Sequence record: OR594180
Reading direction: 5' to 3' (one strand)
Source: Escherichia phage vB_EcoM_SHAK7693
Length of the DNA stretch: 45,233 bases
Notes under the pieces: model-generated
What the model was told of the DNA's origin: nothing
What the model saw: the letters and a program-made list of their open reading frames with translations, nothing else
Databases searched by the model: none
In this document: piece after piece, positions 1 to 45,233 of the stretch
Layout: every line of letters begins with the position of its first letter
Position numbering within the stretch: the stretch's first letter is position 1
Program-made: the position numbers and the translations under genes

Positions 1-1251
1 ATGAGTATTCAGCTATCCGCGCCGCAGGCACTGTTCCTGAATTGTGACAACAAATACAAGGCCTACGTAGGCGGCTTCGGTAGTGGCAAGACGTTTGTCG
101 GCTGCCTTGACCTGCTTACGTTTATGCTCAAGCACCCCGGTACGCGCCTGGGCTACTTCGGCCCGACCTATCCCGCCATCCGTGACATCTTCTACCCAAC
201 ATTCGAGGAAGCGGCTAACCTGCTCGGCCTTGATGTGCTGGTTAAATCCGGAGACAAAGAGGTTGTGGTTACTCGCGGTAAGACGGTGCTCGGAACGGTT
301 ATCTGCCGCTCTATGGATAACCCCGGCTCGATTGTGGGTTTCAAAATCGCCGCAGCATGCGTGGATGAGCTCGATGTATTGAGCCGAGAAAAAGCTGAAC
401 TGGCATGGAACAAAATCGTCGCCCGTATGCGTCTGGTTATCCCTGGTGTAACCAACCACATCTCCGTCACCACGACGCCGGAAGGGTTCAAGTTCGTCTA
501 CGCCAAGTTCAAAGAGAACCCGACACCGAGTTACTCGATGGTGCAGGCTTCCACACACGAGAATGCGCGGTTCCTCCCGCCTGACTACATTAGCTCGCTG
601 ACCGAGACTTACCCCGCGCAGCTGATTAACGCGTATCTTAACGGGGAGTTCGTCAACCTGACATCCGGCAGCGTGTATTACGCCTACGACCGACGTAAGC
701 ATCGCAGCAAAGAGACAATCCAACCGGGCGACACGCTGTACATCGGGCAGGACTTCAACGTTACGAAGAACGCCAGCGCCGTGTATGTGCAACGTAAAGA
801 CGGCTGGCACGCGGTAGCAGAACTGAAAGGCCTGTTCGATACGCCGGATACCGTGCGCGTAATTACAGAGAAGTGGAAGTCGCAGGGCCACCGCATCGTC
901 GTGTACCCCGACGCCAGCGGCAAGAACCGCAAAACCAACTCAGCATCAATCTCCGATATTGCCTTACTACAGCAGGCGGGGTTCGATGTTCGCGCTAAAT
1001 CTGCCAACCCGCCGGTTAAAGACCGTGTTTTAGCGGTGAATACCGCACTGGAAAAAGGTAAGCTGTGGGTTAACGACCACTTATGCCCTGAGATAGCGAA
1101 GACGCTGGAGCAGCAGGCATATGACGATAACGGGGAGCCCTCCAAAGACGGCATCATCGACCATATGGCAGATGCCCTGGGCTATCCTGTAGTTTACGAG
1201 ATGCCGGTGGTTAAACCAGTAATCAACATCCCGGTGACTTTCGCACTTTAA
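1..1251 (+). CDS. terL: terminase large subunit
   Basis: Walker A GGFGSGKT at aa 24-31; 416 aa; immediately upstream of portal gene. Confidence 0.85.
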   Translation: MSIQLSAPQALFLNCDNKYKAYVGGFGSGKTFVGCLDLLTFMLKHPGTRLGYFGPTYPAIRDIFYPTFEEAANLLGLDVLVKSGDKEVVVTRGKTVLGTVICRSMDNPGSIVGFKIAAACVDELDVLSREKAELAWNKIVARMRLVIPGVTNHISVTTTPEGFKFVYAKFKENPTPSYSMVQASTHENARFLPPDYISSLTETYPAQLINAYLNGEFVNLTSGSVYYAYDRRKHRSKETIQPGDTLYIGQDFNVTKNASAVYVQRKDGWHAVAELKGLFDTPDTVRVITEKWKSQGHRIVVYPDASGKNRKTNSASISDIALLQQAGFDVRAKSANPPVKDRVLAVNTALEKGKLWVNDHLCPEIAKTLEQQAYDDNGEPSKDGIIDHMADALGYPVVYEMPVVKPVINIPVTFAL

Positions 1252-1263
1252 GAGGATTATTCA

Positions 1264-2733
1264 ATGTTAACTATGAACGGTCAGAATCAAGGTGTTAAGA
1301 CAAAACACCGGGAATGGCTGCACCACTTCGATAAATGGCAGAAGGTACGTCATGCGCTGGAAGGTGACCTTATTAGCTATCTGCGCAACGTCGGTAAGAA
1401 CGAACCCGACCCGACCTACGCAGCCCAGCGACAGGAAGAATATGAGAACGGCGCTATCTGCTACAACTTCACTAAACGTACCCTGGCCGGGATGGTCGGC
1501 AGTGTCATGCGCAAAGACCCCGAGCAAATTATTCCACCTGAACTGGAGTACCTGTTGCACAATGCCGACGGTTCCGGTGTTGGGCTGTGGCAGCACGCGC
1601 AGGACACGCTGATGGAGATTGACTCGGTTGGCCGTGGCGGGCTGCTGGTGGACGCCCCGGAGACAGCCGCAGCAACGGCAGCAGAGCAGAATGCTGGATT
1701 ATTAAACCCGGTCATCGCATTCTACACCGCAGAGAACATTATCAACTGGCGACTGACCCGCGTTGGTTCAGTTAACCGTGTGACAATGGTAGTGTTGCGT
1801 GAGGTATGGGAATACTCGGAACCTGGCGCAGAGTTCGAAACAAAGTTCGGCGAGCAATACCGCGTCCTTGACCTGATTGACAGCCGCTATCGCCAGCGCA
1901 TTTACCGCTTCGATTCCGAAGGTGGTGCACAGGATGAAGTAATCGAAATATTCCCGGAACTCGGCGAACAGTTACGCGGCAAAATCCCGTTCACGTTTAT
2001 TGGTGCAAGCAATAACGACGCAACCATCGACGATGCACCTTTGCTGCCGTTGGCCGAGCTTAATATTGGACATTTCCGCAACAGCGCGGACAATGAGGAG
2101 TCCAGCTTCGTTGTAGGCCAGCCAACGCTGTTCATCGCCCCGGGCGGGAATATGAGCATGGAGCAGTGGAAAGAAGCCAACCCACACGGGGTACGCATGG
2201 GGTCGCGTTCAGGCCATAACATCGGTGAGGGCGGCAATGCGTTTCTGGTTCAGGCGGGGGAGAACAACCTCGCCAAGCAGAACATGCTGGATAAAGAGAA
2301 TCAGGCCATCCAGATTGGCGCACAGCTTATTACCCCGACGCAGCAAATCACCGCGGAATCGGCGCGCCTGCAACGCGGCGCTGACACGTCTGTTATGGCG
2401 ACAATTGCACGTAACGTAAGCATGGCGTACACCGATGCGTTGCACTGGGTAGCTGCGATGCTTGGATTGCGTGAAGACACAGAGATTGAGTTCAAACTGA
2501 ACATGGAGTTCTTCCTGCAACCGATGACCGCTCAGGACCGCGCTCAGTGGATGGCGGATATTAACGCAGGCCTGTTACCGGCTACCGCCTACTACGCGGC
2601 ATTGCGTAAGGCGGGCGTAACCGACTGGACCGATGAGGACATTCAGAACGCTATCGAAGATGCTCCGCTGCCGTTGGGGGCTGTTACTCAGGTAGCCGGG
2701 GAGATTCCGCAGTCGGCGCAGCAACAGGAGTAG
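1264..2733 (+). CDS. portal protein
   Basis: 489 aa ORF directly after terL, RBS AAGAGG upstream; size and position typical of portal. Confidence 0.7.
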   Translation: MLTMNGQNQGVKTKHREWLHHFDKWQKVRHALEGDLISYLRNVGKNEPDPTYAAQRQEEYENGAICYNFTKRTLAGMVGSVMRKDPEQIIPPELEYLLHNADGSGVGLWQHAQDTLMEIDSVGRGGLLVDAPETAAATAAEQNAGLLNPVIAFYTAENIINWRLTRVGSVNRVTMVVLREVWEYSEPGAEFETKFGEQYRVLDLIDSRYRQRIYRFDSEGGAQDEVIEIFPELGEQLRGKIPFTFIGASNNDATIDDAPLLPLAELNIGHFRNSADNEESSFVVGQPTLFIAPGGNMSMEQWKEANPHGVRMGSRSGHNIGEGGNAFLVQAGENNLAKQNMLDKENQAIQIGAQLITPTQQITAESARLQRGADTSVMATIARNVSMAYTDALHWVAAMLGLREDTEIEFKLNMEFFLQPMTAQDRAQWMADINAGLLPATAYYAALRKAGVTDWTDEDIQNAIEDAPLPLGAVTQVAGEIPQSAQQQE

Positions 2734-2735
2734 AG

Positions 2736-2768
2736 AAAAAGGCCTCTTTCGAGGCCTTAGTTTTATTT
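2736..2768. terminator. bidirectional rho-independent terminator
   Basis: Stem AAGGCCTC-TTTC-GAGGCCTT flanked by A-run upstream and T-run downstream. Confidence 0.55.
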
Positions 2769-3284
2769 AAATCGCGCGGGCATTAACACCATAAAGGCCG
2801 TGTTTGAAAATTGTATTTTGCATCCTTTGGTTTGGTCCTGGAAATCGAAACGAGCAATTTCATTTTTGTATGCCTTAGAAATCTTGTACGCGTCTGCCAA
2901 ATAGCGCAGAGTGAACCCTATACTGTCGACAACACCCGGTGTGATGTGCGCCACGCGTCTCCAGTCAGGAAAGTTTCCTTCTACAACATCTACCGGAAGT
3001 GTACATATAAGCACACGATTATCGTCATAGAAAGATACACTGCCGTTGTCGTGGTTTACCTCTGCGTAGTTAAATTTAGAAGGCTCTCTCCCTTTGATGT
3101 CTATGAGAGTCCCTTTCTCAACGTTGGTCTTCACATTGTCGCAGAACAATCTATGACCGTCCGTAGACACTATCAATCCTTCAGGGTCTATGTAAAAAGC
3201 GTTCAAATAGTAGCGAACATCATTTTTAGCTCTGCATATTTTTGCCCCTACATACGCAGGGAAAGTAATTACTGTAGTAACCAT
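2763..3284 (-). CDS. DnaN-like protein (beta sliding clamp domain II plus C-terminal half of domain III)
   Basis: Motifs DVRYYLN, STDGHRL, GNFPDWRRV, SIGF..YL.D and C-terminal LMPARF match E. coli DnaN residues ~140-366 from memory; own promoter and terminator. Confidence 0.65.
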   Translation of the reverse strand: MVTTVITFPAYVGAKICRAKNDVRYYLNAFYIDPEGLIVSTDGHRLFCDNVKTNVEKGTLIDIKGREPSKFNYAEVNHDNGSVSFYDDNRVLICTLPVDVVEGNFPDWRRVAHITPGVVDSIGFTLRYLADAYKISKAYKNEIARFDFQDQTKGCKIQFSNTAFMVLMPARFK

Positions 3285-3311
3285 TTTGCGTCTCCTGTTT
3301 AAGTTAACTGA

Positions 3312-3340
3312 ATAGTACCCTATTATATTGGTGTCTGCAA
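3312..3340 (-). promoter_or_regulatory. class-A promoter (TTGCAG-N17-TACTATTCA) for DnaN-like gene
   Basis: Conserved element shared with five other loci; correct spacing to ATG at 3284. Confidence 0.5.
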
Positions 3341-3384
3341 ATATTATTTTTATACGTTACACTGGCGGTACTATAGGAGGGCAT

Positions 3385-4428
3385 ATGAGCTTACTTACAT
3401 CTCTAATCAGTCACCAGATATGGCTGCAACGCGCCGCATCCGGTGAAGTGAAAGACCTTACGCCGTTTATTCAGGAGATGCGGGACGAAATCAAACGGCA
3501 GGTGCTGTTATTCGGCGATGACGGGCGAAGCACCGCGCGACTGAATAAATTGTTACGTGACCTCGAAGAAGCACTAATGGGACTTACAGGCGACTGGCAA
3601 ACAAAGCTGACAGAAGACCTTAAGGAACTGGCGGCGTATGAGGCTGAGTGGAACGTAAAAACGCTGACCGCCAACGTAAACGCGGAATTTGTTACACCTA
3701 CCGCTGAGCAGGTATGGGCCGCCGCCGAGTTTCAACCGCTCTCATTAAGCGACAAGCCGGTTGATTTCACTAAGCTGATGTCAGGTTGGGGTGAAACAGA
3801 AGTTGCGCGCCTGGTAACCGGCGTTAAGATAGGCTTTGTTCAGGGCCAAACCACACGGCAGATTGTTAAGAATGTCGTAGGCGCTGGCGGACTGGCGGAC
3901 ATCTCAGAACGTAATGCAGCTACGGTAATCCGCACTGCGTTGTCTCACGTGTCCAACGAAGCACGCAACGAGACGTACCGCCAGAACGACGACATCATCG
4001 AGAAGTACGAATGGGTGTCCACCCTTGACAGCCGTACCAGTACGATTTGCAGAGCCAGAGACGGAATGACGTGGGAAATTGGTAAAGGTCCGATGCCCCC
4101 GGCTCATTTTGGGTGCAGAAGTACCACAGCACCAGTAATCAGTTCAGAATTCGACTTCCTCGATAAAGGCGCAAAACGTGCGGCTAAGGGCGCAGACGGA
4201 GGTACTCAAGTAAGCGCAGACACAACCTATTACGAGTTCCTCAAACAACAACCGGCGTGGTTTCAGGACCAGGCGCTCGGTCCTGTTCGCGGTAAGATTT
4301 TCCGTAACAGCGGTATATCGCCGGAAGAGTTTCGCGTAATATCTGTAGATGGTTTCGGGAATCCGCTCACGCTTAAGCAGATGGCGGAACTCGATAAACG
4401 TGTTGCTGATTATCTGAAAGGGGAATAA
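3385..4428 (+). CDS. head morphogenesis protein (Mu F / SPP1 gp7-like)
   Basis: Motifs TICRARDG and HFGCRS; RBS GGAGGG before ATG 3385; track ORF start 3328 overlaps promoter. Confidence 0.75.
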   Translation: MSLLTSLISHQIWLQRAASGEVKDLTPFIQEMRDEIKRQVLLFGDDGRSTARLNKLLRDLEEALMGLTGDWQTKLTEDLKELAAYEAEWNVKTLTANVNAEFVTPTAEQVWAAAEFQPLSLSDKPVDFTKLMSGWGETEVARLVTGVKIGFVQGQTTRQIVKNVVGAGGLADISERNAATVIRTALSHVSNEARNETYRQNDDIIEKYEWVSTLDSRTSTICRARDGMTWEIGKGPMPPAHFGCRSTTAPVISSEFDFLDKGAKRAAKGADGGTQVSADTTYYEFLKQQPAWFQDQALGPVRGKIFRNSGISPEEFRVISVDGFGNPLTLKQMAELDKRVADYLKGE

Positions 4429-4889
4429 TGATGGGCTTTTTCAAAGTAACTGATGTACCTGCGCGCCGCGTAGTCCAGTACGCCCGTGTGTCTGGCTCTG
4501 GCGAGAACGTGGTGTTTATTGAAGACGAAAGTGTACTAGGTACACCGGTAGATGATATGCCGTTTGCAGATAAAACCGGTATCGCACTCCCTGCGGCGGG
4601 TATGCTTTACGAGGTTCCATATCTGGCTGACGCTGGAGATGTGTATTTCTCTGTACAACCGCAGGGCGCTGAACTGGCGGACGGAAGTGCGACTATCACT
4701 GTCGAGGTTAAGGCAGGCAAAGCGCCATATGCATTTACCTGGTACAAAGACGGTAAGGAAGTGGTAAACGCCCCGGAAGAGGCTTTGTCTCTGACGGTTA
4801 ACGCGGTCGGCGAATACTTCGTTAAAGTTACCGATGCCGATGGCGTAGAGACGGTTAGCAAGGCGGCGAAGGTTACTAAGCCAGAATGA
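4428..4889 (+). CDS. structural protein with C-terminal Ig-like domain
   Basis: C-terminal segment YAFTWYKDGKEV...GEYFVKVTDADG resembles I-set/Big Ig-like fold. Confidence 0.5.
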   Translation: MMGFFKVTDVPARRVVQYARVSGSGENVVFIEDESVLGTPVDDMPFADKTGIALPAAGMLYEVPYLADAGDVYFSVQPQGAELADGSATITVEVKAGKAPYAFTWYKDGKEVVNAPEEALSLTVNAVGEYFVKVTDADGVETVSKAAKVTKPE

Positions 4890-4890
4890 T

Positions 4891-4920
4891 AAAAGGCCCC
4901 GTAAGGGGCCTTAGTTTTAG
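4891..4920. terminator. bidirectional rho-independent terminator
   Basis: AAAAGGCCCC-GTAA-GGGGCCTT then T-rich run. Confidence 0.55.
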
Positions 4921-5108
4921 TTAAGGTACGCGGCTCGCCCCGCCATATAACCAGCAAGATACATTTTAAACCACTCGTTACATTCTCCATTCTCGTAATA
5001 CGCCCCAATCTTCCACATTTCTTTTGCTTCGCGGTCAAAGCGGAAACGACCTTTACAGTTCTTCTCGAATGATTCCATGATTTCGTACCATTCTTTGGAA
5101 TATAACAT
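4917..5108 (-). CDS. hypothetical small protein (63 aa), antisense moron
   Basis: RBS AGGAGG before ATG 5108; own class-A promoter; shares terminator at 4891-4920. Confidence 0.5.
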   Translation of the reverse strand: MLYSKEWYEIMESFEKNCKGRFRFDREAKEMWKIGAYYENGECNEWFKMYLAGYMAGRAAYLN

Positions 5109-5134
5109 TTTTACCTCCTGTTTAATTTAACTGA

Positions 5135-5164
5135 ATAGTACCCTATTATGTTGGTGTCTGTAAA
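5135..5164 (-). promoter_or_regulatory. class-A promoter (TTTACA-N18-TACTATTCA)
   Basis: Near-identical to element at 3312-3340. Confidence 0.5.
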
Positions 5165-5215
5165 CTATTTATTTACGTATCCCAGTTATTCCACCGAATT
5201 GTAAATGTTGGAATA

Positions 5216-5258
5216 AACTATTCGAATAGTTGACTTTTCACTGAAAATGTGCTAAGCT
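5216..5258 (+). promoter_or_regulatory. sigma70-like promoter (TTGACT-N17-TAAGCT) overlapped by perfect 16-bp palindrome AACTATTCGAATAGTT
   Basis: Palindrome 5216-5231 is a dyad of the ACTATTC half-site found in class-A/B promoters. Confidence 0.45.
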
Positions 5259-5435
5259 CCACCTGAGCTTGTGAAGTATGAACAAGCGACCGCGGCGCGG
5301 GCGGGTAACGGAGCGGGACGTAAGTCCTGAGTGTAGTTACGCTGACGCGTTCGGAAGGGCCATACTCTATTGCTTGTGTAAAAAGTAACTGGTTTACTGA
5401 GATTACGCCGTTTCTATGTTTAAATGATAAGGACT

Positions 5436-5467
5436 AGCGCCCCGCTTTAAGGCGGGGCTTTACTTAT
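5436..5467 (+). terminator. rho-independent terminator
   Basis: GCCCCGC-TTTAAG-GCGGGGC followed by TTTACTTAT. Confidence 0.5.
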
Positions 5468-5482
5468 CGAGAAAGGAGAAAC

Positions 5483-5869
5483 ATGAATCTTAAAGCAACT
5501 GTCGTAGCGGGAGCATGTTTCATCACGCTGACTTACGCACACGGCATCTACCAGTATCGCAGCGGCTGGAACGAAGGCCGGGCGAATCTCGTTTCGCAGC
5601 AACAGCAGAAAGCACAGGCTGAGCTGACGAAGAAAACACAACGGCAGCAGCAGGATGAATCAAAGGCCGCCGCCGCTGACAACGAAGGCAAGACGAAATC
5701 AGAGGTGATTACCCGTGAAGTCGTTAAGTACATTAAAACGCCTGGCCGCAGCGTGTGCACTTTCGACGATGCTCGCGTCCTGCTCAAGTCCCACGCCGTT
5801 GCCAACGCCAATTCCATCCCCGGATACGACGATGATGCAGCCGCCGTGCAAACTGGTGCCGCCAAGTAG
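5483..5869 (+). CDS. i-spanin (Rz-like)
   Basis: N-terminal TM helix, long Q/A/K-rich coiled coil; o-spanin ORF embedded in +1 frame. Confidence 0.65.
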   Translation: MNLKATVVAGACFITLTYAHGIYQYRSGWNEGRANLVSQQQQKAQAELTKKTQRQQQDESKAAAADNEGKTKSEVITREVVKYIKTPGRSVCTFDDARVLLKSHAVANANSIPGYDDDAAAVQTGAAK

Positions 5870-5978
5870 CGACGCTGACGAGGATTTAGCTATCGACGTT
5901 CAGAACACCGAATGCGTACGGCAACTGAGGCTGAAAGTGTTCACGTTGCAGGATTACGTGAGGAATATTCTGGAATAG
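5715..5978 (+). CDS. o-spanin (Rz1-like lipoprotein)
   Basis: GTG start with RBS GAGGTG; signal peptide with lipobox LASC; Pro-rich PTPLPTPIPSP; overlaps Rz-like gene. Confidence 0.65.
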   Translation: MKSLSTLKRLAAACALSTMLASCSSPTPLPTPIPSPDTTMMQPPCKLVPPSSDADEDLAIDVQNTECVRQLRLKVFTLQDYVRNILE

Positions 5979-6060
5979 TTGCCTTGCATGTTGGAATAAT
6001 TTATTCTTGACATGTAAATCCGGGAGGCCCGGATTCCAACGTCCAGGGGACATACTGACT

Positions 6061-6762
6061 ATGAATCGTTTTTTACACTATCCGTTCCAGGAAGAAGCTG
6101 GGGCAGAAGATAAATCTGGCGGTGGCGACGCTCCAAAAATGTTCACCGCTGAAGAAGTTCAGGCGATGCTTGAGAAAGAAGTTGCCGGACTTAAGGCCAA
6201 TCAGGAAGCATTGCTGGCGGAGAAGAAAGAAGCCGCCCGTAAAGCAAAAGAGGCCGAAGAGGAACGTCAGCGCGCGCACCAGGAGGCGCTAAAAGCCGCC
6301 GGTAAGATGGACGAGTTCGAAAAGACGATTCGTAGCCAGTATGACCCGGTGTTAGCCGAGAAAGATGGTCGAATCACCAAAATGGCTGAGCGCATCCTCG
6401 GCAGCGAACGTAAAGCGGTGTTAGGCTCTTTCGCAGGTGATTTCATCACACCGGAAGCAGTAGACATTCTTGCTCCGTTCGTTAAGACTGAGTTTGAAGG
6501 CGATGACGTGGTTACTAAGTTTGTTGGGCCAGACGGCGGTGTAATCACGACTGACCCTGAACAGTTCCGCAAATACCTGCGCGAACACAAAGCGTTTTCG
6601 CATTTGATTAAAGCAAATGCAGCTTCCGGCGGCGGGGCTTCCGGTGGCAAAGGCGGCGGGGCCGCACCAGCGTTTAAAGACATGAGTGAAGCGGAGCGTT
6701 TAGCTCTGTATAAATCGAACCCTGCCGAATTTGAACGGCAACTTAAAGCCCTGAGGAAATAA
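6061..6762 (+). CDS. scaffolding protein
   Basis: Coiled-coil-rich E/K/A protein immediately upstream of major capsid gene. Confidence 0.6.
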   Translation: MNRFLHYPFQEEAGAEDKSGGGDAPKMFTAEEVQAMLEKEVAGLKANQEALLAEKKEAARKAKEAEEERQRAHQEALKAAGKMDEFEKTIRSQYDPVLAEKDGRITKMAERILGSERKAVLGSFAGDFITPEAVDILAPFVKTEFEGDDVVTKFVGPDGGVITTDPEQFRKYLREHKAFSHLIKANAASGGGASGGKGGGAAPAFKDMSEAERLALYKSNPAEFERQLKALRK

Positions 6763-6764
6763 TA

Positions 6765-7814
6765 ATGGCAATTACCACTATCGGCGATATCGTAACTGGC
6801 AACATCCCGGTCCTGGCGTCTTATATGACCGAGGACCCGGTAGAAAAAACCGCGTTCTTCCAGTCCGGTATTCTTACCCCTACTCCGTACGCCGCCGAGA
6901 TTGCCCGCGGCCCGTCCAACGTCGCTAACATTCCTTTCTGGAAAGCGATTGATACTTCTATCGAGCCTAACTACTCGAACGACGTATACCAGGACATCGC
7001 TACCCCGCGTAACGTGCAAACCGGCGAGATGATGGCGCGCGTTGCATACCTGAACGAAGGTTTTGGCCAGGCGGACCTGACTGTCGAACTGACCAGCCAG
7101 AACCCGCTGCAATCCGTAGCGTCCCGTCTGGATAACTTCTGGCAGCGCCAGGCGCAACGCCGTCTGATCGCTACCGCGCTCGGTCTGTACAATGACAACG
7201 TAGCCGCTACCGACGCATACCACGAGCAGAATGACATGGTTGTAGACGTGTCTGCTACTCTGGGCTTCGACGCAGGTGCGTTCATCGACGCCACCCAGAC
7301 TATGGGTGATGCGCTGATGGGCAACGGCGGAGAAGTGCTGGGTGCTATCGCGATGCACAGCTTCGTTTATGCACAGGCCCGTAAGCAGCAGCTTATTGAC
7401 TTCATCAAAGACGCCGACAACGACACACTGTTCGCCACCTACCAGGGTTACCGCGTGATTGTTGACGACAGCATGACCGTAGTCGACACCGGCTCTAGCC
7501 GTAAGTTCATCTCCATTATCTTCGGTAACGGCGCTATCGGTTACGGTGAAGGTTCTCCGTCCAACCCGTTGGAATACGAGCGCGAAGCGTCTCGCGGCAA
7601 CGGCGGTGGGGTAGAAACCCTGTGGACCCGTAAGACCTGGTTGCTGCACCCACTGGGCTACAGCTTTACCAGCGCGGTAATCACTGGCAACGGTACCGAG
7701 ACCGTCGCACGTTCTGCTTCCTGGCAGGACCTGGCGAACGCCTCCAACTGGAACCGCGTTGTTGAGCGTAAGCATGTACCGATTGCCTTCCTGGTAACTG
7801 GTGTCGGTGCTTAA
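6765..7814 (+). CDS. major capsid protein
   Basis: 349 aa after scaffold, followed by strong terminator; HK97-type by size and position. Confidence 0.8.
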   Translation: MAITTIGDIVTGNIPVLASYMTEDPVEKTAFFQSGILTPTPYAAEIARGPSNVANIPFWKAIDTSIEPNYSNDVYQDIATPRNVQTGEMMARVAYLNEGFGQADLTVELTSQNPLQSVASRLDNFWQRQAQRRLIATALGLYNDNVAATDAYHEQNDMVVDVSATLGFDAGAFIDATQTMGDALMGNGGEVLGAIAMHSFVYAQARKQQLIDFIKDADNDTLFATYQGYRVIVDDSMTVVDTGSSRKFISIIFGNGAIGYGEGSPSNPLEYEREASRGNGGGVETLWTRKTWLLHPLGYSFTSAVITGNGTETVARSASWQDLANASNWNRVVERKHVPIAFLVTGVGA

Positions 7815-7830
7815 GGTTAAGCTATAATCG

Positions 7831-7858
7831 AGAGGGACTTCGGTCCCTCTTTTCATTT
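7831..7858 (+). terminator. rho-independent terminator after capsid gene
   Basis: AGAGGGAC-TTCG-GTCCCTCT then TTTTCATTT. Confidence 0.6.
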
Positions 7859-7873
7859 ACTAAGAGGTAAATT

Positions 7874-8173
7874 ATGGCTAAGACTGGAAAAGGCTTGCCG
7901 CGCAGCCTTCAGAATGTCGATTTCGGCGACTTTGATATCCCTGTCGCACCTGCTACTACCAGCGTAGTTGGTGGGGTTAAAAAGTCAGCTACTGTGGATG
8001 CACCTGCGGCCGTTACCGCAGCCGCGGGGGGGCAGTCCGCTGCTGAACCGACTAAAGTCGAGTTCGACGCGCTTGTAGCGGAGTACAACAAACTCCTAAC
8101 CGATGTTACCGCGCTGCGCACTACCGTAGCGAACCTGTTAACCGCGCTTAAAAACGCAGGAACTGTAAGCTAA
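7874..8173 (+). CDS. hypothetical structural protein with C-terminal coiled coil
   Basis: 99 aa, Ala/Val-rich, heptad-like C-terminus. Confidence 0.4.
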   Translation: MAKTGKGLPRSLQNVDFGDFDIPVAPATTSVVGGVKKSATVDAPAAVTAAAGGQSAAEPTKVEFDALVAEYNKLLTDVTALRTTVANLLTALKNAGTVS

Positions 8174-8185
8174 AGGAGATTAAAA

Positions 8186-8557
8186 ATGGTTGATGTAATT
8201 AAACGTCGTATTACCGGTGTTTCTGATGAAGACTCTGACGGTCAGGTTGAAATCGACATGGCAAACATCTCTCCAGCGTCTTTTTCTACCGCACCGAGCG
8301 CCACCACAGCAGTTACAGCCGGGCAGACTATGACACTGACCGTAGTTGTTACTGGTGGTCTGGAGCCGTATTCCTACCAGTGGTACAAGAACAACAACGC
8401 TATCGCCGGGGCAAACGCGGCTTCCTATGCGAAGGCGTCCACCACTACCGCCGATTCAGGTACGTATAAAGTGGTTGTTCACGACGTGTATGGTAATATT
8501 ATCTCCAGCAGCACTAAAGTAACCGTGTCTCAATACAATGGCCCTTCGGGGCCGTAA
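8186..8557 (+). CDS. Ig-like domain protein (putative capsid decoration)
   Basis: YSYQWYKNN...SGTYKVVVHD Ig-like signature. Confidence 0.5.
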   Translation: MVDVIKRRITGVSDEDSDGQVEIDMANISPASFSTAPSATTAVTAGQTMTLTVVVTGGLEPYSYQWYKNNNAIAGANAASYAKASTTTADSGTYKVVVHDVYGNIISSSTKVTVSQYNGPSGP

Positions 8558-8569
8558 TAAGGAAAGGTC

Positions 8570-8749
8570 ATGACAGATAATTATGTAATCCGTGAAAAGT
8601 ACACCCACGTCGATATTGTCGATGGCCAGGTAATGCCCGTCCGCGGTGTTGTGGAAGCGGATGCGCTGGTTGCAGCACAACCGGACAACGAAGAAGCGCA
8701 CAACAACGGCGGTGGCACTAAGCGTCGTCGCCGTAAGTCAGAGGAATAA
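8570..8749 (+). CDS. hypothetical small protein (59 aa)
   Basis: RBS GGAAAGG; fills gap; basic C-terminus; below 60-aa track cutoff. Confidence 0.4.
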   Translation: MTDNYVIREKYTHVDIVDGQVMPVRGVVEADALVAAQPDNEEAHNNGGGTKRRRRKSEE

Positions 8750-8752
8750 TTT

Positions 8753-9265
8753 ATGCCGCTAATCGTGGAAACGGGGGCAATCGTCCCGAATGCCGACAGT
8801 TACATTAGTCTGGCTGACGCCCGCGCGTTAGCGGCTAATTATGGTCTTGAGTTACCCGCTGACGATACTGCCGCCGAAGTAGCCTTGCGCAACGGCGCTA
8901 CTTATGTCGGGCTCGCAGAACCGCAGATGTGCGGTAGACGTGTATCCGCTGAACAGTCGCTGGCGTACCCGCGTACAGGAACAACACTAAACGGCTTCAC
9001 CGTAGCTGATAATGTTATTCCGTCGCAGTTAATCCGTGCGCAAGTAATCGCCGCGGTTACATATGGCGCAGGCACTGATGTTCGGGCTAACTCCGATGGA
9101 CGTTCCGTGCAGACTGAGCGTGTAGAGGGTGCGGTAACAGTGACCTACTTCAACAACGGCAGCAGTGGTGCTACGACCGCGATTACCGCTGCGGACGACG
9201 CCTTACGCCCGTTACTGTGCGGTGGTCTTAACAATGGCTTCTCGTTTAATGTGTACCGGGGTTAA
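8753..9265 (+). CDS. putative head-tail connector/adaptor
   Basis: Position between head and tail genes. Confidence 0.4.
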   Translation: MPLIVETGAIVPNADSYISLADARALAANYGLELPADDTAAEVALRNGATYVGLAEPQMCGRRVSAEQSLAYPRTGTTLNGFTVADNVIPSQLIRAQVIAAVTYGAGTDVRANSDGRSVQTERVEGAVTVTYFNNGSSGATTAITAADDALRPLLCGGLNNGFSFNVYRG

Positions 9266-9267
9266 AA

Positions 9268-9882
9268 ATGGCGAAGACTAAATCTGAGATATTTACCCTT
9301 ATAGGGCAGGAGTTACCCGACAACACGACGGGGCTTATCACTCCGGCCAAGCTGCGCGGTGTTCTTACGCAGATGGCTGACTCACCTATTTACGCCACTC
9401 CTGGCGTTAAAGAGGTTGAAGTTCTCCGTGCCGCGTCTACCGTAACACAAGCGCCTACCGCGGTAGATACGGCATTGCAGTTAACTTTCGGTCCCGCGCA
9501 GGGTAGCACATCTGACCCGGTAATGATTAATGCAGCGGGTCTGGTTACGTTCAACACTGCAGGCAACTACGCCGTTCGCATCAAGTTACAGGCGGGGCGC
9601 ACTGGAGCGAGCGGGACGTCCGTCCTGTTATCGCGCATTCTTCTTAACGGCGCACAGTACGGCTCGCCAGCAGCTACTAAACTGGTAAGTGCTGATACTA
9701 CAATCCCGATTGAATCTCGCGTCGTTATTAACACAACCGCAGGCCAGACGTTTGCTGTTCAGATTATGCGGGATAGTGCCAGGACCAACTTCGGCGGCGT
9801 ATATCCGCAAGTTGCTACCGTAACCGCATGGGGTACAGCACCATCCGCATTACTGGTTATTTCGAGACTGGAGGCCGCCTGA
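9268..9882 (+). CDS. structural protein (putative neck/head-tail joining)
   Basis: Position in head-tail joining block. Confidence 0.4.
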   Translation: MAKTKSEIFTLIGQELPDNTTGLITPAKLRGVLTQMADSPIYATPGVKEVEVLRAASTVTQAPTAVDTALQLTFGPAQGSTSDPVMINAAGLVTFNTAGNYAVRIKLQAGRTGASGTSVLLSRILLNGAQYGSPAATKLVSADTTIPIESRVVINTTAGQTFAVQIMRDSARTNFGGVYPQVATVTAWGTAPSALLVISRLEAA

Positions 9883-9976
9883 TGAATAAGTTCACATGTG
9901 GTGTAGTTTTTGGTTTTCTTACCGCGGTAGTCTTGCACAGTTACAGTGTTCTTTTGACGCTGCAAGAGGTGCTAAA

Positions 9977-10336
9977 ATGAGCACCGCTTTCAGTAAACGT
10001 ATGCAAGGCGTCGGTACACGCCTGCTAACCAAATTCGGTAGCACGGTATCTCTTGTTCGCGCTGGCTCGAAAGTGTGGGATGAAGTTCTCGGTGAGTATG
10101 TCCGGTCCGCGAATGAAGTGCTGCCGTTGAAAGCTGTTCCGGTTCCTGTTAACGCAGGACTGGTAAACGGTACGACGATTCAGGCTGGCGACATGATTGT
10201 TAAAGCGGATTGCAGTGTTGTACCGAAGATGGAAGACAAGGTGCAATTCGGCGGCGAGCAATGGTCTGTCGTAGCCATTGAGAAGAAGATGGTTAACGAT
10301 GATGTCGTGGCATACTTTATCCAGGTGAGAAAATGA
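9977..10336 (+). CDS. putative head closure / neck protein
   Basis: RBS GAGGTG before ATG 9977; track start 9896 lacks RBS. Confidence 0.4.
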   Translation: MSTAFSKRMQGVGTRLLTKFGSTVSLVRAGSKVWDEVLGEYVRSANEVLPLKAVPVPVNAGLVNGTTIQAGDMIVKADCSVVPKMEDKVQFGGEQWSVVAIEKKMVNDDVVAYFIQVRK

Positions 10337-10728
10337 GTTTCGCGCTTGATGTCTCTAAGTTCGTGGAAAAGGCGAAGAAGAACCCAGAGAAGGTGATGCG
10401 TCAGGTGTCTATCAAGCTGTTTTCCGCTATTATAAAGGCGAGTCCGGTAGATACAGGCCGATTTCGTATGAACTGGATGGCATCTGGCGGTACTCCTGCT
10501 TCCGGGATTACGGACGCTACGGATAAATCAGGAAACATAGCAATCGGAAACGCTACAGGTTTCGTACTGAAAGCCACCGACTGGCGCGAGTTCACGCTGA
10601 CAAATAATCTGCCGTATGCACAACGACTGGAGTATGGTTGGTCACAGCAAGCGCCCGCCGGGATGGTCAGGACTAACGTGTCTCGCTTCCAGCAACTCAT
10701 TAATGAAGAAGCCAACAAGGTGAAATAA
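10333..10728 (+). CDS. tail completion protein (HK97 gp10-like)
   Basis: DTGRFRMNW motif. Confidence 0.55.
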   Translation: MSFALDVSKFVEKAKKNPEKVMRQVSIKLFSAIIKASPVDTGRFRMNWMASGGTPASGITDATDKSGNIAIGNATGFVLKATDWREFTLTNNLPYAQRLEYGWSQQAPAGMVRTNVSRFQQLINEEANKVK

Positions 10729-11141
10729 TGGGCTACTTTGAGGACTTAACCAAAGCGTTTGATGTGCCGTTGGTAGCCTTCGGGAACGCAAACGGCATCA
10801 AGGTTGCGCTTGAAAACATCGACGCGCCGACGTCAACAGATACGCCGTATCTGGCGAGTTACATGTTGCTGGCGGATACGGAACAGGCGGATTTGTTCTT
10901 CACCGAGCAACGCTCTGGTATCTATCAGGTCGACATTAACTACGCATCGGCGAAAGGTAGCGCGCCAATCAATAAAATGGCAGACTTACTTAACACGGCG
11001 TTTAAAGCAGGCAAGTCATTTTCACGTAACGACATCTGCGCCGAGGTTCAATCGGTTAGCCTGGGGCCGCTGATTGTAGAAAACGGATGGGCCAAAAGAC
11101 CATTGTCAATTAACTTTATTGCATTCACCAAGAGGCTGTGA
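10728..11141 (+). CDS. putative tail terminator protein
   Basis: Position immediately before major tail protein. Confidence 0.4.
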   Translation: MGYFEDLTKAFDVPLVAFGNANGIKVALENIDAPTSTDTPYLASYMLLADTEQADLFFTEQRSGIYQVDINYASAKGSAPINKMADLLNTAFKAGKSFSRNDICAEVQSVSLGPLIVENGWAKRPLSINFIAFTKRL

Positions 11142-11143
11142 AT

Positions 11144-12310
11144 ATGGCTACAACTCCTTTTAAGGGCGCGACTACCGCGCAATTCTATGTGGCGGAAGTC
11201 ACCCCGGGCGTAACACCGACTAACCCGGTATGGTCGCCGTTGCGTAACACAGGTGGCGTTCCTGCTATTACCCGTGACACGCTGACCTCCAACGAACTGG
11301 ACGGCAGCCGTGAAACTACATCCATCCGAACCGGTAACAAACAGGTTAGCGGTGAATACGCGGTCGAGCTTAGCTCTAAAAGCCAGGACGACTGGCTGGC
11401 GGGTGCTTTAGGCTCTACGTGGCAATCCGGTGTTTCTCTGTCCGGGCTGTCTATTACCGTCGCCCCGGCGGGAAAGACGTTCACCCGTGCTGATGGCAGC
11501 TTTATTACCGACGGCGTTGAAGTGGGCGACCTGATTGCGTTTACCGACTTAACAGGTGATAACGCCAAACCGTTTATCGTAACCGAGGTAAGTGCGACTG
11601 TTGTCACCGGTGCTGGTATCCAACATACGCTGACCACCGAGACCGCCACTACTGCGGCTAAAACTGGCGATAAGCTGGAAACCGGTAGCCAGTGTAAGAC
11701 GTTCTCTATTCTCACATGGTACAAAGGCCAGTGTGGTGGGGCTGACGCGTACACGCTGACCAAAGGCGTGGAAGTTTCTGGCTTCACTATTGAGCAGGCC
11801 GTTAACGCTATGGTAACTGGCAGCTTCCCGTTCATCGGTCGCAGTCAGGAGATTCTCACCACGCAGCCGTCTGGTTCTGATTTCTCTACGGTGACTTTCA
11901 CTGATGAGCCGTTCTCTTCGGTTGACGTTTCTGTGTTCGATGGCTCTACGCCGTTGCGTTGTGATAGCCTTACCATCACCAACGACAACAGCGCGTCCGC
12001 GCAGTTCGAACTCGGCAATACTAATGTGGCGTTTGTGGAGCGTAGCCGCGCGGCTAACACCTTCTCCATCTCCGGCAAGCTGTACGACATGGCTATGATT
12101 CAGAAGTTTATCAACGAACAACAGGTAGAGATTAACTCTATTCTGGCGGGGGTAAACGGGGCTATGTCTTTCAGTCTGAAACGTGCAGAACTCACGGCGG
12201 TTACGCCAGAGATTGGCGGGCCTGAGTCAATCACTCAGTCCATTGAAGGCCAGGCAACCGGCAATCAGTACCAGTCGTCTATTGTTATCCAGCGTATCAC
12301 CTACGCATAA
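11144..12310 (+). CDS. major tail protein
   Basis: 390 aa Thr/Ser/Gly-rich; RBS AGAGG; followed by terminator and then chaperone-frameshift pair. Confidence 0.65.
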   Translation: MATTPFKGATTAQFYVAEVTPGVTPTNPVWSPLRNTGGVPAITRDTLTSNELDGSRETTSIRTGNKQVSGEYAVELSSKSQDDWLAGALGSTWQSGVSLSGLSITVAPAGKTFTRADGSFITDGVEVGDLIAFTDLTGDNAKPFIVTEVSATVVTGAGIQHTLTTETATTAAKTGDKLETGSQCKTFSILTWYKGQCGGADAYTLTKGVEVSGFTIEQAVNAMVTGSFPFIGRSQEILTTQPSGSDFSTVTFTDEPFSSVDVSVFDGSTPLRCDSLTITNDNSASAQFELGNTNVAFVERSRAANTFSISGKLYDMAMIQKFINEQQVEINSILAGVNGAMSFSLKRAELTAVTPEIGGPESITQSIEGQATGNQYQSSIVIQRITYA

Positions 12311-12314
12311 AACT

Positions 12315-12340
12315 AAGGCCCCTTTCGGGGCCTTTTCTTA
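12315..12340. terminator. bidirectional rho-independent terminator
   Basis: GGCCCC-TTTC-GGGGCC then TTTTCTTA. Confidence 0.55.
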
Positions 12341-12499
12341 CTCACTTTTGAATGGCATTTCATGGAAGTTAGTTAACTGACCTCGGTTACTACGTTCTGT
12401 CATTTCTTTCGAGGCCTCTTCCTTACTACCAACAGCATAAATATCAACCCACTCATCCCATTCTTCGTCATATACGCGGATTACGTATATTGTTTTCAT
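12338..12499 (-). CDS. hypothetical small protein (53 aa)
   Basis: Hand-translated; last gene of antisense island. Confidence 0.3.
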   Translation of the reverse strand: MKTIYVIRVYDEEWDEWVDIYAVGSKEEASKEMTERSNRGQLTNFHEMPFKSE

Positions 12500-12506
12500 A
12501 ATATTT

Positions 12507-12737
12507 TCACTCATCAATGTTACTCCGGTACTCCCGTAACTTCTCCAGACTTTCTATTGCTTCTGCTAAGTCGGTTCCTGTGTCTTTGTGTCCGCGAAGG
12601 CCCATACACAACAGCTTCTTCAATGCGTGCTGTAGCGCCGGGTCCCGGATATCGAAGGCGCGGAGCACATCATAAACATCTACTGTCATAGTGCTGCCGT
12701 GGGTATTTGTCATTGTGCGGTTGTATTTATTTGTCAC
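12507..12737 (-). CDS. hypothetical protein (76 aa)
   Basis: ORF in antisense island. Confidence 0.45.
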   Translation of the reverse strand: MTNKYNRTMTNTHGSTMTVDVYDVLRAFDIRDPALQHALKKLLCMGLRGHKDTGTDLAEAIESLEKLREYRSNIDE

Positions 12738-12927
12738 TGTTAACTCTCTTAAATCGGGCTATGCCTGACTCGTTAATGCTGCCTATTTCAAAGAAGCTGC
12801 GATATTTAGGCGAATACATTCTTACGTCGCCGTTCTCTAGGGTGACCCCTTCATATACAGCGCCTACTTCGAATCCATTTTTCTCCGCGTACGGACTCAC
12901 ATCGGTGCATTCATACATATCTTTCAT
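12727..12927 (-). CDS. hypothetical protein (66 aa)
   Basis: ORF in antisense island, overlaps neighbours by a few codons. Confidence 0.45.
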   Translation of the reverse strand: MKDMYECTDVSPYAEKNGFEVGAVYEGVTLENGDVRMYSPKYRSFFEIGSINESGIARFKRVNSDK

Positions 12928-14054
12928 CCCAGCATCTCCGGTGAAATAGTTAAACGTGCGACCTCGCCATATTCGGCACTATAGGTAATTACATTTGCGC
13001 TACGGCCTGACATCCATCCACCGCGCGAGGCGTAGGCGTCTTTAGCCGCCAGGGTGCGGTGTTGCTCAACAATCATGTTACGGCTTTCCACAATCTTCTG
13101 ATGGTGGAGGTGGCCTACGTGGGCGTAGCTGTAAACGCTTTCGCCAAATGCTTTGCGGAACTTGGCAATCATAACCGGTTCGATAGCGTCGAATCGTGCC
13201 TTATGCCCGTGGTGAAAGAACAGCGTCGTTTTGCCGTGTTGCACCATCTTGTAAACATCTGGCGACGTATCGACGAACACACGAGGCTCATTGTCGTACA
13301 GCGTACTAAACATCTCAGCTAACCAAATCATTCCGCTTTCGTCGTGGTTTCCTTGCACGATAAGCAAGCGAACATTTTTATGCTTAACCAGCGCCATATC
13401 GACAACACGGCGGACCATACGAATCATGTAGCGGACAAGTTTCTGATAGCGAGTGTCCGCATCAAGGGCGTGACCGCTTGCAGGCGTAACGGCAACCAGA
13501 CTGTCGAAGTGCGCGAAGTCGCCCAGCAGGTTAATAACTCCAGTTCCTGCATCCGGCGCTTTCTGGAACGCCGCATCGAACCAGCGAGAAAACAGGTCTT
13601 CCGCAATCTTCATATCCCAGTCGTCGCCACTCTCGTCGGCCCAGGCCAGCATACCAAGATGGAAATCAGATACAGTGTAAAGATTGAGTAGTTTATCGTC
13701 ACGTTTGGTGCGAACGGCTTTAACTGGTACAACGGGAGTAATCTCCGACTTCATGCCTTCGATTACGGCTTTCATCAACTCGACCTGACGTTCAGCGTCA
13801 GTGTCTGTCTTAACCCATTGCAACTTAGTGTTGCCGAACTCGTCCACAAGCGACGACGTTCCTTTAATCTTGTAGCCGTCCGGGACAAGATGGCTAACGT
13901 CACGACCGTGACCTACGCCTTTCTTCGCCAGCTTCGCTTTACGGATACGAATAACGCGGTCTGAGATGCCGTATTTACGGGCGATGTCTACATTCTTCAT
14001 CCCGGCGTTCAATTCTTCCTGTAACTGTTCGTCGGTTATTTTCTTCTGGGCCAT
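12924..14054 (-). CDS. calcineurin-like metallophosphoesterase with N-terminal HTH
   Basis: Motifs DFH, GDFAH, GNHD, HHGH, GHLHH; N-terminal ~50 aa HTH-like (DIARKYGISDRVIRIR). Confidence 0.7.
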   Translation of the reverse strand: MAQKKITDEQLQEELNAGMKNVDIARKYGISDRVIRIRKAKLAKKGVGHGRDVSHLVPDGYKIKGTSSLVDEFGNTKLQWVKTDTDAERQVELMKAVIEGMKSEITPVVPVKAVRTKRDDKLLNLYTVSDFHLGMLAWADESGDDWDMKIAEDLFSRWFDAAFQKAPDAGTGVINLLGDFAHFDSLVAVTPASGHALDADTRYQKLVRYMIRMVRRVVDMALVKHKNVRLLIVQGNHDESGMIWLAEMFSTLYDNEPRVFVDTSPDVYKMVQHGKTTLFFHHGHKARFDAIEPVMIAKFRKAFGESVYSYAHVGHLHHQKIVESRNMIVEQHRTLAAKDAYASRGGWMSGRSANVITYSAEYGEVARLTISPEMLG

Positions 14055-14092
14055 GCTTACTTCCTCGTGTTTAGGATTTGTCCTATACTAGC

Positions 14093-14284
14093 TCACTTCT
14101 CTTTGACATTCGAGTTACAAGCCCAGATTAAAATAAATACCCACGGCAACAGAATCCAGCCAAGAAACAGGTTCGCCATGAATATCGCCAACTTCGCTTT
14201 ATGGTTGCGCATATGGGCTACTAAAAACGGGATAAAATAAACTAAAACGATAATGATTAAGAAGAACATAGTAATACCTGTCAT
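14093..14284 (-). CDS. small membrane protein (63 aa, two predicted TM helices)
   Basis: Internal ATG with RBS AGGAG; hydrophobic segments; first gene after class-A promoter. Confidence 0.5.
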   Translation of the reverse strand: MTGITMFFLIIIVLVYFIPFLVAHMRNHKAKLAIFMANLFLGWILLPWVFILIWACNSNVKEK

Positions 14285-14325
14285 GGTGTAGCTCCTGTTT
14301 GAGTTAACATTGTTGGTGTAAGTGA

Positions 14326-14354
14326 ATAGTATCCTATTATGTTGGGGTGCGCAA
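14326..14354 (-). promoter_or_regulatory. class-A promoter (TTGCGC-N17-TACTATTCA) for antisense island
   Basis: Conserved element upstream of island. Confidence 0.5.
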
Positions 14355-14462
14355 GTAATGTGATAGAATAATTTTGCGCCTAGTGTCGCACACGAAAAGC
14401 GGGTGGTTCCCGTCTGGCGCATTTACCATTAACCTGTAACCTCTTAACCAAAGGATTAAAGA

Positions 14463-14879
14463 ATGAAACTTTCTGATTTTTATTACGAAGCTGAGGCAGA
14501 AAAAGGCGCCCGTATGCCGATACCACTGAAAGACGGCACCGATTCAGGGGAGTGGCTGAACGTTGTTTCACCGGAGGCAGACGTTGCCGTTAAAGCTATG
14601 AGGGCGTTTACACTTGCGTACCGCGCGGCATTAGGTAAATTGAAACCGCTTCGCGATAAATGCGAGGAACTGAAAGATTTCTCGGAATACAACCTGAAGA
14701 TGGAAGACGCGGCCACGGACCTTAACCGACAGTTAGCAATTGAATTGGTTAACGGGTGGAGCCTGGACGACGAATTCAATAAAGAGAATCTGAACACACT
14801 CCTGACGCAATATAAACGACTCGCGGAACTTGTTGTTGTGTTTCATAACGAACAACTGCGCCAGTTACAGGAAAAGTAG
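14463..14879 (+). CDS. tail assembly chaperone (G-like)
   Basis: Acidic 138 aa protein immediately before tape measure with overlapping -1 frame ORF. Confidence 0.6.
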   Translation: MKLSDFYYEAEAEKGARMPIPLKDGTDSGEWLNVVSPEADVAVKAMRAFTLAYRAALGKLKPLRDKCEELKDFSEYNLKMEDAATDLNRQLAIELVNGWSLDDEFNKENLNTLLTQYKRLAELVVVFHNEQLRQLQEK

Positions 14880-15244
14880 ACGCGTTGCTCCAGTTCGCCC
14901 GTTGGAACTTCATAACCCGCCACAAACGGCGGGAATTTGACAGTATCGCCGACGGGCATAAAGCCGCGCTAATTGCTATGGGGGTTATGCAAGACGCGCC
15001 GGAAGCAACGCAGGACACCGGGCCGGAATGTCCCCCTGAGCTATTAACCACCTTCGAGAAGTACCGGGAAATCAAATTTACCCGCCGAGTGGATGCCGAC
15101 GGCATCAAGATGTACCCGCGCGAACAGTTACGATGGTCGGATTTAGTGGCATACAGCACCGTTTCAGGCCAGAATATAGGCATGTTTGAATCTGACATCA
15201 TCATGAGCTTAGACGCTATTTTCGAGGGTAGAAACGATGGCTGA
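14849..15244 (+). CDS. tail chaperone -1 frameshift extension (T-like part)
   Basis: -1 frame open from 14849; ends overlapping tape measure start; candidate slip site GGAAAAG at 14870-14876. Confidence 0.45.
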   Translation, partial: RTTAPVTGKVDALLQFARWNFITRHKRREFDSIADGHKAALIAMGVMQDAPEATQDTGPECPPELLTTFEKYREIKFTRRVDADGIKMYPREQLRWSDLVAYSTVSGQNIGMFESDIIMSLDAIFEGRNDG

Positions 15245-17576
15245 TGTAGCTAGTTTAGTTGTAAAAGTATCAGAGCAAGGCGCGAAAGCTACATCAGACC
15301 GTCTTGACAACCTTTCAAAGTCCGCAAAAGTAGCGGGGGCCGCTGTAGCAGGCCTTGCTTCTATCGTAGCGGCTACCGCATATAAAGCCGCGCAAGAACT
15401 GGTTGACTCACAGCGGCAACTGGACAAGATGTCCGCTAGTTTGAAGACCTTAACCGGAAGTACCCAGGGCGCTAAACAGGCGCTTAGTATCCTGCAAGAT
15501 TTTGCGCGCGACACACCATACGGGCTTGAGCAGGCGGTGGAAGGCTTCCGTAAGCTGGTGGCTCTGGGCCTTACCCCATCCGAGGAGGCGTTGCGGTCCT
15601 ACGGCAATACCGCATCGGCTATGGGTAAGGACCTTAATCAGATGATTGAGGCGGTAGCCGACGCCAGTACGTTCGAGTTCGAACGCCTCAAAGAATTCGG
15701 CATCAAAGCCAAGCAGAACAAAAACGACGTAGAGTTTACGTTCCAGGGAACGACAACGGTAGTTAAGAAAAGCGCTGCCGATATTGAGCAGTATTTACTC
15801 AATATTGGTAACGTAAATTTTGCAGGGGCTATGGCGGACCAAGCCAACACCCTTAATGGCGCTATCGCGAGTGCCAGTGACTCATGGTCGCAGCTAAAAA
15901 TGACGCTTGCCACCAGTCTTGATGTTGGCGCACTTGCTGAACCTATCAGGTATATCGATGACTTGATTCAGGAATTAAACGCGTCTGTTGCTTCCGGTGA
16001 ATTAGCCGCTGAAATGCAGATGTGGGGCGACATCGCGTCGGAAGTAGGAAGCGCTATCGAGATGTCATTCGACGCTGCGTTTGGCTTTGTTGGAGATGCC
16101 ATCAACGGGCTTAATGAACTGTGGGATTTCAGCAGCAAGAGTATTACGGATAGCGGAGAACAAACGGCTACTACCATCGCTGAATCCGCTGCCGATGCGC
16201 TTGACTTCATCGCGGAAGAGTTCACAGCGATGGAGAGATTCTTTGAAGATATGGTTAAAGGTGCGCAGGACGCGGGCCGTCTTGTACGAGCCGCTTTTAC
16301 CCCCGGGGAATCAGTAGACGTAGCTAAAAATATCAACTTCCAGCTTGGCATGGCTTTGGATACCCAGCGAGATGTCGCCGACGTTACGCGTAAAAGTTTC
16401 CGCGAACAGGTAGAAGCTCAACAGGATATTGTAGCGTTAAAACGCGCGGCGTATGACATCGATAAGGAATCCGCAAAAGCTGAGGGGTTAAACAAATTTA
16501 AGGTAACCGGAACTGGCGGCGGTTCTGATGATGACGGGTCTGCTGCAAAAGCCGCTAAGAAAGCAGCGGACGCGTTCGAGCGCCAGAAGAAAGCGGCGGA
16601 AGACTTCTACTATCAGTCAATCCATCTTAATGATGACGTATTTCAGAAAATAGAAGCTAACCAGGAAGAGCAACTATCTAAGTTGCAGGATTTCTATAGC
16701 AATAAGCTTCTTAGCGACCAGCAATACGAAAACGCCAAGACGCAGATTATGCTCTCTGCCGAACAGGCCCGCCAGGAAGAACTGGATAAACGCCAGAAAG
16801 AAGCCCTGGAAAAGCAGCAGAAAGGCGACGACTTCATGGCTCAGATTATGGGCCAGAACGCCACTGAGCTTGAGCTTCTCGATATTCAGGAACAGCAGAA
16901 ACTGGCGGTAGCGGATAAGTACCGGGAGCAGGGGCTGATTAGCGAGAAGCAGTATCAGGCCGCGCTTAACGCCATCAACGAGCAATACGCAACCAAGCGT
17001 GCCGACGCAACGGCAACCGCCTTCGGTAACATGGCCTCAAACATCGGGTCTGCGTTGGGTGAGGCTTCTGGCGCGTACAAGGCATTCGCTATCGTACAGG
17101 CCACCATAGCCACGTACACCGCCGCCATTGAAGCGTATAAGTCAACGGCTGCTATCCCGGTTGTTGGGCCGTTCCTCGCACCGGTAGCCGCTGCCGCTGC
17201 CGTTGGGGCAGGTATGGCGCAGGTTTCCGCTATCAGGTCTGCACGTGAACAGGGCGGTCAGTTATCCGCAGGGCAAGCATCTACCATCGCAGAACGAGGC
17301 AAACCTGAGGTCATCATGCCCGCTGGAGCATCGCGAGTGCGCACCGCGCAACAAATGAAAGAGATTATGGGGCAAAACGGAGGAAGTACCGGGCCCGCCA
17401 ATATCAGCATTATAAATAACACCAGCGCACAAATTGGCAACACCAGCGTTGAACAGGACGAAGAAGGCCGCCTACGTATCATCATCGAAGAACAGGTAGC
17501 CGCCTCTTTGCAGAATAGCAACAGCAAAATATCGAAAGCGAGGAAGGCTACAAGAAACGCACCGGGCTTTAAGTAG
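15237..17576 (+). CDS. tail tape measure protein
   Basis: 779 aa, Ala/Gln-rich coiled coil, follows chaperone pair. Confidence 0.85.
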   Translation: MADVASLVVKVSEQGAKATSDRLDNLSKSAKVAGAAVAGLASIVAATAYKAAQELVDSQRQLDKMSASLKTLTGSTQGAKQALSILQDFARDTPYGLEQAVEGFRKLVALGLTPSEEALRSYGNTASAMGKDLNQMIEAVADASTFEFERLKEFGIKAKQNKNDVEFTFQGTTTVVKKSAADIEQYLLNIGNVNFAGAMADQANTLNGAIASASDSWSQLKMTLATSLDVGALAEPIRYIDDLIQELNASVASGELAAEMQMWGDIASEVGSAIEMSFDAAFGFVGDAINGLNELWDFSSKSITDSGEQTATTIAESAADALDFIAEEFTAMERFFEDMVKGAQDAGRLVRAAFTPGESVDVAKNINFQLGMALDTQRDVADVTRKSFREQVEAQQDIVALKRAAYDIDKESAKAEGLNKFKVTGTGGGSDDDGSAAKAAKKAADAFERQKKAAEDFYYQSIHLNDDVFQKIEANQEEQLSKLQDFYSNKLLSDQQYENAKTQIMLSAEQARQEELDKRQKEALEKQQKGDDFMAQIMGQNATELELLDIQEQQKLAVADKYREQGLISEKQYQAALNAINEQYATKRADATATAFGNMASNIGSALGEASGAYKAFAIVQATIATYTAAIEAYKSTAAIPVVGPFLAPVAAAAAVGAGMAQVSAIRSAREQGGQLSAGQASTIAERGKPEVIMPAGASRVRTAQQMKEIMGQNGGSTGPANISIINNTSAQIGNTSVEQDEEGRLRIIIEEQVAASLQNSNSKISKARKATRNAPGFK

Positions 17577-17580
17577 TAAC

Positions 17581-17612
17581 AAAAAAAATAAGGCCCGAAA
17601 GGGCCTTATTTC
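17581..17612. terminator. bidirectional rho-independent terminator
   Basis: A8-TAAGGCCC-GAAA-GGGCCTTA-TTT. Confidence 0.6.
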
Positions 17613-17625
17613 TCCAGCCTCTGGG

Positions 17626-18276
17626 CTAACTACCCTCTTTTATCAAGGCGATAACGCGGTCGAACATACCTTCCCTTATCGCCTCTATCTCACATCTTCT
17701 TGATTCCGCCGCCCTTATCTTTTCAGCAATGTAAGCATCTAGCGCTTCTTCCTGAGTTTCAAAACGTCCTAGATTAATAGTTTTTTTATCACAGCTCACT
17801 GAGGCTTTAAATTTACCTCTAGATTCTTCATAAAAAACACCTGTAGGTGTTCCACTATTTTTCTTCTCCTTTAGGAAAACATTCAACCATTTCGGGATGA
17901 AAATGCAAGTGGTAGGGCTGTATACCTTATTAATACCAGAGAATATGTCCTTATCTAGCTCCCATCCCTCCACATAATTACAAAGCCACCATCTACGGAA
18001 GGACATAAACCTTTGCCACCCATGCCACACAGTTACATCCCTGTACGCAGGCCTTTTGTTTTTATACTCGGCGTCCACGCAACGTTGGATCATCCCTCGC
18101 CATGTAGCGTACGCCAGACACGTCTCACGGCTGCCGTTTATCTTAGGGCTAACCACATAATCGGCGTCATTTATGCCAAAACCACATATAGTTGCACGCT
18201 TAGTTTTGCTGCTTTTGTTCGCAGGATAATTCGCACGCAGCCACATGCTCTTGGCTACTTTTTCGGTTGGCATCAT
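17626..18276 (-). CDS. homing endonuclease-like protein with C-terminal AP2-like DNA-binding domain
   Basis: C-terminal KFKASV...INLGRFETQEEALDAYIAEKIRA resembles AP2 domain; RBS AGGAG before ATG 18276; catalytic motif not recognised. Confidence 0.45.
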   Translation of the reverse strand: MMPTEKVAKSMWLRANYPANKSSKTKRATICGFGINDADYVVSPKINGSRETCLAYATWRGMIQRCVDAEYKNKRPAYRDVTVWHGWQRFMSFRRWWLCNYVEGWELDKDIFSGINKVYSPTTCIFIPKWLNVFLKEKKNSGTPTGVFYEESRGKFKASVSCDKKTINLGRFETQEEALDAYIAEKIRAAESRRCEIEAIREGMFDRVIALIKEGS

Positions 18277-18311
18277 GTTAGTATCTCCTAAACTAATAGG
18301 AGTATCTTGCC

Positions 18312-19697
18312 ATGTCTTCTTTGAAATTTCCAGCAAGTTTAAAGCCAGTGGTATCGAAAGGCTACTCAATGACCAGACGCAACAACGTCTGGAGCGTCGA
18401 TTTAGCCGGTGGCGGGGTGCGTCAGGGGCGTGACACGTATTACGACGTGTTTCCGATAAGCGTAACCCTGATTACATCTGCACTAGGGCGGCAGGCGTTC
18501 CTGTCGTTCCTCGAAAAAGTCGATGGTGGTGCGTCAAGTTTCTGGATGGCGCACGACTTCGGCATGGGCATCGAGGATTATCAGGTAACAATCACGTCAA
18601 CCATCGCCGAGTCCACAGAAGATGGGATTAACTGGACAATCACTTTCACAGCAACCGCCGAGAAATCCCCGTTCCAGAACCTCGAGAATCAGTGCCTGAT
18701 TAACAATCTGCCAGATTTGTATGGTTGCTACGGGGATTGTCTGGGTAGTTTCCTGAAAATATACGCGAACTATGAGACTACGTTCCCGCGCATCTGGAGC
18801 GATGAAGGGCCCGCAGGATACCCGCCGATTAACCTTCTGGCGTCCGCCCTGGATAGCCGCATTGTGTACGACGGGCCGCAGGTTTATTACATCAACCGCA
18901 ACGGCAATCTTGTGCAATCAGCCACTAATGAATGGCCCCTAACATTTATTGATGGTGTTGCCGTTGGGCGTGTGCCGCCGGAGGTTGGTGGTCTAAACCT
19001 ACTAAAAATGTCAGAGGACTTATCGGATCCCGTATGGGCGAAAACAAGGACTACTGTTACCTACGGCGGAACGGGCGCATCCAAACTAGTCCCAACAACA
19101 ACCACTGGTACTCATCACGTTTTACAATTGATAACCCCGGAAGCATCTACGGCATACACCTATTCTGTTTTTGTGAAAGCAAATGGGTACAATAATGCTC
19201 TTGTTCAGATCGGAGTATTTGCTAGTCAGGTGGCAAGTAATCCTGTTTATGTAGACCTATCTACGGGGGTGATAACATCAGCTAATGACTATTCAAGATG
19301 CGGTATAATAGCAGTAGGTGATGGCTGGTTTAGAGTATGGGTGCGAGTTATTACTAATTCCTCCCCGACAAGTATAAACGCGTCTGTGTGGGCCTCTGAC
19401 GCTGCTAACAACACGTCTTTCCCAGGTGATGGTGTTAGTGCTATATCAGTTTTTGGCGCCCAAATGGAGAAATCTAATAATTCATCGTCGTATGTTAAAA
19501 CCGAAGAAAATTTAGTTACACGCCCCGCGGCATCGGCAAAAGTAGCCATGAATGGTGCGACAAGCATCGACATTACATACTCTGATGGTTCCACCGTAAA
19601 CGTGCCCGCAGTAGATAACTACGCCACCATCCCCCAAGCGGATTCGGCGTGGGGTAGTAAATATATCACCCGTATTGATTTTAATGTGGACGGTTAA
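18312..19697 (+). CDS. minor/distal tail protein
   Basis: First tail gene after tape measure; 461 aa. Confidence 0.5.
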   Translation: MSSLKFPASLKPVVSKGYSMTRRNNVWSVDLAGGGVRQGRDTYYDVFPISVTLITSALGRQAFLSFLEKVDGGASSFWMAHDFGMGIEDYQVTITSTIAESTEDGINWTITFTATAEKSPFQNLENQCLINNLPDLYGCYGDCLGSFLKIYANYETTFPRIWSDEGPAGYPPINLLASALDSRIVYDGPQVYYINRNGNLVQSATNEWPLTFIDGVAVGRVPPEVGGLNLLKMSEDLSDPVWAKTRTTVTYGGTGASKLVPTTTTGTHHVLQLITPEASTAYTYSVFVKANGYNNALVQIGVFASQVASNPVYVDLSTGVITSANDYSRCGIIAVGDGWFRVWVRVITNSSPTSINASVWASDAANNTSFPGDGVSAISVFGAQMEKSNNSSSYVKTEENLVTRPAASAKVAMNGATSIDITYSDGSTVNVPAVDNYATIPQADSAWGSKYITRIDFNVDG

Positions 19698-19700
19698 CTT

Positions 19701-20216
19701 ATGAGCCAGGAATCAGTAGAAGCAGCCTACCGCCGTAAGCTGGCGTCTAACCCGGACGGCGAGATGGATTACATCACGTTGCAAATCAGCCATCCGTTGC
19801 TGTCAAAGACGTATTATCTTGTGCGCGGGCTACAGGAACTTACGGCAACACTGGAGACAGGCGAAACAATAACATTCGAGCCAACCCCGATGGAGGCGTC
19901 GGGAGCGGCTAACAACAGTGATATGGACCAGACTACGACGTTTACTTTACCGGATATCCTCAATCAACTGGATGATGAGATGGATAAAATCCCGATGAGC
20001 AATACTGAGTTGCCTAAGTTCGTCTTCCGTCGTTATGTCAGCACCGACCTGTCTTACCCGGCTGACGGCCCTGTCGTGTACGAGTTACAGGCCATCAACC
20101 AGGAGAAGGGCGAGTTCTCCGCGGATGTCGGTACACCTATGCTGAACCAACGAAGCACTGGTATACTGATGACACCTAAAGAGATACCGTTATTACGCGG
20201 CCTGTTGACAACATGA
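19701..20216 (+). CDS. minor tail protein
   Basis: Position between distal tail and K-like genes. Confidence 0.4.
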   Translation: MSQESVEAAYRRKLASNPDGEMDYITLQISHPLLSKTYYLVRGLQELTATLETGETITFEPTPMEASGAANNSDMDQTTTFTLPDILNQLDDEMDKIPMSNTELPKFVFRRYVSTDLSYPADGPVVYELQAINQEKGEFSADVGTPMLNQRSTGILMTPKEIPLLRGLLTT

Positions 20217-20578
20217 ATATTAACGACTACACGGGCATACCTTACGACTTTCGCAAGCGCAATTGCTGGCATCATGTGCGAATTGTGCGGGCGGATGCCG
20301 GGTTAGAAACCCCGGCGTTCGACGTCACAAGCCCAACGGCAATTAATGAAGCGTTCGACGAAGGACATCGCAACACGAAGGGGCTTACGAAAATAGATAA
20401 GCCTGAAAACTTCTGTGCGGTGCTTATGGGGTATCGCCGTGGTGGTCGTATCGTGTGGCACGCAGGAGTTTACTTCGACGGGATGGTTAGCCATTGCGAG
20501 CTTGCTTCTCGTCAGGTACGGCTTGACAGGCTGGCGGACCTCAGAGACACGTACACGGAGATTGAATTTTGGCGATAA
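20213..20578 (+). CDS. tail assembly protein with NlpC/P60-type peptidase fold (lambda K-like)
   Basis: Cys in NCWHH and His residues in WHAGVY and VSHC spaced like the NlpC/P60 triad. Confidence 0.55.
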   Translation: MNINDYTGIPYDFRKRNCWHHVRIVRADAGLETPAFDVTSPTAINEAFDEGHRNTKGLTKIDKPENFCAVLMGYRRGGRIVWHAGVYFDGMVSHCELASRQVRLDRLADLRDTYTEIEFWR

Positions 20579-23124
20579 TCCTGCACTACACGCGAAACGC
20601 TGATGGCGCTTTCGACCGTACAAAACACGTCGGGATGCCGATGGAGTTTGTCGTTAACCGTATCCCGGACGGCGTGCCGGTGCGCGTCTACCTCGGCGAA
20701 ATTGGTGATGATACCGACGTAACTGACGACTTCGACGCACTCAAAGACGAAGACGCCGTGTACCACATTATAGAGGGTGCTGGTAGCGGGGCGCTTGGTG
20801 CCGTTAGTAAGGTGTTTGGTTTTATCCTTAAGCCAATCGCTAAGTTGTTTGGTCTGAACATGTCCGCAAACGCCAACTATACGGCGACTAACAACCAGAC
20901 AACATCACCAAATAACAGCCTCACAGACCGCTCAAACAAACCACGCCCTTACGAGCGCTCCTATGACATCTGCGGGACCGTGCAGACGATCCCTAATGAC
21001 CTGATGCAGACGTATAAGGCGTTCAACTCCACTGGTGCTTTGCTGGAATATTCGTACTATGACGCAGGGCGCGGACATCTGCATATTGAGGCTGATGGCG
21101 TCACAGAGGGCGACACCCTGATAAGCGACATCACAGGTTCCTCTGTTGCCATATATGCACCGTATACGTCACCGAACAACACCACATCGCCGCAACTACA
21201 AATCGGCGACGTCATTGACCAGAAACTCTATGTGACATACTCCAACGACGACGTTGACGGTATTGTACTGAAAGCACCAAACGACATCGGGGCCAACCCA
21301 AGCTCCGGTGGAACCGCCAAACGTATTTCGACCACCGGCTACCTATATGACCCGTCGGGTGATTCTGCTTTTTCTGAGTTTCTTAGTGTTGGTGATGTCG
21401 CAGTGTTGAGCAATTTCGACGTTAAGGACGTCACTAACCTAAACGGCTCGTTTGAAGTTTTATACGTCGACGACTTTGAGGTTCGGTTGTACGTCGGGGA
21501 TATAGGTAACTGGGGCAATCTTAATAACGGAGAGACTTACGCACTTACAGAGCGTTCTGACACGTTTATCGCCCCGAGCAACACCTATGACGTATCTCTT
21601 ACGGACTGGTATTACATGGTGCGCGGAGAGGTTGACCGGGTGCTTGCTAACGTTGCCGGGCAGAACGGCCTCTACAAATACGACGGGGGCTATAACCGCA
21701 CCAGTGTAACGGTGGAACTCCAGTACCAGATGATTGACTCCCAACGCAACCCTTTGAGCGACATTTACACGGTACAGGCTACAATTACAGGCAACAGTAC
21801 GGATTACGTCGGTACGTCTATCTACGGGCAGTTGCCGACCGCGTCTCGTTTCCGCGCCCGCATGCGCCGTATAACTAATTTCGACAAGGACTACGACGGT
21901 ACAGTAAGCGACGAGATAACGTTCATCAACCTGTACGGTCAGTCACTGGACACTACCCCGCATTACGGCAACCGAACTACAGTACATTGCGCCCGTAAAC
22001 AGACACCACGCGCCGCCAGTATCGATAACCCTGAACTGCGCATGATTGCTACAGAGATGTGCTACAAATACCTCGGCAATGGGGTATTCGATACAGTAAT
22101 GTCGCCAAACACTCAGGCCGTGCAGTCGCTAATCAGACTGGCTCGCGACCCGGCGGTGGGCAATCTGGAACTGACAACGGCAAACATGGATAAGTTGCTT
22201 GCCGTGCAGGAAGAAATTGAGTCCTATTTTGGCAGTGAATTAGCCGGACAATTCTGCTACACGTTCGACGACTACGATACCACGATGCAGGACATAGTTC
22301 AGACCATAGCGGAAGCCGTATTCTGTACTGCGTACCGCAAAGGTGCAGATATTATGCTGCGATTCGACCGTCCGGTTGCGGGGCCTGAAATGGTGTTCAC
22401 CCACCGCAGTAAGACGACCGGTACGGAGAAATGGACACGCACGTTCAATGATTCGACAACCTACGATAGCTTGTCGTTCTCGTACATCGACCCGGATACT
22501 AACGTACAGGAAACGATTTATATCCCGGAAGAACTCGGCGCAAACACCGAGGAATACGAATCGAAGGGCGTACGTAACTATCAGCAGGCGTATTGGCTGG
22601 CGTGGCGGCGCTACCAACGCAACGCGTTAAGTAAAGTTGTCGTAGAGTTTGAAGCTACCGAAGAAGGTGCGCTAGCTACCCCAGGCGGTGTAATCAGCGT
22701 AGTTAAAGGCTCGCGTATTGCGCCACAGGACGGCTATGTTGCTGCCGTTAATGGGCTTACGCTGACACTGTCACAGCCGGTTACGTTTACTCCGGGTGAC
22801 GACCATTCCATCATCCTCAAGAAGCGCGATGGCTCTGTACAGAGTATCTCCGTTATTAAAGGAAGCCACGACCGCGAGGTGATTATGCTCTCCGCGCCGG
22901 AGGAAGCAATCTACACGGGGAATAGCGCACTAAAAACTGAGTTTTCATTCGGCAACGAAGCAAGGCATAATGCTCAGAAGATAGTTGTTTCTTCAATCGA
23001 CCCTGGCGACGACCGCACGGTCAAGATTACGGGCTACAACTATGACGATGGATTCTATAAATACGACGGCGTCGCGCCTTTCGGTCGCGGTTTCTCCGAC
23101 GGATTAAGCAACGGTTTTTATTAA
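20569..23124 (+). CDS. tail tip / host specificity protein (J-like)
   Basis: 851 aa after K-like gene. Confidence 0.55.
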   Translation: MAIILHYTRNADGAFDRTKHVGMPMEFVVNRIPDGVPVRVYLGEIGDDTDVTDDFDALKDEDAVYHIIEGAGSGALGAVSKVFGFILKPIAKLFGLNMSANANYTATNNQTTSPNNSLTDRSNKPRPYERSYDICGTVQTIPNDLMQTYKAFNSTGALLEYSYYDAGRGHLHIEADGVTEGDTLISDITGSSVAIYAPYTSPNNTTSPQLQIGDVIDQKLYVTYSNDDVDGIVLKAPNDIGANPSSGGTAKRISTTGYLYDPSGDSAFSEFLSVGDVAVLSNFDVKDVTNLNGSFEVLYVDDFEVRLYVGDIGNWGNLNNGETYALTERSDTFIAPSNTYDVSLTDWYYMVRGEVDRVLANVAGQNGLYKYDGGYNRTSVTVELQYQMIDSQRNPLSDIYTVQATITGNSTDYVGTSIYGQLPTASRFRARMRRITNFDKDYDGTVSDEITFINLYGQSLDTTPHYGNRTTVHCARKQTPRAASIDNPELRMIATEMCYKYLGNGVFDTVMSPNTQAVQSLIRLARDPAVGNLELTTANMDKLLAVQEEIESYFGSELAGQFCYTFDDYDTTMQDIVQTIAEAVFCTAYRKGADIMLRFDRPVAGPEMVFTHRSKTTGTEKWTRTFNDSTTYDSLSFSYIDPDTNVQETIYIPEELGANTEEYESKGVRNYQQAYWLAWRRYQRNALSKVVVEFEATEEGALATPGGVISVVKGSRIAPQDGYVAAVNGLTLTLSQPVTFTPGDDHSIILKKRDGSVQSISVIKGSHDREVIMLSAPEEAIYTGNSALKTEFSFGNEARHNAQKIVVSSIDPGDDRTVKITGYNYDDGFYKYDGVAPFGRGFSDGLSNGFY

Positions 23125-23136
23125 AGAGGATTCTAT

Positions 23137-25374
23137 ATGTCAAGCGGATGCGGTGACGTTTTAAGCCTGGCGGATTTACAAACCGCCAAGAAGCACCAGA
23201 TTTTCGAAGCTGAGGTTATCACCGGTAAATCCGGCGGTGTTGCTACGGGTGCTGATATCGATTACGCGACAAATCAGGTTACTGGGCAGACACAGAAGAC
23301 GTTACCTGCCGTGTTGCGTGATGCTGGTTTTTCTCCTGTATCGTGGGACTTTTCTACAGGCGGTACGTTAACAGTTAATGACCGCGACAAAGTGGTGTAC
23401 GACCCTGTAAGTAAAACGTGGTACTCGTACGCGGGGACGTTACCAGTTACAGTTCCCGCGAGTTTTAATCCTGTAGGTAACGCTAACTGGAGTCCACAGA
23501 CCGATCCTAATTTACGTGGTGAGTTATCCATCATTGAAAACATAGCTGAGCTTATGTCTAAAACGCCAAACCCAGAACTCACGTACACCGTGAAAGGCTA
23601 TGCCCCCGGTACGACTTTCGGCGGGGGCATTTTCTACTGGGACGCCACCCTCCCTAAGTCACAACACAACGGCATCACTGTATTTAGTCCAACGGTGCCA
23701 TGGGACGGAACCTACACCACTCTCGCGACCTTCTTAGCTGGCACAGGGGAAACCACCCCATCCGGCAGAGGATGCTGGGTCCGTATGCAGAACAGCCGCG
23801 ACATGCTCGTTTCTTGGGGCGGCGTTGACATCACAGGGACGAACGTTGCGGACGCCGCTGTAACCGCTGTTATTAAGTATGCTAATACGGTCAAGCGTTC
23901 TGTTAGATTTGACTCTGGTGCAAATATTAAATGGGGCTTCTCTACCCTTGTCCAGCACTTTGACAAGTTCAATCTTAATGTGCAATGTTCTGTTGTTCTG
24001 GAGAATATCAGCGGGATTAAGGTTTACGCGGAGAATGACGTTGAGTTCAACACTGACCACCCTACTTATGCGGAGCGTGTTGTCTTTCGCCTTAAAAACT
24101 GTAGCGAAGTGGAATTCTCTGGATTCAACTTCAACTCCAATTTCGCCGACTATTCGACGACGACATCGGACACTACGTACAAGCCCCAAGAATGGTGGCA
24201 GGGCTTCACAGCCGAAGGTTGTTCTAATCTAGAAATCACTAAGCATCACGTTAATGCGTGCCAAGTATTTGTAAGGGCTGATTGTACAAACTTAGCAGCA
24301 AACCTTCATAACAAAGATATTCATGTTACAGATAACATGTTTAAGTATGTAACGAATTACTGCGTTATTTCCAGAAACATAAATCTGGTTGAATTCAGCC
24401 GCAACAAGGTTTCATTTAACGGGAGGAAATGGGATACCTTTGGTGAAGCGTTCGCTCCAACAACAGGCTCTCTCAATATAATTGCTAGAGATAATATTTT
24501 TACTGACCAGATTGCGCAACAGTCGTGTATAACTCCGACGATAGGCGCTTTATCTGTAACTATTCAGGGTAACTATTGCCGGCGGCAGTATGGTATTTTT
24601 GTTGAACTCGGTAGTTCAAGCAATGTGTTAATTTCTGGTAATACATCGATAAGTACCGGTGAGCGCGCTGATACAACACACATTCTTTTGATTGGGGCGG
24701 TAGATGGCAATCCGGCAGGTGGGCTTTCAAACGTAAACATTACCGCAAACTATTTTCAAGGCGGTGGTTTTGCCATTCAAGAATACAATACCGGAAACGC
24801 ATTGCGCACTGGGTTCAGTATAACTAATAATCATATGATTGACTGCAAATTACCAGCCATCACTAACCAATCTTACATTGGTGTTGTAGTTCGCGGTAAC
24901 TATATGGAAGCACCCACTAACTTTCCTGATTTAGCTATCGCAGGACAGAGGCCTGTTATAGACAGTAACATGTTTGTTGGTGTTAGGGTGCGTGCAAGAG
25001 ATTTAGGGTATAGCGTAATAGCTCCTAAGGTAACCAACAATGTATGGAGAGCAAACTCCCTGGGGGAATCATATCCAGCACTTATCGACTATACCGAATT
25101 CACCGCATTAGTGGCGGATGGCAACGACTCAACAGCAGCGGCGTACACGGACTTCATTGTCCACCCTTCAAATTGTAATAATGCAGGGTTCCGCAGAGTA
25201 GGCCATACCGAAGGGTTTACTGTCAGCCCTACTGCAAGATTTGGAGCCAAGCTCACTGATGCCAGAGTAGGTGATTTTGTAGCTAATTCGTCCCCTACAG
25301 CATCTGGTGCTTATGCGTGGGTATGCGTTAACCGATCAACAAAAGCGTTCAGTTCTATCGCATTGAGCGCATAA
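23137..25374 (+). CDS. tailspike / receptor-binding protein with beta-helix repeats
   Basis: 745 aa; Asn/Gly/Ile/Thr-rich repeats typical of right-handed beta helix; last structural gene. Confidence 0.6.
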   Translation: MSSGCGDVLSLADLQTAKKHQIFEAEVITGKSGGVATGADIDYATNQVTGQTQKTLPAVLRDAGFSPVSWDFSTGGTLTVNDRDKVVYDPVSKTWYSYAGTLPVTVPASFNPVGNANWSPQTDPNLRGELSIIENIAELMSKTPNPELTYTVKGYAPGTTFGGGIFYWDATLPKSQHNGITVFSPTVPWDGTYTTLATFLAGTGETTPSGRGCWVRMQNSRDMLVSWGGVDITGTNVADAAVTAVIKYANTVKRSVRFDSGANIKWGFSTLVQHFDKFNLNVQCSVVLENISGIKVYAENDVEFNTDHPTYAERVVFRLKNCSEVEFSGFNFNSNFADYSTTTSDTTYKPQEWWQGFTAEGCSNLEITKHHVNACQVFVRADCTNLAANLHNKDIHVTDNMFKYVTNYCVISRNINLVEFSRNKVSFNGRKWDTFGEAFAPTTGSLNIIARDNIFTDQIAQQSCITPTIGALSVTIQGNYCRRQYGIFVELGSSSNVLISGNTSISTGERADTTHILLIGAVDGNPAGGLSNVNITANYFQGGGFAIQEYNTGNALRTGFSITNNHMIDCKLPAITNQSYIGVVVRGNYMEAPTNFPDLAIAGQRPVIDSNMFVGVRVRARDLGYSVIAPKVTNNVWRANSLGESYPALIDYTEFTALVADGNDSTAAAYTDFIVHPSNCNNAGFRRVGHTEGFTVSPTARFGAKLTDARVGDFVANSSPTASGAYAWVCVNRSTKAFSSIALSA

Positions 25375-25389
25375 AACTACGGCCCCTAT

Positions 25390-25415
25390 ACGGCCCCTAA
25401 CGGGGCCTTTTTCTT
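25390..25415. terminator. rho-independent terminator
   Basis: GGCCCC-TAAC-GGGGCC then TTTTTCTT. Confidence 0.55.
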
Positions 25416-25551
25416 ACTCTTCTGATAACTTCTCCAGTACAAACGCCAGTTGCGCATTAGCGGCATCTCTTTGCTGGCGTAGGCGTAGAACCTCCTCCTC
25501 GAGTTCCTTGATACGTTTTTGCAATGCTGGAATAGGGGCTTCTAAATTCAT
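25414..25551 (-). CDS. hypothetical small coiled-coil protein (45 aa)
   Basis: Hand-translated; ATGA overlap with upstream gene. Confidence 0.35.
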   Translation of the reverse strand: MNLEAPIPALQKRIKELEEEVLRLRQQRDAANAQLAFVLEKLSEE

Positions 25552-25781
25552 TTAGAAATTCTCCATACGATCGGTACTAGAGCCAAGAATCGTCCAAGTC
25601 GCGTTTTACCCTTACATTGTATTAAATTCCAGTTAATAAACTTTATTTTTGCGGCATTTTCGGGTGTTACACCCAAATCAGAAGACAATAATACCGCAGC
25701 TTTTTCTCTGTGATTTGCTATGTACACACCCCCACTGCCGTCTATTGTCACTTCTTTAGCCAAATGTTGTTTAATCTTCAT
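25548..25781 (-). CDS. hypothetical protein (77 aa)
   Basis: ORF overlapping helicase stop. Confidence 0.45.
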   Translation of the reverse strand: MKIKQHLAKEVTIDGSGGVYIANHREKAAVLLSSDLGVTPENAAKIKFINWNLIQCKGKTRLGRFLALVPIVWRISK

Positions 25782-27202
25782 TTCTTACCTCGTCTCTTCA
25801 TGTAATTAAGCAATTCTTCCTGGACCGATTTCTTCTCGTCGGTACGCGCGGCAACAACCTCATCCAGCGTGTCTCGGGCTATTATTTGATAAATGAATAC
25901 AGACCTTTTGTATCCAGATTGCATCTGCCTTACCGGACCTATGCGCTCGATAACCTGCAGATAATGTTCCAGGTTCCATCCCTGACTCATAAAAGCCATG
26001 TGGTGTCCGCCGTGTTGTAGCGACAGCCCGTGACCCGCAGAGGCCGGGTGTATTAGGAGCATAGGTATCTCGCCACGGTTCCACGCTTCCATCTGCTTAT
26101 TACCCTTAGCGCCTTTGGCAAACGCCTGGGCTTGAGGGAATCGCTTAAGGATACGTTCCAGTTCGTGCTTGAACTGATAGGCCACCAGTAACGGTGCCCC
26201 CTGTAACTCCTCAACAATGGACTCGAGCGCATCCAGTTTCGTATCGTGCACTTTCTCCCAGTCTTTGGTTGCTTCTCCGTCTGGCCCCGATACATATACA
26301 GCGCCGGATGCAATCTGTAGGCACTTCGACGTCTTCGCGGCAGCGTTAGCCGCTTCAACTTCTCCGCTCTCCAGTTCCGCGAATAACTTTTCCTCCATAT
26401 CGATGTACGCCTGACGCGCCTTCTTCGGCAGGTCAATTTCCACTGGCACGATAATCGGCGCTTCGCAACCAAACCACTCGGCGGCGTCAACCGTGAGACT
26501 AATGTCTTTCATCTTCTGATGAATCTCATTATCCGCACCCGGTCGTGCGTGATACTCCCGCGCCATCGCGGATTTCCCTTTCTGTACCGAGTTAAACCAG
26601 CGGTCTGTGAATGCCGTGTACGAAGAACCAAGGCGCTCGCCAGCGTCGATAAACCAGTTCTGCCCCCACAAGTCCTTGAGGCCGTTCGGCGACGGTGTGC
26701 CTGTCAGGTTAATGAAACGCTTAACCTTTCCGAACGCCACTTTGCTTAGCGCCTTAGCCCGTTTGCTTCCTCCAGAACGGCTACGGAAAGATTTCAGCTT
26801 CGTGCTCTCATCAGCAACGATAACCGTAAAAGGCCAGTCGTCTTTGCCGTAGTAGTCAATCAGCCACTCGATAACTTCGTAGTTTGTGCACACCACGTTA
26901 GCATCTGACTCCAGCGCCGCGATACGGCGCTTCTCTGAACCGGTTGCGTCTACGACACTCAGACAGGGGAAGTTCCAACGTGCCTGTTCCGCGGGCCACG
27001 TACCTGACGCAACACGTAAAGGAGCCAGAATTAACACTCGGTCGTCGTCATTAAGTTGCCCATTACGGAACAGCCGATTGAGAACCCACAACGTTGACCC
27101 CGACTTACCGCTGCCCATGCTCGCCCAGATATTGCAGCGATGGTGCCGCAGCATGAACGAAGTCATGAGCTTCTGGTATTCGCGCCTTTGAAACTTACTC
27201 AT
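25778..27202 (-). CDS. SNF2-family helicase
   Basis: Walker A GSGKS, DEST box, LTGTP, C-terminal helicase motif GHGLSLQ. Confidence 0.8.
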   Translation of the reverse strand: MSKFQRREYQKLMTSFMLRHHRCNIWASMGSGKSGSTLWVLNRLFRNGQLNDDDRVLILAPLRVASGTWPAEQARWNFPCLSVVDATGSEKRRIAALESDANVVCTNYEVIEWLIDYYGKDDWPFTVIVADESTKLKSFRSRSGGSKRAKALSKVAFGKVKRFINLTGTPSPNGLKDLWGQNWFIDAGERLGSSYTAFTDRWFNSVQKGKSAMAREYHARPGADNEIHQKMKDISLTVDAAEWFGCEAPIIVPVEIDLPKKARQAYIDMEEKLFAELESGEVEAANAAAKTSKCLQIASGAVYVSGPDGEATKDWEKVHDTKLDALESIVEELQGAPLLVAYQFKHELERILKRFPQAQAFAKGAKGNKQMEAWNRGEIPMLLIHPASAGHGLSLQHGGHHMAFMSQGWNLEHYLQVIERIGPVRQMQSGYKRSVFIYQIIARDTLDEVVAARTDEKKSVQEELLNYMKRRGKK

Positions 27203-28061
27203 TTACCGCCCCCATGAATGCCTTTATAAATTCAGCGGCTACTTGCGGGACGATGGCATTGCCATAACCGCGCAATCGTCCCACTCTGGCGGGTATCCCA
27301 TTAGCCAGCGGGAATGCGCCGGGTTCAACTGGCCTGAATTTTCCATCCCGGCATCCGAGCCAGTCAGTATCTGACCAGAAGCCGTGATGCGGATTGGTTG
27401 TGTTATTTTCAGACCCTGCTCCGTCGAGTAGTCCAGCCTGTCGAATGTTCTGTCTTTTCCGTCCTTGCGAATAACTGTCTCTCCGCTCCCTCTGTAATCG
27501 TTCGCTGTTGGGGTCGGCCATGCCAAAAGGTATTGTGCGTGCGTCGCCAGATTGCAATTCGCATTCGGTCTGTTGAAGCGTTTTTCCGCGTAGGCTTGTG
27601 GGTCTTTCGCTCTGCTGTTGTTGTCGTCCGCAACCGCTGGCGTCGGCCAGGTTGTGCGCGCCGAAGAACAGTCTGTCGCGTTTGTGCGGTGCGCCGACGC
27701 TACAAGCTGGGAGTACGGCAAACCCGACGGCGTAGTCTTCTCCTTCCAGGTGAGTTTGTAAATCGCACATCCACGATTTTGCAATTGCTGGCGCAACCTG
27801 CTCCCCAAAGAGGACTGGAGGTCGGCACTCGCTGATAAGGTCGAGGAACACAGGTGCGAGGTGTCTCTGGTCGAACTGTCCGAGTTGCTTTCCCGCCGCG
27901 CTAAACGGTTGGCAAGGCGGGCTTCCCGTCCAGAGAGGCGCATCTTCCGGAACTCCCGCAAGTCTGAGCGCGAGAGGCCAGCCGCCGATACCAGCGAAAA
28001 AAATGACACTGGGTGAACCCGTCAAGGTCTTCTGGCTTAACTTCGGTAATGCTTCTTTCAT
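27195..28061 (-). CDS. DNA (cytosine-5)-methyltransferase-like protein
   Basis: Motifs FAGIGG (I), PPCQPFS (IV), GEQV (VI), KRDRLFF (VIII), GNAIVP (X); motif I to IV spacing unusually short. Confidence 0.6.
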   Translation of the reverse strand: MKEALPKLSQKTLTGSPSVIFFAGIGGWPLALRLAGVPEDAPLWTGSPPCQPFSAAGKQLGQFDQRHLAPVFLDLISECRPPVLFGEQVAPAIAKSWMCDLQTHLEGEDYAVGFAVLPACSVGAPHKRDRLFFGAHNLADASGCGRQQQQSERPTSLRGKTLQQTECELQSGDARTIPFGMADPNSERLQRERRDSYSQGRKRQNIRQAGLLDGAGSENNTTNPHHGFWSDTDWLGCRDGKFRPVEPGAFPLANGIPARVGRLRGYGNAIVPQVAAEFIKAFMGAVNE

Positions 28062-28149
28062 CTACAACTCCAAAAGGTATGTGACCCTGCTTTATTAATT
28101 CACGCAGCCACGCTGCCGCGCTTTTATCCCATTCATTGTAGTAATTCAT
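27901..28149 (-). CDS. ORF overlapping 5' end of methyltransferase in another frame
   Basis: ATGA-coupled to upstream gene; N-terminus carries NEWDK-like motif; A7/T7 tract at 27997-28003 at frame junction. Confidence 0.3.
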   Translation of the reverse strand: MNYYNEWDKSAAAWLRELIKQGHIPFGVVDERSITEVKPEDLDGFTQCHFFRWYRRLASRAQTCGSSGRCASLDGKPALPTV

Positions 28150-28337
28150 TTCGCCACCAGAACTAACTCTTTACGCCCGAACGCCGTAACGTTACCGGTT
28201 ACGTCTTCGATAACCAGTTTACCGTTCGACTCGACGAACACCGTATCAACGGCAACAGGACGACGGGTCTTAACGTTGAAAATCATGTCGCCCGGTACGA
28301 TGTCACGTGCTGGTTTGCGGTCATATTCGTGTTTCAT
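28146..28337 (-). CDS. hypothetical protein (63 aa)
   Basis: RBS AAGGA; first gene after class-B promoter. Confidence 0.45.
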   Translation of the reverse strand: MKHEYDRKPARDIVPGDMIFNVKTRRPVAVDTVFVESNGKLVIEDVTGNVTAFGRKELVLVAK

Positions 28338-28367
28338 TTATCAATTCCTTATATTGTTGGTGTATGA

Positions 28368-28652
28368 CTAACTATAATAGTTCGCTATTAGGTCGTCAAC
28401 CTGTTTAAACGAACCAACGACAAAAACATTCGCACCACGTTTACGCATCCGCTCATGCTCCCGTAACTGGTGCGGGTCAGGCTTCGTGTTCTCGTCTTTC
28501 TTCACCTCGACGAACCAGATGACGCCGCCGGGGAGAATTATCAGCAGGTCAGGAGCGCCCACTCTATTTTCGTACGACAATTTGCGTACAAGGCCCCCCA
28601 GGGCCTCGAATCGGTCTTTTGCGTATTTCTGAATCTTGCCTTCCGGGGTCAT
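28368..28652 (-). CDS. VRR-NUC domain nuclease
   Basis: GAPDLLIILPGG...FVEVK PD-(D/E)XK-like core; ATGA-coupled start. Confidence 0.65.
   Translation of the reverse strand: MTPEGKIQKYAKDRFEALGGLVRKLSYENRVGAPDLLIILPGGVIWFVEVKKDENTKPDPHQLREHERMRKRGANVFVVGSFKQVDDLIANYYS
28371..28399 (-). promoter_or_regulatory. class-B promoter (TTGACG-N17-TATAGT)
   Basis: Near-consensus sigma70 hexamers; spacer contains GCGAACTAT element shared with 32100 and 34976. Confidence 0.45.
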
Positions 28653-28801
28653 GACCGCAGAACCCAAGTTATAAACGCCCCGCCGAGAACGGCAACGCCA
28701 ACAAACTTAAAGAACAGGCCATAACAGAACATCGCGGCTATCCCCGCACCGAGTAACAGTGCGAGCATGGTTACTATCGTCCAAAATACAAACATTGTCA
28801 T
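28649..28801 (-). CDS. small membrane protein (50 aa)
   Basis: Hand-translated; hydrophobic; RBS GGAGG; ATGA-coupled. Confidence 0.35.
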   Translation of the reverse strand: MTMFVFWTIVTMLALLLGAGIAAMFCYGLFFKFVGVAVLGGAFITWVLRS

Positions 28802-28887
28802 AATACGCACCCCTCCCGTTTTGTATGCTCAATGCCACAGCGCGGACAGATTCGGCAGTCTTCTTCGTAGAACCAGTAAATTTTCAT
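28798..28887 (-). CDS. micro-ORF (28 aa) with CxxCxxC
   Basis: Hand-translated; ATGA overlaps at both ends. Confidence 0.25.
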   Translation of the reverse strand: MKIYWFYEEDCRICPRCGIEHTKREGCVL

Positions 28888-29015
28888 TCCAGCACCCACA
28901 GATAAATTGCGACTAACATACCCAATACGGCGACCATCATGCCGTATTGACCCTCGTGGCAGTAGACACCGGCGGTGAATCCCGCCAGTACTGCGATAAT
29001 CAGTTTACTTAGCAT
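28884..29015 (-). CDS. small membrane protein (43 aa)
   Basis: Hand-translated; hydrophobic; starts inside polymerase 3' end. Confidence 0.3.
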   Translation of the reverse strand: MLSKLIIAVLAGFTAGVYCHEGQYGMMVAVLGMLVAIYLWVLE

Positions 29016-31206
29016 AGCGTTTTAACTCCTGCCCTTCCGCTACAAGAGGGAACCCCTCGGCCCACTCAGGCAGAGAACACATTAATTTTTCCAGTTCGGC
29101 CACCGTGTACTCAGGGGTATCTGGGGTTTCACATACCAGTTCATCGTGTACCGAAAGCACGATAGGATACCCGCCACGCTCAACGTTAATCATCGCATAT
29201 GCCAGTAAATCACGGCACAGCGCCTGGACAATGTTTTCACATGCTTTACCGCCGTGGGTGTATAGAGTTGTCCATTGGCGGGTTAACTGGTTTTCGCCCT
29301 GATACTTGATTCGGACATTCGTGTTTACCCGTCCATCTTCGTCTGTTTCCTTTGTCACACTAACGCCGATTCCCGGATACGAGAGGATACGGCCTGACGG
29401 CAACTCCATACACAACCACCAGCCAGGAACCTTCCTGCCCGACGAATCAAATTCTACGGTACGCCATATGCGGATAGCCCTTTCACCATTCCGGCGCAAG
29501 TGTGCCCCGGCCCAAAATTCACGACCAGGATTACGAACAGCGGCTAAAATTCCGTCTTTAAGGTCGCGCCAGAACGCTACTGTTTCCGGGTGTGACTCGC
29601 GCCACATACGCTTGATTGCATCACATGTGCGCCACACTTTCTTGTCCAGAATATATGATGGTCGGTCATCCTTTTCACCAGGATGCGGTGGTCGCTTGGC
29701 TTCCTGAATACGCGCCCACTCATACCCACGTGCGGTAGCAGCCCAGATGTGGTCGGGGAAAGTCCCGTCCATTGTTTTTGCCATCTCAATAAGGTCAAGA
29801 CCTAAGTTTTTAGCAAACGTAACGAACGCTCCGACGCCGCCCTCGTAGCCGAGACCCAGTTCGCATGCTTTGCCTATCTGTCTGATTTCCTTAAAGTTTT
29901 TCTTAATATCGTCGGGGTCCATGCCAAACATCTTACCTGCGGTTACACAGTAAATATCCAGTCCGGCACGGAACGTATCGAGCGCGGTTTCTTCTCCTGC
30001 TAACCACGCTAACCCACGACCTTCGACGTTAGAGTAATCAGCTACGACAAACTTGTGCCCGGCTTCCGGTATGATGCAGCTACGGACCGTCGATGCCGTC
30101 AGCTTGGCTACGTCAAATCGGCGGTGAGCACGACCCTTAAGTAACGCTGAAATGCCTTTATCCAGTTCATCATCGTGATAGTAACCGCGCGCCAGGTTCT
30201 GCGGCTGAAAGCCTTTACCCGCCCATCGCAGAGTGCGTTTTGCCCCGCCGTACTGCAAGCAACCACGACGGCGGTCGTCAGACGAGCGGCCCAACAGAAG
30301 CGGGTTATATTTCGTGGACGCTGTTGACGCGGCACCGAGGCGCATTTCGATAATCGTCCGGGCGTCGTCCGGTAAATCATCATCTGCCAACAGGTCGTTA
30401 AGCGTAGACTTCTGCGCGTTGTGAATACGGTGCGCAGGCGCAAGTTCACGCAGAATCGGCAGAAAGTCCTTACCCGTAAGCGAGCCTCCGTATTTGCGCT
30501 GGGCTTCTTCCTGTAACTGCGCTTTATGTTTCTCTACGGCATCAATAGCGGCTTCCGCCAGTGCGACGTCAACCTTAAACCCGCGGTCATTAATTAACTG
30601 GTCCAGTTCCAGTACGCGGTCCTCGAACTCGGAGTTACCCCAACGCGGCAGCTTATGGAAGACTTCACGCATCGCAGTGATGTCGCTCACGGCGTACTTG
30701 ATGAACAGCTCCCACTCATCAGGGTGTGTTTCGGCGGTGTAGCGTCTGATTTTGTAGTTCTTCGGCGTCGGCTTAGAGAAACGCTGAATCAGCGCCTTGC
30801 CGCGTTTATCTTTCGCATTGTCAGCGGACACGCCCAGCACTTCGCACAACGCATCAAGTGACCCCGGCAGCGCGTGACGAAACGCCCAAATCATTGTATC
30901 AATGGTGTTGCTTACGGGAATATCAAAACCCCAGCAGTTCTTCATGATGAGTCTGTCGAACATTGAGCCGTTGTGCCACACCATCTTAATACGACTGTTC
31001 GGCTTAACTAGGCGGCGTAACGCGCGATACAAATCTCCCGGCATGTCGCTGCCATCGGTGCAATCCCACACCTGTACAGGCTCGTCATCAAAAGCATAGG
31101 TACAGATAAGCACTTCGGTTGACGGGTGTTCGGCGTAAGCGTAGGACCCGACTTTCTTTAAATCGGCTTCGGAGAATGTTTCAAAGTCCAGGTATAAGTA
31201 GCTCAT
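29005..31206 (-). CDS. DNA polymerase I (family A) with 3'-5' exonuclease domain
   Basis: N-terminal LYLDFETFS exo motif; DYSNVEGR and RQIGKACELGLGYEGG palm motifs. Confidence 0.85.
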   Translation of the reverse strand: MSYLYLDFETFSEADLKKVGSYAYAEHPSTEVLICTYAFDDEPVQVWDCTDGSDMPGDLYRALRRLVKPNSRIKMVWHNGSMFDRLIMKNCWGFDIPVSNTIDTMIWAFRHALPGSLDALCEVLGVSADNAKDKRGKALIQRFSKPTPKNYKIRRYTAETHPDEWELFIKYAVSDITAMREVFHKLPRWGNSEFEDRVLELDQLINDRGFKVDVALAEAAIDAVEKHKAQLQEEAQRKYGGSLTGKDFLPILRELAPAHRIHNAQKSTLNDLLADDDLPDDARTIIEMRLGAASTASTKYNPLLLGRSSDDRRRGCLQYGGAKRTLRWAGKGFQPQNLARGYYHDDELDKGISALLKGRAHRRFDVAKLTASTVRSCIIPEAGHKFVVADYSNVEGRGLAWLAGEETALDTFRAGLDIYCVTAGKMFGMDPDDIKKNFKEIRQIGKACELGLGYEGGVGAFVTFAKNLGLDLIEMAKTMDGTFPDHIWAATARGYEWARIQEAKRPPHPGEKDDRPSYILDKKVWRTCDAIKRMWRESHPETVAFWRDLKDGILAAVRNPGREFWAGAHLRRNGERAIRIWRTVEFDSSGRKVPGWWLCMELPSGRILSYPGIGVSVTKETDEDGRVNTNVRIKYQGENQLTRQWTTLYTHGGKACENIVQALCRDLLAYAMINVERGGYPIVLSVHDELVCETPDTPEYTVAELEKLMCSLPEWAEGFPLVAEGQELKRYAK

Positions 31207-31358
31207 TTCTTTTTCCTTAAATCCAGTGCCTTCGTTTCACTTAATCTTATTTTCATACAATCACGGCAAATCCACACATGCCTGTACCCGGCCCGGTACT
31301 CATCTGCGTACCACGGAAGCGGTTTCATATAGCGATAAACGTGCTTACAGAAAAACAT
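31203..31358 (-). CDS. Cys-rich small protein (51 aa)
   Basis: Hand-translated; RBS AAGGG; stop overlaps polymerase ATG. Confidence 0.35.
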   Translation of the reverse strand: MFFCKHVYRYMKPLPWYADEYRAGYRHVWICRDCMKIRLSETKALDLRKKK

Positions 31359-31371
31359 TATTTTGACCCTT

Positions 31372-31396
31372 AGTAAAAAGGCCCAATGAAGGGCCT
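31372..31396 (-). terminator. rho-independent terminator/attenuator between SSB-like and polymerase genes
   Basis: GGCCC-loop-GGGCC followed by T-run on minus strand. Confidence 0.4.
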
Positions 31397-31416
31397 TAGT
31401 TAAATTGATTCAGATA

Positions 31417-32046
31417 TTAACGGCGGCGACGTTCGCGGCGCGGTGCTTCATCTTCTTCGTCGTCTTCCAGGTCGTCAGTGCTCGCTACTACACTGGAGCC
31501 TCCGAAGCGTTTACCTTCACCCATATACTTGATGCCGAGGATGGTAGCGCACAGGTTTTTCCAATCTTTGTGCCACCATAATTCTACAGATACGTTTGCG
31601 ACACATCCGCTATATACCTGCTCGCCTTCGATTTCTTTCCCGTCGATGTTGAAATCAGGCTCGGTTTGTTTTTCACCTTTAGCCGATGTCATAATCACCG
31701 GTTGACGGTTGTTAGTGGCCCGGAAATACAGACCTTCTTCAAAATCCTCAATAGGATTGTCTCGCATTGCCAGGTCACGTACACAGCACTTGTCCGCGTG
31801 GTGGTCTACACCGTAGTTGGCCTTCATCCATTTCTCGGCAGCGGCGGCACCGATTGCATCTGTTACAACTTCCAGCGCGGTGTCATAAAGCGCGTCGATT
31901 TGAGGGTGGTCAGGCTGCATAAGAACCGTAACCTGGTATTTACCCTTAATCAGTTTACCGGTTTTCTTGTCCTCAGAGTCGGCAGCACGTTCGAATACGT
32001 TAACCCATGCAGTGTTTACTTTACGCAGATTCAGTTTAATACCCAT
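31417..32046 (-). CDS. putative ssDNA-binding protein (DUF2815-like)
   Basis: 209 aa with acidic C-terminal stretch DDLEDDEEDE; neighbours DUF2800-like nuclease and polymerase. Confidence 0.45.
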   Translation of the reverse strand: MGIKLNLRKVNTAWVNVFERAADSEDKKTGKLIKGKYQVTVLMQPDHPQIDALYDTALEVVTDAIGAAAAEKWMKANYGVDHHADKCCVRDLAMRDNPIEDFEEGLYFRATNNRQPVIMTSAKGEKQTEPDFNIDGKEIEGEQVYSGCVANVSVELWWHKDWKNLCATILGIKYMGEGKRFGGSSVVASTDDLEDDEEDEAPRRERRRR

Positions 32047-32099
32047 CGTGATTTCTCGCTTTTCAGTTTACTCCGGGAACTGCCCGGCCAGTGATTAGA

Positions 32100-32128
32100 A
32101 CTATAATAGCTAACTATTCAGGTGTCAA
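32100..32128 (-). promoter_or_regulatory. class-B promoter (TTGACA-N17-TATAGT)
   Basis: Consensus -35; spacer TGAATAGTTAGCTAT. Confidence 0.45.
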
Positions 32129-32132
32129 CACT

Positions 32133-32624
32133 TTATTTGCCGTGATTTTCGTGGAAACCGTACTTAACCTCTGCGGCCTTTCGCGCTGCTATTGCGCCGT
32201 CGATAGTTTCAAAACGTCCGAGATGAATTAGTTTCTTCTCAACTTTTATCTCAGCTCGCCATTTGCCGCGGGTTTTATCGAAACTAACACCCGTCACCCC
32301 TGACGTGTTGTTGCGGGCTAAAGATAAATTACGGCTGTTCTCTTTTCGGGTTGTTTTCCTTAAATTAGAAAGAAGATTATTTTCCCGATTATGGTCAATA
32401 TGGTCTATCTCCTCTCCAGGTTGAAGTTTATTTTCAGGGTTCATCATATCCCATATAATTCTATGCGCCAGAAATGTCCTTCCACGTAAACGTACGCACA
32501 CATAGCCCCAATTACGGACAGACGCGACCTCGCTCCCAGCGGGTGCACGATTGCTGTTAGTTACGCGCCAATACAACTTACCGGTATTGGTATCATACCT
32601 AAAATAATCTTCCCATTTAATCAT
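32133..32624 (-). CDS. HNH homing endonuclease with AP2 domain
   Basis: DHIDHNRENN...ENSRN HNH motif; GVSFDKTRGKWRAEI...LGRFETIDGA AP2 domain. Confidence 0.8.
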   Translation of the reverse strand: MIKWEDYFRYDTNTGKLYWRVTNSNRAPAGSEVASVRNWGYVCVRLRGRTFLAHRIIWDMMNPENKLQPGEEIDHIDHNRENNLLSNLRKTTRKENSRNLSLARNNTSGVTGVSFDKTRGKWRAEIKVEKKLIHLGRFETIDGAIAARKAAEVKYGFHENHGK

Positions 32625-33862
32625 TCCAAATCCTCCTCTGTTACCCCCTTCCACTCAGGTCGTTTGTCGTCCGCCGTTGTAACGCATGGGGCTCCGGGCT
32701 TACGCGTGATGAAGTTTTTTAGTTCTTCTTCTGGGATAACTTTCAAGGCTGCTGTAGGGGTCATGATTGACTTAGTCATAACTTTATCACCAAATTTAGC
32801 AATAACGGCATCGGGGTCCGCCCAGGAGCGATTGCCATCCCGCCCTTCAACCAGTTTGTACCCCTGAACTTTCTTACCGGAATGCAATGCGGCGGACATC
32901 GCTTTTTCAACCTTGTCAATGTGCTGACGCAACAACGGCAACTTCTCATACTCAGCCACGAGTTGCTCAGGTGTCAGTTCCGGCAAAAAGTCGTCCTCCA
33001 GTTCTTCTGCCAGTACCGAATTAACAGTCTTCGTTCTGGCAGCGCACTGTTCAGAGAACCTGCACCACTGGCAACCATCAACCGACGGCTTAAAGTCTGA
33101 CGCTTTCAGGTTCTTCTTACCGCGGAAGTACGCATCGAGCGCTAACAGTGCGCGTTTCTGTGCGAACTTAGCGAACAGTTCCAGACCTTGAACAGAGATA
33201 TCCCACTCCGAAGCACCGCCAGCATACGGCTGGAAGATGACCAGACGAACAGTTGTTATGTTATAACGTCTCTTGAGTCGGCGATAAACACCGAGAGCGT
33301 AAAGCATAAGCTGCTTGTTTTCTTTCGCTTCGACACGATGCCGTCCGGTTTTCAGGTCGCCAATAATGAGCATGTGCTCGTCGGTGTTTGCCAGGTCCTG
33401 AACGGCAACGAGGTCGGCGGTCCCGAACGTCTCAACGCCTTCATATCCCGGATGCAGCACCTCGGTAAGATTTACGCGCATTTCCAGCTTGGCGTAAGTC
33501 GCTACATCGATAATAGCTTTGCAGTAGTCGGTGTACTTACGCACCTGCTCAATCATGTCCGCCGTAATAAGTACCGCACCTTTCACAGGGCTGATTAACG
33601 CCTTAATCTGGCCTTTGCCTTCATCCAGCACGTAAGCGCCAACTTCACGCTCTAACGGCAATGCAGTGCCACGGATATAGGCGTTTAGATGGACCTCTGC
33701 TATGGTGTGGCACGCGGTCCCTGTAACTGCGGCTTTACCCGACGTGTTAGGAATATCTTTTTCACAGGCTAGCGATGCAGCGCAGCTTAGCCACTTTTTA
33801 GCGCCCGACGGCGACAGTAAGGCGTGTACATCGTTATTGCCGCCGCGTTCTTTTAGGATCAT
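32621..33862 (-). CDS. PD-(D/E)XK nuclease, DUF2800/Cas4-like
   Basis: N-terminal LSPSGAKKWLSC hallmark; C-terminal Cys cluster CQWCRFSEQC; ATGA-coupled. Confidence 0.5.
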   Translation of the reverse strand: MILKERGGNNDVHALLSPSGAKKWLSCAASLACEKDIPNTSGKAAVTGTACHTIAEVHLNAYIRGTALPLEREVGAYVLDEGKGQIKALISPVKGAVLITADMIEQVRKYTDYCKAIIDVATYAKLEMRVNLTEVLHPGYEGVETFGTADLVAVQDLANTDEHMLIIGDLKTGRHRVEAKENKQLMLYALGVYRRLKRRYNITTVRLVIFQPYAGGASEWDISVQGLELFAKFAQKRALLALDAYFRGKKNLKASDFKPSVDGCQWCRFSEQCAARTKTVNSVLAEELEDDFLPELTPEQLVAEYEKLPLLRQHIDKVEKAMSAALHSGKKVQGYKLVEGRDGNRSWADPDAVIAKFGDKVMTKSIMTPTAALKVIPEEELKNFITRKPGAPCVTTADDKRPEWKGVTEEDLE

Positions 33863-34131
33863 ACCCTGTTCTCCCACTGGTCAATTAAATGTCGTGTCTT
33901 ATGGTCGCAGTGCATAGCCCACCCATACATCGACTCGAAGACATAAAAGTCAGGTTTGGCGAAAGTCGTGCGCTTAATCTGCGACACGTGGCGGCCTATA
34001 TCTTTAGGCCGGGGTGCTTTGCCTAAGTACGCCATCTCTTCCATCTGGTGCGCACCGGACGGCGCACGCAACAGCCATAGCGACTCTGTGTTGTCTCGCC
34101 TGTCTACGGCGCGGTAGAGTTGGTAAATCAT
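33859..34131 (-). CDS. hypothetical protein (90 aa)
   Basis: ORF in replication operon. Confidence 0.45.
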   Translation of the reverse strand: MIYQLYRAVDRRDNTESLWLLRAPSGAHQMEEMAYLGKAPRPKDIGRHVSQIKRTTFAKPDFYVFESMYGWAMHCDHKTRHLIDQWENRV

Positions 34132-34430
34132 TTATCCACCTCATGCATTCTCAAGAAGACAATCATAGCGGCGCGTAGAGGGTTTTCGTGCGTACTTTTG
34201 GTGAACGAGGCGGAGTGATACGCTCTATATGTGAACGTATGCCGGTTAACCGTAACGCATTCAATTGATATGTGATTATCAATTATTATAGGCCATGCGT
34301 CCTCCACCCGATTACAATAATCGACTCCTCCGGAAGCTAATTCCATCTGATGCCCCCGCGAAACATTTCCGTATAGCGCGCGGCTGACACGTGCATTGAT
34401 TTCTATGTCTGTTAAATTTCCGTAGTTCAT
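34128..34430 (-). CDS. hypothetical protein (100 aa)
   Basis: ORF in replication operon. Confidence 0.45.
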   Translation of the reverse strand: MNYGNLTDIEINARVSRALYGNVSRGHQMELASGGVDYCNRVEDAWPIIIDNHISIECVTVNRHTFTYRAYHSASFTKSTHENPLRAAMIVFLRMHEVDK

Positions 34431-34473
34431 AATTCCGACCCTCAGTTAAAGCGGCCCGAAGGCCGCGGGATAG

Positions 34474-34944
34474 TTATTCTTCTTCGAAATACTTGTTCTT
34501 GATTGCCGTCAGGCGTTCCAGATACTCCGCCAGGTCTTCGTCTTTAATCGCGGCAATCTTCATCTTCTTACCGGTGAACTCTTCCAGCAGTTCATCAGAA
34601 TCATCACACGCGGCATCGCTCGGACCTTCGTTAATTGCATCGTCGATAGCCTGAATCTGGTCGCGCAGAGACTGGTAATCGACTTCTTCTTTATCCTCTT
34701 CCGGTTCTGGCGTCGGTTCCTCTACTTTAGCTTTACGCGGCTTGCGTTTCGGCTTCTCTTCTTCTACCGGTTTAGTGTCAACTACGTCTTCACCTTCTAC
34801 CGGGATTTCTTTTGTTGCATCTTTTGCAACAGTAGGCTCGATTGTTGCGGTTTCAGCAACGACAACTTGTTTCGCGCTGTTAGCAGCAATCAGTTCGTGG
34901 GCAACTACGAAACGTTCTAGTAATACTAAGAATTTCTCTAACAT
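34474..34944 (-). CDS. acidic hypothetical protein (156 aa)
   Basis: Glu/Asp/Lys-rich; first gene after class-B promoter at 34976. Confidence 0.45.
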   Translation of the reverse strand: MLEKFLVLLERFVVAHELIAANSAKQVVVAETATIEPTVAKDATKEIPVEGEDVVDTKPVEEEKPKRKPRKAKVEEPTPEPEEDKEEVDYQSLRDQIQAIDDAINEGPSDAACDDSDELLEEFTGKKMKIAAIKDEDLAEYLERLTAIKNKYFEEE

Positions 34945-34975
34945 TTGTTTCTCTCCTCTCGTTTGGTATTGGCTA

Positions 34976-35004
34976 ACTATAATAGCGAACTATTCACATG
35001 TCAA
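34976..35004 (-). promoter_or_regulatory. class-B promoter (TTGACA-N17-TATAGT)
   Basis: Consensus hexamers; divergent from HTH regulator gene. Confidence 0.45.
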
Positions 35005-35009
35005 TGGGC

Positions 35010-35045
35010 TTTTCTAAAATAATTAATATGGTACTATTCACATAT
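35010..35045 (+). promoter_or_regulatory. class-A-like element (TACTATTCA) upstream of HTH regulator gene
   Basis: -10-like TACTAT with TTCA; weak -35. Confidence 0.35.
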
Positions 35046-35068
35046 CAACTGACTAAGGAGTAATTGAC

Positions 35069-35284
35069 ATGCAACCATCTGAACTAGGCATCCGTGTAGA
35101 ACAACGCCGTAAAGAACTCGGCATCTCCCAACGTCGTCTGGCTGTTCTGACCGGCGTTTCCCAGGGCGCGATTAACCAGCTTGCACTCGGTGTAACCCAG
35201 GACGTCCGCCCGGCAACGCTGTTTAAACTGGCGGAAGTGCTGGAAGTAGACGCCAAGTGGCTGGCGTTAGGTGAAGGGGCTTAA
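35069..35284 (+). CDS. XRE-family HTH transcriptional regulator
   Basis: ISQRRLAVLTGVSQGAINQL helix-turn-helix; RBS AAGGAG. Confidence 0.7.
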   Translation: MQPSELGIRVEQRRKELGISQRRLAVLTGVSQGAINQLALGVTQDVRPATLFKLAEVLEVDAKWLALGEGA

Positions 35285-35300
35285 GCCCCTTTCTTTTTAT
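35268..35300 (+). terminator. rho-independent terminator
   Basis: GGGGCTTAAGCCCC palindrome then TTTCTTTTTATT. Confidence 0.5.
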
Positions 35301-35611
35301 TGCAACTTATCGAGTTCTTCCAAATTCTTAATCGTGTGTTGCACATTCAGGTACTGAATCCAGGCAAAAAGCCATACGCTCACCGGAAAACTAACCGCGG
35401 CAGCCGTTCTGAAAACAATGTGGGCGGTACACGCTACAATTTCCTTTAACGTCATATCCAGAACATGGCGCAATTCTGCAACTTCCTCTAACGCTAGCTT
35501 GCAAACAGGCCACCATTGGTGGGCTACACAAGAAACACATGTCAGGTATGTCGGGCGGTATCCGGCCCTAACTGCTTTAAACGGGTTATTTATAAAATCG
35601 TAAATATTCAT
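35297..35611 (-). CDS. hypothetical protein (104 aa)
   Basis: ATGA-coupled to primase/helicase gene. Confidence 0.45.
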   Translation of the reverse strand: MNIYDFINNPFKAVRAGYRPTYLTCVSCVAHQWWPVCKLALEEVAELRHVLDMTLKEIVACTAHIVFRTAAAVSFPVSVWLFAWIQYLNVQHTIKNLEELDKLQ

Positions 35612-37875
35612 TCCAAATCCTCCTCTGTCACTGTCAGCATTTCATTCGGTTCGTATATTGTCTTCGGAATCTTGTTATCCGTTATTCGGGTGTTCAACCT
35701 GTAACGGCCAGGTATTATCTGATTGTTTTCGTCGGTCCCTGGCACAAGATACCCCGCCTCAACCATTTTCTTAATCTTCCCGCGTTCTATAGCTTCTTTG
35801 GAGTTAAACGCCTTCGCGTTGGGGTCAGACTGTGCGAGCTTATTTGCCGCGGCTACTGTGATACCCTCGTTGCCGTTGTAGGTTCCTTCTGCCAGTTCAA
35901 ACGCCGCGAGTATCGTGGACTCGGAACTGTTGACGGCGTTCTCTACGGTTTTACGTACGTTTTGTTTACCTTCGTTAGTTAACCTTTCTTCCCGCTCTTT
36001 CTCCTCGTCAGTCTTGAACGGCTCGAAACCCCACGGCATCAGCACAAGCGCCTTGTGCGGCTCAGGAAGGTCGAGGTTTATGATTGTGCCGTATTCCTCT
36101 GTGCTACCGAGGAACTCAACCGCACGGTACTCTTTCGGCGGTGGTGCTTCACGGAACTGTACTGACTCAAGCACCATTCCAACCGTTTTCTGTTGGGGGC
36201 CGTGCTTAAATTTAGAGTGGTATACGTTTATCTGACGGTCGGTAGCGCGCTCAATTGTCAGTTCTACGTCAACACCGGCATACAGCGCCCCACTGCCACG
36301 GGCTTTCTTTCCACCCTTCGGCGTATGGTGGACAGCACCCACCGCGGCTTTAGTCGCGTCGCGTACTTCTTTCAGGATGGCGATAACTTTACCCATGCCG
36401 ATTGCCGTTGATGAACTGTTCTCGTCGAACTTATCAATCGTCAGGGCCAGCGTCTGGTTAAGGGTGTCGAACGCGACCATTCCGATAGGTTCACCCCCAG
36501 CAGTTTCGCGCATTAACTTAATCAGGTTTTTCAGTTTTCCGACTTCGCCCATGTCGATAACATGTACATAATCTTTACCTTCCGCGCCGTATTTAGCGGC
36601 TAGAGCATCAATACGTGTTCGCGTAGCTGCACCACCTTCACCATCAATATAGAAATGGTGGCAACGCTGGGTATCAGCCCCGGCAAACCGGTATCCGGCG
36701 GCGCTCAGGTACATCATCCCCAGCGTATAGAACGATTTATACGTACCGGACTCACCGACAATATCCCATATGCAATCCGACGGCATATAACCTTCAACGA
36801 CGAAATCAGCCTTTACCGGTTCCGGTAGCTCGTCCTCCTCTGAGCCATCATCGTCTTCCAGGTCGTCCAGGCTGCATGAAACAGATTCACGCGCACCCCA
36901 TCCGATAGCCTCGGCGACTTCACTGAACGGCAGCCCGGTCGCATCACACGCATACTTCCACACCTCTTTCGGCGACATGCCTTCGGTTGCCGTAATGTCA
37001 GTGTCGTGGATCATGGTTACGTTCGGCGCTTCGTAGCCCTCGCGCGGGAAGCACAGCAGGAAGTCGTCCGGCCGCGGCGTAGGGTCGCTGTAATTTTCTG
37101 CATGTTCCGGCGTAGCTGGCATCTTAAGGCCGCGGAGCGTCATAACACCGCCGTACTCAAACGCCAGCGCCTCAAACGCATCAGTAAACGCGGTACGCAG
37201 TTCTTCCGGTATCTGGTAATCCGATGCGCTGCTAACGTCAACGGCGGGGATACCTTCCAGTAACTCGTCCGGGTCAATCAGGTCGTTGCGGCGCGACCAG
37301 ATAACCGTAGAGCCAACCGGCGGCAGGTACATCGGTTGTGACAGAGTAAACCCGCTGCGGTCAGCGCCCATGCCTTTGAAGAAGTGCTCAAGCAAGCCAT
37401 GACGAACACGGATGATGTCACCACCCTCAACAGGACGGGCCATCGGCATGACGACGCGAAAGCGTGGTGACTCATCGGTATGGGATGCCGTGGTGTAGAG
37501 GCACATAGCCAGGCGGCTGCGCTTAACCAGGCGCACAGCTTCCTGATACTCTTCCGGTGTTGCGCTGTCGAAGTCCAGATAGGCGAGCGACGATTTGCTT
37601 ACAGACGCGTCGCAGCGATAGAAGAAGCCTTTACGCGCTTGCTTAAAGTCACCGGTTTCCGGGTCTTTTACGGCGCTGTGCGTAGAGTCGCACGCGGCAG
37701 TGATATAGCCAGGCGCGGTCTTCGGGTTAATTCCGTCACGAACAACATCGAGTGGCTGGATTAACTCTTTCAGGTCGTCCAGTGTTGCCGTGTGGGTGGT
37801 TCTGACGTTTATATCCTTTTTCTCTGCCCGCGCGTTGCGACGAGACCACGAGTAGGATAAAATTACATCGGACAT
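35608..37875 (-). CDS. putative primase/helicase (RecA-like ATPase)
   Basis: Walker A GESGTYKS in central domain; 755 aa; large N-terminal domain. Confidence 0.55.
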   Translation of the reverse strand: MSDVILSYSWSRRNARAEKKDINVRTTHTATLDDLKELIQPLDVVRDGINPKTAPGYITAACDSTHSAVKDPETGDFKQARKGFFYRCDASVSKSSLAYLDFDSATPEEYQEAVRLVKRSRLAMCLYTTASHTDESPRFRVVMPMARPVEGGDIIRVRHGLLEHFFKGMGADRSGFTLSQPMYLPPVGSTVIWSRRNDLIDPDELLEGIPAVDVSSASDYQIPEELRTAFTDAFEALAFEYGGVMTLRGLKMPATPEHAENYSDPTPRPDDFLLCFPREGYEAPNVTMIHDTDITATEGMSPKEVWKYACDATGLPFSEVAEAIGWGARESVSCSLDDLEDDDGSEEDELPEPVKADFVVEGYMPSDCIWDIVGESGTYKSFYTLGMMYLSAAGYRFAGADTQRCHHFYIDGEGGAATRTRIDALAAKYGAEGKDYVHVIDMGEVGKLKNLIKLMRETAGGEPIGMVAFDTLNQTLALTIDKFDENSSSTAIGMGKVIAILKEVRDATKAAVGAVHHTPKGGKKARGSGALYAGVDVELTIERATDRQINVYHSKFKHGPQQKTVGMVLESVQFREAPPPKEYRAVEFLGSTEEYGTIINLDLPEPHKALVLMPWGFEPFKTDEEKEREERLTNEGKQNVRKTVENAVNSSESTILAAFELAEGTYNGNEGITVAAANKLAQSDPNAKAFNSKEAIERGKIKKMVEAGYLVPGTDENNQIIPGRYRLNTRITDNKIPKTIYEPNEMLTVTEEDLE

Positions 37876-37932
37876 GTTGTATTTCCTTCAGCAAGTAATT
37901 TGGCCTCGGCGCTCTAACGTCGGGGCTTTCTT

Positions 37933-38166
37933 TTATTCCAGGTCTTCTAAAGTGGCGGCCATTCCGCGAACTTCAGCAACAGCGCTATATTTCCCACCAA
38001 CATTTTTCACGACACCGGATTTAACCAGTACCCTCAACGACCCTTCAATAATGGCTGAACTATAGTACTTAAAATAACTACGGCGCAAGTCCATAACGCT
38101 GCACGACCCTTTTTTGCGGGTTAACGAAACGACCGCCGTAAATACGCGTGACTGGAACTCGGTCAT
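37933..38166 (-). CDS. hypothetical protein (77 aa)
   Basis: ORF between regulator and primase/helicase. Confidence 0.45.
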   Translation of the reverse strand: MTEFQSRVFTAVVSLTRKKGSCSVMDLRRSYFKYYSSAIIEGSLRVLVKSGVVKNVGGKYSAVAEVRGMAATLEDLE

Positions 38167-38333
38167 TTAACGTTCTCCTTAATCCACGCTTCCACTTTCT
38201 CTGGGTCAAACGTACCCGGCTGCCGGCGGCCCATAATGCGGATACAACAATCCGGGAACTTCCCACTCTTTAACCAGTTATTAAGCGTGCGGCGAGTAAC
38301 CCCAATACGCTCAGCTACCTCATTCTGTGTCAT
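38163..38333 (-). CDS. AlpA-like HTH DNA-binding protein
   Basis: MTQNEVAERIGVTRRTLNNW helix-turn-helix; RBS GAGGG. Confidence 0.55.
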   Translation of the reverse strand: MTQNEVAERIGVTRRTLNNWLKSGKFPDCCIRIMGRRQPGTFDPEKVEAWIKENVK

Positions 38334-38365
38334 TCTCAAACCCTCATTATCAGTCAACGAAACCA

Positions 38366-38394
38366 AGTATACATTGCGAATAATGGGAAATCAA
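38366..38394 (-). promoter_or_regulatory. sigma70-like promoter (TTGATT-N17-TATACT) for minus-strand early operon
   Basis: Hexamers and spacing read from sequence. Confidence 0.4.
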
Positions 38395-38764
38395 ACATAA
38401 TCGCACCTATTGACATTATGGAAATCTTCGTTTAAGGTGCTTCTATATCTTAGTTACTTTTATTCCTGTTCACCTTGTAAGAATGTTTAACCCGTGCGTC
38501 AAGCAAAGGGTTAAACACAGGCTTACTGAACATTAGAATTATAGTAACTTTCCTTCCTAAGTATCTCCAGTTGCCTTGGGCAAGCTCTATTCTCATCGGC
38601 AGCATATATCTTAAGTATCTGATTTTCTTAAAGTGCCGTAGATTCGCAACCGTAAAAATGTAACGATTATTGGGCAGGCCTTAAGCCTGCCCTTTAGTTA
38701 CCAAGTAATAAGAATAAAGGCACAACCTTCCCCGAAGAATCACAACGGCAACGTAACTATTCTC

Positions 38765-38793
38765 TTGCACACCCCAATATAATAGGATACTAT
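38765..38793 (+). promoter_or_regulatory. class-A promoter (TTGCAC-N17-TACTATTCA)
   Basis: Conserved element; extra AACTATTC half-site about 20 bp upstream. Confidence 0.5.
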
Positions 38794-38827
38794 TCACTTA
38801 TCGGAACGAGACAGAGGAGTTGGGGTT

Positions 38828-39097
38828 ATGTTTAAGAAGGGTCAGTTGGTGAAAACGAAACGCGGTGGGCAGTACGTAATAGTGTTGCAGGACGAGAACG
38901 AGTATGACGAGGATAATATAGTCGACGTATGGGGCCTGGTAAGAAAGAAACCCGGGTTCGCCTTACGCGATAATCTGGAATTAATTGGCAACAATTTTAA
39001 ACTCAAAGGGGTATTCGATGGCGGACTGAAAACCTCATTCACAACGGCATCGAATCATGATGCTTGTGCCGACGACTCTGAGGGAGGTTGCCGTTAA
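38828..39097 (+). CDS. hypothetical protein (89 aa)
   Basis: RBS GAGGAG; first gene after class-A promoter. Confidence 0.45.
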   Translation: MFKKGQLVKTKRGGQYVIVLQDENEYDEDNIVDVWGLVRKKPGFALRDNLELIGNNFKLKGVFDGGLKTSFTTASNHDACADDSEGGCR

Positions 39098-39288
39098 TGA
39101 AAATACGTATAACTGATGTTGATTATATGAGCCCGCGCGATGGTGACTATTTGCCGCTTAGTTACTGGGGTGTTGTCGTAGGGGATGAATTTAATGTCAC
39201 CCACGCCTATCCCGATATGTTCATTATCAAATGCGACGCTGAGTATGTAGTTGTGTACCCAAGTGAGTGTGAGGTTCTGGAGGACTAA
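39097..39288 (+). CDS. hypothetical protein (63 aa)
   Basis: RBS GAGGGAGG before ATG 39097. Confidence 0.4.
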   Translation: MKIRITDVDYMSPRDGDYLPLSYWGVVVGDEFNVTHAYPDMFIIKCDAEYVVVYPSECEVLED

Positions 39289-39291
39289 GTT

Positions 39292-39447
39292 ATGAGAGAA
39301 GCATTCGAACGGTGGGCCGTCGTCGAGGGTCTGCCCGTTAATAAGGGTTCGAAGAAAGAGTACCTGAACGTTAAGACGCGTCTCGCGTGGCGGGCGTGGA
39401 AAGCTGGTGTGTTGTCTGTTGTGTTGTCTGTTGCGAATCCGAGGTGA
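39292..39447 (+). CDS. hypothetical small protein (51 aa) containing 12-bp tandem duplication
   Basis: Hand-translated; GTGTTGTCTGTT x2 encodes VLSVVLSV. Confidence 0.35.
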   Translation: MREAFERWAVVEGLPVNKGSKKEYLNVKTRLAWRAWKAGVLSVVLSVANPR

Positions 39448-39450
39448 GAT

Positions 39451-39651
39451 ATGGGTAAGTGGATTAAGTGTAGTGGGATGCTGCCGGGCAATGGGTATAC
39501 GGATAAGGAGTTCCTGGTGTATGAAACGTTGAATAACGCAGTGCAGCACGATTATTACATCGTCCCTGATGATGTGAGAAAGCCTTTCTGGAATCACTAC
39601 GATAAGTTTGTTACCCACTGGGTGCCGTTACCCGAGCCGCCGGAAGTGTGA
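39451..39651 (+). CDS. DUF551-like protein
   Basis: C-terminal VTHWVPLPEPP motif. Confidence 0.45.
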   Translation: MGKWIKCSGMLPGNGYTDKEFLVYETLNNAVQHDYYIVPDDVRKPFWNHYDKFVTHWVPLPEPPEV

Positions 39652-39692
39652 TGTTATATTGTAACAATAGTTTGGGATTTTACTGAGTGACT

Positions 39693-39730
39693 TACGCTGC
39701 TACACAGCAGCGTATCATTTTTCTCATTTT
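39693..39730 (+). terminator. rho-independent terminator
   Basis: TACGCTGCT-ACAC-AGCAGCGTA then T-rich run. Confidence 0.55.
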
Positions 39731-39807
39731 TGTTCTATTTCACCAAACGCAACAATCGAAGCGACTATTGCAGGAGATGCAACAATACAAACACCAATAA
39801 AATTTAC

Positions 39808-39836
39808 TTGCACACTGGGATAGAATAGGCTACTAT
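39808..39836 (+). promoter_or_regulatory. class-A promoter (TTGCAC-N17-TACTATTCA)
   Basis: Conserved element. Confidence 0.5.
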
Positions 39837-39969
39837 TCATTTACACGAACGAGGGGGGAGACGGAATATGATTCCTGGGCATTAGGCGAACTGGTAGATG
39901 CTTACGAAATAATGGGTAGCACTTCGGTGCGCGACGGTGACACTAAAGCGATAAAAATGGGGGTTGAGG

Positions 39970-40416
39970 ATGAGTAACAAAAACGAGGTATTCGAGTACC
40001 TGATTGGCCAGTTACGGCAGCAGGTAAATGGCAACCAGTGCGAAGACCTGGCGCACGAGGTGTTGTCACTCAAGAATCAGTTACGTGATGCGTCAGAACA
40101 TATTAAGGAGTTGCATAAGGCGTTGGCTACAGCTACAGGTGACGTAGGCGCTTATATAGCAGCAGAGCAATCTGGTTGCCGTAAGGAAGATACTCAGTAC
40201 AACGCCTGGAGGCCTCATTATGGTGCACGACAACCTGTGCCGGATGGGACTATGGTATTTATCCGGTATCGCAACGGGGAGGAGCCGAAACACAGTGTAG
40301 CAGCAGAAAAGCGGTCGTGGATTTGGGATGGAACATACGCAGACATAGTGGAATACAAGATTGACACACAGGAATGCGAACACGAGTGGTATTGGTATAA
40401 CAGGTGGGTTAAATAA
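39970..40416 (+). CDS. hypothetical protein, paralog family member 1
   Basis: Shares CRKEDTQ and TQECEHEW motifs with 40879-41238. Confidence 0.45.
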   Translation: MSNKNEVFEYLIGQLRQQVNGNQCEDLAHEVLSLKNQLRDASEHIKELHKALATATGDVGAYIAAEQSGCRKEDTQYNAWRPHYGARQPVPDGTMVFIRYRNGEEPKHSVAAEKRSWIWDGTYADIVEYKIDTQECEHEWYWYNRWVK

Positions 40417-40617
40417 ATGACCTCACTACTTTTCATCTGGGCACTGACCGCGGGCCAGTTACAGCTAGCGGCAACAGAAACGTTTTACTCACTGGAGGCG
40501 TGCCAGGCTGCGGCACGCAACGCAGAGAACGCGCACTTCCTGTTTCAGGATAAGCCGATTGATACTGAGGTGCGCGCGACATGTTCAACGAAACGATTAG
40601 CTAAGCAGGAGAAATAA
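40417..40617 (+). CDS. small protein with N-terminal hydrophobic signal-like segment
   Basis: MTSLLFIWALTAGQLQLAA hydrophobic N-terminus. Confidence 0.4.
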   Translation: MTSLLFIWALTAGQLQLAATETFYSLEACQAAARNAENAHFLFQDKPIDTEVRATCSTKRLAKQEK

Positions 40618-40618
40618 G

Positions 40619-40882
40619 ATGGTACAGAGATACGAGATAATAAGATGGGGTCTGCCGGAGATGGCTAAGTACCCATACGGTGACTACGTTGAGTATGATA
40701 GCTATAAGGAACTGGAAGACAGTTTCCAGGACTACATAACGACTACGGACATGGAAATAGAAGGGCTTGCGGCGAGACTGGCGGAAGTAAACGCCGAGTT
40801 ACAGAAATACAAAGACCAGTTCCCGGATTACGTCGAGTGCGCGAACTGTGGGTCAGTTACTCATGTGGAAGGGGTGGAATGA
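40619..40882 (+). CDS. hypothetical protein, paralog family member 2
   Basis: MVQRYE N-terminus and ELQKYKDQ motif shared with member 3. Confidence 0.45.
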   Translation: MVQRYEIIRWGLPEMAKYPYGDYVEYDSYKELEDSFQDYITTTDMEIEGLAARLAEVNAELQKYKDQFPDYVECANCGSVTHVEGVE

Positions 40883-41238
40883 TGGTACAGAAATACGAGG
40901 TTCGCGGTACCGAATTAGGTGGCGATGCATTCTACGAAGATTGGGTTGAGGTAGTTCGCTACGAAGATTACGCGAAACTCGAAGCCGAGCTACAGAAATA
41001 TAAAGACCAGTTACGCGATTCTTCGGTACAGATTAAGGAGATGCAGAAAGATATAGATGAGTTGCAGCGAGAGGTGCAACATAAGACCGAAGCACTAGAC
41101 TACCTTTACGCAAACCAGGTATCGCCAGGGCAATCCGTTTGCCGTAAAAACGATACCCAGGAATGTGCGCACGAGTGGAGTAGGTACATTGTACACCCCT
41201 ATAGAAAGATATGCTTGGTATGCGGAGTGAAGGAGTGA
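40879..41238 (+). CDS. hypothetical protein, paralog family member 3
   Basis: MVQKYE, ELQKYKDQ, CRKNDTQECAHEW; C-terminal CxxC. Confidence 0.45.
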   Translation: MMVQKYEVRGTELGGDAFYEDWVEVVRYEDYAKLEAELQKYKDQLRDSSVQIKEMQKDIDELQREVQHKTEALDYLYANQVSPGQSVCRKNDTQECAHEWSRYIVHPYRKICLVCGVKE

Positions 41239-41402
41239 CGTTAGCAACTGACATCCTGAAACACAGCGGCAAAGCGCCGCTGTCACCACGTAAAAGACAT
41301 TTCAACACGCATCCGACGTATCTTGAATTGCATGAGTGCCGGAAGACACCCGCACAACGACTGGCTGAATATTGGAGAAAGCATGACTACTATCGCATTT
41401 GA
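41235..41402 (+). CDS. hypothetical small protein (55 aa)
   Basis: GTG start with RBS GAAGGAG, GTGA overlap. Confidence 0.3.
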   Translation: MTLATDILKHSGKAPLSPRKRHFNTHPTYLELHECRKTPAQRLAEYWRKHDYYRI

Positions 41403-41823
41403 CGGTAAGACTATGGCCTGTGATACCCGGGTTACGTGCGGAAGCAGTTACTATAATACCGACACTAAGATATACGAGAATGATTTTTATATTATCGGAG
41501 TAGCCGGTGACGCGGGTGTCGGAACTATGCTCGTAGACTGCCCGTATATCCTCCAGGCCAGACATTATGACTTCGATTTCGAAGCCCTGGTGTTTGCTAA
41601 AGACACGCGGAAACTGTATAAAGTCGCGTTCTATAAATCGTGGGATTGCACTCTTAGTTCAGTTATCCTCGTCGCCGACAAATTCTCTGCCGTTGGGTCT
41701 GGTTCTCCGTACGCTCTGGCCGCCATGTATTTAGGTAATACCGCTACACACGCTGTTATGGTAGCGGCGGAGTTCGACACGAACACAGGCGGCAAGATTA
41801 TTACCAAACCATTATTCGGATAA
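41383..41823 (+). CDS. HslV/proteasome-like Ntn-hydrolase protease
   Basis: N-terminal M-TTI (Thr1 nucleophile after Met removal), conserved Lys ~33, GSGSPYALAA motif; alignment to E. coli HslV done by eye from memory. Confidence 0.6.
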   Translation: MTTIAFDGKTMACDTRVTCGSSYYNTDTKIYENDFYIIGVAGDAGVGTMLVDCPYILQARHYDFDFEALVFAKDTRKLYKVAFYKSWDCTLSSVILVADKFSAVGSGSPYALAAMYLGNTATHAVMVAAEFDTNTGGKIITKPLFG

Positions 41824-41839
41824 TTCCTAACCGTGGTAT

Positions 41840-41875
41840 CCTCCAGGTACAGCATACTAAATATGCACCTGGAGG
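41840..41875 (+). promoter_or_regulatory. hairpin sequestering the holin ribosome-binding site
   Basis: Perfect 9-bp inverted repeat CCTCCAGGT...ACCTGGAGG; right arm contains the GGAGG upstream of TTG start. Confidence 0.5.
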
Positions 41876-41882
41876 ATTCATC

Positions 41883-42191
41883 TTGGATAAATTTACTGAA
41901 ACTGTGACAGGCTGGCTTCTGGCTGCCGCACTAGCTGGCGGGGTAATAGGCCTACGGCAACACAAAGCCACTATTACTGGTCCTGTCGATGCTCTCTGTT
42001 TTCTCGCCACTGGATTTGCGTGCGCCGTATTCGGTGCACCTCTTGCCGCTCAATGGTTCGGTATCGCAGGTGAACGCGAAATAGCAGGCCTTGGGTTCAT
42101 CATTGCTATTCTCTGGATGCCCATCTATTCCCGCCTCTCCGGTATCGTCGCCGGAGAATATATCGCACGTCGAGGAGGCACAGATGAATGA
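41883..42191 (+). CDS. holin-like membrane protein
   Basis: Several hydrophobic helices; directly upstream of lysozyme; TTG start. Confidence 0.5.
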   Translation: MDKFTETVTGWLLAAALAGGVIGLRQHKATITGPVDALCFLATGFACAVFGAPLAAQWFGIAGEREIAGLGFIIAILWMPIYSRLSGIVAGEYIARRGGTDE

Positions 42192-42456
42192 GTTATTCTG
42201 GTTCGGTGGTATGCTGGCAATCGGAGGCGCATCGCTGTTTAATGTGTATCACCCCCGCGTGGACGACGGACTATTTGGCCGGGTGCTCTATATCCTGACT
42301 GCTATTGTCTGCGCCGCCGGAGGCATTCACCTGTTACAGGGCAGCATGTCGCCCACGTTGCCTGAGACCTTAATCACATTAGTTGCGCTGCGTCAGATTC
42401 GTCAGGCGTGGCTATCATATGGAGGATATAAGCGTGTCTCGAAACATTTCCGATAA
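42184..42456 (+). CDS. second lysis-cassette membrane protein (holin/antiholin-like)
   Basis: Two hydrophobic helices; RBS GGAGG; overlaps holin stop. Confidence 0.45.
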   Translation: MNELFWFGGMLAIGGASLFNVYHPRVDDGLFGRVLYILTAIVCAAGGIHLLQGSMSPTLPETLITLVALRQIRQAWLSYGGYKRVSKHFR

Positions 42457-42953
42457 TGGCTTACATTTCTGCGCCGCGTTCGAGGGATTCCGCGGAATTG
42501 CGTATCGTGCTACGCCGAATGAGAAGTACCTGACTATTGGGTACGGTCACTATGGGCCGGACGTAACACCAGGTAAGACCATCACCCCTGGCCAAGGCCT
42601 CCTGTTACTGAATCGCGATAGGCCAAGGCCTCCTGTTACTGAATCGCGATATGGCTAAGGCCGTAGCTGCGGTTGATGCAGCAGCACACCATTCGCTGAC
42701 ACAGGCGCAGTTCGACGCCGTGTGTGACCTGGTCTATAACGCCGGTGCAGGTGTGATTGCAGCTACTACTGGCACGGGTAAGGCGCTGCGTTCCGGTGAT
42801 GTTGCGACGCTACGGGCTAAACTGGCGCTGTTTATCAACCAGAACGGCAAACCGCTACTCGGCTTGCGCCGTCGTACAGCGGGTCGTCTGGCGCTGTACG
42901 ACGGTAAACCATGGCGGGAGGCAGAGGCTATTGGGCGCGCGGTGAAAGGTTGA
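42419..42953 (+). pseudogene. endolysin (GH24 lysozyme) interrupted by a 31-bp tandem duplication
   Basis: N-terminal ORF has EG..AY...TIGYGH; C-terminal ORF has QFDAV..L.YN.G lysozyme motifs; frames differ by +1 at duplication. Confidence 0.7.
42590..42651. repeat. perfect 31-bp tandem direct duplication
   Basis: GGCCAAGGCCTCCTGTTACTGAATCGCGATA at 42590-42620 and again at 42621-42651. Confidence 0.9.
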
Positions 42954-43017
42954 CACCTAAGACTAATCCGACGATACTTAAATCACCTCCTGTTCCCTCC
43001 CTCTGCTCTCCAGTTTT

Positions 43018-43052
43018 CTCCCGGCCCTGACCCAGCCGGGATTTTTTTTTAT
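43018..43052 (+). terminator. rho-independent terminator after lysis cassette
   Basis: CCGGC...GCCGGG stem followed by T9. Confidence 0.6.
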
Positions 43053-43072
43053 CTATTTTCTGTAATGACTAG

Positions 43073-43101
43073 TTGACTATTATCCTGGACCCTATTATAT
43101 T
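43073..43101 (+). promoter_or_regulatory. sigma70-like promoter (TTGACT-N17-TATATT)
   Basis: Near-consensus hexamers with 17-bp spacer. Confidence 0.5.
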
Positions 43102-43133
43102 TACTTCATCGACAACGAGAACGGAGTAGAGAA

Positions 43134-43283
43134 ATGAAAATCACAGATATCGATGCATTCGAAGACGCACAACTGATGGCACGTATCGCTGTTAGTAACC
43201 TGAGCTGCAATATCCCGGCGGATGCGTTCTGGTCCGCTGCGATGCAGACCCTTAAAGCAGCTTATGCAGGAGAGAAGAAATGA
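43134..43283 (+). CDS. hypothetical small protein (49 aa)
   Basis: RBS GGAG; first of a chain of overlapping small ORFs. Confidence 0.35.
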   Translation: MKITDIDAFEDAQLMARIAVSNLSCNIPADAFWSAAMQTLKAAYAGEKK

Positions 43284-43435
43284 GTGAACAAGGTCAAGTA
43301 AGCCCGCCATTACAAGTAGGCCGTAAAGTCAGTAACACCCCGTTTCCGACACGCGAGGAACTGATGAAACGTAACAGTTTCCCGGGGCCAGACAAGAACA
43401 AGTATCTCAATCGCATGTGGGGAGAGAAGAAATGA
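43280..43435 (+). CDS. hypothetical small protein (51 aa)
   Basis: ATGA overlap with previous ORF. Confidence 0.35.
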   Translation: MSEQGQVSPPLQVGRKVSNTPFPTREELMKRNSFPGPDKNKYLNRMWGEKK

Positions 43436-43605
43436 CTAACAACGAATACGAGAAAGCATGCGTAGAATCGGCGCTAGGTATGTACGCTATTGAAGAGTGT
43501 GACAAGACGATTGCCGAATTAGAAAAGGCGTTATATGTGGTACAGGAGCATCGTCGTGAACTGATCAACCGCTTCAACCTGAACAAAGGAGCCACTAATG
43601 CCTAA
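43432..43605 (+). CDS. hypothetical small protein (57 aa)
   Basis: ATGA overlap; track ORF 43417-43605. Confidence 0.4.
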   Translation: MTNNEYEKACVESALGMYAIEECDKTIAELEKALYVVQEHRRELINRFNLNKGATNA

Positions 43606-43837
43606 AATCACAATCTCATCACTTGAGCGCCGTATTCTGGTGCTTGAGTCGGAGAAACAGACGTTAGGCGGGCAACTGTCAATTAACGGTGAGTTTCAAC
43701 TGGAGGCGTTTAAGTTGTTACTTGATAAGTTGAAAGCGGACGAAAAGCCTTGTGAGCACGATTACTACATACGTGTTGTTGGCGGGTCACGACGTATCAC
43801 ATGCCTGAAATGCGGTAAAGCGTATGGGGACGCCTGA
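43598..43837 (+). CDS. hypothetical protein with C-terminal CxxC...CxxC zinc-ribbon-like motif
   Basis: CEHDYY...CLKCG. Confidence 0.4.
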   Translation: MPKITISSLERRILVLESEKQTLGGQLSINGEFQLEAFKLLLDKLKADEKPCEHDYYIRVVGGSRRITCLKCGKAYGDA

Positions 43838-44006
43838 ACCAGTAATTATCGATGGCGTCCTGTGGAAACCTTACTCGGTCAACCACATCGACGCCGACGG
43901 GAAGAAGTTCAGCTTCTACATTTTTGCAATCAGCCGAGAGCACGCCGCTTGTGTGGTTGACGATATAAGAGAAACGGCGTGGTTGGGCGACGAGATAGTG
44001 GGGTAA
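43824..44006 (+). CDS. hypothetical protein (60 aa)
   Basis: Overlaps neighbours; complete ORF. Confidence 0.4.
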   Translation: MGTPEPVIIDGVLWKPYSVNHIDADGKKFSFYIFAISREHAACVVDDIRETAWLGDEIVG

Positions 44007-44008
44007 AT

Positions 44009-44179
44009 ATGTTCAGTGACATCAACGCAGCAATCGAAGAAGCAATCTGGCGTCGCTACAACGGTGAGCAACAGCGGCACTTCTGCCTGGTGCAACGCGG
44101 TAACATGGTTGCGGTAGTGCAGGACCGCGATAACAAGTATCCGAATGCGATGTGGACGACGAGGAATTTCGTAGGATGA
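44009..44179 (+). CDS. hypothetical small protein (56 aa)
   Basis: RBS GTGGGG before ATG 44009. Confidence 0.35.
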   Translation: MFSDINAAIEEAIWRRYNGEQQRHFCLVQRGNMVAVVQDRDNKYPNAMWTTRNFVG

Positions 44180-44412
44180 TTACCAGCATTCCGAACCTGA
44201 TTAAAGAATTCGGCACGATGGCCGAGACATGCCGACAAACCGGCATCAACGAAATGACCATCGCCAAATACAGTAAAGACGTCGATTGCGAGCGCCATGT
44301 AATTTATAACAATCGTCTGATGACGCACGTTAAGACAAGCCCGGTGTTATTCACGCGCCGGGGTATCACTAAAACAGAGCAACGTATTGCTAAAGAGGAG
44401 AGTGAGGAGTGA
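44176..44412 (+). CDS. small HTH-like protein (78 aa)
   Basis: AETCRQTGINEMTIAKY helix-turn-helix-like; ATGA overlap. Confidence 0.35.
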   Translation: MITSIPNLIKEFGTMAETCRQTGINEMTIAKYSKDVDCERHVIYNNRLMTHVKTSPVLFTRRGITKTEQRIAKEESEE

Positions 44413-44563
44413 AAAAGTTAACTGTCTACTGGAAAACCGGCGCTACGTCAGAACTCGATGTTTTCAGTGTAACGCAGTGTGAGAAGTTCTGGTGCGCAGA
44501 AACATTCAACGGAGAAGTGAGAATACCAATCGCACTGGTAGACGGCGGCGATATAACCGAATA
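44408..44563 (+). CDS. hypothetical small protein (51 aa)
   Basis: GTG start overlapping previous stop (GTGA); hand-translated. Confidence 0.3.
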
Positions 44564-44573
44564 GTCACACCAC

Positions 44574-44598
44574 AAGCCCTCTACGGAGGGCTTTTCTG
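44574..44598 (+). terminator. rho-independent terminator
   Basis: AGCCCTC-TACG-GAGGGCT then TTTCTGT. Confidence 0.5.
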
Positions 44599-44691
44599 TA
44601 CATCCTGCCTAATCCCCTTATATAATCCCTTTAGACGCGTAGGGCGCGTCTGGTGCGCTCTGATGGTCAGACGCATATGCAAGGGGGTTCT

Positions 44692-45233
44692 ATGAAGCTG
44701 AAACTTAAGCGGCCATCGCCAGAGGTGGTGCAAGCTGCGCATGAAGAAGCTGTTAGCGCAAACCGTCGCCGTAAACGACCGCGCGGTAAACAGAGTCTTT
44801 ATCAATCATCCCGTAATTCCGCCGCGCTGTGGGACCCGGACTATTGCGACGCGTTAATCGAGTTCTTCGACCGCACGTCTTGGGAGCTTGTGCCTACGTC
44901 CAAGGGTGACGAACGCCCGCTGATTCAGGATAAGCCCCCGTCACTGGCCCGCTTCGCCTTACACATCGGCGTAACTATCCCTATTATTAAGCTGTGGTTG
45001 CGTGAGATTCCGGCGTTTGCAGAAGCCTATGAAACCGCTCAGGCGCTGGAAGAGGCGTATTTCACTGAGACAGGCGCTGCCGGTATCTCCGCTACGTTTG
45101 CTGCGGTTAAGCTGGGCTTAAGCAAAGAGAAACCTGTTGAATCCTCCGAAGAAACTGCGCCGACTGAGATTGTGTTCACCGTAGCGGAGCCGGTAGGTAA
45201 AATCGTTACCACGAACATGGGTGAGGTAGGGGA
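44692..45233 (+). CDS. putative terminase small subunit (3'-truncated by window end)
   Basis: RBS AAGGGGG; HTH-like ARFALHIGVTIPIIKLWLREIPAF; last gene before terL assuming a circularly permuted genome. Confidence 0.45.
   Translation, partial: MKLKLKRPSPEVVQAAHEEAVSANRRRKRPRGKQSLYQSSRNSAALWDPDYCDALIEFFDRTSWELVPTSKGDERPLIQDKPPSLARFALHIGVTIPIIKLWLREIPAFAEAYETAQALEEAYFTETGAAGISATFAAVKLGLSKEKPVESSEETAPTEIVFTVAEPVGKIVTTNMGEVG

Follow-up and report, generated by a model that had tools for sequence, protein, structure and literature searches.

Host-type promoters with an embedded 14-bp palindrome in a virulent Kagunavirus-like Escherichia phage: a predicted operator for a 434-Cro-like protein

On the minus strand of Escherichia phage vB_EcoM_SHAK7693 (sequence record OR594180), a promoter-like element at positions 3312-3340 recurs in near-identical form at distant places of the same genome. 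The initial annotation, made from the sequence alone, had collected at least six such copies on both strands under a single "class A" consensus, and had proposed that they drive accessory and early genes as one temporal class under a common regulator. This raises the question of what exactly is repeated, and which protein would read it. Throughout, the window denotes the whole stretch of DNA that was analysed, at its full length of 45,233 nucleotides.

The phage is a virulent Escherichia siphophage, Kagunavirus-like (Guernseyvirinae), with a complete genome. The window starts with the ATG of the large terminase gene and reveals the full gene order of virulent siphophages of ~44 kb. Its nearest records are the Escherichia phages Snoke, Ivi and fBC-Eco01, with 87-92% identity over the first 20 kb, the part that was compared; more than 500 phage records match. 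Structural genes occupy 1-25 kb on the plus strand and are interrupted by three short antisense cassettes. They are followed by replication and recombination genes on the minus strand (25.5-38.6 kb), and by small genes and lysis genes on the plus strand (38.8-45.2 kb). Neither an integrase nor a CI partner is found in this phage, and its lifestyle is virulent. Members of the Guernseyvirinae (Kagunavirus, Jerseyvirus) are among the commonest isolates for therapy and food safety applications against E. coli and Salmonella.

The repeated motif is real. Allowing up to three mismatches, TTGCRC-N17-TACTATTCA has eight matches in the window against 2.0 +/- 1.5 in shuffled sequences, and eight were reached in 0 of 100 shuffles. 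Enrichment is also evident for the 18-mer core ATAATAGGNTACTATTCA, with nine matches against 0.05 expected. All five strong copies lie where they had been annotated, with a coordinate offset of 1-3 bases. Three are on the minus strand. The copy at 3309..3340 (-35 TTGCAG at 3340-3335, -10 TACTAT at 3317-3312) is predicted to drive the gene of a 173-aa sliding-clamp-like protein (3284-2763), antisense in the structural module and 97% identical to Snoke gp006. The copy at 5132..5163 (-35 TTACAG) stands before a 63-aa ORF (5108-4917), and that at 14323..14354 (-35 TTGCGC) before a leftward operon, which extends from a start at 14284 to ~12338, begins with a superinfection-immunity-like gene (Pfam Imm_superinfect) and includes a phosphoesterase gene. 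The two plus-strand copies, both with the -35 hexamer TTGCAC, map to 38765..38796 and 39808..39839; each precedes a rightward cluster of small genes, the former from 38828 on and the latter with its first long ORF at 39970. The weaker plus-strand copy placed at about 35010-35045 exists as well and reads AATATGGTACTATTCA at 35025-35040, upstream of a gene for a 71-aa helix-turn-helix (HTH) protein, referred to below as cro.

The copies precede genes in the proper orientation. At nine of the ten sites considered here, which include further ones described below, a Shine-Dalgarno sequence and a start codon follow 25-52 nt downstream; the exception is the copy at 39808, where the first ORF comprises five codons and the first long ORF begins 132 nt downstream. 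Hexamers, 17-bp spacing, orientation and short 5'UTRs are all consistent with the proposed reading as sigma-70-type promoters of accessory and early genes. Two of the genes behind them deserve separate mention. The five-codon ORF (39866-39883, plus strand) has a strong Shine-Dalgarno sequence, and Snoke carries a 49-aa ORF at the same place; it is probably a truncated gene. Within the antisense operon of the immunity and phosphoesterase genes, a 76-aa ORF (12507-12737, minus strand) is 92-99% identical between Kagunavirus and Jerseyvirus and absent from Cornellvirus; it matches just the C-terminal part of longer PHROG families.

Two things had been overlooked in the initial annotation: a palindrome, and three further copies in another promoter architecture. 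The spacer bases ATAATAGG and the TTCA after the -10, recorded as conservation extending past the hexamers, belong to one and the same 14-bp dyad, AATAG-N4-CTATT. The window contains eight perfect copies of it and four with one mismatch, i.e., 12 sites, compared to 0.98 expected at this threshold of at most one mismatch. When every 5-mer palindrome with gaps of 0-8 was enumerated de novo, AATAG-N4-CTATT was the top-ranked gapped palindrome in the window as well as in 5-6 related genomes (two other Kagunavirus, three Jerseyvirus), with terminator hairpins ranking next.

In the five strong copies described above, hereafter class I, the palindrome is found at 3311-3324, 5134-5147, 14325-14338, 38781-38794 and 39824-39837. 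Their layout is TTGCRC-N10-palindrome, such that the palindrome overlaps the -10 TACTAT and is centred near -12.5. The three extra perfect copies (28376-28389, 32105-32118 and 34981-34994) lie inside the spacers of the genome's three best sigma-70 matches, all on the minus strand. These class II promoters follow the layout TTGACA-N4-palindrome-ATAGT, with the palindrome within the spacer and its centre near -18.5. Between the two classes, the registers differ by 6 bp, and the asymmetric flanks (TGAATAG...CTATTAT) are oppositely directed relative to transcription. Hence, a single consensus does not hold: the shared unit is the palindrome, whose register and orientation relative to the -35 and -10 each come in two forms. 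Class I combines TTGCRC-17-TACTAT, and class II, with TTGACA-17-TATAGT, agrees with sigma-70 hexamers at 10-11 of 12 positions and reaches the best scores of the genome. Contacts of sigma-70 cannot account for a 14-mer that is retained in both registers. The arrangement is that expected of an operator: a 14-bp dyad, with half-sites separated by roughly one helical turn, that covers part of the -10 in class I and occupies the spacer in class II. In total, this phage has at least nine palindrome-bearing host-type promoters.

The first class II promoter, TTGACA-17-TATAGT at 34976..35004 (11/12), is divergent from the cro promoter and is assigned to a 156-aa gene (34944-34474) and the leftward operon behind it, which contains recombination genes. 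The second, with the same hexamers and spacing at 32100..32128 (11/12), precedes the gene of the ssDNA-binding protein (SSB; 32046-31417) and the DNA polymerase gene. The third, TTGACG-17-TATAGT at 28371..28399 (10/12), precedes a 63-aa gene (28337-28146) and the genes of a C5 methylase and an SNF2 helicase. Class II promoters, the three strongest of the genome, thereby belong to replication and recombination operons, and class I promoters to small accessory genes, including the three antisense cassettes in the structural module. The sole early unit lacking a perfect site is that of the HTH_17 and primase/helicase genes (38605-35297).

The surroundings of the class II promoters revealed some additional features. 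Between the promoter at 32128 and the SSB start codon, a 5'UTR element, CACTGGCCGGGCAGTTCCCGGAG (32047-32095, minus strand), is conserved across Kagunavirus, Jerseyvirus and Cornellvirus. Its hairpin shows no unusual stability, and the element may be a translational operator for SSB. Directly upstream of the same promoter lies a gene for an HNH-AP2 homing endonuclease (32133-32654, minus strand), which is absent in Snoke and LM08P1. The 63-aa protein encoded at 28146-28337 (minus strand), a member of phrog_4879, shows a degree of conservation that is unusual for a small early protein.

Two sites with one mismatch are located at other promoter-like sequences of the plus strand. The palindrome ACTAGTTGACTATT at 43068..43081 overlaps the -35 of TTGACT-17-TATATT (43073-43101), upstream of the rightmost small-gene cluster leading to the terminase genes, and is conserved in relatives. 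Likewise, AATAGTTGACTTTT at 5225..5238 overlaps the -35 of TTGACT-17-TAAGCT (5230-5258) and is conserved in Snoke and LM08P1. The latter promoter-like sequence opens a region (5230-5458, plus strand) in which ~180 nt without a convincing ORF lead up to a strong terminator (5439-5458); the spanin genes lie downstream. The region has no Rfam match and a fold z-score of only -1.8; it may represent a small transcript or a leader.

For the study of conservation, a comparison set of about 50 Kagunavirus and Jerseyvirus genomes and contigs was used. Across these genomes, the half-sites are fixed, while the centre of the palindrome and the remainder of the spacer drift. The 77 distinct class II sequences, a set ascertained via the palindrome itself, have perfect half-sites in 71 cases and 19 variants of the central tetranucleotide. 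In class I, the final two bases of the centre belong to the -10 and are for this reason always TA. Independent of the palindrome, the SSB promoter was located via the unrelated conserved hairpin in its 5'UTR. Here, 34 distinct sequences reveal a diversity of 0.012 at the ten half-site positions versus 0.33 at the eight remaining positions of the spacer (Mann-Whitney p = 1.7e-4). Fixed half-sites in an otherwise free spacer are the signature expected of a dimeric protein-binding site. Most likely, the palindrome is the operator of a dimeric phage protein, with binding predicted from sequence.

The distribution of the motif follows the clade. Cornellvirus VSiP, which infects Salmonella as Jerseyvirus does, contains no AATAG-N4-CTATT site at up to one mismatch. 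Its antisense-cassette promoters at 7674 and 14869 carry another dyad, ATATTA-N6-TAATAT, over the -10, and the conserved blocks in the vicinity of cro, ATACTAAnCTAAT, differ as well. This suggests that the operator has been replaced in Cornellvirus. When IMG/VR was scanned for a pattern of 14 specified bases, most of the matches were chance single ones. Contigs with multiple matches are nearly all 41-45 kb in size, the range of this clade, with the exception of a 5.2-kb fragment (L013), and this fragment encodes a Cro-like protein.

A candidate for the operator-binding protein is encoded next to two of the sites. The 71-aa protein mentioned above (35069..35284, plus strand) has an HTH_3 domain of the Xre/Cro type (Pfam HTH_3, E 2e-12), and among solved structures it is closest to phage 434 Cro and 434 repressor, with E-values of 6e-6 to 1.5e-5 (8e-6 for 434 Cro). 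Its promoter is flanked by two sites 44 bp apart: the divergent class II promoter holds the perfect one within its spacer (34981-34994), and a weaker one, AATATGGTACTATT at 35025-35038, covers the HTH gene's own -10/+1. In this cro promoter region (35009..35040, plus strand) the weak operator overlaps a TACTAT -10; an alternative cro promoter, TTCACA-16-TAAAAT, is found at 34993-35020, and the Jerseyvirus orthologue has a clean TTGCAC-17-TACTAT. The HTH gene therefore both adjoins and is preceded by operator copies, as is expected for a cognate regulator, and all motif-bearing genomes that were examined have a Cro-like gene. The common regulator proposed in the initial annotation is thereby strongly suggested by three observations, namely the embedded palindrome, the two copies at the promoter of the Cro-like HTH gene, and the conservation of the half-sites.

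Covariation between the protein and its presumed site is weak. The Cro proteins of Kagunavirus and Jerseyvirus are 48% identical and differ in their recognition helices (SQGAINQ versus SQSLITH), and the 5-bp half-sites are identical. Cornellvirus Cro, 41-43% identical to these, has a helix (TQSAISH) that resembles the Jerseyvirus one, though the motif is absent there, and a Cornellvirus operator could not be defined. The flanking base alone tracks the Cro allele: in genomes with a Jersey-type Cro, it is T in 44 of 44 half-sites (TAATAG), as compared to T 43, G 37, C 6 and A 6 in those with a Kaguna-type Cro. Taken together, the 71-aa 434-Cro-like protein is most likely the one to bind the operator.

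Other proteins of the phage were considered in this role. The product of the HTH_17 gene (38163..38366, minus strand; likely true start ATG 38333), an AlpA/Xis-like protein of about 56-67 aa, could bind the palindrome as activator or repressor. Its distribution at first resembled that of the motif, as it is 79-86% identical between Kagunavirus and Jerseyvirus, has no homologue in VSiP, and, in a set of 442 phage records, is limited to Kagunavirus and Jerseyvirus. It is also much better conserved than Cro, which would suit unchanged half-sites, and an HTH-domain gene is among just four "early" genes in the RNA-seq of K1B4 (PMC12645636). However, natural deletions of the gene keep the sites. The cultured Kagunavirus ST20 (complete, 44,517 bp) is devoid of an HTH_17 homologue (best tblastn E 0.56), and yet its orthologous promoters retain the weak cro site along with seven perfect palindromes; the metagenomic contigs L150 and L137 encode unrelated ORFs of 149 aa and 47 aa at the HTH_17 locus and have kept six and three perfect sites, respectively. 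Moreover, the gene's own predicted promoter contains no operator copy. ST20, L150 and L137 thus largely exclude HTH_17 as the binder, and we regard this reading as very improbable. As to the locus itself, HTH_17 and its neighbour are replaced by the 149-aa ORF and the 47-aa ORF, the latter with a CxxC...CxxC motif, in L150 (12559-13144), L137 (3624-4209) and ST20 (6954-7539); the replacement ORFs have no family matches and constitute a non-orthologous replacement at an early locus in a minority of Kagunavirus. Binding by some other factor, be it a further phage protein or a DNA-binding protein of the host, appears quite unlikely to us. Among phage proteins, the 63-aa product of 28146-28337 would come into question, since it is 94-100% identical in 41 of 41 motif-bearing loci tested, absent from Cornellvirus, and encoded by the first gene behind the promoter at 28399. 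Its AlphaFold model, though, is a small SH3/Tudor-like beta-barrel, for which the best Foldseek hit (E 0.03) is not significant and no DNA-binding family matches. A host factor is disfavoured because Cornellvirus shares its host genus with Jerseyvirus and lacks the motif, and we know of no E. coli regulator whose consensus matches AATAG-N4-CTATT.

The similarity of the promoters may also be explained with no dedicated regulator at all, namely by duplication and recombination of sigma-70 promoters, the symmetry being incidental. Part of the evidence points in this direction: the near-identity of class I copies extends over ~50 bp and takes in the 5'UTR and Shine-Dalgarno sequence; one 173-aa gene (97% identical) follows different promoter copies in the window and in Snoke, such that copies do recombine; and in class I a part of the palindrome doubles as -10. 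Accordingly, conservation beyond the hexamers is real insofar as these bases form the palindrome, but the near-identity of class I is partly due to recent recombination or duplication. Common descent, however, leaves unexplained why in class II ten half-site positions are fixed next to eight drifting spacer positions, why the same 14-mer occurs in two registers, and why two genera with differing promoter flanks have it as their top-ranked palindrome. We hence consider this explanation unlikely. A published alternative concerns the polymerase itself. For fBC-Eco01, the motif, with the consensus tgAATAGTa-ccTATTat-T, was attributed to a phage-encoded RNA polymerase (PMC9825357), and for both fBC-Eco01 and Golestan the program PHIRE reports these 20-mers under the name "phage-specific promoters". 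Yet the large ORFs of the window contain no RNA polymerase domain, none is annotated in relatives, and every copy has correctly spaced sigma-70 hexamers, while PHIRE detects only repeated 20-mers. With a gene content that does not include an RNA polymerase, this attribution is refuted, and we give it practically no weight.

Three further roles of the palindrome were rejected. Loading of a Q/AlpA-type antiterminator, which calls for a module in the RNA polymerase exit channel and a short, non-palindromic element combined with a sigma-dependent pause site, does not fit, as HTH_17 has ~56 aa and the sites persist in genomes without it; the AlpA protein of P. aeruginosa uses contact residues up to position 142 and binds a 6-bp GGGACG element as one monomer (PMC9371919). 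A site for a MerR-type activator would call for overlong spacers of 19-20 bp, versus 17 bp and occasionally 18 bp found here. A role at the RNA level is at odds with the position upstream of the predicted transcription starts, a weak stem of 5 bp, and the lack of an Rfam match in the window.

The recombination of promoter copies is best seen in the antisense cassettes. At the far end of the first cassette, a bidirectional terminator hairpin, AAGGCCTC-N4-GAGGCCTT, is located at 2739..2758. Sister hairpins lie at 4893-4912 and 12315-12334, and also at 25392-25407 and ~31379-31398, with the consensus AAGGCC(C/T)C-N4-G(G/A)GGCCTT. Three of the hairpins close the antisense cassettes opposite the class I promoter, which gives every cassette a repeated element at both ends. 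A comparison of the 3340 and 5163 copies shows near-identity that continues through the 5'UTR and Shine-Dalgarno sequence, and divergence upstream of the -35. The 173-aa clamp-like gene occupies different insertion sites in the window (2763-3340) and in Snoke (5757-6336), where it sits behind the equivalent of the 5163 copy; promoter and 5'UTR form the shared junction. As the same gene is found behind different promoter copies, these copies serve as recombination junctions. Mobility of the cassettes in general would follow by extension of this one swap.

Our preferred reading is that the host sigma-70 promoters each carry a 14-bp operator for a phage HTH repressor, most likely the 434-Cro-like protein encoded at 35069-35284; we hold this to be rather probable. 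Protein binding, the Cro-like identity of the binder, and repression through binding are what we infer. Host RNA polymerase should be able to use both classes, given the near-consensus hexamers of class II and the TTG and TAnnnT kept in class I; upon entry of the phage DNA, it would fire them unaided. The accumulating regulator would then occupy the operators, at -25..-12 or -19..-6, and exclude RNA polymerase, by which early and accessory transcription would be shut down jointly. The weaker operator on the regulator's own promoter would result in delayed autorepression. Most likely, one small repressor would in this way control most early and accessory units together, with the exception of the HTH_17/primase unit. 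The antisense cassettes would be silenced ahead of the head-on late transcription, which is a plausible benefit of such a control.

Expression data come from one RNA-seq study of a relative, K1B4, with samples taken at 5-120 min and a latent period of 30 min (PMC12645636). Four genes were classified as "early", including one HTH gene outside the units considered here; the Cro-like gene was classified as "middle", and the immunity and polymerase genes as "late" (PMC12645636). These classes have no obvious fit with an early shut-off, and with their coarse sampling they neither support nor refute the model. Genes of the palindrome-bearing units are spread over different classes there, and a single temporal class, as put forward in the initial annotation, is hypothetical; the interpretation in that annotation is supported in part.

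The proposed system has parallels in well-known phages. The operators of phage 434 are 14 bp in length, ACAA-N6-TTGT, and are located at OR and OL; their outer bases are conserved and the centre is free, in a 5+4+5 layout. The same 14-bp 5+4+5 layout is found here, along with operators placed over promoters and, next to the regulator gene, two divergent promoters with one strong and one weak site. In contrast to 434, the half-site is AATAG, ~9-11 operators are dispersed over 45 kb rather than gathered in two clusters, the phage is virulent with no CI or integrase, and binding is predicted. The turning down of early promoters by lambdoid Cro would be analogous. T4-type PeSL cassettes, an early promoter combined with a stem-loop, are said to have been described by Arbiol et al. 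in 2010 as mobile regulatory elements. Common to both are the borders formed by a repeated promoter and a terminator hairpin, and the gene swap with a promoter junction; the sequences are unrelated, and here the operator is in the promoter. With the promoters of T7-like RNA polymerases, our elements share the repetition of a ~20-bp motif upstream of genes, but they are made of sigma-70 elements plus a palindrome, and the RNA polymerase gene is missing.

The element has appeared in print before. For Golestan (PMC7203180, Table S4) and fBC-Eco01 (PMC9825357, Table S2), PHIRE 20-mers were listed at orthologous positions, namely tgAATAGTa-ccTATTat-T and TAATAGGGTACTATTCA, and the RefSeq record of SETP3 has BPROM promoters at corresponding places. 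Unlike the present analysis, the PHIRE listings make no mention of a dyad, of two architectures or of a connection with the Cro-like gene; the literature searched, which left out the main Jerseyvirinae paper, holds no description of these three features.

A Cro-type repressor that occludes promoters is textbook logic, and the gain lies in annotation and testability, not in principle. Our findings correct the published assignment to a phage RNA polymerase, name a testable master regulator together with its full set of targets, and provide a compact, conserved promoter/operator pair usable for engineering. In addition, they point to the promoter copies as junctions for the exchange of accessory genes. 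We tentatively propose, as a possibility somewhat short of even, that a strictly virulent siphophage has retained a lone 434-Cro-like protein, and that its operator has spread to nearly every early and accessory promoter, at about 9-11 sites and in two registers, those of the antisense cassettes within the late structural operon included. The small repressor would act as an early shut-off timer for the whole genome and silence transcription units head-on to the late genes, and the operator-bearing promoters would, jointly with the repeated terminator hairpins, supply portable borders for the movement of accessory genes from site to site.

Follow-up and report, generated by a model that had tools for sequence, protein, structure and literature searches.

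What is transcribed from a promoter that stands at the head of a phage's late genes and is followed by some 200 nucleotides (nt) without a sizeable gene, and what might such a transcript do? The question is raised by Escherichia phage vB_EcoM_SHAK7693 (record OR594180), of which we analysed a stretch of 45,233 nt, here called the window. An earlier note on this DNA had proposed either a non-coding RNA or a leader peptide, preceded by an operator-like palindrome. The window is Kagunavirus-like, within the Guernseyvirinae; its best BLAST matches are E. coli Kagunavirus phages, which cover 79-86% of its first 25 kb at 87-92% identity. Upstream of the locus lies a Hoc-like head decoration gene (4428-4889), closed by a bidirectional terminator (4893-4912). 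Next comes a variable slot, occupied here by a reverse-oriented 63-aa ORF with its own promoter (4917-5108) and in relatives by a beta-clamp, RusA or Dam gene, and then the promoter and the region that it precedes, which together we call the module. Downstream, on the plus strand, is the i-spanin gene (5483-5869), whose Shine-Dalgarno sequence AAGGAG and ATG (5483) fall at 5472-5485 by sequence and ORF list; the o-spanin gene (5715-5978) overlaps it, and the scaffold and major capsid genes follow. No promoter lies between the hairpin that ends the module and the i-spanin gene. Further along, this late unit holds internal terminators at 7830-7851 and 12315-12334 that are not followed by promoters. 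A hairpin without a U tract is also seen 3' of the spanin genes, at 6018-6036.

The module is widespread and exceptionally well conserved. Positions 5178-5482 recur at 95-99% identity in 180 phage records (the Kagunavirus type), and a diverged homologue (the Jerseyvirus type), scoring 40-46 bits against the Kagunavirus covariance model, is found in 269 records, where nothing else separates the Hoc terminator from the spanin gene. Both types together account for about 450 records, from Escherichia and Salmonella phages, of the ~511 with a spanin homologue, and the arrangement of hairpin, Shine-Dalgarno sequence and ATG is identical at every locus of either type; ~90 copies came from pattern scans that covered viral, metagenome and genome collections. 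Among the fetched relatives, the 5' part of the RNA has a median identity of 98.2% and the 3' part a mean of 98.7%, and the flanking genes of the same relatives reach 86% (Hoc), 92% (spanin), 90% (scaffold) and 89% (capsid). In some Salmonella phages the spanin protein is 65-76% identical while the module DNA is 95% identical, which suggests that the module is exchanged as a unit whose boundary is the spanin start codon. The within-type near-identity of every nucleotide may be due in part to recombination at a module boundary rather than to function. Serratia phage Otaku gave no match to the model, its leader being another G+C-rich sequence with CCAUUCGGAAAG at its end, and Klebsiella phage Kp4887-1, likewise without a match, has a coding sequence that looks endolysin-like by eye directly upstream of its spanin homologue. 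The RNA has no match in the E. coli genome; a single bacterial-genome match, on a 6-kb contig in a Bacillota bin, is probably phage contamination.

The promoter described in the earlier note, TTGACT-N17-TAAGCT, is indeed present on the plus strand at 5230-5258, with its -35 hexamer at 5230-5235, a 17-bp spacer and its -10 hexamer at 5253-5258. To this description we add a TG at 5250-5251 (TGc, 5250-5252), by which the promoter is of the extended -10 kind. A consensus scan overlooked it because TAAGCT agrees with TATAAT at just three of six positions, and the TG is what would allow so poor a hexamer to work. The Jerseyvirus type has TAGACT-17-TGt-TACGCT in its place; judged from the alignment, hexamers, spacing and TG retained around a diverged spacer are the usual signature of a real sigma-70 promoter. 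We therefore read 5230-5258 as a predicted host-type sigma-70 promoter that would start a non-coding RNA at about 5265, the start being placed from the position of the -10. Just beyond, TGAGCT (5263-5268) echoes the -10 hexamer but lacks the A at position 2, and the Jerseyvirus type has an exact repeat of TACGCT after its promoter; in both types the repeat also forms the 5' strand of the first helix of the RNA.

Around this promoter lie several dyads, of which the most conspicuous is not the best conserved. The perfect 16-bp palindrome pointed out in the earlier note, AACTATTCGAATAGTT, occupies 5216-5231, overlaps the -35 by 2 bp and is centred at -41.5 from the start at 5265; it is the only match in the window even when up to 3 mismatches are allowed. 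By chance, 0.74 perfect 16-bp palindromes are expected per 45 kb, and at least one appeared in 53% of first-order Markov simulations; the window has two, the other being a terminator (35275-35290). A perfect 16-bp palindrome in a window of this size is thus not significant on its own; it is the conservation of the module that goes beyond chance. Within the Kagunavirus type the palindrome is perfect in 43 of 50 distinct sequences, the remaining seven carrying uncompensated single changes or being unreadable there. It is specific to this type and is missing from copies of the promoter at a second genomic site described below. The Jerseyvirus phages have only a weak dyad at this position, and because that dyad is shifted by 1 base in the alignment, we discarded symmetric co-variation of the palindrome across genera. 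An operator for a dimeric regulator is still a plausible reading of the palindrome.

A second dyad, GAATA-AAC-TATTC (5211-5223, centre about -48), shares its right half with the palindrome and is common to both genera: the Jerseyvirus type has GAATA-CTT-TATTC at an equal distance from the -35. GAATA-N3-TATTC is therefore a candidate regulator site that is better conserved than the 16-bp palindrome. Farther upstream, an inverted repeat with arms 15 bp apart, TTATTCCA (5186-5193) and TGGAATAA (5209-5216), keeps its TTATTCC...GGAATA form and register in the Jerseyvirus type and is a further putative binding site (5186-5216). Elsewhere in the window, the GAATA/TATTC dyad recurs at 5994-6006, and the motif ATGTTGGAATAA-TTTATTC-TTGACA at 5986-6012; the TTGACA at 6007 was rejected as a promoter, having no usable -10 after it. 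The earlier note had also linked the palindrome to an ACTATTC half-site of two other promoter classes. ACTATTC is enriched in the window (16 observed, 4.9 expected) and does occur in both classes, but its position differs between them: it overlaps the -10 of the early TTGCAC-17-TACTAT promoters (class A) and lies within the spacer of the leftward TTGACA-17-TATAGT promoters (class B), so that a shared regulator is possible but not required. As to candidate regulators, the 56-aa protein encoded on the minus strand at 38163-38333 had been labelled AlpA-like; this label is loose, since the protein matches Pfam HTH_17 (E = 2e-7) and not the AlpA model. An HTH_3 protein is encoded at 35069-35284.

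The transcript itself begins with a structured domain. The first 98 nt (5265-5362) contain 61% G+C, compared with 50.5% for the window, and as anticipated from their stem potential they have a predicted fold. The domain, 111 nt on the plus strand (5265-5375; covariance model, 136 bits), consists of a 5'-terminal hairpin and a long three-part hairpin. P1 (5267-5272/5282-5287) begins 2 nt from the estimated 5' end. The long hairpin is built from P2 (5290-5299/5346-5354, with C5293 bulged), P3 (5302-5309/5336-5344, with G5341 bulged) and P4 (5314-5319/5324-5329, with the loop GUAA), has an internal loop GGAGC / GAGUGUA and is followed by a single-stranded tail, AAGGGCCAUACUCUAUUGCUU. RNAalifold applied to a plain MAFFT alignment of 26 distinct sequences gave P1, P2 and part of P3 and P4; P1-P4 were refined from this result, a covariance model (R1) was built, and all copies were realigned to it. 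Minimum-energy folds of three single variants independently recovered all four helices.

Covariation across relatives, the comparison that the earlier note had called for, supports the P1-P4 fold and bears out the proposal of a non-coding RNA, with compensatory changes seen across five Kagunavirus-type variants and in the diverged Jerseyvirus type. The pair counts come from alignments fitted to the covariance model and are biased toward structure; with that bias, 96.6% of cells pair in the Kagunavirus type alone, compared with 31-40% when partners are slid by 1-3 columns, and seven pairs are changed on both sides, including four of the six in P4. With both types together, 95.2% of cells pair (slid controls, 29-41%) and 16 of 29 pairs are changed on both sides. 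Besides the common form A, the Kagunavirus type includes variants A', B, C, D and E, most of whose differences lie in the upper half of the long hairpin, toward its apex: P4 appears as GGGAC/GUCCU, CGGAC/GUCCG, GUGCC/GGCAC, GGUGC/GCACU or CACGUC/GACGUG, and one P2 pair varies among C-G, U-A and A-U. P1 is wholly replaced between genera, from GCUUGU/ACAAGC in the Kagunavirus type to UACGCU/AGCGUA in the Jerseyvirus type. P2 contains two pairs that are invariably G-U; read from the opposite strand, these would become C-A mismatches, so that the plus strand is the functional one. Conservation also extends to several unpaired elements: the internal loop (GRAGC / KAGYGUA), the C that bulges from P2, and the tail (AAGGGCC..CUAUUGCUU). 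The loop at the tip of P4 varies (GUAA, GUUAA, AUUA, GUCA, UCG, CACA). From these comparisons we consider it very probable that a conserved, structured, non-coding RNA is made from this promoter.

This RNA belongs to a previously undescribed family and is not a small protein gene. Neither the Kagunavirus type nor the Jerseyvirus type nor variant B has a match in Rfam 15: nothing reached the gathering score, and relaxing the threshold, to E up to 10 with the window and to E up to 1 with the Jerseyvirus type and variant B, yielded noise or nothing (wcaG at E = 0.9, among others). ARAGORN found no tRNA or tmRNA in the window. The 'tRNA-Ser' annotated in some Jerseyvirus records is a false positive: it covers the upstream terminator and is read from the other strand. 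In being defined by conservation and covariation in a fixed context, the family resembles the candidate phage intergenic RNAs listed in Rfam, differing from them in having no Rfam match.

After its G+C-rich 5' part the RNA runs through 73 A+U-rich nt (33% G+C) toward a long hairpin in front of the spanin genes. A small hairpin in this region, AGUAA-CUGGU-UUACU (5384-5398, plus strand), appears in the minimum-energy fold of the Kagunavirus type and has no equivalent in the Jerseyvirus type. In relatives it is mostly altered within the loop or by changes that create G-U pairs, and a pair is broken in two of them. The 3' parts of the two types share AGAUU(A)CGCCGU and AUGUUUA. The terminator claimed at 5436-5467 is there, as a hairpin GCCCCGC-TTTAA-GGCGGGGC at 5439-5458 followed by TTTACTTATC, and is the core of a longer plus-strand hairpin (5426-5468) with an outer stem GAUAAG/CUUAUC, an inner stem GCCCCGC/GCGGGGC (5439-5458) and the tail UUUACUUAUC. 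It forms a duplex of ~20 bp with an internal loop, and both stems covary: the inner one occurs as GCCCUGC/GCAGGGC, GCCCGGC/GCCGGGC and GCCCGAC/GUCGGGC, and the outer one is AUACG/CGUAU in the Jerseyvirus type. The hairpin ends 14 nt before the i-spanin ATG and, across both types, 13-15 nt upstream of the spanin start signals. Its tail is partly U-rich in the Kagunavirus type (UUUACUUAU), where by its sequence it could support partial termination, and has no U tract in the Jerseyvirus type (UUAGCGUAU), where it could hardly serve as a terminator tail. The hairpin is thus either a leaky terminator or a structural or processing hairpin, and in the Jerseyvirus type the RNA is probably the spanin 5' UTR. 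We found no complementarity of the 5' domain or its tail to the terminator arms, and hence no classical attenuator or riboswitch switch is visible; nor is there a conserved anti-Shine-Dalgarno pairing. A long-range GCGGCG/CGCCGU pairing in one minimum-energy fold was set aside, as it competes with P2, the helix that covariation supports.

In many contigs the core promoter and 5' RNA domain are present once more, about 10.6 kb upstream of the spanin site. This copy is headed by the same core promoter, diverges from a small helix-turn-helix gene and has its own long terminator, after which a conserved early promoter drives an operon of small genes, holin and endolysin. The second place is filled in this way in ~54 of the 180 Kagunavirus-type phage records (~30%), and where a contig has two copies, these are always different variants. 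At both sites the module is oriented with the downstream operon; it is never found away from an operon head or reversed. The window has no second copy, by the full model with filters off or by self-BLAST. What stands at its second site is a cassette with the same layout but no relation to the module (38411-38700), of which only the flanks, within 38400-38715, align with the paralogs. This type of cassette is the commoner occupant of the second site, with homologues in 397 records; thus, in the window and most relatives the RNA is not needed there.

What might such an RNA do? We favour a cis-acting leader that governs the passage of RNA polymerase into the late operon, a tentative reading to which we assign a probability of roughly 0.4. 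We propose that transcription from 5230-5258 would start at ~5265 and produce the leader of an operon for spanins, scaffold, capsid and tail; the 5' domain would fold, and the RNA would run through the A+U-rich stretch into the long 3' hairpin. Acting in cis on its own transcription complex or transcript, the RNA would allow polymerase to pass the leader hairpin or terminator and the internal terminators, as a processive antitermination leader of the nut or put kind, with or without a small phage protein. A dimeric regulator bound at the GAATA/TATTC dyads, including the 16-bp palindrome, would set the timing of the promoter.

The fixed position of the module argues for the cis-acting leader: in 180 + 269 of ~511 records it adjoins the spanin ribosome-binding site with no promoter between, and the hairpin of the Jerseyvirus type lacks a U tract. 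The promoter is conserved together with the RNA and duplicated with it, both facing the same way as the operon downstream in every case, and the RNA is 98-99% identical where neighbouring genes are 86-92% identical. Every second-site copy has a terminator after it, and the late unit has its further terminators without promoters. Against this reading, it is a prediction from sequence, with neither complementarity between 5' domain and terminator nor similarity to put. Beyond the terminator of the second-site module, the downstream genes have a promoter of their own, which a self-contained RNA gene fits equally well; that site mostly holds an unrelated cassette, and the near-identity of the module may partly be recombination. 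No antiterminator of the Q, N or AlpA family was recognised among the 20 candidate proteins scanned, outside which there are many small proteins of unassigned function, and none is annotated in the curated relative Bas73.

By analogy, the layout of the module most resembles that of lambdoid operon leaders, namely nut, put and the PR' 6S leader. The nascent putL and putR RNAs of phage HK022, ~70 nt with two stem-loops, render the RNA polymerase of E. coli resistant to terminators and need no protein to do so (PMC9378689). The present element has a comparable arrangement, a promoter-proximal RNA of two stem-loops made by host polymerase with terminators downstream: P1 and the P2-P4 hairpin start 2 nt after the estimated transcription start, and the hairpin or terminator follows ~75 nt further on. 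As with put, two diverged copies head two operons (in relatives; the window has one), and the phage has no recognisable antiterminator protein. Unlike put, the element has ~96 folded nt and a 20-nt tail, arranged as a short 5' hairpin and one long three-part hairpin with no detectable similarity in sequence or structure, and belongs to a virulent siphovirus in which antitermination is putative. Models R1 and R2, run with filters off on HK022 positions 24000-31000, which should span both put sites, gave a best E of 9.2 (5 bits); the element is thus not a member of the put family. A bolder extension, which we judge improbable as it stands, would make the element the founder of a second antiterminator RNA class, one that modifies polymerase without a protein and has no structural relation to put; virulent Guernseyvirinae siphoviruses would use it to drive the late operon, and in some phages also the early operon, through intrinsic terminators.

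In phage lambda, transcription from PR' yields a 194-nt '6S' leader and reads through the terminator tR' once the Q protein has modified polymerase. The parallel with PR'-6S-tR' extends to a TTGACT -35, a 17-bp spacer and a weak -10, and to an untranslated leader of ~200 nt that ends in an intrinsic terminator and precedes lysis and then head and tail genes. The differences are that no Q-family protein was found among the proteins scanned or in the annotation of Bas73, that the -10-like repeat TGAGCT of the Kagunavirus type lacks the critical A at position 2, and that the RNA covaries strongly, whereas we know of no function assigned to the folding of the lambda 6S leader. The lambda nutL and nutR sites consist of boxA and the boxB hairpin, to which the N protein binds. 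Like them, the present RNAs precede terminators in the leader regions of two operons and would load a factor onto the elongating polymerase; unlike them, they have no conserved boxA-like sequence, their internal loop is conserved and the apical loop of P4 variable, and no N-like protein was identified.

The main rival to the cis-acting leader is a trans-acting small RNA of ~195-200 nt that ends at 5439-5458 and pairs with host or phage mRNAs or sequesters a host protein, the spanins being expressed through leakage at the terminator. Seven G-C pairs and a partly U-rich tail in the Kagunavirus-type hairpin are consistent with such an RNA, as is a hairpin 2 nt from the 5' end, which is typical of stable RNAs, and the 98.7% conservation of the unstructured 3' part would suit a sequence-specific interaction. 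At the second site, copies end in strong terminators with a separate promoter for the genes downstream, and the interchangeable cassettes of promoter, ~250 nt and terminator are what RNA genes would be expected to look like. The Jerseyvirus-type hairpin without a U tract and the strict association with operon heads speak against it, the part common to both sites is a highly base-paired 5' domain that would make a poor pairing seed, and we found no extended antisense match in the phage genome and no similarity in E. coli. On balance we regard a small RNA as a serious but rather unlikely explanation.

Slightly less well placed, and in our view unlikely, is a passive leader, in which the hairpins only stabilise or process the late mRNA, as a block to RNase E or an RNase III site, with no effect on RNA polymerase or timing. 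Here the position of P1 at 2 nt from the 5' end would be protective, the ~20-bp 3' duplex with its internal loop and two covarying stems resembles phage RNase III sites, and the U-tract-less hairpin at 6018-6036 would be another of the same kind. But protection needs no conserved internal loop (GRAGC / KAGYGUA), bulge or 20-nt tail, and these are kept across two genera and two genomic sites.

A riboswitch-like sensor, with the 5' domain as aptamer and the site-specific 3' parts as expression platforms with terminators, would account for a conserved 5' domain joined to variable 3' parts at two sites and for the conserved unpaired nucleotides of its junctions, and the GCCGU motif present in all 3' parts could pair with GCGGC in P2. 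Yet no known class matches, whether the window is searched at E up to 10 or the Jerseyvirus type and variant B at E up to 1; domain and terminator are 70-110 nt apart, and the arms of the terminator take part in no alternative pairing, so that we hold this to be very unlikely. Less credible still is a transcription-primed replication origin, in which a strong promoter and a G-rich structured transcript would form a persistent RNA-DNA hybrid, as in ColE1 or at phage T4 oriF/oriG, beside an A+U-rich unwinding stretch. The shift from 61% to 33% G+C, the two copies in some genomes and the T7-like replication module of the phage (the annotation of a relative lists a DNA polymerase, a helicase-primase and a gp2.5-like single-strand binding protein) would suit an origin, but the G-U pairs and the compensatory changes are those of a free, folded RNA and not of a hybrid, and the module is surrounded by structural genes, at a great distance from those for replication.

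The leader peptide offered as an alternative in the earlier note can be dismissed with near certainty: the ORF does exist (MNKRPRRGRV..., 36 aa, plus strand, 5278-5388, close to the ~35 codons first described) and is annotated as a 'hypothetical protein' in Snoke, fBC-Eco01, Bas73 and others, but it is shortened to 9 aa in five distinct relatives and to 17 aa in one, has lost its start codon in another, some changes being frameshifts, has no counterpart in the Jerseyvirus type or paralog variant B, lacks a Shine-Dalgarno sequence, has its ATG within the P1 loop, and shows substitutions that change the amino acid. The 'hypothetical protein' at this locus in many GenBank records should become an RNA feature.

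Guernseyvirinae such as Kagunavirus and Jerseyvirus are common phages of E. coli and Salmonella and are often proposed for therapy. In the literature searched we found nothing on the timing of late genes in this subfamily and nothing on RNAs in Kagunavirus or Jerseyvirus phages, and a time-course transcriptome of a Kagunavirus covers genes only, with nothing on this region (PMC12645636). No antiterminator or sigma-factor family was found among the proteins scanned or annotated in the relative checked. Against this background, the module stands out as the only non-coding element whose conservation exceeds that of the genes around it, it is placed exactly where control of the late operon would be expected, and, as a defined RNA with a defined promoter and candidate operator, it is amenable to testing. 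If the RNA is a small RNA, it would be an abundant phage-encoded regulator. Should it instead modify polymerase, a mechanism documented in essentially a single family of phages would gain a wider range.

The promoter (5230-5258, plus strand) and the structured leader RNA predicted to begin near 5265 form a module that lies between a variable region and the i-spanin gene (5483). Upstream, an insertion slot at 4913-5177 extends from the terminator of the Hoc gene to the conserved module. The slot holds a 63-aa open reading frame (4917-5108, minus strand) that has no match in a Pfam search and no full-length counterpart in any of the relatives we fetched; in relatives, the same slot carries a beta-clamp-like, RusA-like or Dam gene. 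Downstream, in Salmonella phages skrot, ER23 and others, a mosaic boundary coincides exactly with the start codon of the spanin gene: module DNA, which is of the Kagunavirus type, is 95% identical, and the adjoining spanin protein only 65-76%. Serratia phage Otaku, a more distant relative, has a different G+C-rich leader at the equivalent pre-spanin position (1330-1495 of its contig), with a TATGCT -10 element and the motif CCAUUCGGAAAG. Our covariance models give no match to this leader, and reading its sequence by eye reveals no terminator-like hairpin ahead of the gene. ARAGORN calls a tRNA-Ser in contig L099 (1154-1232, minus strand), which is also annotated in some Jerseyvirus records (GenBank MT074462 and MW355464). 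This call, almost certainly a false positive, runs antisense to the terminator of the Hoc-like gene and the adjoining end of the gene itself.

The upstream part of the module's promoter is repeated just 3' of the o-spanin gene, within 5986-6036, as ATGTTGGAATAA-TTTATTC-TTGACA. We found no usable -10 element downstream of this TTGACA. Between it and the scaffold gene lies a strong hairpin, AATCCGGGAGGCCCGGATT (6018-6036), that lacks a U tract. Besides the palindrome at the module, the only perfect 16-bp palindrome in the window is AGGGGCTTAAGCCCCT (35275-35290), the terminator hairpin 3' of the HTH_3 (XRE-like) gene. The ‘class A’ promoter, TTGCAC-17-TACTAT, belongs to a conserved ~45-bp block that occurs five times: three minus-strand copies (3280-3330, 5110-5165 and 14300-14360) drive reverse-oriented inserted genes in the late region, and two plus-strand copies (38745-38800 and 39790-39845) stand at the head of early genes. 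Together with the TTGACA-17-TATAGT promoters that point leftward at about 32100-32130 and 34976-35004, these blocks explain much of the enrichment of ACTATTC (8 of 16 copies).

At the head of the early/lysis operon, the window carries a second, unrelated non-coding cassette (38411-38700), divergent from the HTH_17 gene. A promoter-like site, TTGACA-17-TAAGGT (38411-38439), is followed by about 230 nt without a convincing open reading frame and a terminator (38672-38692), after which comes the conserved early promoter. Homologues of the cassette DNA are present in 397 phage records, with about 77% identity in Jerseyvirus, and the annotation of the relative Bas73 places a minus-strand coding sequence across it. 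The cassette could itself encode an RNA or serve as a leader. About 30% of the Kagunavirus-type phages carry in its place a paralog of the module's promoter and RNA domain, the conserved folded 5' part of the leader.

The RNA domain occurs in several variants. Variant D is found, for example, on a 6.2-kb contig from a ‘Bacillota bacterium’ metagenome-assembled genome (JAEWLW010000073.1), probably a phage contig misbinned into that genome. Where one genome holds two copies of the domain (related contigs L029, L009, L047, L005/L039, L040/L041 and L003/L054), the variants always differ, in the pairs A+B, A+C, A'+D, C+B and A+E. Pairing unlike variants may reflect avoidance of long direct repeats, or the two copies may differ in specificity.

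Follow-up and report, generated by a model that had tools for sequence, protein, structure and literature searches.

Positions 5483–5978 of the DNA analyzed here, a stretch of 45,233 nucleotides hereafter called the window, very probably encode the two-component spanin of a Kagunavirus coliphage, consisting of an i-spanin and an o-spanin of the 'Jersey' families in the overlapped architecture. Sequence similarity and overlapped architecture place both proteins in these families, and the locus carries the features of a two-component spanin: an N-terminal transmembrane (TM) segment followed by a periplasmic domain, a lipobox without Asp at position +2, overlapping genes, and periplasmic cysteines. 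The Jersey families include the proteins of Jersey, SETP3/7/13, K1G, K1H, K1ind1-3, SE2, and others (Kongari et al. 2018, BMC Bioinformatics 19:326, PMC6139136), and their pair belongs to the overlapped class, in which the two genes share 155 bp and Cys45 and Cys67 of the o-spanin are constant (PMC6139136). The location of the spanin genes apart from those of the holin and endolysin has been explicitly published for Schulenberg (PMC6763661). Because both the gene family and its position among head genes have already been described for this phage group, the finding is a correct re-discovery and an ordinary one.

The first gene of the pair (5483–5869, + strand) starts with ATG, is preceded by the Shine-Dalgarno sequence AAGGAG (5473–5478), and encodes a protein of 128 amino acids. 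This protein matched phrog_2536, 'Rz-like spanin', over its full length (E 1.9e-54), and the gene is annotated as i-spanin in the record of phage Snoke, which also gives an N-in/C-out topology by TMHMM. A Pfam scan (E≤0.1) returned solely sub-threshold matches to Nucleoside_tran and DUF2514, the latter being weak (E 0.039). The most hydrophobic stretch of the protein is formed by amino acids 5–23 (ATVVAGACFITLTYAHGIY; codons at 5495–5551, + strand), the predicted TM segment, for which the Kyte-Doolittle 19-residue maximum is a modest 1.32. The predicted periplasmic part contains one cysteine, Cys92. An AlphaFold2 model built from the single sequence, of low to moderate confidence (mean pLDDT 62), comprises helices at residues 3–84 and 94–105, which makes a coiled coil plausible; for the Jersey i-spanin subfamily, two helices connected by a linker with beta strands have been predicted (Kongari et al. 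2018, PMC6139136). We collected related loci by a protein-seeded locus search of IMG/VR viral contigs; a scan of viral contigs with the 14-mer GGAATAATTTATTC was dropped as it produced at least 120 matches, mostly to unrelated AT-rich sequences. The i-spanin gene was intact in all 47 related IMG/VR loci, encoding proteins of 118–129 amino acids that invariably carry an N-terminal hydrophobic segment. Amino acid identity to the Jerseyvirus members is 63–77%, and tblastn detected i-spanin matches in 626 records.

The second gene (5715–5978, + strand) starts with GTG, is preceded by the Shine-Dalgarno sequence GAGGTGA (5702–5708), and encodes a protein of 87 amino acids in the +1 frame of the i-spanin gene, with which it shares 155 nt. 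The protein matched phrog_5672 (E 2.2e-29) and phrog_1267 (E 2.1e-18), gave nothing in a Pfam scan (E≤0.1), and is annotated as o-spanin in Snoke. Its lipobox, L-A-S-C (amino acids 20–23; 5772–5783, + strand), fits the PROSITE PS51257-type pattern, with Cys23 as the predicted lipidated residue, and the residue at position +2 is Ser and not Asp. According to the Lol sorting rule, Ser at +2 of a lipoprotein predicts the outer membrane, and the o-spanin is therefore predicted to reside there. The mature part of 65 amino acids has 10 Pro residues, with a Pro-rich N-terminus, and contains two further cysteines, Cys45 and Cys67 (precursor numbering). A lipobox was found in all relatives examined, in the variants LNGC, LSGC, LTGC, ITGC, and LSAC, and no other ORF in any of the six frames of the 45-kb window combined a lipobox with a Pro-rich tail. 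In the SETP7 record, the o-spanin is cut to 47 amino acids, the GTG start and the lipobox having been missed.

Both genes are maintained together. By blastn, the 496-nt locus was matched in 489 phage records; the region is 93–95% identical in nucleotides to coliphages of the genus Kagunavirus, among them fFiEco03, Snoke, and NTEC3, and the locus is 93.8% identical to that of K1ind2 over all 496 nt. A +1-frame lipoprotein ORF follows the i-spanin gene in 47 of the 47 related IMG/VR loci. We also computed variability by codon position on 40 distinct relatives free of indels. In the part that encodes only the i-spanin, the third codon position of the i-frame was the most variable, with 78% of its sites varying, and in the part that encodes only the o-spanin the third position of the o-frame was variable at 78% of sites versus 17% at position 2 of that frame. 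The variability peaks change frame at the i-spanin stop codon, which indicates that the selected reading frame switches exactly there. In the overlap the i-frame dominates, which fits with the poorly conserved signal and linker region of the o-spanin that would be encoded there. A sequence-only reading of this region had proposed an i-spanin with a TM helix and an overlapping +1-frame, Pro-rich o-spanin with the lipobox LASC, and both proposals were confirmed: the hydrophobic segment is present in every locus compared, and the two ORFs are as proposed, the o-spanin having its lipobox cysteine at position 23 and 10 prolines in its mature part.

The description of the pair as 'Rz/Rz1-like' applies to function and layout and not to the sequence family. 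Homology to lambda Rz/Rz1 was undetectable (no Pfam Rz/Rz1 model above the gathering score), and neither protein had an NCBIfam model or a PDB relative above threshold, so that the family is captured only by PHROGs and by the classification in the literature. That the pair works like Rz/Rz1 is well supported by analogy. We found no published experiment on any Jersey-family spanin in the literature, and the functional assignment is based on the signals, the architecture, and the absence of any other spanin candidate in the genome.

To place the pair relative to the other lysis genes, we used the whole window, which corresponds to a complete Kagunavirus (Guernseyvirinae) genome. Position 1 is the A of the TerL ATG, TerS reaches the end of the window, and a terminal repeat was not found in the 45 kb; together these indicate a complete genome rotated to TerL, which renders distances across the junction meaningful. 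Two holin genes (41883–42191 and 42184–42456), with matches to phrog_2359/phrog_2508, and an endolysin gene of the phage lysozyme family (42434–42953) are located on the + strand, as the spanin genes are, and upstream of them across the junction. The spanins (5.5–6.0 kb) and the holins and endolysin (41.9–43.0 kb) thus do not form a canonical contiguous lysis cassette. The two loci lie 35.9 kb apart inside the window, and the endolysin end (42953) and the i-spanin start (5483) are separated by 7.8 kb across the junction. Both are contained in one continuous block of rightward genes that runs from approximately 39.9 kb through the junction to 25.4 kb.

The lysozyme gene of this genome bears a 31-bp tandem duplication (copies at 42590–42620 and 42621–42651), which causes a frameshift and splits the gene into two ORFs, one ending at 42658 and the other starting at 42651. 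The duplication has no counterpart in fFiEco02, and the alignments of all other listed close relatives were also fragmented over this lysozyme query; this is consistent with the duplication being unique to the window. Either the duplication is an assembly or variant artefact, or the genome is endolysin-defective.

Within the window, the spanin genes are surrounded by head genes. Upstream are the genes for the portal (1264–2733), a Mu F-like head morphogenesis protein (3328–4428), and a Hoc-like decoration protein (4428–4889), and the scaffold gene (up to 6762) and the gene for the major capsid protein (6765–7814) follow downstream. The order Mu F, Hoc, spanins, scaffold, capsid was found in 48 of 48 IMG/VR loci. 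In Snoke (MK931441), the same two genes occupy the same slot and are annotated i-spanin and o-spanin, and spanins are annotated in this slot also in K1ind2, SETP7, Smarc3, St162, and Oekolampad. The record of phage pink annotates the i-spanin alone; the o-spanin ORF is nevertheless present. The separation from the other lysis genes is likewise shared. In SETP7 (Jerseyvirus), the holin-holin-endolysin genes are at 39.3–40.9 kb and the spanins at 5.9–6.4 kb; in Oekolampad, a Dhillonvirus outside the Guernseyvirinae, they are at 42.0–43.0 kb and the overlapped spanins at 4.5–5.0 kb, directly after the Mu F-like gene. In both phages the holins and endolysin are approximately 7–8 kb upstream of the spanins. 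Comparison of these gene orders indicates that the slot among head genes is inherited and conserved in Guernseyvirinae and Dhillonvirus, and not peculiar to this genome. The sequence-only reading had correctly put the pair between head genes and the holin-lysozyme cassette at 41.9–43.0 kb, and it overlooked both the conservation of the arrangement and its earlier publication.

A variable stretch lies ahead of the pair. Its length, from the Hoc-like gene to the first of two palindromes described below, ranges from approximately 70 to approximately 850 bp, and the reverse-strand accessory genes in it differ between phages. In Snoke and eight IMG/VR relatives, this stretch contains a gene for a 173-amino acid sliding-clamp-like protein (97% protein identity); in this window (2763–3284) and in the relative L160, the clamp-like gene instead follows the portal gene and precedes the Mu F gene. 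A near-identical bidirectional hairpin, AAGGCCyC-N4-GrGGCCTT, bounds each of the two alternative sites of the clamp gene in the window. A reverse ORF of 63 amino acids (4917–5108) was considered as a remnant of the clamp-like gene of Snoke and rejected (E 0.87). From these comparisons, the spanin cassette, which is shared with Dhillonvirus, seems to be a long-established and stable occupant of a plastic zone between the Hoc-like gene and the palindrome. In Yersinia phage P400, the endolysin and an adjoining homologous spanin are found together in this slot, behind the head-assembly gene, which suggests that a whole lysis cassette may occupy the spanin slot.

The cassette is bracketed by the palindrome GAATA-N3-TATTC. 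Exactly two exact copies are present in the genome (0.04 expected), GAATAAACTATTC at the upstream boundary of the cassette (5211–5223) and GAATAATTTATTC at its downstream boundary (5994–6006), the latter preceded by GGAATA repeats at 5962 and 5972. The pair is found at the same two positions in Snoke, SETP7, St162, and pink. Both palindromes were detected in 41 of the 46 IMG/VR loci with enough upstream flank, and at least one copy in 48 of 48 loci. Half-sites (GGAATA/TATTCC) lie beside both, in arrays at 5187–5223 and 5962–6006, and the window's only cluster of three such hexamers is at 5962–5998. Seven nt after the first palindrome and approximately 225 nt upstream of the i-spanin ATG, a candidate promoter with an extended -10 element was identified, TTGACT-N14-TGc-TAAGCT (5230–5258, + strand). 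A sigma-70 consensus scan detected no promoter excess in the region (2 found versus 2.4 expected), and this site is below the threshold of the sigma-70 tool; its designation as a candidate derives from conservation, since TnGACT and TGnTAnnCT are retained in SETP7 and pink despite a diverged spacer.

Between the candidate promoter and the i-spanin gene, the + strand would produce a structured RNA leader (5284–5366), consisting of a long irregular hairpin (approximately 5290–5354) followed by the invariant sequence GGAAGGGCC. Compensatory changes were found in all three helices of this hairpin. In the leader alignment, 96% of the cells can pair, versus 30–47% with slid partners, and eight pairs have changed on both sides, versus 1–4 with slid partners. 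The presence of G-U pairs makes the structure specific to the + strand. A covariance model located a single copy in each Kagunavirus or Jerseyvirus genome, in every case before the spanins, and its search of St162, Smarc3, Oekolampad, and P400 found the RNA element absent. No match was obtained in an Rfam scan of 4800–6200 (E≤1). RNAalifold on MAFFT alignments places the inner helices of Kagunavirus and Jerseyvirus out of register; folding of individual sequences consistently gives a single long irregular hairpin. The leader overlaps an ORF of 36 amino acids (5278–5388). We rejected this ORF as a gene for a conserved protein, since of 49 distinct leaders at least 8 either lack it or carry a frameshifted or truncated version. 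In Jerseyvirus an unrelated ORF of 22 amino acids takes its place and the RNA pairing is kept. Other records assign a hypothetical protein of 36–39 amino acids to the 220 nt from the promoter-like site to the i-spanin ATG. A second, G+C-rich hairpin (5439–5458, + strand), terminator-like or involved in processing, ends 24 nt before the i-spanin ATG and also has compensatory changes in Jerseyvirus. The U-tract that follows it is weak and engaged in pairing with sequence upstream, so that this hairpin may be a processing or stabilizing element rather than a strong terminator. Neither the palindrome nor the RNA element has a copy near the holin genes or other late promoters, where a second copy would have pointed to co-regulation or to a put-like pair, and the promoter-like site likewise has no counterpart at the holin genes.

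These elements tentatively suggest, although we consider it doubtful as a whole, that the spanin genes are part of an unannotated module bracketed by the palindromes, in which, behind the promoter-like site, an RNA leader of approximately 190 nt that comprises the long hairpin, GGAAGGGCC, and the G+C-rich hairpin would, together with the palindromes, regulate the expression of the spanin and scaffold/capsid genes. The leader could be a new cis-regulatory RNA acting as an attenuator, as a 5' stabilizer processed by RNase III, or as a put-like antiterminator, and the palindromes could be the operator of a phage late regulator.

A different proposal is that the spanins were split off so that outer membrane disruption is regulated alone, with a promoter or timing of its own that is functionally important. 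This is what the sequence-only reading took the split of the lysis genes to imply; its spanin pair and head-gene placement stand, and separate regulation is not established by the split, both loci being on the same strand and in one block. The proposal draws on the promoter-like site and palindrome (5211–5258), the covarying leader, and the hairpin that directly precede the i-spanin gene, on the RNA element being there only and once per genome, on the + strand terminator-like hairpins at 2739, 4893, and 5439 between the endolysin and the spanins, and on the lack of a palindrome copy upstream of the holins. A separate transcription start for the spanins is, judging from these elements, plausible but unproven. 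However, in a time course RNA-seq of K1B4, the only such study of Guernseyvirinae that we found, the lysozyme, Mu F-like, and capsid genes fall into one temporal class, a 'middle' class of 42 genes, defined at coarse resolution and in which spanins are unnamed (PMC12645636). Moreover, the second palindrome precedes the scaffold gene, which would make any such control common to the spanin and capsid genes and thus tie it to the latter rather than to outer membrane disruption. In the lambda paradigm, spanins accumulate passively under a restraint by the cell wall that ends with endolysin action; lysis timing thus needs no separate spanin control, and spanins are not the timing step in lambda or T4. 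Altogether, we consider it improbable that the spanins are apart for the sake of their own regulation.

Far less likely is that the pair belongs to another envelope system, such as a membrane protein combined with a receptor-blocking outer membrane lipoprotein for superinfection exclusion of the T5 Llp/Cor type, or serves as a head-assembly factor. The position among head genes and not lysis genes, and the lack of homology to lambda Rz/Rz1, would agree with such roles. Nevertheless, the combination of a membrane-helix protein and a +1-frame lipoprotein with conserved periplasmic cysteines and a conserved o-spanin C-terminus is a hallmark of two-component spanins, and without the pair the genome would be left with no spanin candidate despite a Gram-negative host and a canonical holin-endolysin system. 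In addition, the homologue in P400 directly adjoins the endolysin, and the genome already has an Imm-like superinfection immunity gene (14093–14422). Finally, that both ORFs are chance open frames without a product, for which their small size and nothing more could be invoked, has next to no probability and is already refuted by the PHROG E-values, the approximately 490 records and 47 of 47 loci in which they recur, the frame-specific variability, and the strong Shine-Dalgarno sites.

With the spanin assignment, and beyond the genes, signals, family membership, conservation, and synteny observed, we infer the localization, complex formation, membrane fusion, and transcription pattern of the two proteins. 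The lambda Rz/Rz1 mechanism that serves as the analogy is reportedly due to Berry et al. in 2012 and Rajaure et al. in 2015. By this analogy, the N-terminal helix of the i-spanin (128 amino acids) would anchor the protein in the inner membrane, with a mainly helical domain exposed to the periplasm. The o-spanin (87 amino acids) would be exported and lipidated at Cys23; signal peptidase II would cut it, and sorting would direct it to the outer membrane. Binding between the C-termini of the two proteins would produce a complex that bridges the periplasm, and homotypic disulfides may form through Cys45 and Cys67 of the o-spanin and Cys92 of the i-spanin. Spanin complexes would build up in late infection, with the peptidoglycan mesh keeping them separated. 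After the lysozyme has been released by the holins and has degraded the wall, the spanins would fuse the inner and outer membranes, thus finishing lysis. Most likely, the pair is co-expressed with the scaffold and capsid genes, through transcription that either starts at the promoter-like site (5230–5258) and passes the leader or reads through from upstream, and lysis timing would be set by the holins rather than by spanin transcription.

The assignment is of use for annotation, as many relatives label one or both spanin genes 'hypothetical' or truncate the o-spanin, and the arrangement illustrates that a spanin pair can lie outside the lysis cassette. Guernseyvirinae find wide use in phage therapy and biocontrol, and their transcription is essentially unstudied; the palindrome pair and the covarying leader before the spanin, scaffold, and capsid genes would offer a testable handle on their late gene control.

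Compared with known systems, the pair shows nothing materially different from the Jersey families, with which it shares the sequence family, the overlapped architecture with its 155-nt overlap, Cys45/Cys67, and the genomic slot; a minority of relatives (FSL SP-031, St162, and L166) have a 'separated' gene arrangement instead. It resembles lambda Rz/Rz1 in combining a type II inner membrane protein with an outer membrane lipoprotein encoded in the +1 frame, in the Pro-rich o-spanin, in the periplasmic cysteines, and in the presumed mechanism. Unlike in lambda, the o-spanin gene extends past the i-spanin gene and is not fully embedded in it, and the pair does not adjoin the holin and endolysin genes. 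The LysB/LysC genes of phage P2 are located in the lysis cassette. They are also overlapped, in that the o-spanin gene has its start within the i-spanin gene and its end beyond it (PMC6139136), but LysB/LysC belong to a different sequence family in the Kongari tables (PMC6139136). PseT.3/PseT.2 of T4 are the classical case of spanin genes unlinked from the holin and endolysin (PMC6139136), from which it follows that adjacency is not a defining feature of spanins; however, T4 has two separate, non-overlapping spanin genes, all of its lysis genes are dispersed, and it differs in family and genome type. The Dhillonvirus (HK578-like) pair Oekolampad gp05/gp06 includes a distant homologue of the i-spanin (tblastn E 7e-4 over part of the protein) and has an identical layout, with an overlapped pair that directly follows the Mu F-like minor capsid gene and precedes the capsid gene. 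It differs in its shorter proteins and in having neither the GAATA-N3-TATTC palindromes nor the RNA element, the leader being absent because the i-spanin start overlaps the upstream gene.

Exact GAATA-N3-TATTC palindromes occur twice in the whole genome against an expected 0.04, and the 2 copies (5211-5223 and 5994-6006) flank the spanin cassette on both sides, with additional GGAATA/TATTCC half-sites next to them at 5187, 5962 and 5972. The phages Snoke, SETP7, St162 and pink keep the palindromes at these positions; of the 46 related IMG/VR loci with an upstream flank long enough to judge, 41 have both copies. These palindromes may represent the operator of a phage regulator; alternatively, they may be a boundary repeat that takes part in cassette shuffling.

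The leader of the i-spanin gene (region 5230-5482) forms a structured RNA that is conserved and shows compensatory base changes; it includes a structured core (5284-5366) and a hairpin (5439-5458), and also contains a doubtful ORF (5278-5388). A promoter-like TnGACT-N14-TGnTAnnCT site is located 5' of this RNA, which is present in 1 copy per Kagunavirus or Jerseyvirus genome and has no match in Rfam. A small "hypothetical protein" is annotated at the leader in Snoke and SETP7, but this ORF is not conserved.

Annotation of the cassette itself differs among relatives. In several RefSeq genomes the o-spanin is cut to 47 amino acids or left out (SETP7, 6291-6434; pink) because its GTG start and its lipobox (LNGC or LTGC) were overlooked; the full-length lipoprotein ORF exists in both the SETP7 and the pink genomes. 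The likely start codon of the scaffold gene that follows is the ATG at 6061, as annotated in SETP7 (233 amino acids), and not the TTG at 6007, as annotated in Snoke. Upstream of this ATG lies an 82-nt spacer (region 5979-6063) that contains the second palindrome, a conserved ribosome-binding region (GTCCAGGGGACAT) and a hairpin (6019-6035, ATCCGGG-AGG-CCCGGAT) for which compensatory changes are seen in SETP7, St162 and Smarc3.

Gene content also varies on the upstream side of the cassette. A 173-amino-acid gene resembling the DNA polymerase III β clamp, 97% identical to its Snoke counterpart, is encoded on the reverse strand at 2763-3284, whereas in Snoke and 8 IMG/VR relatives the clamp-like gene is placed between the Hoc-like gene and the spanins. 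In the window, this second site is occupied by an unrelated reverse ORF of 63 amino acids (4917-5108), and near-identical bidirectional terminator-like hairpins (AAGGCCyC-N4-GrGGCCTT) adjoin both alternative sites (2739-3284 and 4893-5108). A further accessory island within the structural region is the reverse-strand gene pair at 12924-14422, in the tail-gene block. One ORF of this pair encodes a superinfection immunity protein similar to T4 Imm (Pfam PF14373, E 4.6e-13). The other showed a weak, sub-threshold metallophosphoesterase-like match; in SETP7 it carries the annotation DNA repair exonuclease.

In the endolysin gene, a stretch of 31 bp is duplicated in tandem (region 42589-42662; unit GGCCAAGGCCTCCTGTTACTGAATCGCGATA, copies 42590-42620 and 42621-42651), which is not the case in fFiEco02. 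The duplication produces a frameshift that breaks the lysozyme into 2 ORFs (42434-42658 and 42651-42953). Either it is an assembly or minor-variant artefact, or the genome is lysis-defective.

The spanin locus was also recognized in other phages. The 1990s-era record of Salmonella phage MB78 (X87092.1) spans the same region; its p11.5 CDS, which bears no functional name, sits in the spanin locus, and a ribosomal frameshift site is annotated for p26/p28 (scaffold) downstream. In Yersinia phage vB_YenS_P400 (2340-3909), a probable holin, an endolysin and a spanin homologous to that of the window lie 3' of the Mu F-like head-assembly gene; therefore, a whole lysis cassette can fit where Guernseyvirinae have spanins alone. 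Escherichia phage vB_VIPECOMC04 (PQ423993.1, 37823-38887) matched the spanin locus in 2 pieces spanning 1065 bp, and its spanin pair seems to have an HNH endonuclease gene inserted into it or beside it, an arrangement reminiscent of the T5/Shivani case described by Kongari et al. (PMC6139136).

Follow-up and report, generated by a model that had tools for sequence, protein, structure and literature searches.

An antisense island in the tail operon of a Kagunavirus encodes an Imm-family protein and a putative DNA-directed metallophosphoesterase

What is a block of antisense genes doing within the tail operon of a phage? We analyzed a stretch of 45,233 nucleotides from Escherichia phage vB_EcoM_SHAK7693 (OR594180; the window), in which five minus-strand ORFs span 12338-14284 (Table 1). 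A prior reading of the sequence, made without database searches, had described five antisense genes between the major tail protein and the tail chaperone, and ORF calling found all five there. From the promoter end, they encode a small membrane protein (imm), a metallophosphoesterase (MPE), and three small proteins (orf66, orf76, and orf58). Comparison with phage Snoke indicates that all five genes are under purifying selection: pN/pS is 0.088 for imm, 0.073 for the MPE gene, 0.049 for orf66, 0.000 for orf76, and roughly 0.2-0.27 for orf58.

Table 1. Positions of the island, its parts, and its neighbors in the window.
Feature	Coordinates	Strand	Details
Tail-tube gene, one flank of the island	11138-12310		PF18906, E=1.3e-39
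Bidirectional intrinsic terminator (predicted)	12315-12334	both	AAGGCCCC-TTTC-GGGGCCTT; island border
Island ORFs as called	12338-12517, 12507-12737, 12727-12927, 12924-14054, 14093-14284	- (all)	ORF calling
orf58	12338-12514	-	Small acidic protein; 58 aa from ATG 12514, 59 aa from TTG 12517
orf76	12507-12737	-	Very strongly conserved small protein
orf66	12727-12927	-	Accessory small protein, in a subset of Kagunavirus only; start overlaps the MPE stop (ATGA)
MPE gene	12924-14054	-	HTH-fused binuclear metallophosphoesterase, 376 aa, phrog_704
MPE catalytic core	12927-13700	-	aa 119-376
MPE N-terminal three-helix HTH	13920-14054	-	aa 1-45; GerE/LuxR or sigma-70 region-4 type
imm	14093-14284	-	63-aa two-transmembrane protein, T4 Imm superinfection-immunity family, PF14373
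Putative island promoter block ("class A")	14319-14364	-	-35-like ATCACA 14364-14359; -10 CATAAT 14341-14336; island border
Conserved CTTGCGCACCCCAAC and dyad operator AATAG-N4-CTATT	14325-14338 (dyad)	-	Within the island promoter block
int-alpA-like structured RNA motif	14373-14437	+	26 nt upstream of the tail-chaperone start codon; outside the island transcript
Tail-assembly-chaperone genes (two), other flank	14463-14879, 14885-15244		

The sequence-only reading took the block for an unusual accessory insertion, which does not hold. The source phage is a Kagunavirus (Guernseyvirinae), and 457 phage records match the island region. Kagunavirus and Jerseyvirus share the core of imm, the MPE gene, and orf76 as their conserved arrangement, and variation is confined to the slots that follow the MPE gene. 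In many genomes, GenBank already labels these genes as "superinfection immunity protein" and "phosphoesterase / DNA repair exonuclease". The records of Ivi, Snoke, and SETP7 show the identical gene order, to which wast adds an endonuclease and a DNA-binding gene. So the island is already known, as a standard annotated arrangement in a well-sampled subfamily, and by itself it adds nothing new. The interest lies in the enzyme, which has an intact active site and occurs in about 4% of the phages sequenced so far, with the classic T1 group among them.

The island is best read as a self-contained transcription unit of Guernseyvirinae that lies antisense within the late tail operon. At one border, the bidirectional terminator of the sequence-only reading is borne out by a GC-rich hairpin of 8 pairs (6 of them G-C) with T-runs on both strands (scored per strand). 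We predict that it closes both the tail-tube transcript on the plus strand and the island transcript on the minus strand. The window contains a family of five such terminators (at 2736, 4890, 12312, 25387, and 31375), and in the record for phage Snoke, the terminators at the equivalent place are annotated as a pair. Rfam "Histone3" matches at the terminators were rejected as spurious hairpin matches.

At the other border, the proposed class-A promoter fared less evenly. As a generic sigma-70 promoter, it scores no better than regional chance (the best candidate was ATCACA-17-CATAAT, with 9/12 matches), but it does carry a recurring motif: ATAATAG-N4-CTATTCA occurs 10 times in the window, versus 0.19 expected, and the core dyad AATAG-N4-CTATT occurs 8 times, versus 0.05 expected. 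Over 37 nt (14319-14355), the sequence shares 95% identity with 38764-38800, which is upstream of the rightward early genes. In six copies of the motif, including the island's, a Shine-Dalgarno sequence and an ATG follow within about 25-45 nt. The promoter block is nearly invariant in Ivi, Snoke, and EcoPhCCP1, and the dyad is retained in Jerseyvirus SETP7. We infer that the block acts as the island's promoter.

The motif is common to the island, the cro-like gene, the rightward early genes, and two further antisense cassettes, which suggests early-type expression. The island appears to be expressed early and to be co-regulated with the early genes. In RNA-seq of the Kagunavirus vB_Eco_K1B4, imm peaks alongside the DNA polymerase and methylase genes and not with the bulk class (PMC12645636). 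The early timing rests on the common motif and on this one low-resolution study; imm is the only island gene mentioned in the paper, and its supplements have no entry for the MPE gene (PMC12645636).

For the first gene, the sequence-only reading had the anatomy right (a 63-amino-acid membrane protein with two helices), and a more specific identity can now be given. The product matches PF14373, the T4 Imm family, with E=1.3e-13 and 51 bits (the cutoff is 27.9 bits); residues 15-56 align to positions 1-42 of 42. It also matches phrog_1039 ("immunity to superinfection") with E=1.5e-23. Its ATG is preceded, at 7 nt, by AGGAG, and homologs are found in 371 phage records. We predict that it is a T4 Imm-type inner-membrane protein that most likely stops DNA entry by superinfecting phages. 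We rejected an extended reading of imm (109 amino acids) and a 30-amino-acid ORF at 14337-14429, because both run across the promoter and RNA region, which is conserved, and because EcoPhCCP1 has a frame-breaking indel (of 10 nt, in the frame of the extended imm).

The second gene encodes the putative enzyme. MPE matches phrog_704 ("DNA repair exonuclease") across nearly its full length (E=7.6e-166; residues 3-375 align to profile positions 1-389 of 390), and full-length homologs are found in 1,958 phage records (about 4% of phage records). The Metallophos profile search that the sequence-only reading had proposed as a check does give matches, but both are below the gathering cutoffs (21.4 versus 27 bits for PF12850 and 19 versus 21.5 bits for PF00149). 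The subfamily is too divergent for these Pfam models, so its membership in the superfamily rests on motifs and fold.

The complete set of esterase motifs that had been noted (DFH, GDFAH, GNHD, HHGH, and GHLHH) is legible in the translation, as D130-x-H132, G178-D179-x2-H182-x-D184, G235-N236-H237-D238, H281-H282-G283-H284, and G314-H315-x-H317; T190 and L197-D198 are specific to the family. Our initial homolog search gave only sequences that were at least 97% identical, which were of little use for an alignment. In an alignment of 40 homologs with 33-50% identity, D130, H132, G178, D179, N236, H237, H282, G314, and H317 are invariant, and conservation is at least 90% at H182, D184, G235, D238, H281, G283, H284, and H315. 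This conservation of catalytic residues implies that catalysis is under selection. A structure model with a pLDDT of 90.8 has a beta-sandwich phosphoesterase fold; within the core, pLDDT is at least 92 except for one 10-residue block (aa 341-350, about 78). Given the motifs and the modeled fold, we assign MPE to the calcineurin-like metallophosphoesterase superfamily.

The HTH-like N-terminus that had been proposed is also borne out. The model has three helices (residues 8-16, 21-28, and 32-44), and the profile matches are weak but consistent: Pfam GerE (E=0.026), the FixJ HTH, and, when the family profile was compared to the PDB, GerE, DesR, and NarL. A search of the PDB with the single sequence gave only chance matches. 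Within the family alignment, conservation is lowest in the HTH. As for the core, the nearest folds to the confident model are DNA nucleases (PolD DP1, Mre11, and SbcD), and Ser/Thr phosphatases are far. DP1 is the small subunit of the archaeal polymerase PolD and is a 3'-5' proofreading exonuclease.

The MPE family is carried by T1-like phages. The gene is directly upstream of terS/terL in Dhillonvirus, whereas in T1-like and Vibrio phages its neighbors are lysis, HNH, or head genes. We considered whether a pairing with a membrane protein is conserved outside of Guernseyvirinae, but there is none beside MPE in U136B, JLBYU37, or a Vibrio phage.

Of the three small proteins, orf76 is a widespread and highly constrained phage protein. 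Relative to phage Snoke, it has 16 synonymous changes and no nonsynonymous changes, and its conserved core comprises KY..., VDVYDVL.AF, and PA.QHALKK.LC.GLRGHKD. Homologs of orf66 are found in just 25 phage records, all from Escherichia/Kagunavirus. For orf58, the ATG at 12514 is more probably the start than the TTG at 12517: an SD-like CCGGAG lies upstream of the ATG, and the gene is annotated as 177 nt in phage Ivi. Neither orf66 nor orf58 has a match in Pfam, PHROG, NCBIfam, or PADLOC. More broadly, searches of the island proteins against NCBIfam and PADLOC gave nothing meaningful, and PADLOC had no match for any of the five.

In our reading, orf66 and orf58 sit in swappable slots. EcoPhCCP1 has an unrelated HAD-type PNKP phosphatase in place of orf66, and the slots that follow the MPE gene are filled in sister phages by a HAD PNKP-type phosphatase (PF25109) and a dNMP kinase (phrog_139). 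These enzymes of sister phages point to nucleotide metabolism. We also considered whether orf66 and orf76 might be remnants of the PNK-phosphatase and dNMP-kinase cassette, but there is no similarity; these are alternative cassettes instead.

What might the enzyme do? The sequence-only reading had proposed host-DNA degradation, hydrolysis of cyclic or signaling nucleotides, or Ser/Thr phosphatase activity. Of these, action on DNA best accounts for the fold neighbors, the HTH, and the early-type promoter, and host-DNA degradation is the leading version of it. In the mechanism that we propose, the dyad-bearing promoter would drive five translationally coupled genes and the bidirectional terminator would end the transcript. 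MPE, a predicted solo HTH-tethered binuclear metallophosphoesterase, would most likely be a metal-dependent nuclease that acts on DNA: the GerE-type HTH would carry the Mre11/DP1-like core to DNA, standing in for the Rad50/SbcC or polymerase partner of its structural relatives. Its most likely role would be early host takeover via breakdown of the host chromosome and salvage of the nucleotides, as with the unrelated A1 protein of phage T5. A1 is predicted to be a solo metallophosphatase; host DNA degradation requires it and needs no other phage protein besides it, as it is both necessary and sufficient, and it has been described as resembling double-strand-break-repair and proofreading nucleases (bioRxiv 10.64898/2026.04.02.716235).

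Overall, we give somewhat less than an even chance to the view that the island is an operon for early host takeover and exclusion and that its enzyme would be a DNA-tethered, metal-dependent nuclease with the host chromosome as its target. A defense system that senses m6-dAMP from degraded host DNA protects against Bas12 (bioRxiv 10.64898/2026.01.15.699771), one of the T1-like phages, a group that carries the MPE family. The phage has nucleases for other needs. Its polymerase, which is the only one in the window, is of family A and contains a 3'-5' exonuclease domain; the phage also encodes a DUF2800 PD-(D/E)XK nuclease, an SSB, and a SNF2 helicase. With the exonuclease domain and the DUF2800 nuclease, the needs for proofreading and recombination nucleases are already covered. 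On the other hand, an HTH of a sequence-specific type would be unexpected in an enzyme that breaks down a chromosome indiscriminately, and there is no evident protection of the phage's own DNA. Also, the genes beside MPE in T1-like phages, Dhillonvirus, and Vibrio phages are for lysis or packaging and are not obviously an early block, which is a point against an early role. In the literature that we searched, we found no characterized member of phrog_704.

The strongest alternative is that MPE processes phage DNA, as a Rad50-independent, Mre11-like nuclease that would process ends or trim branches for recombination-dependent replication, concatemers, or packaging, with the HTH targeting phage sequences. 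This would explain why Mre11 and SbcD are among the fold neighbors, why the gene adjoins terS/terL, lysis, HNH, or head genes in other phages, and why the HTH is so variable, which would follow if the DNA sites that it reads differ from lineage to lineage. But the DUF2800 nuclease, SSB, and SNF2 helicase already serve recombination; MPE lies under an early-type promoter and is paired with imm rather than with replication or packaging genes; and it lacks a capping domain or a Rad50 partner. We think that this role is unlikely.

It is less likely again that MPE is an anti-defense phosphodiesterase that destroys the signals of CBASS, Pycsar, Thoeris, or type III CRISPR systems or other immune nucleotides. 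The apparent early expression, the adjacent competition gene (imm), and the wide distribution of the family in virulent phages are consistent with this idea. However, the fused DNA-binding HTH would have no role, the top fold matches are nucleases, the fold is calcineurin-like, and PADLOC was blank. Among known anti-signaling enzymes, Acb1 has a 2H fold and Apyc1 has a metallo-beta-lactamase fold, and neither is like MPE's. Also, nearly all members of several phage families carry MPE, as would be expected of a core function more than of a counter-defense aimed at particular hosts. We consider this role improbable.

We doubt even more that MPE is mainly a transcription regulator whose HTH acts on the AATAG-N4-CTATT operators at about ten promoters, to turn early genes off or late genes on, with the esterase as a sensor or accessory. 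GerE/LuxR-type HTH proteins do bind inverted repeats as dimers, the over-represented dyad overlaps the -10 regions of early promoters, the HTH has a weak match to phrog_836 ("late transcriptional activator"), and in other phage families, the MPE gene lies at the boundary between early and late genes. But the phage encodes a separate Cro-like regulator that has its own class-A promoter, the dyad is not found at the T1-like, Dhillonvirus, or Vibrio loci that carry MPE, and the catalytic residues do not vary across thousands of homologs. Finally, although MPE is in the same superfamily and some deposited homologs are labeled "serine/threonine protein phosphatase", it is very improbable that MPE reprograms host proteins as a lambda-PP-like Ser/Thr/Tyr protein phosphatase, as the PPP signatures (GDxHG, GDxVDRG, and GNHE) are absent, with DFHLG, GDFAHFD, and GNHD instead, and the HTH fusion would be unexplained.

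Returning to host-DNA degradation, it is possible, although doubtful, that phrog_704 as a whole is a new class of solo HTH-guided Mre11/DP1-like nucleases that destroy the host chromosome early and allow nucleotide salvage in T1-like, Jersey-like, Dhillon-like, and many marine siphophages. The family would then be an independent counterpart of T5 A1 and a likely source of the degraded-DNA signals that are sensed by Metis and PUA-Cal-HAD. If MPE does dismantle the host chromosome, then the long-missing host-DNA-degradation gene of T1-like phages would be named, and the gene would also give a handle on how these phages trigger or evade the defenses that sense degraded DNA.

Between the island's promoter and the tail-chaperone gene is a structured RNA on the other strand. 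Against Rfam RF02996 (int-alpA), it reaches 32.5 bits, short of Rfam's gathering score of 35.8 (E=0.0054 when the window is searched as a whole); for canonical copies, the range is 55-69 bits. Across 12 distinct variants from Guernseyvirinae, 96.4% of cells are paired, versus 35-61% for slid controls. Between genera, both partners are changed in two P2 pairs (few independent events); changes in the P1 core pairs and in P3 are all to wobble pairs, and the outermost P1 pair is open in 6 of the 12 variants. The Jerseyvirus version was not detected at E ≤ 0.1. We classify this RNA as a divergent int-alpA-like element whose three-helix structure is apparently kept by compensatory change, as judged from those few events. 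Both this element and the modularity of the terminator, antisense genes, and dyad promoter should be useful for annotating and engineering therapeutic phages.

How does the locus compare to known systems? Like canonical int-alpA, the RNA has a three-helix layout with the single-stranded blocks CUAG, CGAAAAGCGGG, and CCCGyCUGG, and canonical copies are likewise placed about 25-30 nt upstream of a start codon. It differs in that P2 and the P3 loop are shorter, and it precedes a tail-chaperone gene of a virulent phage, whereas canonical copies belong to integrative elements, in which they separate the integrase gene from the gene that follows it. The closest islands are those of other Guernseyvirinae, such as Snoke (CPT_Snoke_021-025), Ivi (ECPH5_40-44), and SETP7 (gp21-23), which share the position between the tail-tube and tail-chaperone genes, the antisense orientation, the core, and the bidirectional terminator. 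Kagunavirus records are 90-94% identical at the nucleotide level, and the MPE protein is 97-99% identical. Orthologous islands differ in the variable slots only, with orf66 and orf58 here and a PNKP-type phosphatase and dNMP kinase, an HNH endonuclease, or a DNA-binding protein elsewhere. As in T4 Imm, the imm product has two hydrophobic helices, and it covers the full 42-position domain above the curated cutoff; it is shorter, and it is encoded by a siphophage.

The modeled phosphoesterase fold of MPE is near to that of Mre11 and SbcD, but sequence similarity is negligible (E of about 0.7-1 in a profile search of the PDB). MPE also lacks the capping domain (the model ends on core elements, E353-359, E363-370, and H372-375) and the Rad50/SbcC-binding C-terminus, and it has instead an N-terminal HTH and a beta-hairpin/helix module. 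None of the window's large ORFs is a Rad50/SbcC gene, and there is none in the full annotation of the sister genome, Snoke. Unlike PolD DP1, MPE has no OB-fold domain (its N-terminal region is the HTH and the beta-hairpin/helix) and no DP2 partner. The T1-like carriers of phrog_704 are not known to encode a polymerase.

T5 A1 (phrog_1745) is larger (556 amino acids), has no fused HTH, and belongs to a different PHROG family. Specific homology was rejected: hhalign gave 21% with the single sequence (20 columns) and 38% for profile to profile (45 columns), with the A1 profile built from an 8-sequence alignment from diverse phages. Nor is MPE a fusion of the T5 A2-A1 pair, as A2 matches the HTH with 1.5% probability and T5.005 is not in the Imm family. 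So we keep A1 solely as a functional analogy. Both proteins are phage-encoded metallophosphoesterases without a partner that are said to resemble repair or proofreading nucleases; A1 is expressed before replication, as we infer for MPE too; both genes are preceded by a gene for a small membrane protein with two transmembrane helices; and nucleotide-metabolism genes are nearby, both in T5 and in relatives of the island.

The region around the antisense island (positions 11000-15500) matches 457 phage records. The top match is Escherichia phage Ivi (94.4% identity, full length), followed by Snoke, Schulenburg, further members of Kagunavirus (Guernseyvirinae), and many Salmonella phages of the genus Jerseyvirus. 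The window begins at the large terminase gene and has the layout of the virulent Guernseyvirinae siphophages (roughly 44 kb). ORF calling recovered the five minus-strand genes that had been proposed from sequence alone, and the genes on either side encode tail proteins (see the table). At each junction within the island, the genes overlap by 4-11 nt or the downstream gene is preceded by a Shine-Dalgarno sequence. Because substitutions relative to phage Snoke are overwhelmingly synonymous, all five ORFs are real genes; the pN/pS values are 0.088 (imm), 0.073 (esterase gene), 0.049 (orf66), about 0.25 (last gene), and 0.000 (orf76, with 16 synonymous and 0 nonsynonymous substitutions). The terminator is bidirectional, as proposed: the hairpin at 12315-12334 scores on both strands. 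The genome contains five related terminators, this one included. The island is already a known, annotated feature.

Features of the island, its flanks, and related elements in the window
Feature	Position	Strand	Basis or remark
Last island gene (orf58)	12338-12517	minus	ORF calling
orf76	12507-12737	minus	ORF calling
orf66	12727-12927	minus	ORF calling
Esterase gene	12924-14054	minus	ORF calling
imm	14093-14284	minus	ORF calling
Flanking tail-tube gene			PF18906, E = 1.3e-39
Two flanking tail-assembly-chaperone genes			PF08748, PF23812
int-alpA-like RNA	14373-14437	plus	Resemblance to Rfam int-alpA; near-invariant intergenic stretch
173-aa gene	2763-3284	minus	Weak DNA-polymerase-III-beta match; annotated as sliding clamp in Snoke
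63-aa gene	4917-5108	minus	Second head-region cassette
ATAATAG-N4-CTATTCA, copies 1-5	3309-3326, 5132-5149, 14323-14340, 28374-28391, 32103-32120
ATAATAG-N4-CTATTCA, copies 6-10	34979-34996, 35023-35040, 38779-38796, 39822-39839, 43066-43083

The 63-aa product of imm contains the whole Imm_superinfect domain (PF14373 in Pfam; 51 bits, versus a cut-off of 27.9) and also matches phrog_1039 ("immunity to superinfection"). Its counterparts in sister genomes carry the same superinfection-immunity annotation. An extended reading of 109 aa is not credible, because the sequence upstream is that of the promoter and the RNA element, and because a 10-nt indel in phage EcoPhCCP1 disrupts the frame.

The 376-aa protein had been described as an HTH-fused metallophosphoesterase. 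The Metallophos models in Pfam match it below threshold only, but phrog_704 ("DNA repair exonuclease") matches it from end to end (E = 7.6e-166). The family is very large, with 4626 representatives of 50%-identity clusters at E <= 1e-3. Among phages, homologs of the esterase are found in 2052 of 50,697 records (1958 are full length); the carriers include Guernseyvirinae, T1-like Drexlerviridae, Dhillonvirus, siphophages of Klebsiella and Vibrio, Campylobacter phages, and roseophages. We aligned 40 sequences (33-50% identity) and found that the metal-ligand motifs are invariant or nearly so: D130-x-H132, G178-D179-x2-H182-x-D184, G235-N236-H237-D238, H281-H282-G283-H284, and G314-H315-x-H317. 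The calcineurin-like motif set is complete, as had been claimed. Other conserved positions (T190, L197-D198, W80, and K82) are specific to the family.

The confident AlphaFold2 model from this alignment (pLDDT 90.8) has a three-helix N-terminal domain (residues 8-44), a beta-hairpin and helix (61-103), and an esterase core (119-376) that extends to the C-terminal end, with no further domain. The N-terminal domain has weak yet consistent matches to HTH domains of the GerE/LuxR type, which agrees with the HTH-like N-terminus of the sequence-only reading. The closest folds are those of PolD DP1, Mre11, and SbcD; LpxH and the small phosphodiesterase MJ0936 (13.6) come next, and the Lhr-associated nuclease MPE scores only 9.4. 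These scores do not cleanly separate nucleases from small phosphodiesterases. We rejected a canonical Mre11/SbcD, as the model lacks the capping domain; a Rad50/SbcC gene is absent from the large ORFs of the window and from the annotated Snoke genome. We also rejected a DP1-type polymerase subunit: the model lacks an OB fold, and the phage polymerase is of family A and includes an exonuclease domain of its own.

The Jerseyvirus phages SETP7 and wast have a core of imm, the esterase gene, and orf76 at the corresponding antisense position, and the slots downstream of the esterase gene vary among phages. In this window the slot holds orf66, which is found in just 25 records, from Kagunavirus. In EcoPhCCP1 and several other phages, the slots hold a PNKP-type phosphatase of the HAD family (PF25109) and a dNMP kinase (phrog_139), and in further phages they hold an HNH endonuclease or a DNA-binding protein. 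In phages beyond this subfamily, the esterase gene occurs in other settings: T1-like phage U136B has it ahead of the lysis cassette, Dhillonvirus has it between terS and the lysis genes, and one Vibrio phage has it beside an HNH gene. At the loci that we examined outside Guernseyvirinae, the esterase gene has no membrane-protein partner. The small phage protein orf76 is separate and widespread, with 773 records, and it is under extreme constraint: Salmonella phage wast has an orf76 with 92% identity but an esterase with only 55%. Rtp, ICP2, Acinetobacter phages, and other unrelated phages also carry orf76, a spread that suggests a conserved host target. A search with its confident structure model gave no informative fold match.

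At the island promoter (14319-14364, minus strand), the best site from a plain sigma-70 scan was ATCACA-17-CATAAT (9/12), which is at chance level for the region. But the proposed "class-A promoter" is a genuine and statistically strong sequence class: ATAATAG-N4-CTATTCA occurs 10 times in the window versus 0.19 expected, and the core dyad AATAG-N4-CTATT occurs 8 times versus 0.05 expected. At six copies of the longer motif, a ribosome-binding site and start codon lie within about 25-45 nt downstream. The genes behind these six are the antisense island, the antisense 173-aa (clamp-like) and 63-aa genes, a cro-like gene, and a pair of rightward early genes (38.8 and 39.8 kb). Over 37 nt, the sequences at 14319-14355 and 38764-38800 share 95% identity. 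The copies at 28.4, 32.1, and 35.0 kb are on the minus strand, all ahead of leftward replication genes, with a -35-like hexamer beside the dyad and the dyad within the spacer (TTGACA-17-TATAGT at 32.1 kb). Copies of the motif are located at early, cro-like, and replication-gene promoters and at each of the three antisense cassettes. The motif groups the island with the early and replication genes, not with the tail genes around it.

Ivi, Snoke, and EcoPhCCP1 have the promoter block in almost unchanged form, and the dyad is retained in SETP7. The activity and the timing of the island promoter are inferred. In the only published time course for a Kagunavirus, imm falls in with the genes for the polymerase and the methylase and outside the bulk class; the esterase gene is not reported there (PMC12645636). 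The dyad is probably the operator of a phage regulator. Its symmetry provides -10-like hexamers on either strand; the plus-strand site at the island promoter reads TTAACA-17-TAGTAT. A two-way promoter may therefore be present in every antisense cassette, and it may restart late-gene transcription past the cassette's bidirectional terminator.

The other two antisense cassettes (2736-3352 and 4890-5175) lie in the head-gene region and share the island's plan: minus-strand gene(s) accompanied by a class-A promoter and a bidirectional terminator. Snoke has its clamp-like gene at another position within the head module.

The 3' end of the int-alpA-like RNA is 26 nt upstream of the start codon of a tail-assembly-chaperone gene. 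It scores 32.5 bits, which is under the Rfam gathering score of 35.8 (E = 0.0054 for the whole window). Scanning viral contigs with a pattern recovered the element in many Guernseyvirinae, along with canonical int-alpA copies, whose contigs measure about 10-32 kb and in most cases about 16 kb. Four canonical copies that we rescored had 55-69 bits. In the canonical copy whose surroundings we checked, the element separates an integrase gene from the next gene. Among 12 distinct variants from Guernseyvirinae, the paired fraction of cells is 96.4%, versus 35-61% for slid controls. In helix P2, two pairs are changed on both sides (GUG/CAC in Kagunavirus versus CGG/CCG in Jerseyvirus); in the other two helices, core-pair changes are to wobble pairs only. 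These structure-preserving substitutions support an int-alpA-like RNA despite the sub-threshold score. It would be part of the 5' leader that precedes the chaperone and tape-measure genes.

Elsewhere in the window, the replication module contains a gene for a C-5 cytosine DNA methyltransferase (27195-28061, minus strand; PF00145, E = 1.2e-15), and no gene in Snoke's gene list is annotated as such. A homing-endonuclease gene with HNH and AP2 domains (32133-32654, minus strand) is flanked by genes for an ssDNA-binding protein and a DUF2800 PD-(D/E)XK nuclease. There is a 27-nt near-repeat at 32618-32644 and 35605-35631, and the lysis/Nin-like region contains a perfect 31-nt tandem duplication (42590-42651, plus strand; two copies of GGCCAAGGCCTCCTGTTACTGAATCGCGATA).

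Our leading interpretation, which is tentative, is that the island is an early, self-contained operon for host takeover and competition, with the esterase as a DNA nuclease. Imm would close the cell to rival phages. The esterase, tethered by its HTH, would be a metal-dependent nuclease acting on DNA, with the HTH in place of the DNA-handling partners of Mre11 and DP1. For the esterase we favour a role in host-chromosome breakdown and nucleotide salvage because of its apparent early timing, the nucleotide-metabolism genes that fill the neighbouring slots in sister phages, the precedent of A1 from phage T5, and the fact that T1-like phages carry the family: a defence that detects nucleotides freed from degraded host DNA restricts one such phage, Bas12 (bioRxiv 10.64898/2026.01.15.699771). 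An HTH of a sequence-specific type and the absence of any evident means of self-protection count against indiscriminate degradation.

Processing of phage DNA ends by the esterase seems rather unlikely to us. Hydrolysis of immune nucleotides is improbable, as the esterase matches no defence-system model, and we give slightly less credence to a regulatory role for the protein at the dyad operators. A protein phosphatase is very improbable: the signature motifs of PPP phosphatases are absent, so the esterase is not one of them, and the Ser/Thr phosphatase PP5 has a fold score of only 9.0. The sequence-only reading had listed host-DNA degradation, nucleotide hydrolysis, and phosphatase activity as candidate roles; what it observed is confirmed, and its interpretation is supported only in part. 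What remains of interest is the function of this enzyme family, which is very common in phages, together with the regulatory elements that border the island.

T5 A1, a solo predicted metallophosphatase, is necessary and sufficient for host DNA degradation (bioRxiv 10.64898/2026.04.02.716235). Its homologs (by tblastn) are found in 1135 phage records, well beyond Demerecviridae, including Agrobacterium Autographiviridae, phiCbK-like phages of Caulobacter, and Flavobacterium podophages; in Vibrio phage D232, the A1 homolog is followed by a polynucleotide kinase gene. We rejected the esterase as a relative of A1, since profile comparison gave only 21-38% probability over short stretches. Also, T5 A2 does not resemble the HTH of the esterase, and T5.005 is not a member of the Imm family. 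The esterase and T5 A1 are analogs and not specific homologs.

Follow-up and report, generated by a model that had tools for sequence, protein, structure and literature searches.

A probable IPA-HNH homing endonuclease gene, free-standing between the tape-measure and tail-tip genes of a Kagunavirus-like coliphage

Comparative analysis of a 45,233-nucleotide stretch of DNA from Escherichia phage vB_EcoM_SHAK7693 (sequence record OR594180; hereafter the window), whose source genome is that of a Kagunavirus-like coliphage, leads us to regard a minus-strand gene among its tail genes as probably a free-standing member of the IPA-HNH family of homing endonuclease genes, coding for a putative, atypical HNH-like domain at the N-terminus and an AP2 domain at the C-terminus; homing is inferred here from genome comparison. 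The first-pass annotation of the window had called it a free-standing homing-endonuclease-like gene, which is borne out by its assignment to phrog_953 together with the ICP1 protein gp209 and by the polymorphism of the insert that carries it. As such it is a tidy but ordinary case of an already known phage family, and the current picture of homing endonucleases is unchanged by it.

The gene (17626..18276, minus strand; 216 amino acids) lies between the plus-strand tape-measure gene (15237..17576; phrog_1538, E 1.5e-205; Pfam TMP_3) and the first tail-tip gene (18312..19697, plus strand; phrog_384 over residues 1-163 and phrog_11600 over residues 128-459), the arrangement that had been noticed from the letters. 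The tail-tip protein, labeled 'tail tip protein M' in one relative, has a lambda gpM-like N-terminus with a variable C-terminal extension, and occurs in relatives as a 166-aa or a roughly 465-aa form. At its full extent the minus-strand open reading frame spans 17626-18369 and opens with TTG; the true start is the ATG at 18276, which is preceded at 8 nt by a Shine-Dalgarno sequence (CTCCT at 18285-18289, read as AGGAG on the minus strand) and at which homologues start with MIPTEK or MMPTEK. The tail-tip gene has its own AGGAG at 18298-18302 ahead of its ATG at 18312, so that 35 bp separate the two start codons, whose ribosome-binding sites oppose each other, just as previously described. This opposed pair makes up a short inverted repeat (18285..18302), which we rejected as a translational regulator since the hairpin is weak on either strand (z about -2.4) and is unconserved in the related lineages L016 and L017.

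Alignment with the empty-site phages Golestan and fEg-Eco06 delimits a 735-bp insert (17577..18311) that holds the endonuclease gene together with a hairpin and supplies the tail-tip gene with a new Shine-Dalgarno sequence. Far from being a universal feature of these phages, the insert was found in 6 of the 251 phage records that match the region (about 2%). The comparison with insertion-free phages that the annotation had proposed gave a clear empty site: in all eight such relatives inspected the tape-measure stop codon is at or overlaps the tail-gene ATG (TAATG). The empty junction is GC-rich and reads …GCGCCGGGGTTTAAATAATGAGCGACTTATA…, with …AGCAAGGCCCGCAAGGCCACAAGAAACGCGCCGGGGTTTAAATAATGAGCGACTTATACTTTCCACGTAGCCTTAAGCC… in Golestan or fEg-Eco06 and ATGAGCGAC… as the first tail-gene codons of empty-site phages; this empty-site sequence is absent from the whole of the window. 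The GC content of the insert (0.39-0.47, against 0.50-0.61 for the flanks) points to a foreign composition.

Within the set formed by the window, fEg-Eco19, XY1 and VIPECOTH07 the insert is 98-100% identical, whereas the identity of the flanks is just 80-92%, and the 5' two-thirds of the tape-measure gene of fEg-Eco19 can barely be aligned. A near-identical insert lodged in diverged flanks indicates recent horizontal spread. We then find, on comparing insert-bearing with empty-site phages, that the codons on both sides of the junction have been recoded in linkage with the insert. On the left, the 3' end of the tape-measure gene (17532..17576, plus strand) carries fixed differences that are all synonymous and leave the peptide SKARKATRNAPGFK unaltered; there are eight of them in the last 50 nt of the flank and none in the preceding 350 nt. 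On the right, the 5' end of the tail-tip gene (18312..18346, plus strand; ATGTCTTCTTTGAAATTTCCAGCAAGTTTAAAGCC), the minus strand of which overlaps the -35 region of a putative promoter, is similarly recoded, the flank holding ten fixed differences within 50 nt of the junction and one in the 350 nt beyond. The fixed differences are hence clustered within about 50 nt of the junction, the other 700 nt holding a single one. Moreover, this tail-gene segment hardly varies across the seven lineages with the insert, down to those in which the endonuclease protein retains only 56% identity. Taken together, the pattern of insert and flanks bears the signature of intronless homing: a precise-site presence/absence polymorphism in otherwise homologous genomes is combined with horizontal movement and co-converted flanks.

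Endonuclease homologues at 80, 60 and 56% identity, from metagenomic phages, occupy the identical junction in the identical orientation, and a 34%-identical paralogue in L017 is found at a different tail-gene junction; many phages have two to four members of the family per genome. An apparent frameshift or duplication in the Esher4 copy was set aside as an artefact, as that record is cut within the gene and has a terminal overlap of about 60 bp. Free-standing endonucleases of phage T4 (SegF, SegG, SegE and the I-TevIII-type Mob genes) carry out intronless homing from comparable positions: there too a gene lies between two conserved essential genes with empty-site relatives in existence, flanking markers undergo localized co-conversion or exclusion, and the carrier site is resistant by virtue of sequence differences. 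Unlike the putative nuclease of the window, which is of another family, the Seg proteins are GIY-YIG enzymes with demonstrated cleavage, and in T4 an endonuclease gene usually points the same way as its neighbors.

The assignment to a family rests on several sequence comparisons. The best PHROG of the window protein (8.9e-65) is also that of ICP1 gp209 (9.4e-75), namely phrog_953; BLASTP aligns the two proteins with E 3e-21 and 34% identity over 167 residues, and a tblastn match in ICP1 falls at the gene labeled 'Previously called: GP209'. This protein is a founding member of the IPA-HNH family (PMC10448857), whose homing endonuclease genes include ICP1 gp59, gp115/116 and gp209 (Barth et al. 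2023, NAR Genom Bioinform, PMC10448857). The window protein shares with the family a length of about 200 residues, an N-terminal domain that is missed by Pfam HNH_3 and putatively of an atypical HNH type, and a C-terminal AP2 domain, and the gene shares the free-standing location beside essential phage genes, including that for the tape-measure protein, and the sporadic, multi-copy distribution; the motif LDKD…NK.Y.P..C.F…N is alike in the window protein and gp209. In all, 320 homologues were recovered at E < 1e-3, with lengths of about 190-220 residues, relative to most of which family the window protein has about 25 additional N-terminal residues. The host, however, is a Kagunavirus coliphage, unlike those described for the IPA-HNH genes (ICP1, Barbavirus, Flaumdravirus), and the gene differs in being antisense to the surrounding late operon. 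In PMC10448857 we found neither a biochemical test of any IPA-HNH protein nor a discussion of the homing site, of flank recoding or of a lysine-for-histidine replacement.

Canonical HNH_3-AP2 homing endonucleases are represented by p03, p17, p49L and p57R of Xanthomonas phage Xp10 (Magnani et al. 2004, as cited in PMC10448857). The order of modules in these is the same, with an HNH-type motif followed by AP2 and 13-14 residues between the last motif asparagine and the AP2 G-V, and the p17 gene likewise adjoins a tape-measure gene. In contrast to that of the window, the Xp10 proteins carry the catalytic histidine, at a position where the window protein has a lysine, and score E about 1e-15 with Pfam HNH_3; their N-termini are unrelated in sequence to the helical domain that precedes its motif. 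Full-length profile-profile comparison with the Xp10-type proteins gives a probability of 98.7% (E 2.4e-16) and places LDK opposite LDH, with the score coming from AP2. The N-terminal domain on its own scores just 0.5% (4-sequence profile) or 5% (108-sequence profile) against the HNH_3 profile in hhalign; hence the full-length scores of 97-99% derive from AP2 and are no independent proof of HNH ancestry.

The AP2 fold of the C-terminal DNA-binding domain (residues 145-190; 17707..17844, minus strand), proposed earlier from the letters, is confirmed. Upstream of it we identify a putative beta-beta-alpha-metal (HNH-like) motif (residues 104-135; 17872..17967, minus strand) with the layout G-W-E-L-D108-K109-D110 … N116-K-V-Y119-S-P … C124 … N132, preceded by a helical domain with Y56..W59..M62..R65 and W87..F90..F93..W96. 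In the structure model (pLDDT 95) the motif forms strands at 105-108 and 125-128 and a helix at 129-135. D108, K109, D110, Y119 and N132 are invariant across 119 homologues, D108 and N132 being 24 residues apart. Where His-Me finger enzymes have their catalytic histidine, the general base at the end of strand 1, K109 stands instead, and this position is a lysine in all 119 homologues and in ICP1 gp209. The earlier remark that no HNH or GIY-YIG motif is evident is literally correct, as Pfam searches of the protein and 118 homologues returned AP2 and scattered chance matches only, with no nuclease family among them. Searches for GIY-YIG/T5orf172, LAGLIDADG and other homing-endonuclease classes were similarly empty in Pfam, NCBIfam and PHROG, and NCBIfam gave nothing at all for the protein. 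Against PDB sequences the single protein yielded a chance match to topoisomerase IV (E 0.16), and the family profile recovered AP2 structures only, apart from deoxycytidine kinase noise.

Foldseek searches of PDB with the model of the N-terminal domain gave nothing at E < 4; HNH enzymes (colicin E9, Cas8-HNH and PacI) recur among the weak matches, none of them significant. The best PDB match of the domain by fold is the histidine-less PacI, at weak similarity (15% identity; Foldseek E 9.4). PacI is the only known active histidine-less exception cited among His-Me finger enzymes and uses a tyrosine (PMC5714182); it differs from the window protein in having two zinc-binding Cys4 motifs and no AP2 domain (PDB: 3m7k and 3ldy). 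We advance as a tentative idea, which on present evidence has the smaller share of the probability, that the IPA-HNH domain is an active beta-beta-alpha-metal nuclease in which the histidine has been permanently replaced by Lys109, by a PacI-like loop Tyr119, or by both. If true, a large and widespread family of phage homing endonucleases would operate with a His-Me finger of a distinct catalytic type.

The lack of a catalytic histidine, of a nuclease model and of a significant HNH profile match for the isolated N-terminal domain lends some weight to another reading, under which the protein is a domesticated, nuclease-dead DNA binder derived from a homing endonuclease and kept for the benefit of the phage as a regulator or as an anti-defence or anti-competitor factor (cf. 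CapR and CasPR). His-Me finger groups that have neither the histidine nor a tyrosine in its place are considered to bind DNA without being active (PMC5714182), and phage proteins with an AP2 domain can act purely by silencing transcription (bioRxiv 10.64898/2026.02.23.707548). It would also accommodate the strong purifying selection and the retention of one site by orthologues of as little as 56% identity; such long residence also fits a useful gene that is inherited vertically and often lost. Nevertheless, we consider this reading unlikely: carriage by about 2% of related genomes would be odd for a beneficial regulator, and the near-identical insert in divergent backgrounds, with its sharp edges and recoded flanks, bears the hallmarks of self-promoted mobility. 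Likewise, family members occur in multiple copies per genome at essential-gene junctions (PMC10448857); invariance of the would-be metal ligands D108 and N132, as well as of K109 and Y119, is unexpected in a pure DNA binder; and PacI illustrates that a histidine-less HNH enzyme can be active (PMC5714182).

The suggestion in the first-pass annotation that the gene is 'degenerate or domesticated' does not hold up well. It is intact in every lineage looked at, its motif residues are invariant, its insert shows recent horizontal spread, and its dN/dS relative to the orthologue in L014 is 0.06 for the whole gene and 0.034 for the N-terminal domain (with saturated synonymous sites, dS about 2), which argues against decay. 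What might be taken for degeneracy is, as judged from these comparisons, membership in a published atypical HNH family (PMC10448857), as opposed to erosion of a canonical HNH domain.

Less probable still is that the gene is a passive accessory gene, or 'moron', moved by ordinary homologous recombination during co-infection with no cleavage of its own, the recoded flanks being carry-over from the donor lineage. Such exchange is in keeping with the mosaic nature of Kagunavirus genomes, whose tail-tip gene switches between its short and long forms, with the collapse of identity at about 18750-19520 and with further antisense accessory genes in the same structural module. Against it, the recoded tracts are very short, symmetric about the junction and identical in all carriers, with the sequence beyond them tracking the local lineage; the first 35 nt of the tail gene are nearly invariant next to an endonuclease gene saturated at synonymous sites; and the protein is homologous to a recognized homing-endonuclease family. 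Finally, a chance antisense reading frame or annotation artefact, for which its antisense position inside an operon is the sole point, can be given virtually no credence, being contradicted by the 320 homologues, the confident model, the gene's own Shine-Dalgarno sequence, the low dN/dS and zero overlap with any plus-strand gene.

Returning to the probable homing endonuclease gene, its transcription offers a partial answer to the earlier claim that the promoter of each gene must lie inside the other. The part that stands concerns the endonuclease gene: in L016 and L017 a 10/12 match to a sigma-70 promoter (TGGAAA-17-TATAAT) points toward it from the equivalent position, with the -35 element in tail-gene codons 6-7. 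In the window the putative promoter (18304..18332, minus strand) is weak, scoring 7/12 by reading, as the -35 TGGAAA (18332-18327) is kept ahead of a 17-nt spacer and the -10 is just CAAGAT (18309-18304); a promoter scan of the window left it unflagged. The claim fails for the tail-tip gene, which most likely needs no promoter within the endonuclease gene because it lies in a late operon and would be reached by read-through of a hairpin whose plus-strand U-tract is poor. The only promoter-like candidate on that strand (18267-18294; TTGGCA-16-TAAACT, 9/12) was rejected, since it lacks conservation in L014, L016 and L017, such sites are within chance (1 observed, 2.0 expected), and a transcript from its predicted start would be without the Shine-Dalgarno sequence of the tail gene. 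The GC-rich hairpin, predicted by folding between the convergent tape-measure and endonuclease genes (17583..17614), has energies of -21.9 kcal/mol on the plus strand (z -4.3) and -25.4 kcal/mol on the minus strand (z -4.6), and with the U8 that follows on the minus strand is predicted to be the intrinsic terminator of the endonuclease transcript. The corresponding A8 run (17581-17588) has expanded compared with XY1 and VIPECOTH07; an Rfam search of 17000-19000 had zero matches.

These features allow a mechanism to be proposed. In a mixed infection the protein would recognize the uninterrupted tape-measure/tail-tip junction of phages lacking the gene, a GC-rich target that would match the preference of AP2, and cut at or near it. 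Repair of the break from the gene-bearing genome would copy in the 735-bp insert along with about 35-50 nt of recoded flank per side, amounting to intronless homing with co-conversion. A carrier genome would escape cutting, its site being split by the insert and its flanking codons recoded. The element also seems built for little harm to the tail operon: the new, strong Shine-Dalgarno sequence of the tail-tip gene would substitute for the lost TAATG translational coupling, antisense transcription would issue from a weak promoter with its -35 in the first tail-gene codons, and the endonuclease transcript would end at a hairpin that is a good terminator on the minus strand only. The 35-nt segment at the 5' end of the tail gene may have three overlapping functions, as coding sequence, as a cleavage-resistant form of the target and as the -35 or upstream part of the endonuclease promoter, an overlap that would account for its stronger conservation compared with the endonuclease gene itself.

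The locus provides a clean natural example in which the mobile unit, the probable target and a putative cleavage-resistant recoded allele can all be read from genome comparison, so that a cleavage assay or a phage cross would be easy to design. With it, the IPA-HNH family, defined to date by bioinformatics alone and with a putative active site that lacks the canonical histidine, gains a tractable model in E. coli. In therapeutic coliphages, such elements also mark the boundaries of recombination within tail modules. In GenBank the gene is labeled inconsistently, as 'hypothetical protein' or 'HNH endonuclease'.

The window constitutes all or most of the genome of a Kagunavirus-like (Guernseyvirinae) E. 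coli siphophage: 251 phage records match its 15000-21000 segment, the best being Kagunavirus phages with 85-91% identity, and its first 25 kb displays the same pattern of matches. On the plus strand, genes for the tail assembly chaperones (14463-15244) and the tape-measure protein (15237-17576; phrog_1538, E 1.5e-205) precede those for a lambda gpM-like tail-tip protein (18312-19697; henceforth the tail gene), a gpL-like protein with DUF1833 (19701-20216), and gpK-like (20213-20578) and gpJ-like (20569-23124) proteins. Three further genes run antisense within this module on the minus strand, coding for a RusA-like resolvase (2763-3284), a DNA-repair exonuclease with an N-terminal HTH (12924-14054) and a superinfection-immunity-like membrane protein (14093-14422); thus, antisense genes are common in the module.

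Alignment with insert-free relatives delimits a 735-bp insert (17577-18311) between the tape-measure and tail genes, which contains a minus-strand gene coding for a 216-residue protein (17626-18276). In Golestan, fEg-Eco06, phiEc3, UTEC10, 22664BS2, KMB36 and fPoEco01 the tape-measure stop and tail-tip start overlap as TAATG, and in Snoke 3 nt separate them. A sensitive nucleotide search recovered the insert in only 6 phage records, namely fEg-Eco19 (2 records; 99.4% identity), XY1 (2 records; 98.1%), VIPECOTH07 (97.8%) and MirsaeidiM_Esher4 (henceforth Esher4; 88.8%). The first-pass annotation had proposed a homing-endonuclease-like gene here, to be doubted if no empty-site variants existed; such variants clearly do exist, and account for most of the relatives. 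The GC fraction of the insert is 0.39-0.47 versus 0.50-0.61 in its flanks. Between 17600 and 18350, identity of the window to fEg-Eco19, XY1 and VIPECOTH07 amounts to 98-100% in 50-nt bins, as against only 80-92% on both sides, and most of the fEg-Eco19 tape-measure gene is too diverged for alignment with the window. Being thus better conserved than the sequence around it, the element is much younger than the genomes that carry it.

We then compared 400 nt on each side of the junction between four insert-bearing and eight empty-site phages, counting positions at which the two groups have no base in common. Eight such sites fall in the final ~50 nt of the tape-measure gene and ten in the initial ~50 nt of the tail gene, with just one in the other 700 nt. 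The tape-measure 3' changes are without exception synonymous (e.g. Ser TCG versus AGC and Arg AGG versus CGC), the peptide SKARKATRNAPGFK being identical in both groups, while at the 5' end of the tail gene the empty-site MSDLYFPRSLKP becomes MSSLKFPASLKP in insert-bearing phages. The empty-site junction sequence has no match in the window, even with up to three mismatches tolerated. Homologues of the endonuclease from the metagenomic phage loci L014, L016 and L017 (80%, 60% and 56% protein identity) are inserted at precisely this junction and are likewise antisense, with 11-13 nt separating them from the tape-measure stop and 35-37 nt from the tail ATG. Every insert-bearing lineage, Esher4 among them, has ATGTCTTCTTTGARATTTCCAGCAAGTTTAAAGCC or a close variant as its tail-gene 5' allele, despite heavy divergence of the remaining tail gene and the endonuclease gene. 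L017 (ERZ14207130 NODE_62) additionally codes for an antisense paralogue (2133-2759; 34% identity, phrog_953) between its gpL-like (DUF1833) and gpK-like tail genes, so that two homing sites are occupied in its tail-tip operon; the corresponding junction of the window (about 20213) has no such gene. Many phages have 2-4 copies of the family. Insert conservation, recoded flanks, site fidelity and copy number are together the classic signature of a homing endonuclease gene of the free-standing type, which would spread by 'intronless homing' in the manner of the T4 Seg enzymes.

The protein belongs to phrog_953 (E 8.9e-65), labeled 'HNH endonuclease' in PHROGs; Pfam detects the AP2 domain alone, below threshold, and an NCBIfam search returned no match. 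A search of 5.8 billion proteins recovered 320 homologues, among which AP2 is the sole precomputed Pfam domain. A truncated canonical HNH enzyme is ruled out, because nearly all of these are 190-220 residues long with AP2 only, an architecture common to the whole family. A tblastn search of phage genomes matched 1407 records, most of them from phages of Vibrio, Rheinheimera ('Barba' phages), Escherichia, Bacillus, Pseudomonas and Acinetobacter; ICP1 is among them, and there the match is the gene formerly termed gp209 (BLASTP E 3e-21), likewise of phrog_953. The genes gp59, gp115/116 and gp209 were defined as 'IPA-HNH' homing endonuclease genes, with a C-terminal AP2 and with N-terminal domains that HHsearch detects but that have diverged beyond the reach of Pfam HNH_3; Barbaviruses are rich in such genes, whose neighbours are often essential genes (Barth et al. 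2023, PMC10448857). The window gene belongs to this family, whose architecture and placement beside tape-measure and other essential genes are already published, and the VIPECOTH07 GenBank record already labels this gene HNH endonuclease. What is new is the assignment of a Kagunavirus gene to the family, the definition of the mobile unit with its probable target and resistant alleles, and the recognition that the IPA-HNH HNH-like motif has an invariant lysine replacing the histidine and an invariant loop tyrosine.

Residues invariant in all 119 homologues are W59, R65, W87, F90, F93, W96, D108, K109, D110, Y119, N132 and G146. The motif, E-L-D108-K109-D110-x5-N116-K-V-Y119-S-P-x2-C124-x-F-x5-N132, is laid out as a strand (105-108), a loop, a strand (125-128) and a helix (129-135). 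Profile-profile comparison with Xp10 p57R and 107 relatives, HNH_3-AP2 endonucleases verified by Pfam, gave a full-length match (98.7%, E 2.4e-16) with the motif in register: LDK109 is paired with LDH, whose His is catalytic, N116 with the structural Asn and N132 with the metal-binding Asn, and the motif-to-AP2 spacing is almost equal in both. With AP2 removed, the N-terminal domain alone is not significant (probability 5%); its HNH ancestry is plausible and agrees with the published HHsearch result for IPA-HNH. The defining catalytic histidine is absent from the endonuclease protein, the invariant Lys109 occupying its position. PacI, which is without this histidine, relies on a tyrosine of the inter-strand loop, and His-Me finger groups that have neither residue are considered inactive (PMC5714182). 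In the window protein the invariant Tyr119 lies in that loop, and either Lys109 or Tyr119 could serve in catalysis. Against the L014 orthologue dN/dS is 0.06 (dS about 2, saturated), with 0.034 in the N-terminal 140 codons and 0.116 in the AP2 part; the gene is not decaying, and constraint on it is strongest in the putative nuclease domain.

Given the missing histidine and a nuclease role that is a prediction, the protein might instead be a nuclease-dead, domesticated DNA binder, with the CapR and CasPR proteins as precedents; this is unlikely, being hard to square with an occupancy of 2%, an insert that is nearly identical across divergent backgrounds, flanks that are recoded and putative metal-site residues that do not vary. 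A passive moron moved by general recombination alone is more improbable still, leaving the short, symmetric, lineage-independent recoded tracts unexplained. A chance ORF is excluded.

The mechanical minus-strand ORF of the putative homing endonuclease gene spans 17626-18369 from a TTG; its biological start is the ATG at 18276, which is preceded at a distance of 8 nt by an AGGAG and is exactly where its nearest homologues begin MIPTEK/MMPTEK. The tail gene starts at ATG 18312 and has a separate AGGAG at 18298-18302. Thus 35 bp separate the two back-to-back start codons, and the sequence confirms both the minus-strand ORF between the tape-measure stop and tail-tip ATG and the ~35 bp spacing first proposed for it. 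The opposed Shine-Dalgarno sequences (18285-18302) are each the other's reverse complement and fold as a 6-bp hairpin in either transcript (z about -2.4), which would occlude the ribosome-binding site; it is probably incidental, as the pairing is not kept in L016 and L017. The insert also swaps the TAATG translational coupling of empty-site phages for a strong dedicated tail-gene Shine-Dalgarno. The linear Esher4 record (PQ579973.1) begins within the endonuclease gene and has a terminal overlap of ~60 bp, which accounts for the annotation of this gene as a truncated 'hypothetical protein'; an apparent duplication and frameshift of it is false, being the product of naive circular joining.

The first-pass annotation had also placed the promoter of each gene inside the other, which holds for the endonuclease gene to the extent that L016 and L017 contain a 10/12 sigma-70 match (TGGAAA-17-TATAAT) directed at it, with the -35 in tail-gene codons 6-7 and the -10 between the tail ATG and its Shine-Dalgarno. 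In the window the -35 (18332-18327) is kept and the -10 is CAAGAT, making this a weak putative promoter that the scan does not flag; it is one explanation for the extreme conservation of the tail-gene 35 nt. For the tail genes the proposal probably does not hold: late-operon transcription probably reads into them through a strong hairpin (17583-17614) between the convergent tape-measure and endonuclease genes, and they probably require no promoter within the endonuclease gene. After this hairpin comes U8 on the minus strand and UUCUCC on the plus strand, and it is predicted to be a proper intrinsic terminator of the endonuclease transcript. The A8 run beside it (17581-17588) is expanded relative to XY1 and VIPECOTH07, both of which have ATA there, and it is this run alone that gives the minus-strand hairpin the form of a canonical U8 terminator. 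The diverged insert-bearing lineages L014 (4639-4658) and L017 (4642-4661) have another GC-rich hairpin with a T-run; it is on the strand coding for the tape measure, overlaps the endonuclease 3' end and looks like a terminator within the tail operon; a degenerate remnant of it seems to be present at 17617-17645 in the window.

The tail gene is itself dimorphic among close relatives, with a 461-472 residue form combining a gpM-like N-terminus with a phrog_11600 C-terminal extension (the window, XY1, Golestan and fEg-Eco06) and a 166 residue form (VIPECOTH07, fEg-Eco19, KMB36 and fPoEco01). Identity of the window to relatives collapses at ~18750-19520 within this gene, and the dimorphism is a recombination boundary immediately downstream of the endonuclease gene. 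An intein is annotated within the head-morphogenesis (minor head) protein of KMB36 and Snoke; the 366-residue window homologue (3328-4428) may be without it, which would be a further mobile-element polymorphism in this phage group. Finally, AP2-type endonuclease genes flank the same essential gene in unrelated phages: in Xanthomonas phage Xp10 the canonical HNH_3-AP2 gene p17 (L020:9807-10325) lies directly upstream of the tape-measure gene.

Follow-up and report, generated by a model that had tools for sequence, protein, structure and literature searches.

Escherichia phage vB_EcoM_SHAK7693 (OR594180) carries a C5-methyltransferase-like gene whose 5' end is overlapped by a small open reading frame (ORF) in another frame, which raises the question of whether this locus holds two genes, one gene expressed by slippage, or one gene broken by an insertion. 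The window, i.e., the entire 45,233-nt stretch of DNA analysed, is a complete, terminase-first Kagunavirus genome (a Guernseyvirinae siphovirus of E. coli), to which nearly all proteins of phage Ivi map in a single frame. Over about 1.3 kb round the locus, the DNA is 93–97% identical to that of K1G, K1H, K1ind1-3, Golestan, Ivi, and 536P11. The methylase locus lies on the minus strand; its neighbours are DNA polymerase, VRR-NUC, and a 63-aa gene on one flank and an SNF2 helicase on the other, the methylase stop codon overlapping the helicase start. The features bearing on the methylase frame (f0) are the following:

28146..28149, minus strand: ATGA in which the stop of the 63-aa gene overlaps, and is coupled to, the methylase start, likewise annotated in Ivi and Golestan
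28149..27901, minus strand: 82-aa ORF, from the ORF list
28061..27195, minus strand: 288-aa ORF in another frame than the 82-aa ORF, with a 161-nt overlap between the two
27997..28003, minus strand: T7 homopolymer (A7 on the plus strand), the frameshift site, one T above the T6 of relatives
27997..28149, minus strand: native first 51 methylase codons (alpha, f0), MNYYNEWDKSAAAWLRELIKQGHIPFGVVDERSITEVKPEDLDGFTQCHFF, assigned from phrog_363 positions 10–60, tblastn with the Ivi methylase, and the M.HhaI alignment
27901..27996, minus strand: out-of-frame tail of the 82-aa ORF, 31 codons plus stop, in the −1 frame of the methylase and non-native
27195..27996, minus strand: methylase body (f0), assigned from PF00145, phrog_363 positions 59–317, and the alignment to M.HhaI 74–168

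The 82-aa and 288-aa ORFs are one C5 DNA methyltransferase gene split at the T-run. Residues 1–51 of the 82-aa ORF match positions 10–60 of the phrog_363 (DNA methyltransferase) profile and residues 21–287 of the 288-aa ORF match positions 59–317, the consecutive matches joining at the homopolymer. The split is more than chance because both ORFs match adjacent coordinates of one profile HMM. When the Ivi methylase was used as a tblastn query, its residues 1–51 were found in frame −3 (98% identical) and the remainder in frame −1, with the junction at 27997. Loss of one T in silico produces ...QCHFFAGIGGW..., the same reading as in relatives. The methylase frame of the window is thus interrupted at 27997–28003, and the phrog profile search leaves the 31 C-terminal residues of the small ORF unmatched; the equivalent frame in relatives contains only short ORFs. 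The 288-aa ORF scores 58.2 bits against Pfam PF00145 (cut-off 22), compared with 60.1 bits for an intact relative. The score for TIGR00675 (35.9) is below its cut-off of 100.65, and the methylase is therefore placed in the dcm superfamily only. The body contains motifs I (FAGIGGW), IV (GSPPCQPFS), VI (FGEQV), VIII (PHKRDRLFF), and X (GYGNAIVPQV). This layout agrees with the preliminary description of the locus, in which the small ORF was ATGA-coupled to the upstream gene (its ATG indeed overlaps the TGA of the 63-aa gene), overlapped the methyltransferase-like ORF by about 160 nt (161 nt), and could be fused to it by removing one T from the A7/T7 junction, as both the alignment of relatives and the profile coordinates confirm.

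In relatives, T6 is read as CAT TTT TTC, encoding His-Phe-Phe ahead of motif I, whereas the window has T7. Ivi, K1ind2, K1ind3, Golestan, and 536P11 are T6 and otherwise collinear with the window, and the methylase of the first four is annotated as one CDS of 309–317 aa from the ATGA-coupled ATG. Each of the 52 GenBank phage records matching a 91-nt query across the tract lacks one base relative to the window; T6 is likewise found in 20 IMG/VR contigs and in two Logan contigs. The T6 genomes carry one intact ORF of 274–317 aa from the ATGA-coupled ATG. Across the 3'-terminal ~900 nt of the gene, the Logan contig SRR36242477_8232 differs from the window by this T alone, and it has an identical helicase and an intact pair of ORFs. 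Compared with this contig, the window allele has no secondary lesions, indicating that the T insertion is either recent or an artefact. No second assembly with the T7 allele was found by exact matching of the 288-aa and 82-aa sequences. Two IMG/VR Kagunavirus contigs, UViG_3300045988_013548 (T7) and UViG_3300045988_021324 (T8), are also called +1 at the tract; they differ in nearby SNPs and all other examined genes are intact in them, both cases coming from the single metagenome 3300045988. Very probably, the normal gene is a single ORF of about 310 aa starting at 28149, and T7 is an unprogrammed insertion or an error that leaves the enzyme off.

The tract itself is not widely shared. Among 62 homologue loci (42–95% protein identity), CAT TTT TTC is confined to the Kagunavirus clade and a few others; it was read in 40 Kagunavirus loci, several of which are repeat contigs or duplicate records. 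Other homologues use CAC TTC TTC, CAT TTC TTC, or CAC TTC TTT, with T-runs of 2–3. The split layout was found as the normal state in no homologue examined, and the search for a programmed frameshift, i.e., a conserved slip site with a two-frame layout, returned neither. Judging from these codons, the T tract is a lineage-specific codon choice and no conserved slip site.

How likely, then, are readings in which T7 is meaningful? Slippage-dependent expression would make T7 the working state, with full-length methylase arising in a fraction of transcripts (RNA-polymerase slippage, yielding U6 mRNA) or of translation events (tRNA-Phe shifting the ribosome by +1 on U UUU UUU). The perfect homopolymer would let tRNA-Phe re-pair in the +1 frame, the +1 allele was seen in three independent genomes, and even low expression might suffice for an enzyme. 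However, relatives with an intact gene never have T7, T6 goes together with a single ORF in about 60 distinct genomes, and the codon after the tract is CGC, so that neither a slow codon nor a stop codon is there to drive a +1 shift. Seven residues are also short for efficient bacterial transcriptional slippage, for which documented cases have at least nine. Since the T-run is absent in distant homologues, where the tract is unconserved, and no relative is normally split, slippage is unsupported and we consider it very improbable. Hardly better is the prospect of a contingency (phase-variable) switch, in which T6/T7 would toggle the methylase on and off at a useful rate. Such a toggle, which we regard as very improbable, would hedge between hosts with cytosine-methylation-dependent restriction (McrBC/McrA type) and hosts with methylation-blocked enzymes. 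Three independent +1 alleles at one tract in otherwise intact genomes, a window allele that equals the intact natural allele plus a single T, and a tract built by synonymous codon choice across the Kagunavirus clade would all fit a switch. Against it, known contingency loci have longer tracts, variation is confined to about 3 of 60 genomes, two of them from metagenome 3300045988, and descent alone could explain the shared codons. The count stands at three +1 alleles (the window and the two UViG contigs) versus about 60 T6 genomes, for a tract of 6–7 nt. With three +1 and no −1 variants, the genomes are too few for significance; the absence of −1 variants leaves room for selection of the +1 allele.

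Two genuine genes, one small and conserved (28149..27901) and the other a methylase natively starting at 28061, are scarcely credible. The ATG at 28061 does have a good GGAG Shine-Dalgarno sequence and is conserved in relatives, but there it opens a nested ORF in the +1 frame and not the methylase; moreover, nothing matches the C-terminal 31 residues of the small ORF and the fused ORF is present in all relatives. Alignment to related methyltransferases had been proposed in the preliminary description, which named a separate small gene together with a methylase start at 28061 as the contrary outcome. This outcome is not what the comparison shows: neither a separate small gene nor a methylase start at 28061 is found in the homologues, which carry a single ORF of 274–317 aa from the ATGA-coupled ATG, and the relatives have the fused ORF with T6.

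We thus return to an unprogrammed insertion or error. The change from T6 to T7 would have arisen by an unprogrammed +1 insertion, either through very recent replication slippage or as a homopolymer base-calling error, and we hold a real mutation and a base-calling error to be about equally probable. In favour of a real mutation, +1 recurs in the two other IMG/VR Kagunavirus contigs in different backgrounds, and no other homopolymer indel breaks genes in the window, which has 12 runs of at least 6 bases, with further T6/A6 tracts at 6069, 6844, 17832, 32715, and 38110. In favour of an error, T7 is unique among cultured isolates and the window contains a second gene-breaking lesion, in which an exact 31-nt tandem duplication (42590–42651) splits the endolysin gene. 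A duplication that breaks the endolysin should be intolerable for a viable phage. An untrimmed k=31 contig overlap, left by rotation to the terminase start, and real slippage are equally possible origins of this duplication. We dropped the overlap as its sole account because imperfect 10-nt direct repeats 31 nt apart (GGCCAAGGCC / GGCTAAGGCC) equally permit slippage. Among the causes offered in the preliminary description, sequencing error and inactivating mutation are both retained and slippage-dependent expression is not. The frameshift is an ordinary homopolymer indel or miscall in a known accessory gene, not a programmed device.

To understand what the extra T does to the enzyme, the order of its motifs has to be considered. 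A profile of the family aligns with M.HhaI (E=1e-12), with family residues 35–65 on HhaI 2–32 (motif I) and residues 72–162 on HhaI 74–168 (motifs IV–VIII); FAGIGGW, GSPPCQPFS, FGEQV, and PHKRDRLFF fall within these aligned segments (2–32 and 74–168). Family residues 3–11 (YYNEWDKGA) align to HhaI 37–45 (YSNEWDKYA, motif II) at −2.3 bits, which is non-significant alone. In the window, the 82-aa N-terminus reads YYNEWDKSA, and the resemblance to the motif following motif I that had been noticed earlier is therefore to motif II. Motifs I, IV, VI, and VIII align with M.HhaI and NEWDK is identical to its motif II, but the order is I-II-III-IV in M.HhaI and II-(III)-I-IV in the phage family. On this alignment, the family carries motif II ahead of motif I, and motif III, judged by position, is probably also ahead of motif I. 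This order leaves only about 20 residues between motifs I and IV, the short distance between FAGIGG and PPCQ having been pointed out already in the preliminary description and confirmed in the sequence. Motif II of M.HhaI contacts S-adenosylmethionine.

With T7, ribosomes starting at 28149 would make 51 native and 31 junk residues and then stop, and the methylase body would be accessible only via the internal ATG at 28061. The 288-aa product would be devoid of the N-terminal segment bearing motif II (NEWDK) and probably motif III. Given this loss of motif content, the 288-aa product most likely cannot bind the cofactor properly, and the methylase is most likely off. C5 methylases are known to withstand splitting, their fragments complementing each other (PMC3404938), and the 82-aa and 288-aa products could thus conceivably reassemble. 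For annotation, one disrupted methyltransferase gene should be recorded, or the sequence corrected to T6 if the reads show T6; annotating a small hypothetical protein and a truncated methylase would be wrong. The T7 phage is predicted to be without C5 methylation, and its host range on restricting strains would be affected.

The main interest of the locus is the nested reading frame exposed by the frameshift. The third frame of the window contains a 256-aa ORF (28009..27239) that matches phrog_1008 (E=8e-56) and is annotated as “Mte8-like protein” in K1 phages; “Mte8” has only a passing mention in the literature searched. The features of the nested frame (f1) are:

28068..28071, minus strand: GGAG Shine-Dalgarno sequence, 6 nt 5' of the f1 ATG and within methylase codons Gly27-Val28
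28004..28061, minus strand: f1 ATG (28061–28059) and the first ~19 nested codons, with the CDS of K1ind2/3 starting at the same offset, 88
27239..27996, minus strand: body of the nested f1 ORF (third frame), assigned from phrog_1008 and from the ORF-length and synonymous-site tests

The nested product has 5429 relatives among 90%-clustered proteins and, at 50% identity, 10364 among cluster representatives, a large protein family of its own for which Pfam has no model. No Pfam domain is recorded for any of the best 120 relatives, and a Pfam scan of 50 representatives found one weak PF00145 match and two fusions to neighbouring domains. By tblastn, the nested ORF lies beneath annotated cytosine-methylase genes in 242 cultured phages, whose hosts comprise Escherichia, Klebsiella, Rhodobacter, Salmonella (including epsilon15), Burkholderia, Xanthomonas, Pseudomonas, and others. 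Gene callers applied to Logan and JGI assemblies pick the nested frame over the intact methylase frame. An overlapping gene in phage C5 methylases was not found described in the literature searched and may still be published. The conserved features of the nested frame are SLGSRL..GCAIYKLTWKEKTTPSG..ASAHRT, two WPTP..D modules, and QLNPAHSRWLMGYPPEWDDC; its sequence also includes LTWKEK, TFDRLDYSTEQGLK, and WLMGYPPEWDDCAVMAMPSSR. Across the family, the conserved block is SL.SRL...GS..Y.LTWK...TP.G....L.AS.RT, and the WPTP..D modules vary from 0 to 5 per nested ORF.

The +1 frame is open in essentially all of the ~55 full-length loci (identity down to 42%), from about methylase codon 20–35 to about 15 codons before the methylase stop, and the +2 frame at these loci has ORFs of only 37–96 codons. 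We shuffled synonymous codons within each gene (300 shuffles), preserving the methylase protein and codon usage. The longest +1 ORF spans 203–424 codons, against 80–228 expected from the shuffles. P<=0.007 was obtained for 36 of 37 genes, and none of the 300 shuffles reached the observed length in most of them. The stop count in the +2 frame equals the shuffle expectation. Third-position entropy of the methylase frame, compared among phylogenetically non-independent sequences, is 1.2–1.47 bits at residues 1–100 and 0.9–1.1 at 110–160, drops to 0.62 over the nested RWLMGYPPEW, and amounts to 1.14–1.39 just past the nested stop. Within the WPTP and RWLMGYPPEW blocks, nested-frame third positions vary most. 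The first ~75 nested residues are unconstrained, and conservation is confined to the poorly conserved, indel-rich interval of the methylase. The methylase frame, in turn, is conserved over motifs II-I-IV-VIII and the C-terminal CRDGKxRP...GYGNAIVPQVA.

The nested frame also comes with its own start signals. In Kagunavirus, the nested start is ttttGGAGttgtagATG at offset 88, which corresponds to the window ATG at 28061, and GGAG recurs at every Kagunavirus locus; in many distant homologues, the start is AGGAGcattgcagATG at offset 106, with AGGAG 7–8 nt 5' of the ATG. Codon choice in the methylase frame fits the nested start, as Arg32 is encoded by AGR in 37 of 46 cases (39% overall) and Asp30 by GAT in 40 of 46. 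The preliminary description had overlooked the 28061 ATG as the conserved start of a nested ORF in the +1 frame. From these sequence comparisons, the nested ORF appears to be kept open by selection, to have its own start, and to encode a product under purifying selection, the hallmarks of an overlapping gene that is translated.

With this frame in place, the effect of the extra T can be described for both ORFs. T7 would fuse the nested Shine-Dalgarno sequence, the ATG, which is the start codon of the nested ORF, and the first ~20 nested codons to the methylase body, giving the 288-aa ORF. The nested body would be stripped of its start, with an in-frame ATG left at 27943–27941. The 288-aa “methylase” from 28061 is a chimera of two genes made by the indel. 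In effect, the extra T, which sits where both frames are coding, would swap the N-termini of the two nested ORFs, both of which T6 would keep intact.

What could the nested product do? [quoted passage not shown] Neither motif IX nor a target-recognition region was found when the methylase frame was searched from motif VIII to motif X; this interval is indel-rich, poorly conserved, and matches no profile. Unlike M.HhaI, the phage methylase frame thus has no recognisable variable-region fold or motif IX. The C-terminal LNPxxSRWLMGYPxxW of the nested ORF resembles motif IX of M.HhaI (LHPRECARVMGYPDSY) by eye, and the motif-IX-like string of the window, LNPAHSRWLMGYPPEW, sits in the +1 frame, a resemblance likewise by eye and without statistical support. 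On balance, we lean towards the locus being a nested two-protein methyltransferase, alpha plus a beta-like protein, found across a large phage and prophage family. The methylase frame would supply the large catalytic domain, with II-III-I, IV–VIII, and X joined by an unconstrained linker, and the beta-like nested product would supply the variable, DNA-recognising small domain with the WPTP..D repeats and the motif-IX-like string.

We modeled both products with AlphaFold2. The nested protein (58-sequence alignment) was predicted with a mean pLDDT of 51.5 and was confident only at residues ~80–125, which form a helix and a β-hairpin, and the methylase frame (51 sequences) with a mean pLDDT of 39.5, both models being of too low quality to use. 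Searching PDB sequences with the nested profile and a 48-aa C-terminal query gave nothing meaningful, and hhalign of the nested profile against M.HhaI (in a sequence consistent with the aligned segments) gave no alignment at motif IX. A double frameshift that would restore a canonical single chain was considered and rejected. An artificial hybrid, composed of methylase-frame residues 1–165, the nested variable region with the motif-IX-like string, and motif X from the methylase frame, scored 60.3 bits against PF00145, compared with 60.1 bits, and thus showed no gain. Each frame also stays open where the other is conserved, and a shifting ribosome would not need both frames open.

The nested two-protein reading would have several consequences. 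If the nested product is the DNA-recognition subunit, predictions of specificity for thousands of phage methylases look at the wrong chain, substitutions that seem silent in the methylase frame may change the target, and indels in the shared region, such as this T, would hit two proteins at once. The additional T would then kill neither frame outright but swap the N-termini of two proteins. If this reading is true, M.EcoHK31I, a single curiosity of 1995, would become a common design. M.EcoHK31I was reportedly presented as a two-polypeptide C5 methyltransferase by Lee, Kam, and Shaw in 1995.

Natural two-polypeptide C5 methylases include M.AquI, demonstrating that the fold tolerates separation of the large and small domains (PMC3404938). 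M.AquI differs from the phage locus in being split within the variable region into consecutive pieces (motifs I–VIII, then IX–X), without nested frames (PMC3404938). [quoted passage not shown] The phage locus resembles M.EcoHK31I in having a second ORF inside the methylase ORF, in another frame and with its own internal start, and in pairing a large product with motifs I–VIII and X with a small product whose N-terminus is dispensable in M.EcoHK31I and unconstrained here. Whereas only motif IX is stated for beta of M.EcoHK31I, the phage nested ORF almost matches the gene in length, and its conserved part also extends over the entire variable region with the WPTP..D modules. By this likeness of description, the phage locus may work like M.EcoHK31I and is a putative member of its type.

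The gene for the C5 cytosine DNA methyltransferase, which is interrupted by a T7 tract in the window, also contains a conserved open reading frame in its +1 frame:

27239-28061, minus strand: nested +1-frame ORF ("Mte8-like", phrog_1008), also found at the homologous loci L027-L087, L091, and L092

This frame stays open in about 55 divergent homologues, comes with a Shine-Dalgarno sequence and an ATG of its own, and reduces the synonymous variation of the methylase frame. Gene callers often pass over the methylase frame and call the nested ORF in its place. In Escherichia phage ST20 (MF153391.1, 16613-18008), the tract is T6, yet the methylase is unannotated. Because the sole entry of the record at this locus is a 217-residue "hypothetical protein" in the nested frame (P0106) despite the T6, the ST20 gene may be disrupted at another site or mis-annotated. 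In some metagenomic relatives (proteins P0141 and P0135), the nested-frame protein runs in frame into a further domain, either a Dam N6-adenine methylase (PF05869) or a DUF2800/PD-(D/E)XK nuclease. These joins are possibly natural fusions, which, if real, would point to translation of the nested frame.

Three further features lie outside the methylase gene:

17626-18369, minus strand: 247-residue ORF flanked by the tape-measure gene and the tail gene that follows it
42590-42651, plus strand: exact 31-nt tandem duplication, GGCCAAGGCCTCCTGTTACTGAATCGCGATA x2, in the endolysin gene
43042-43050, plus strand: T9 run, T8 in the Kagunavirus 536P11

The 247-residue ORF is oriented opposite to both flanking genes, has no counterpart at the same position in the relative Ivi, and shows weak similarity to the HNH endonuclease of the phage (39% over 51 residues). 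This ORF probably encodes a homing endonuclease that was inserted here, and close to its 3' end are an A8 run and a T7 run. The duplication breaks the endolysin gene into ORFs of 91 and 100 residues, and the relatives carry a single copy of the unit between imperfect 10-nt direct repeats spaced 31 nt apart; it is either the product of slippage or a k=31 overlap left behind as an artefact when the genome was assembled or rotated. The T9 run, within or adjoining a 38-residue hypothetical ORF, is the only homopolymer length difference seen besides the methylase tract. The window begins with the ATG of the terminase large-subunit gene (1-1248) and ends inside the small-subunit gene (44653-45228); therefore, it is the whole genome, rotated to the terminase-first convention, rather than an arbitrary segment.

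Within the methylase itself, two segments stand out:

27400-27650, minus strand: variable region, motifs VIII to X (columns 545-690 of alignment A1)
27997-28149, minus strand: permuted segment with motif II ahead of motif I

The variable region differs sharply between Kagunavirus genomes that are otherwise near-identical, with indels adding up to multiples of three, and the number of WPTP..D modules, repeats read in the nested frame, ranges from 0 to 5 across the family. These differences, indels, and module counts suggest that target specificity is turning over rapidly. The motif order of the family is permuted: only about 20 residues separate motif I from motif IV, motif III probably also precedes motif I, and the upstream motif II reads NEWDK, identical to motif II of the canonical monomeric C5 methyltransferase M.HhaI.
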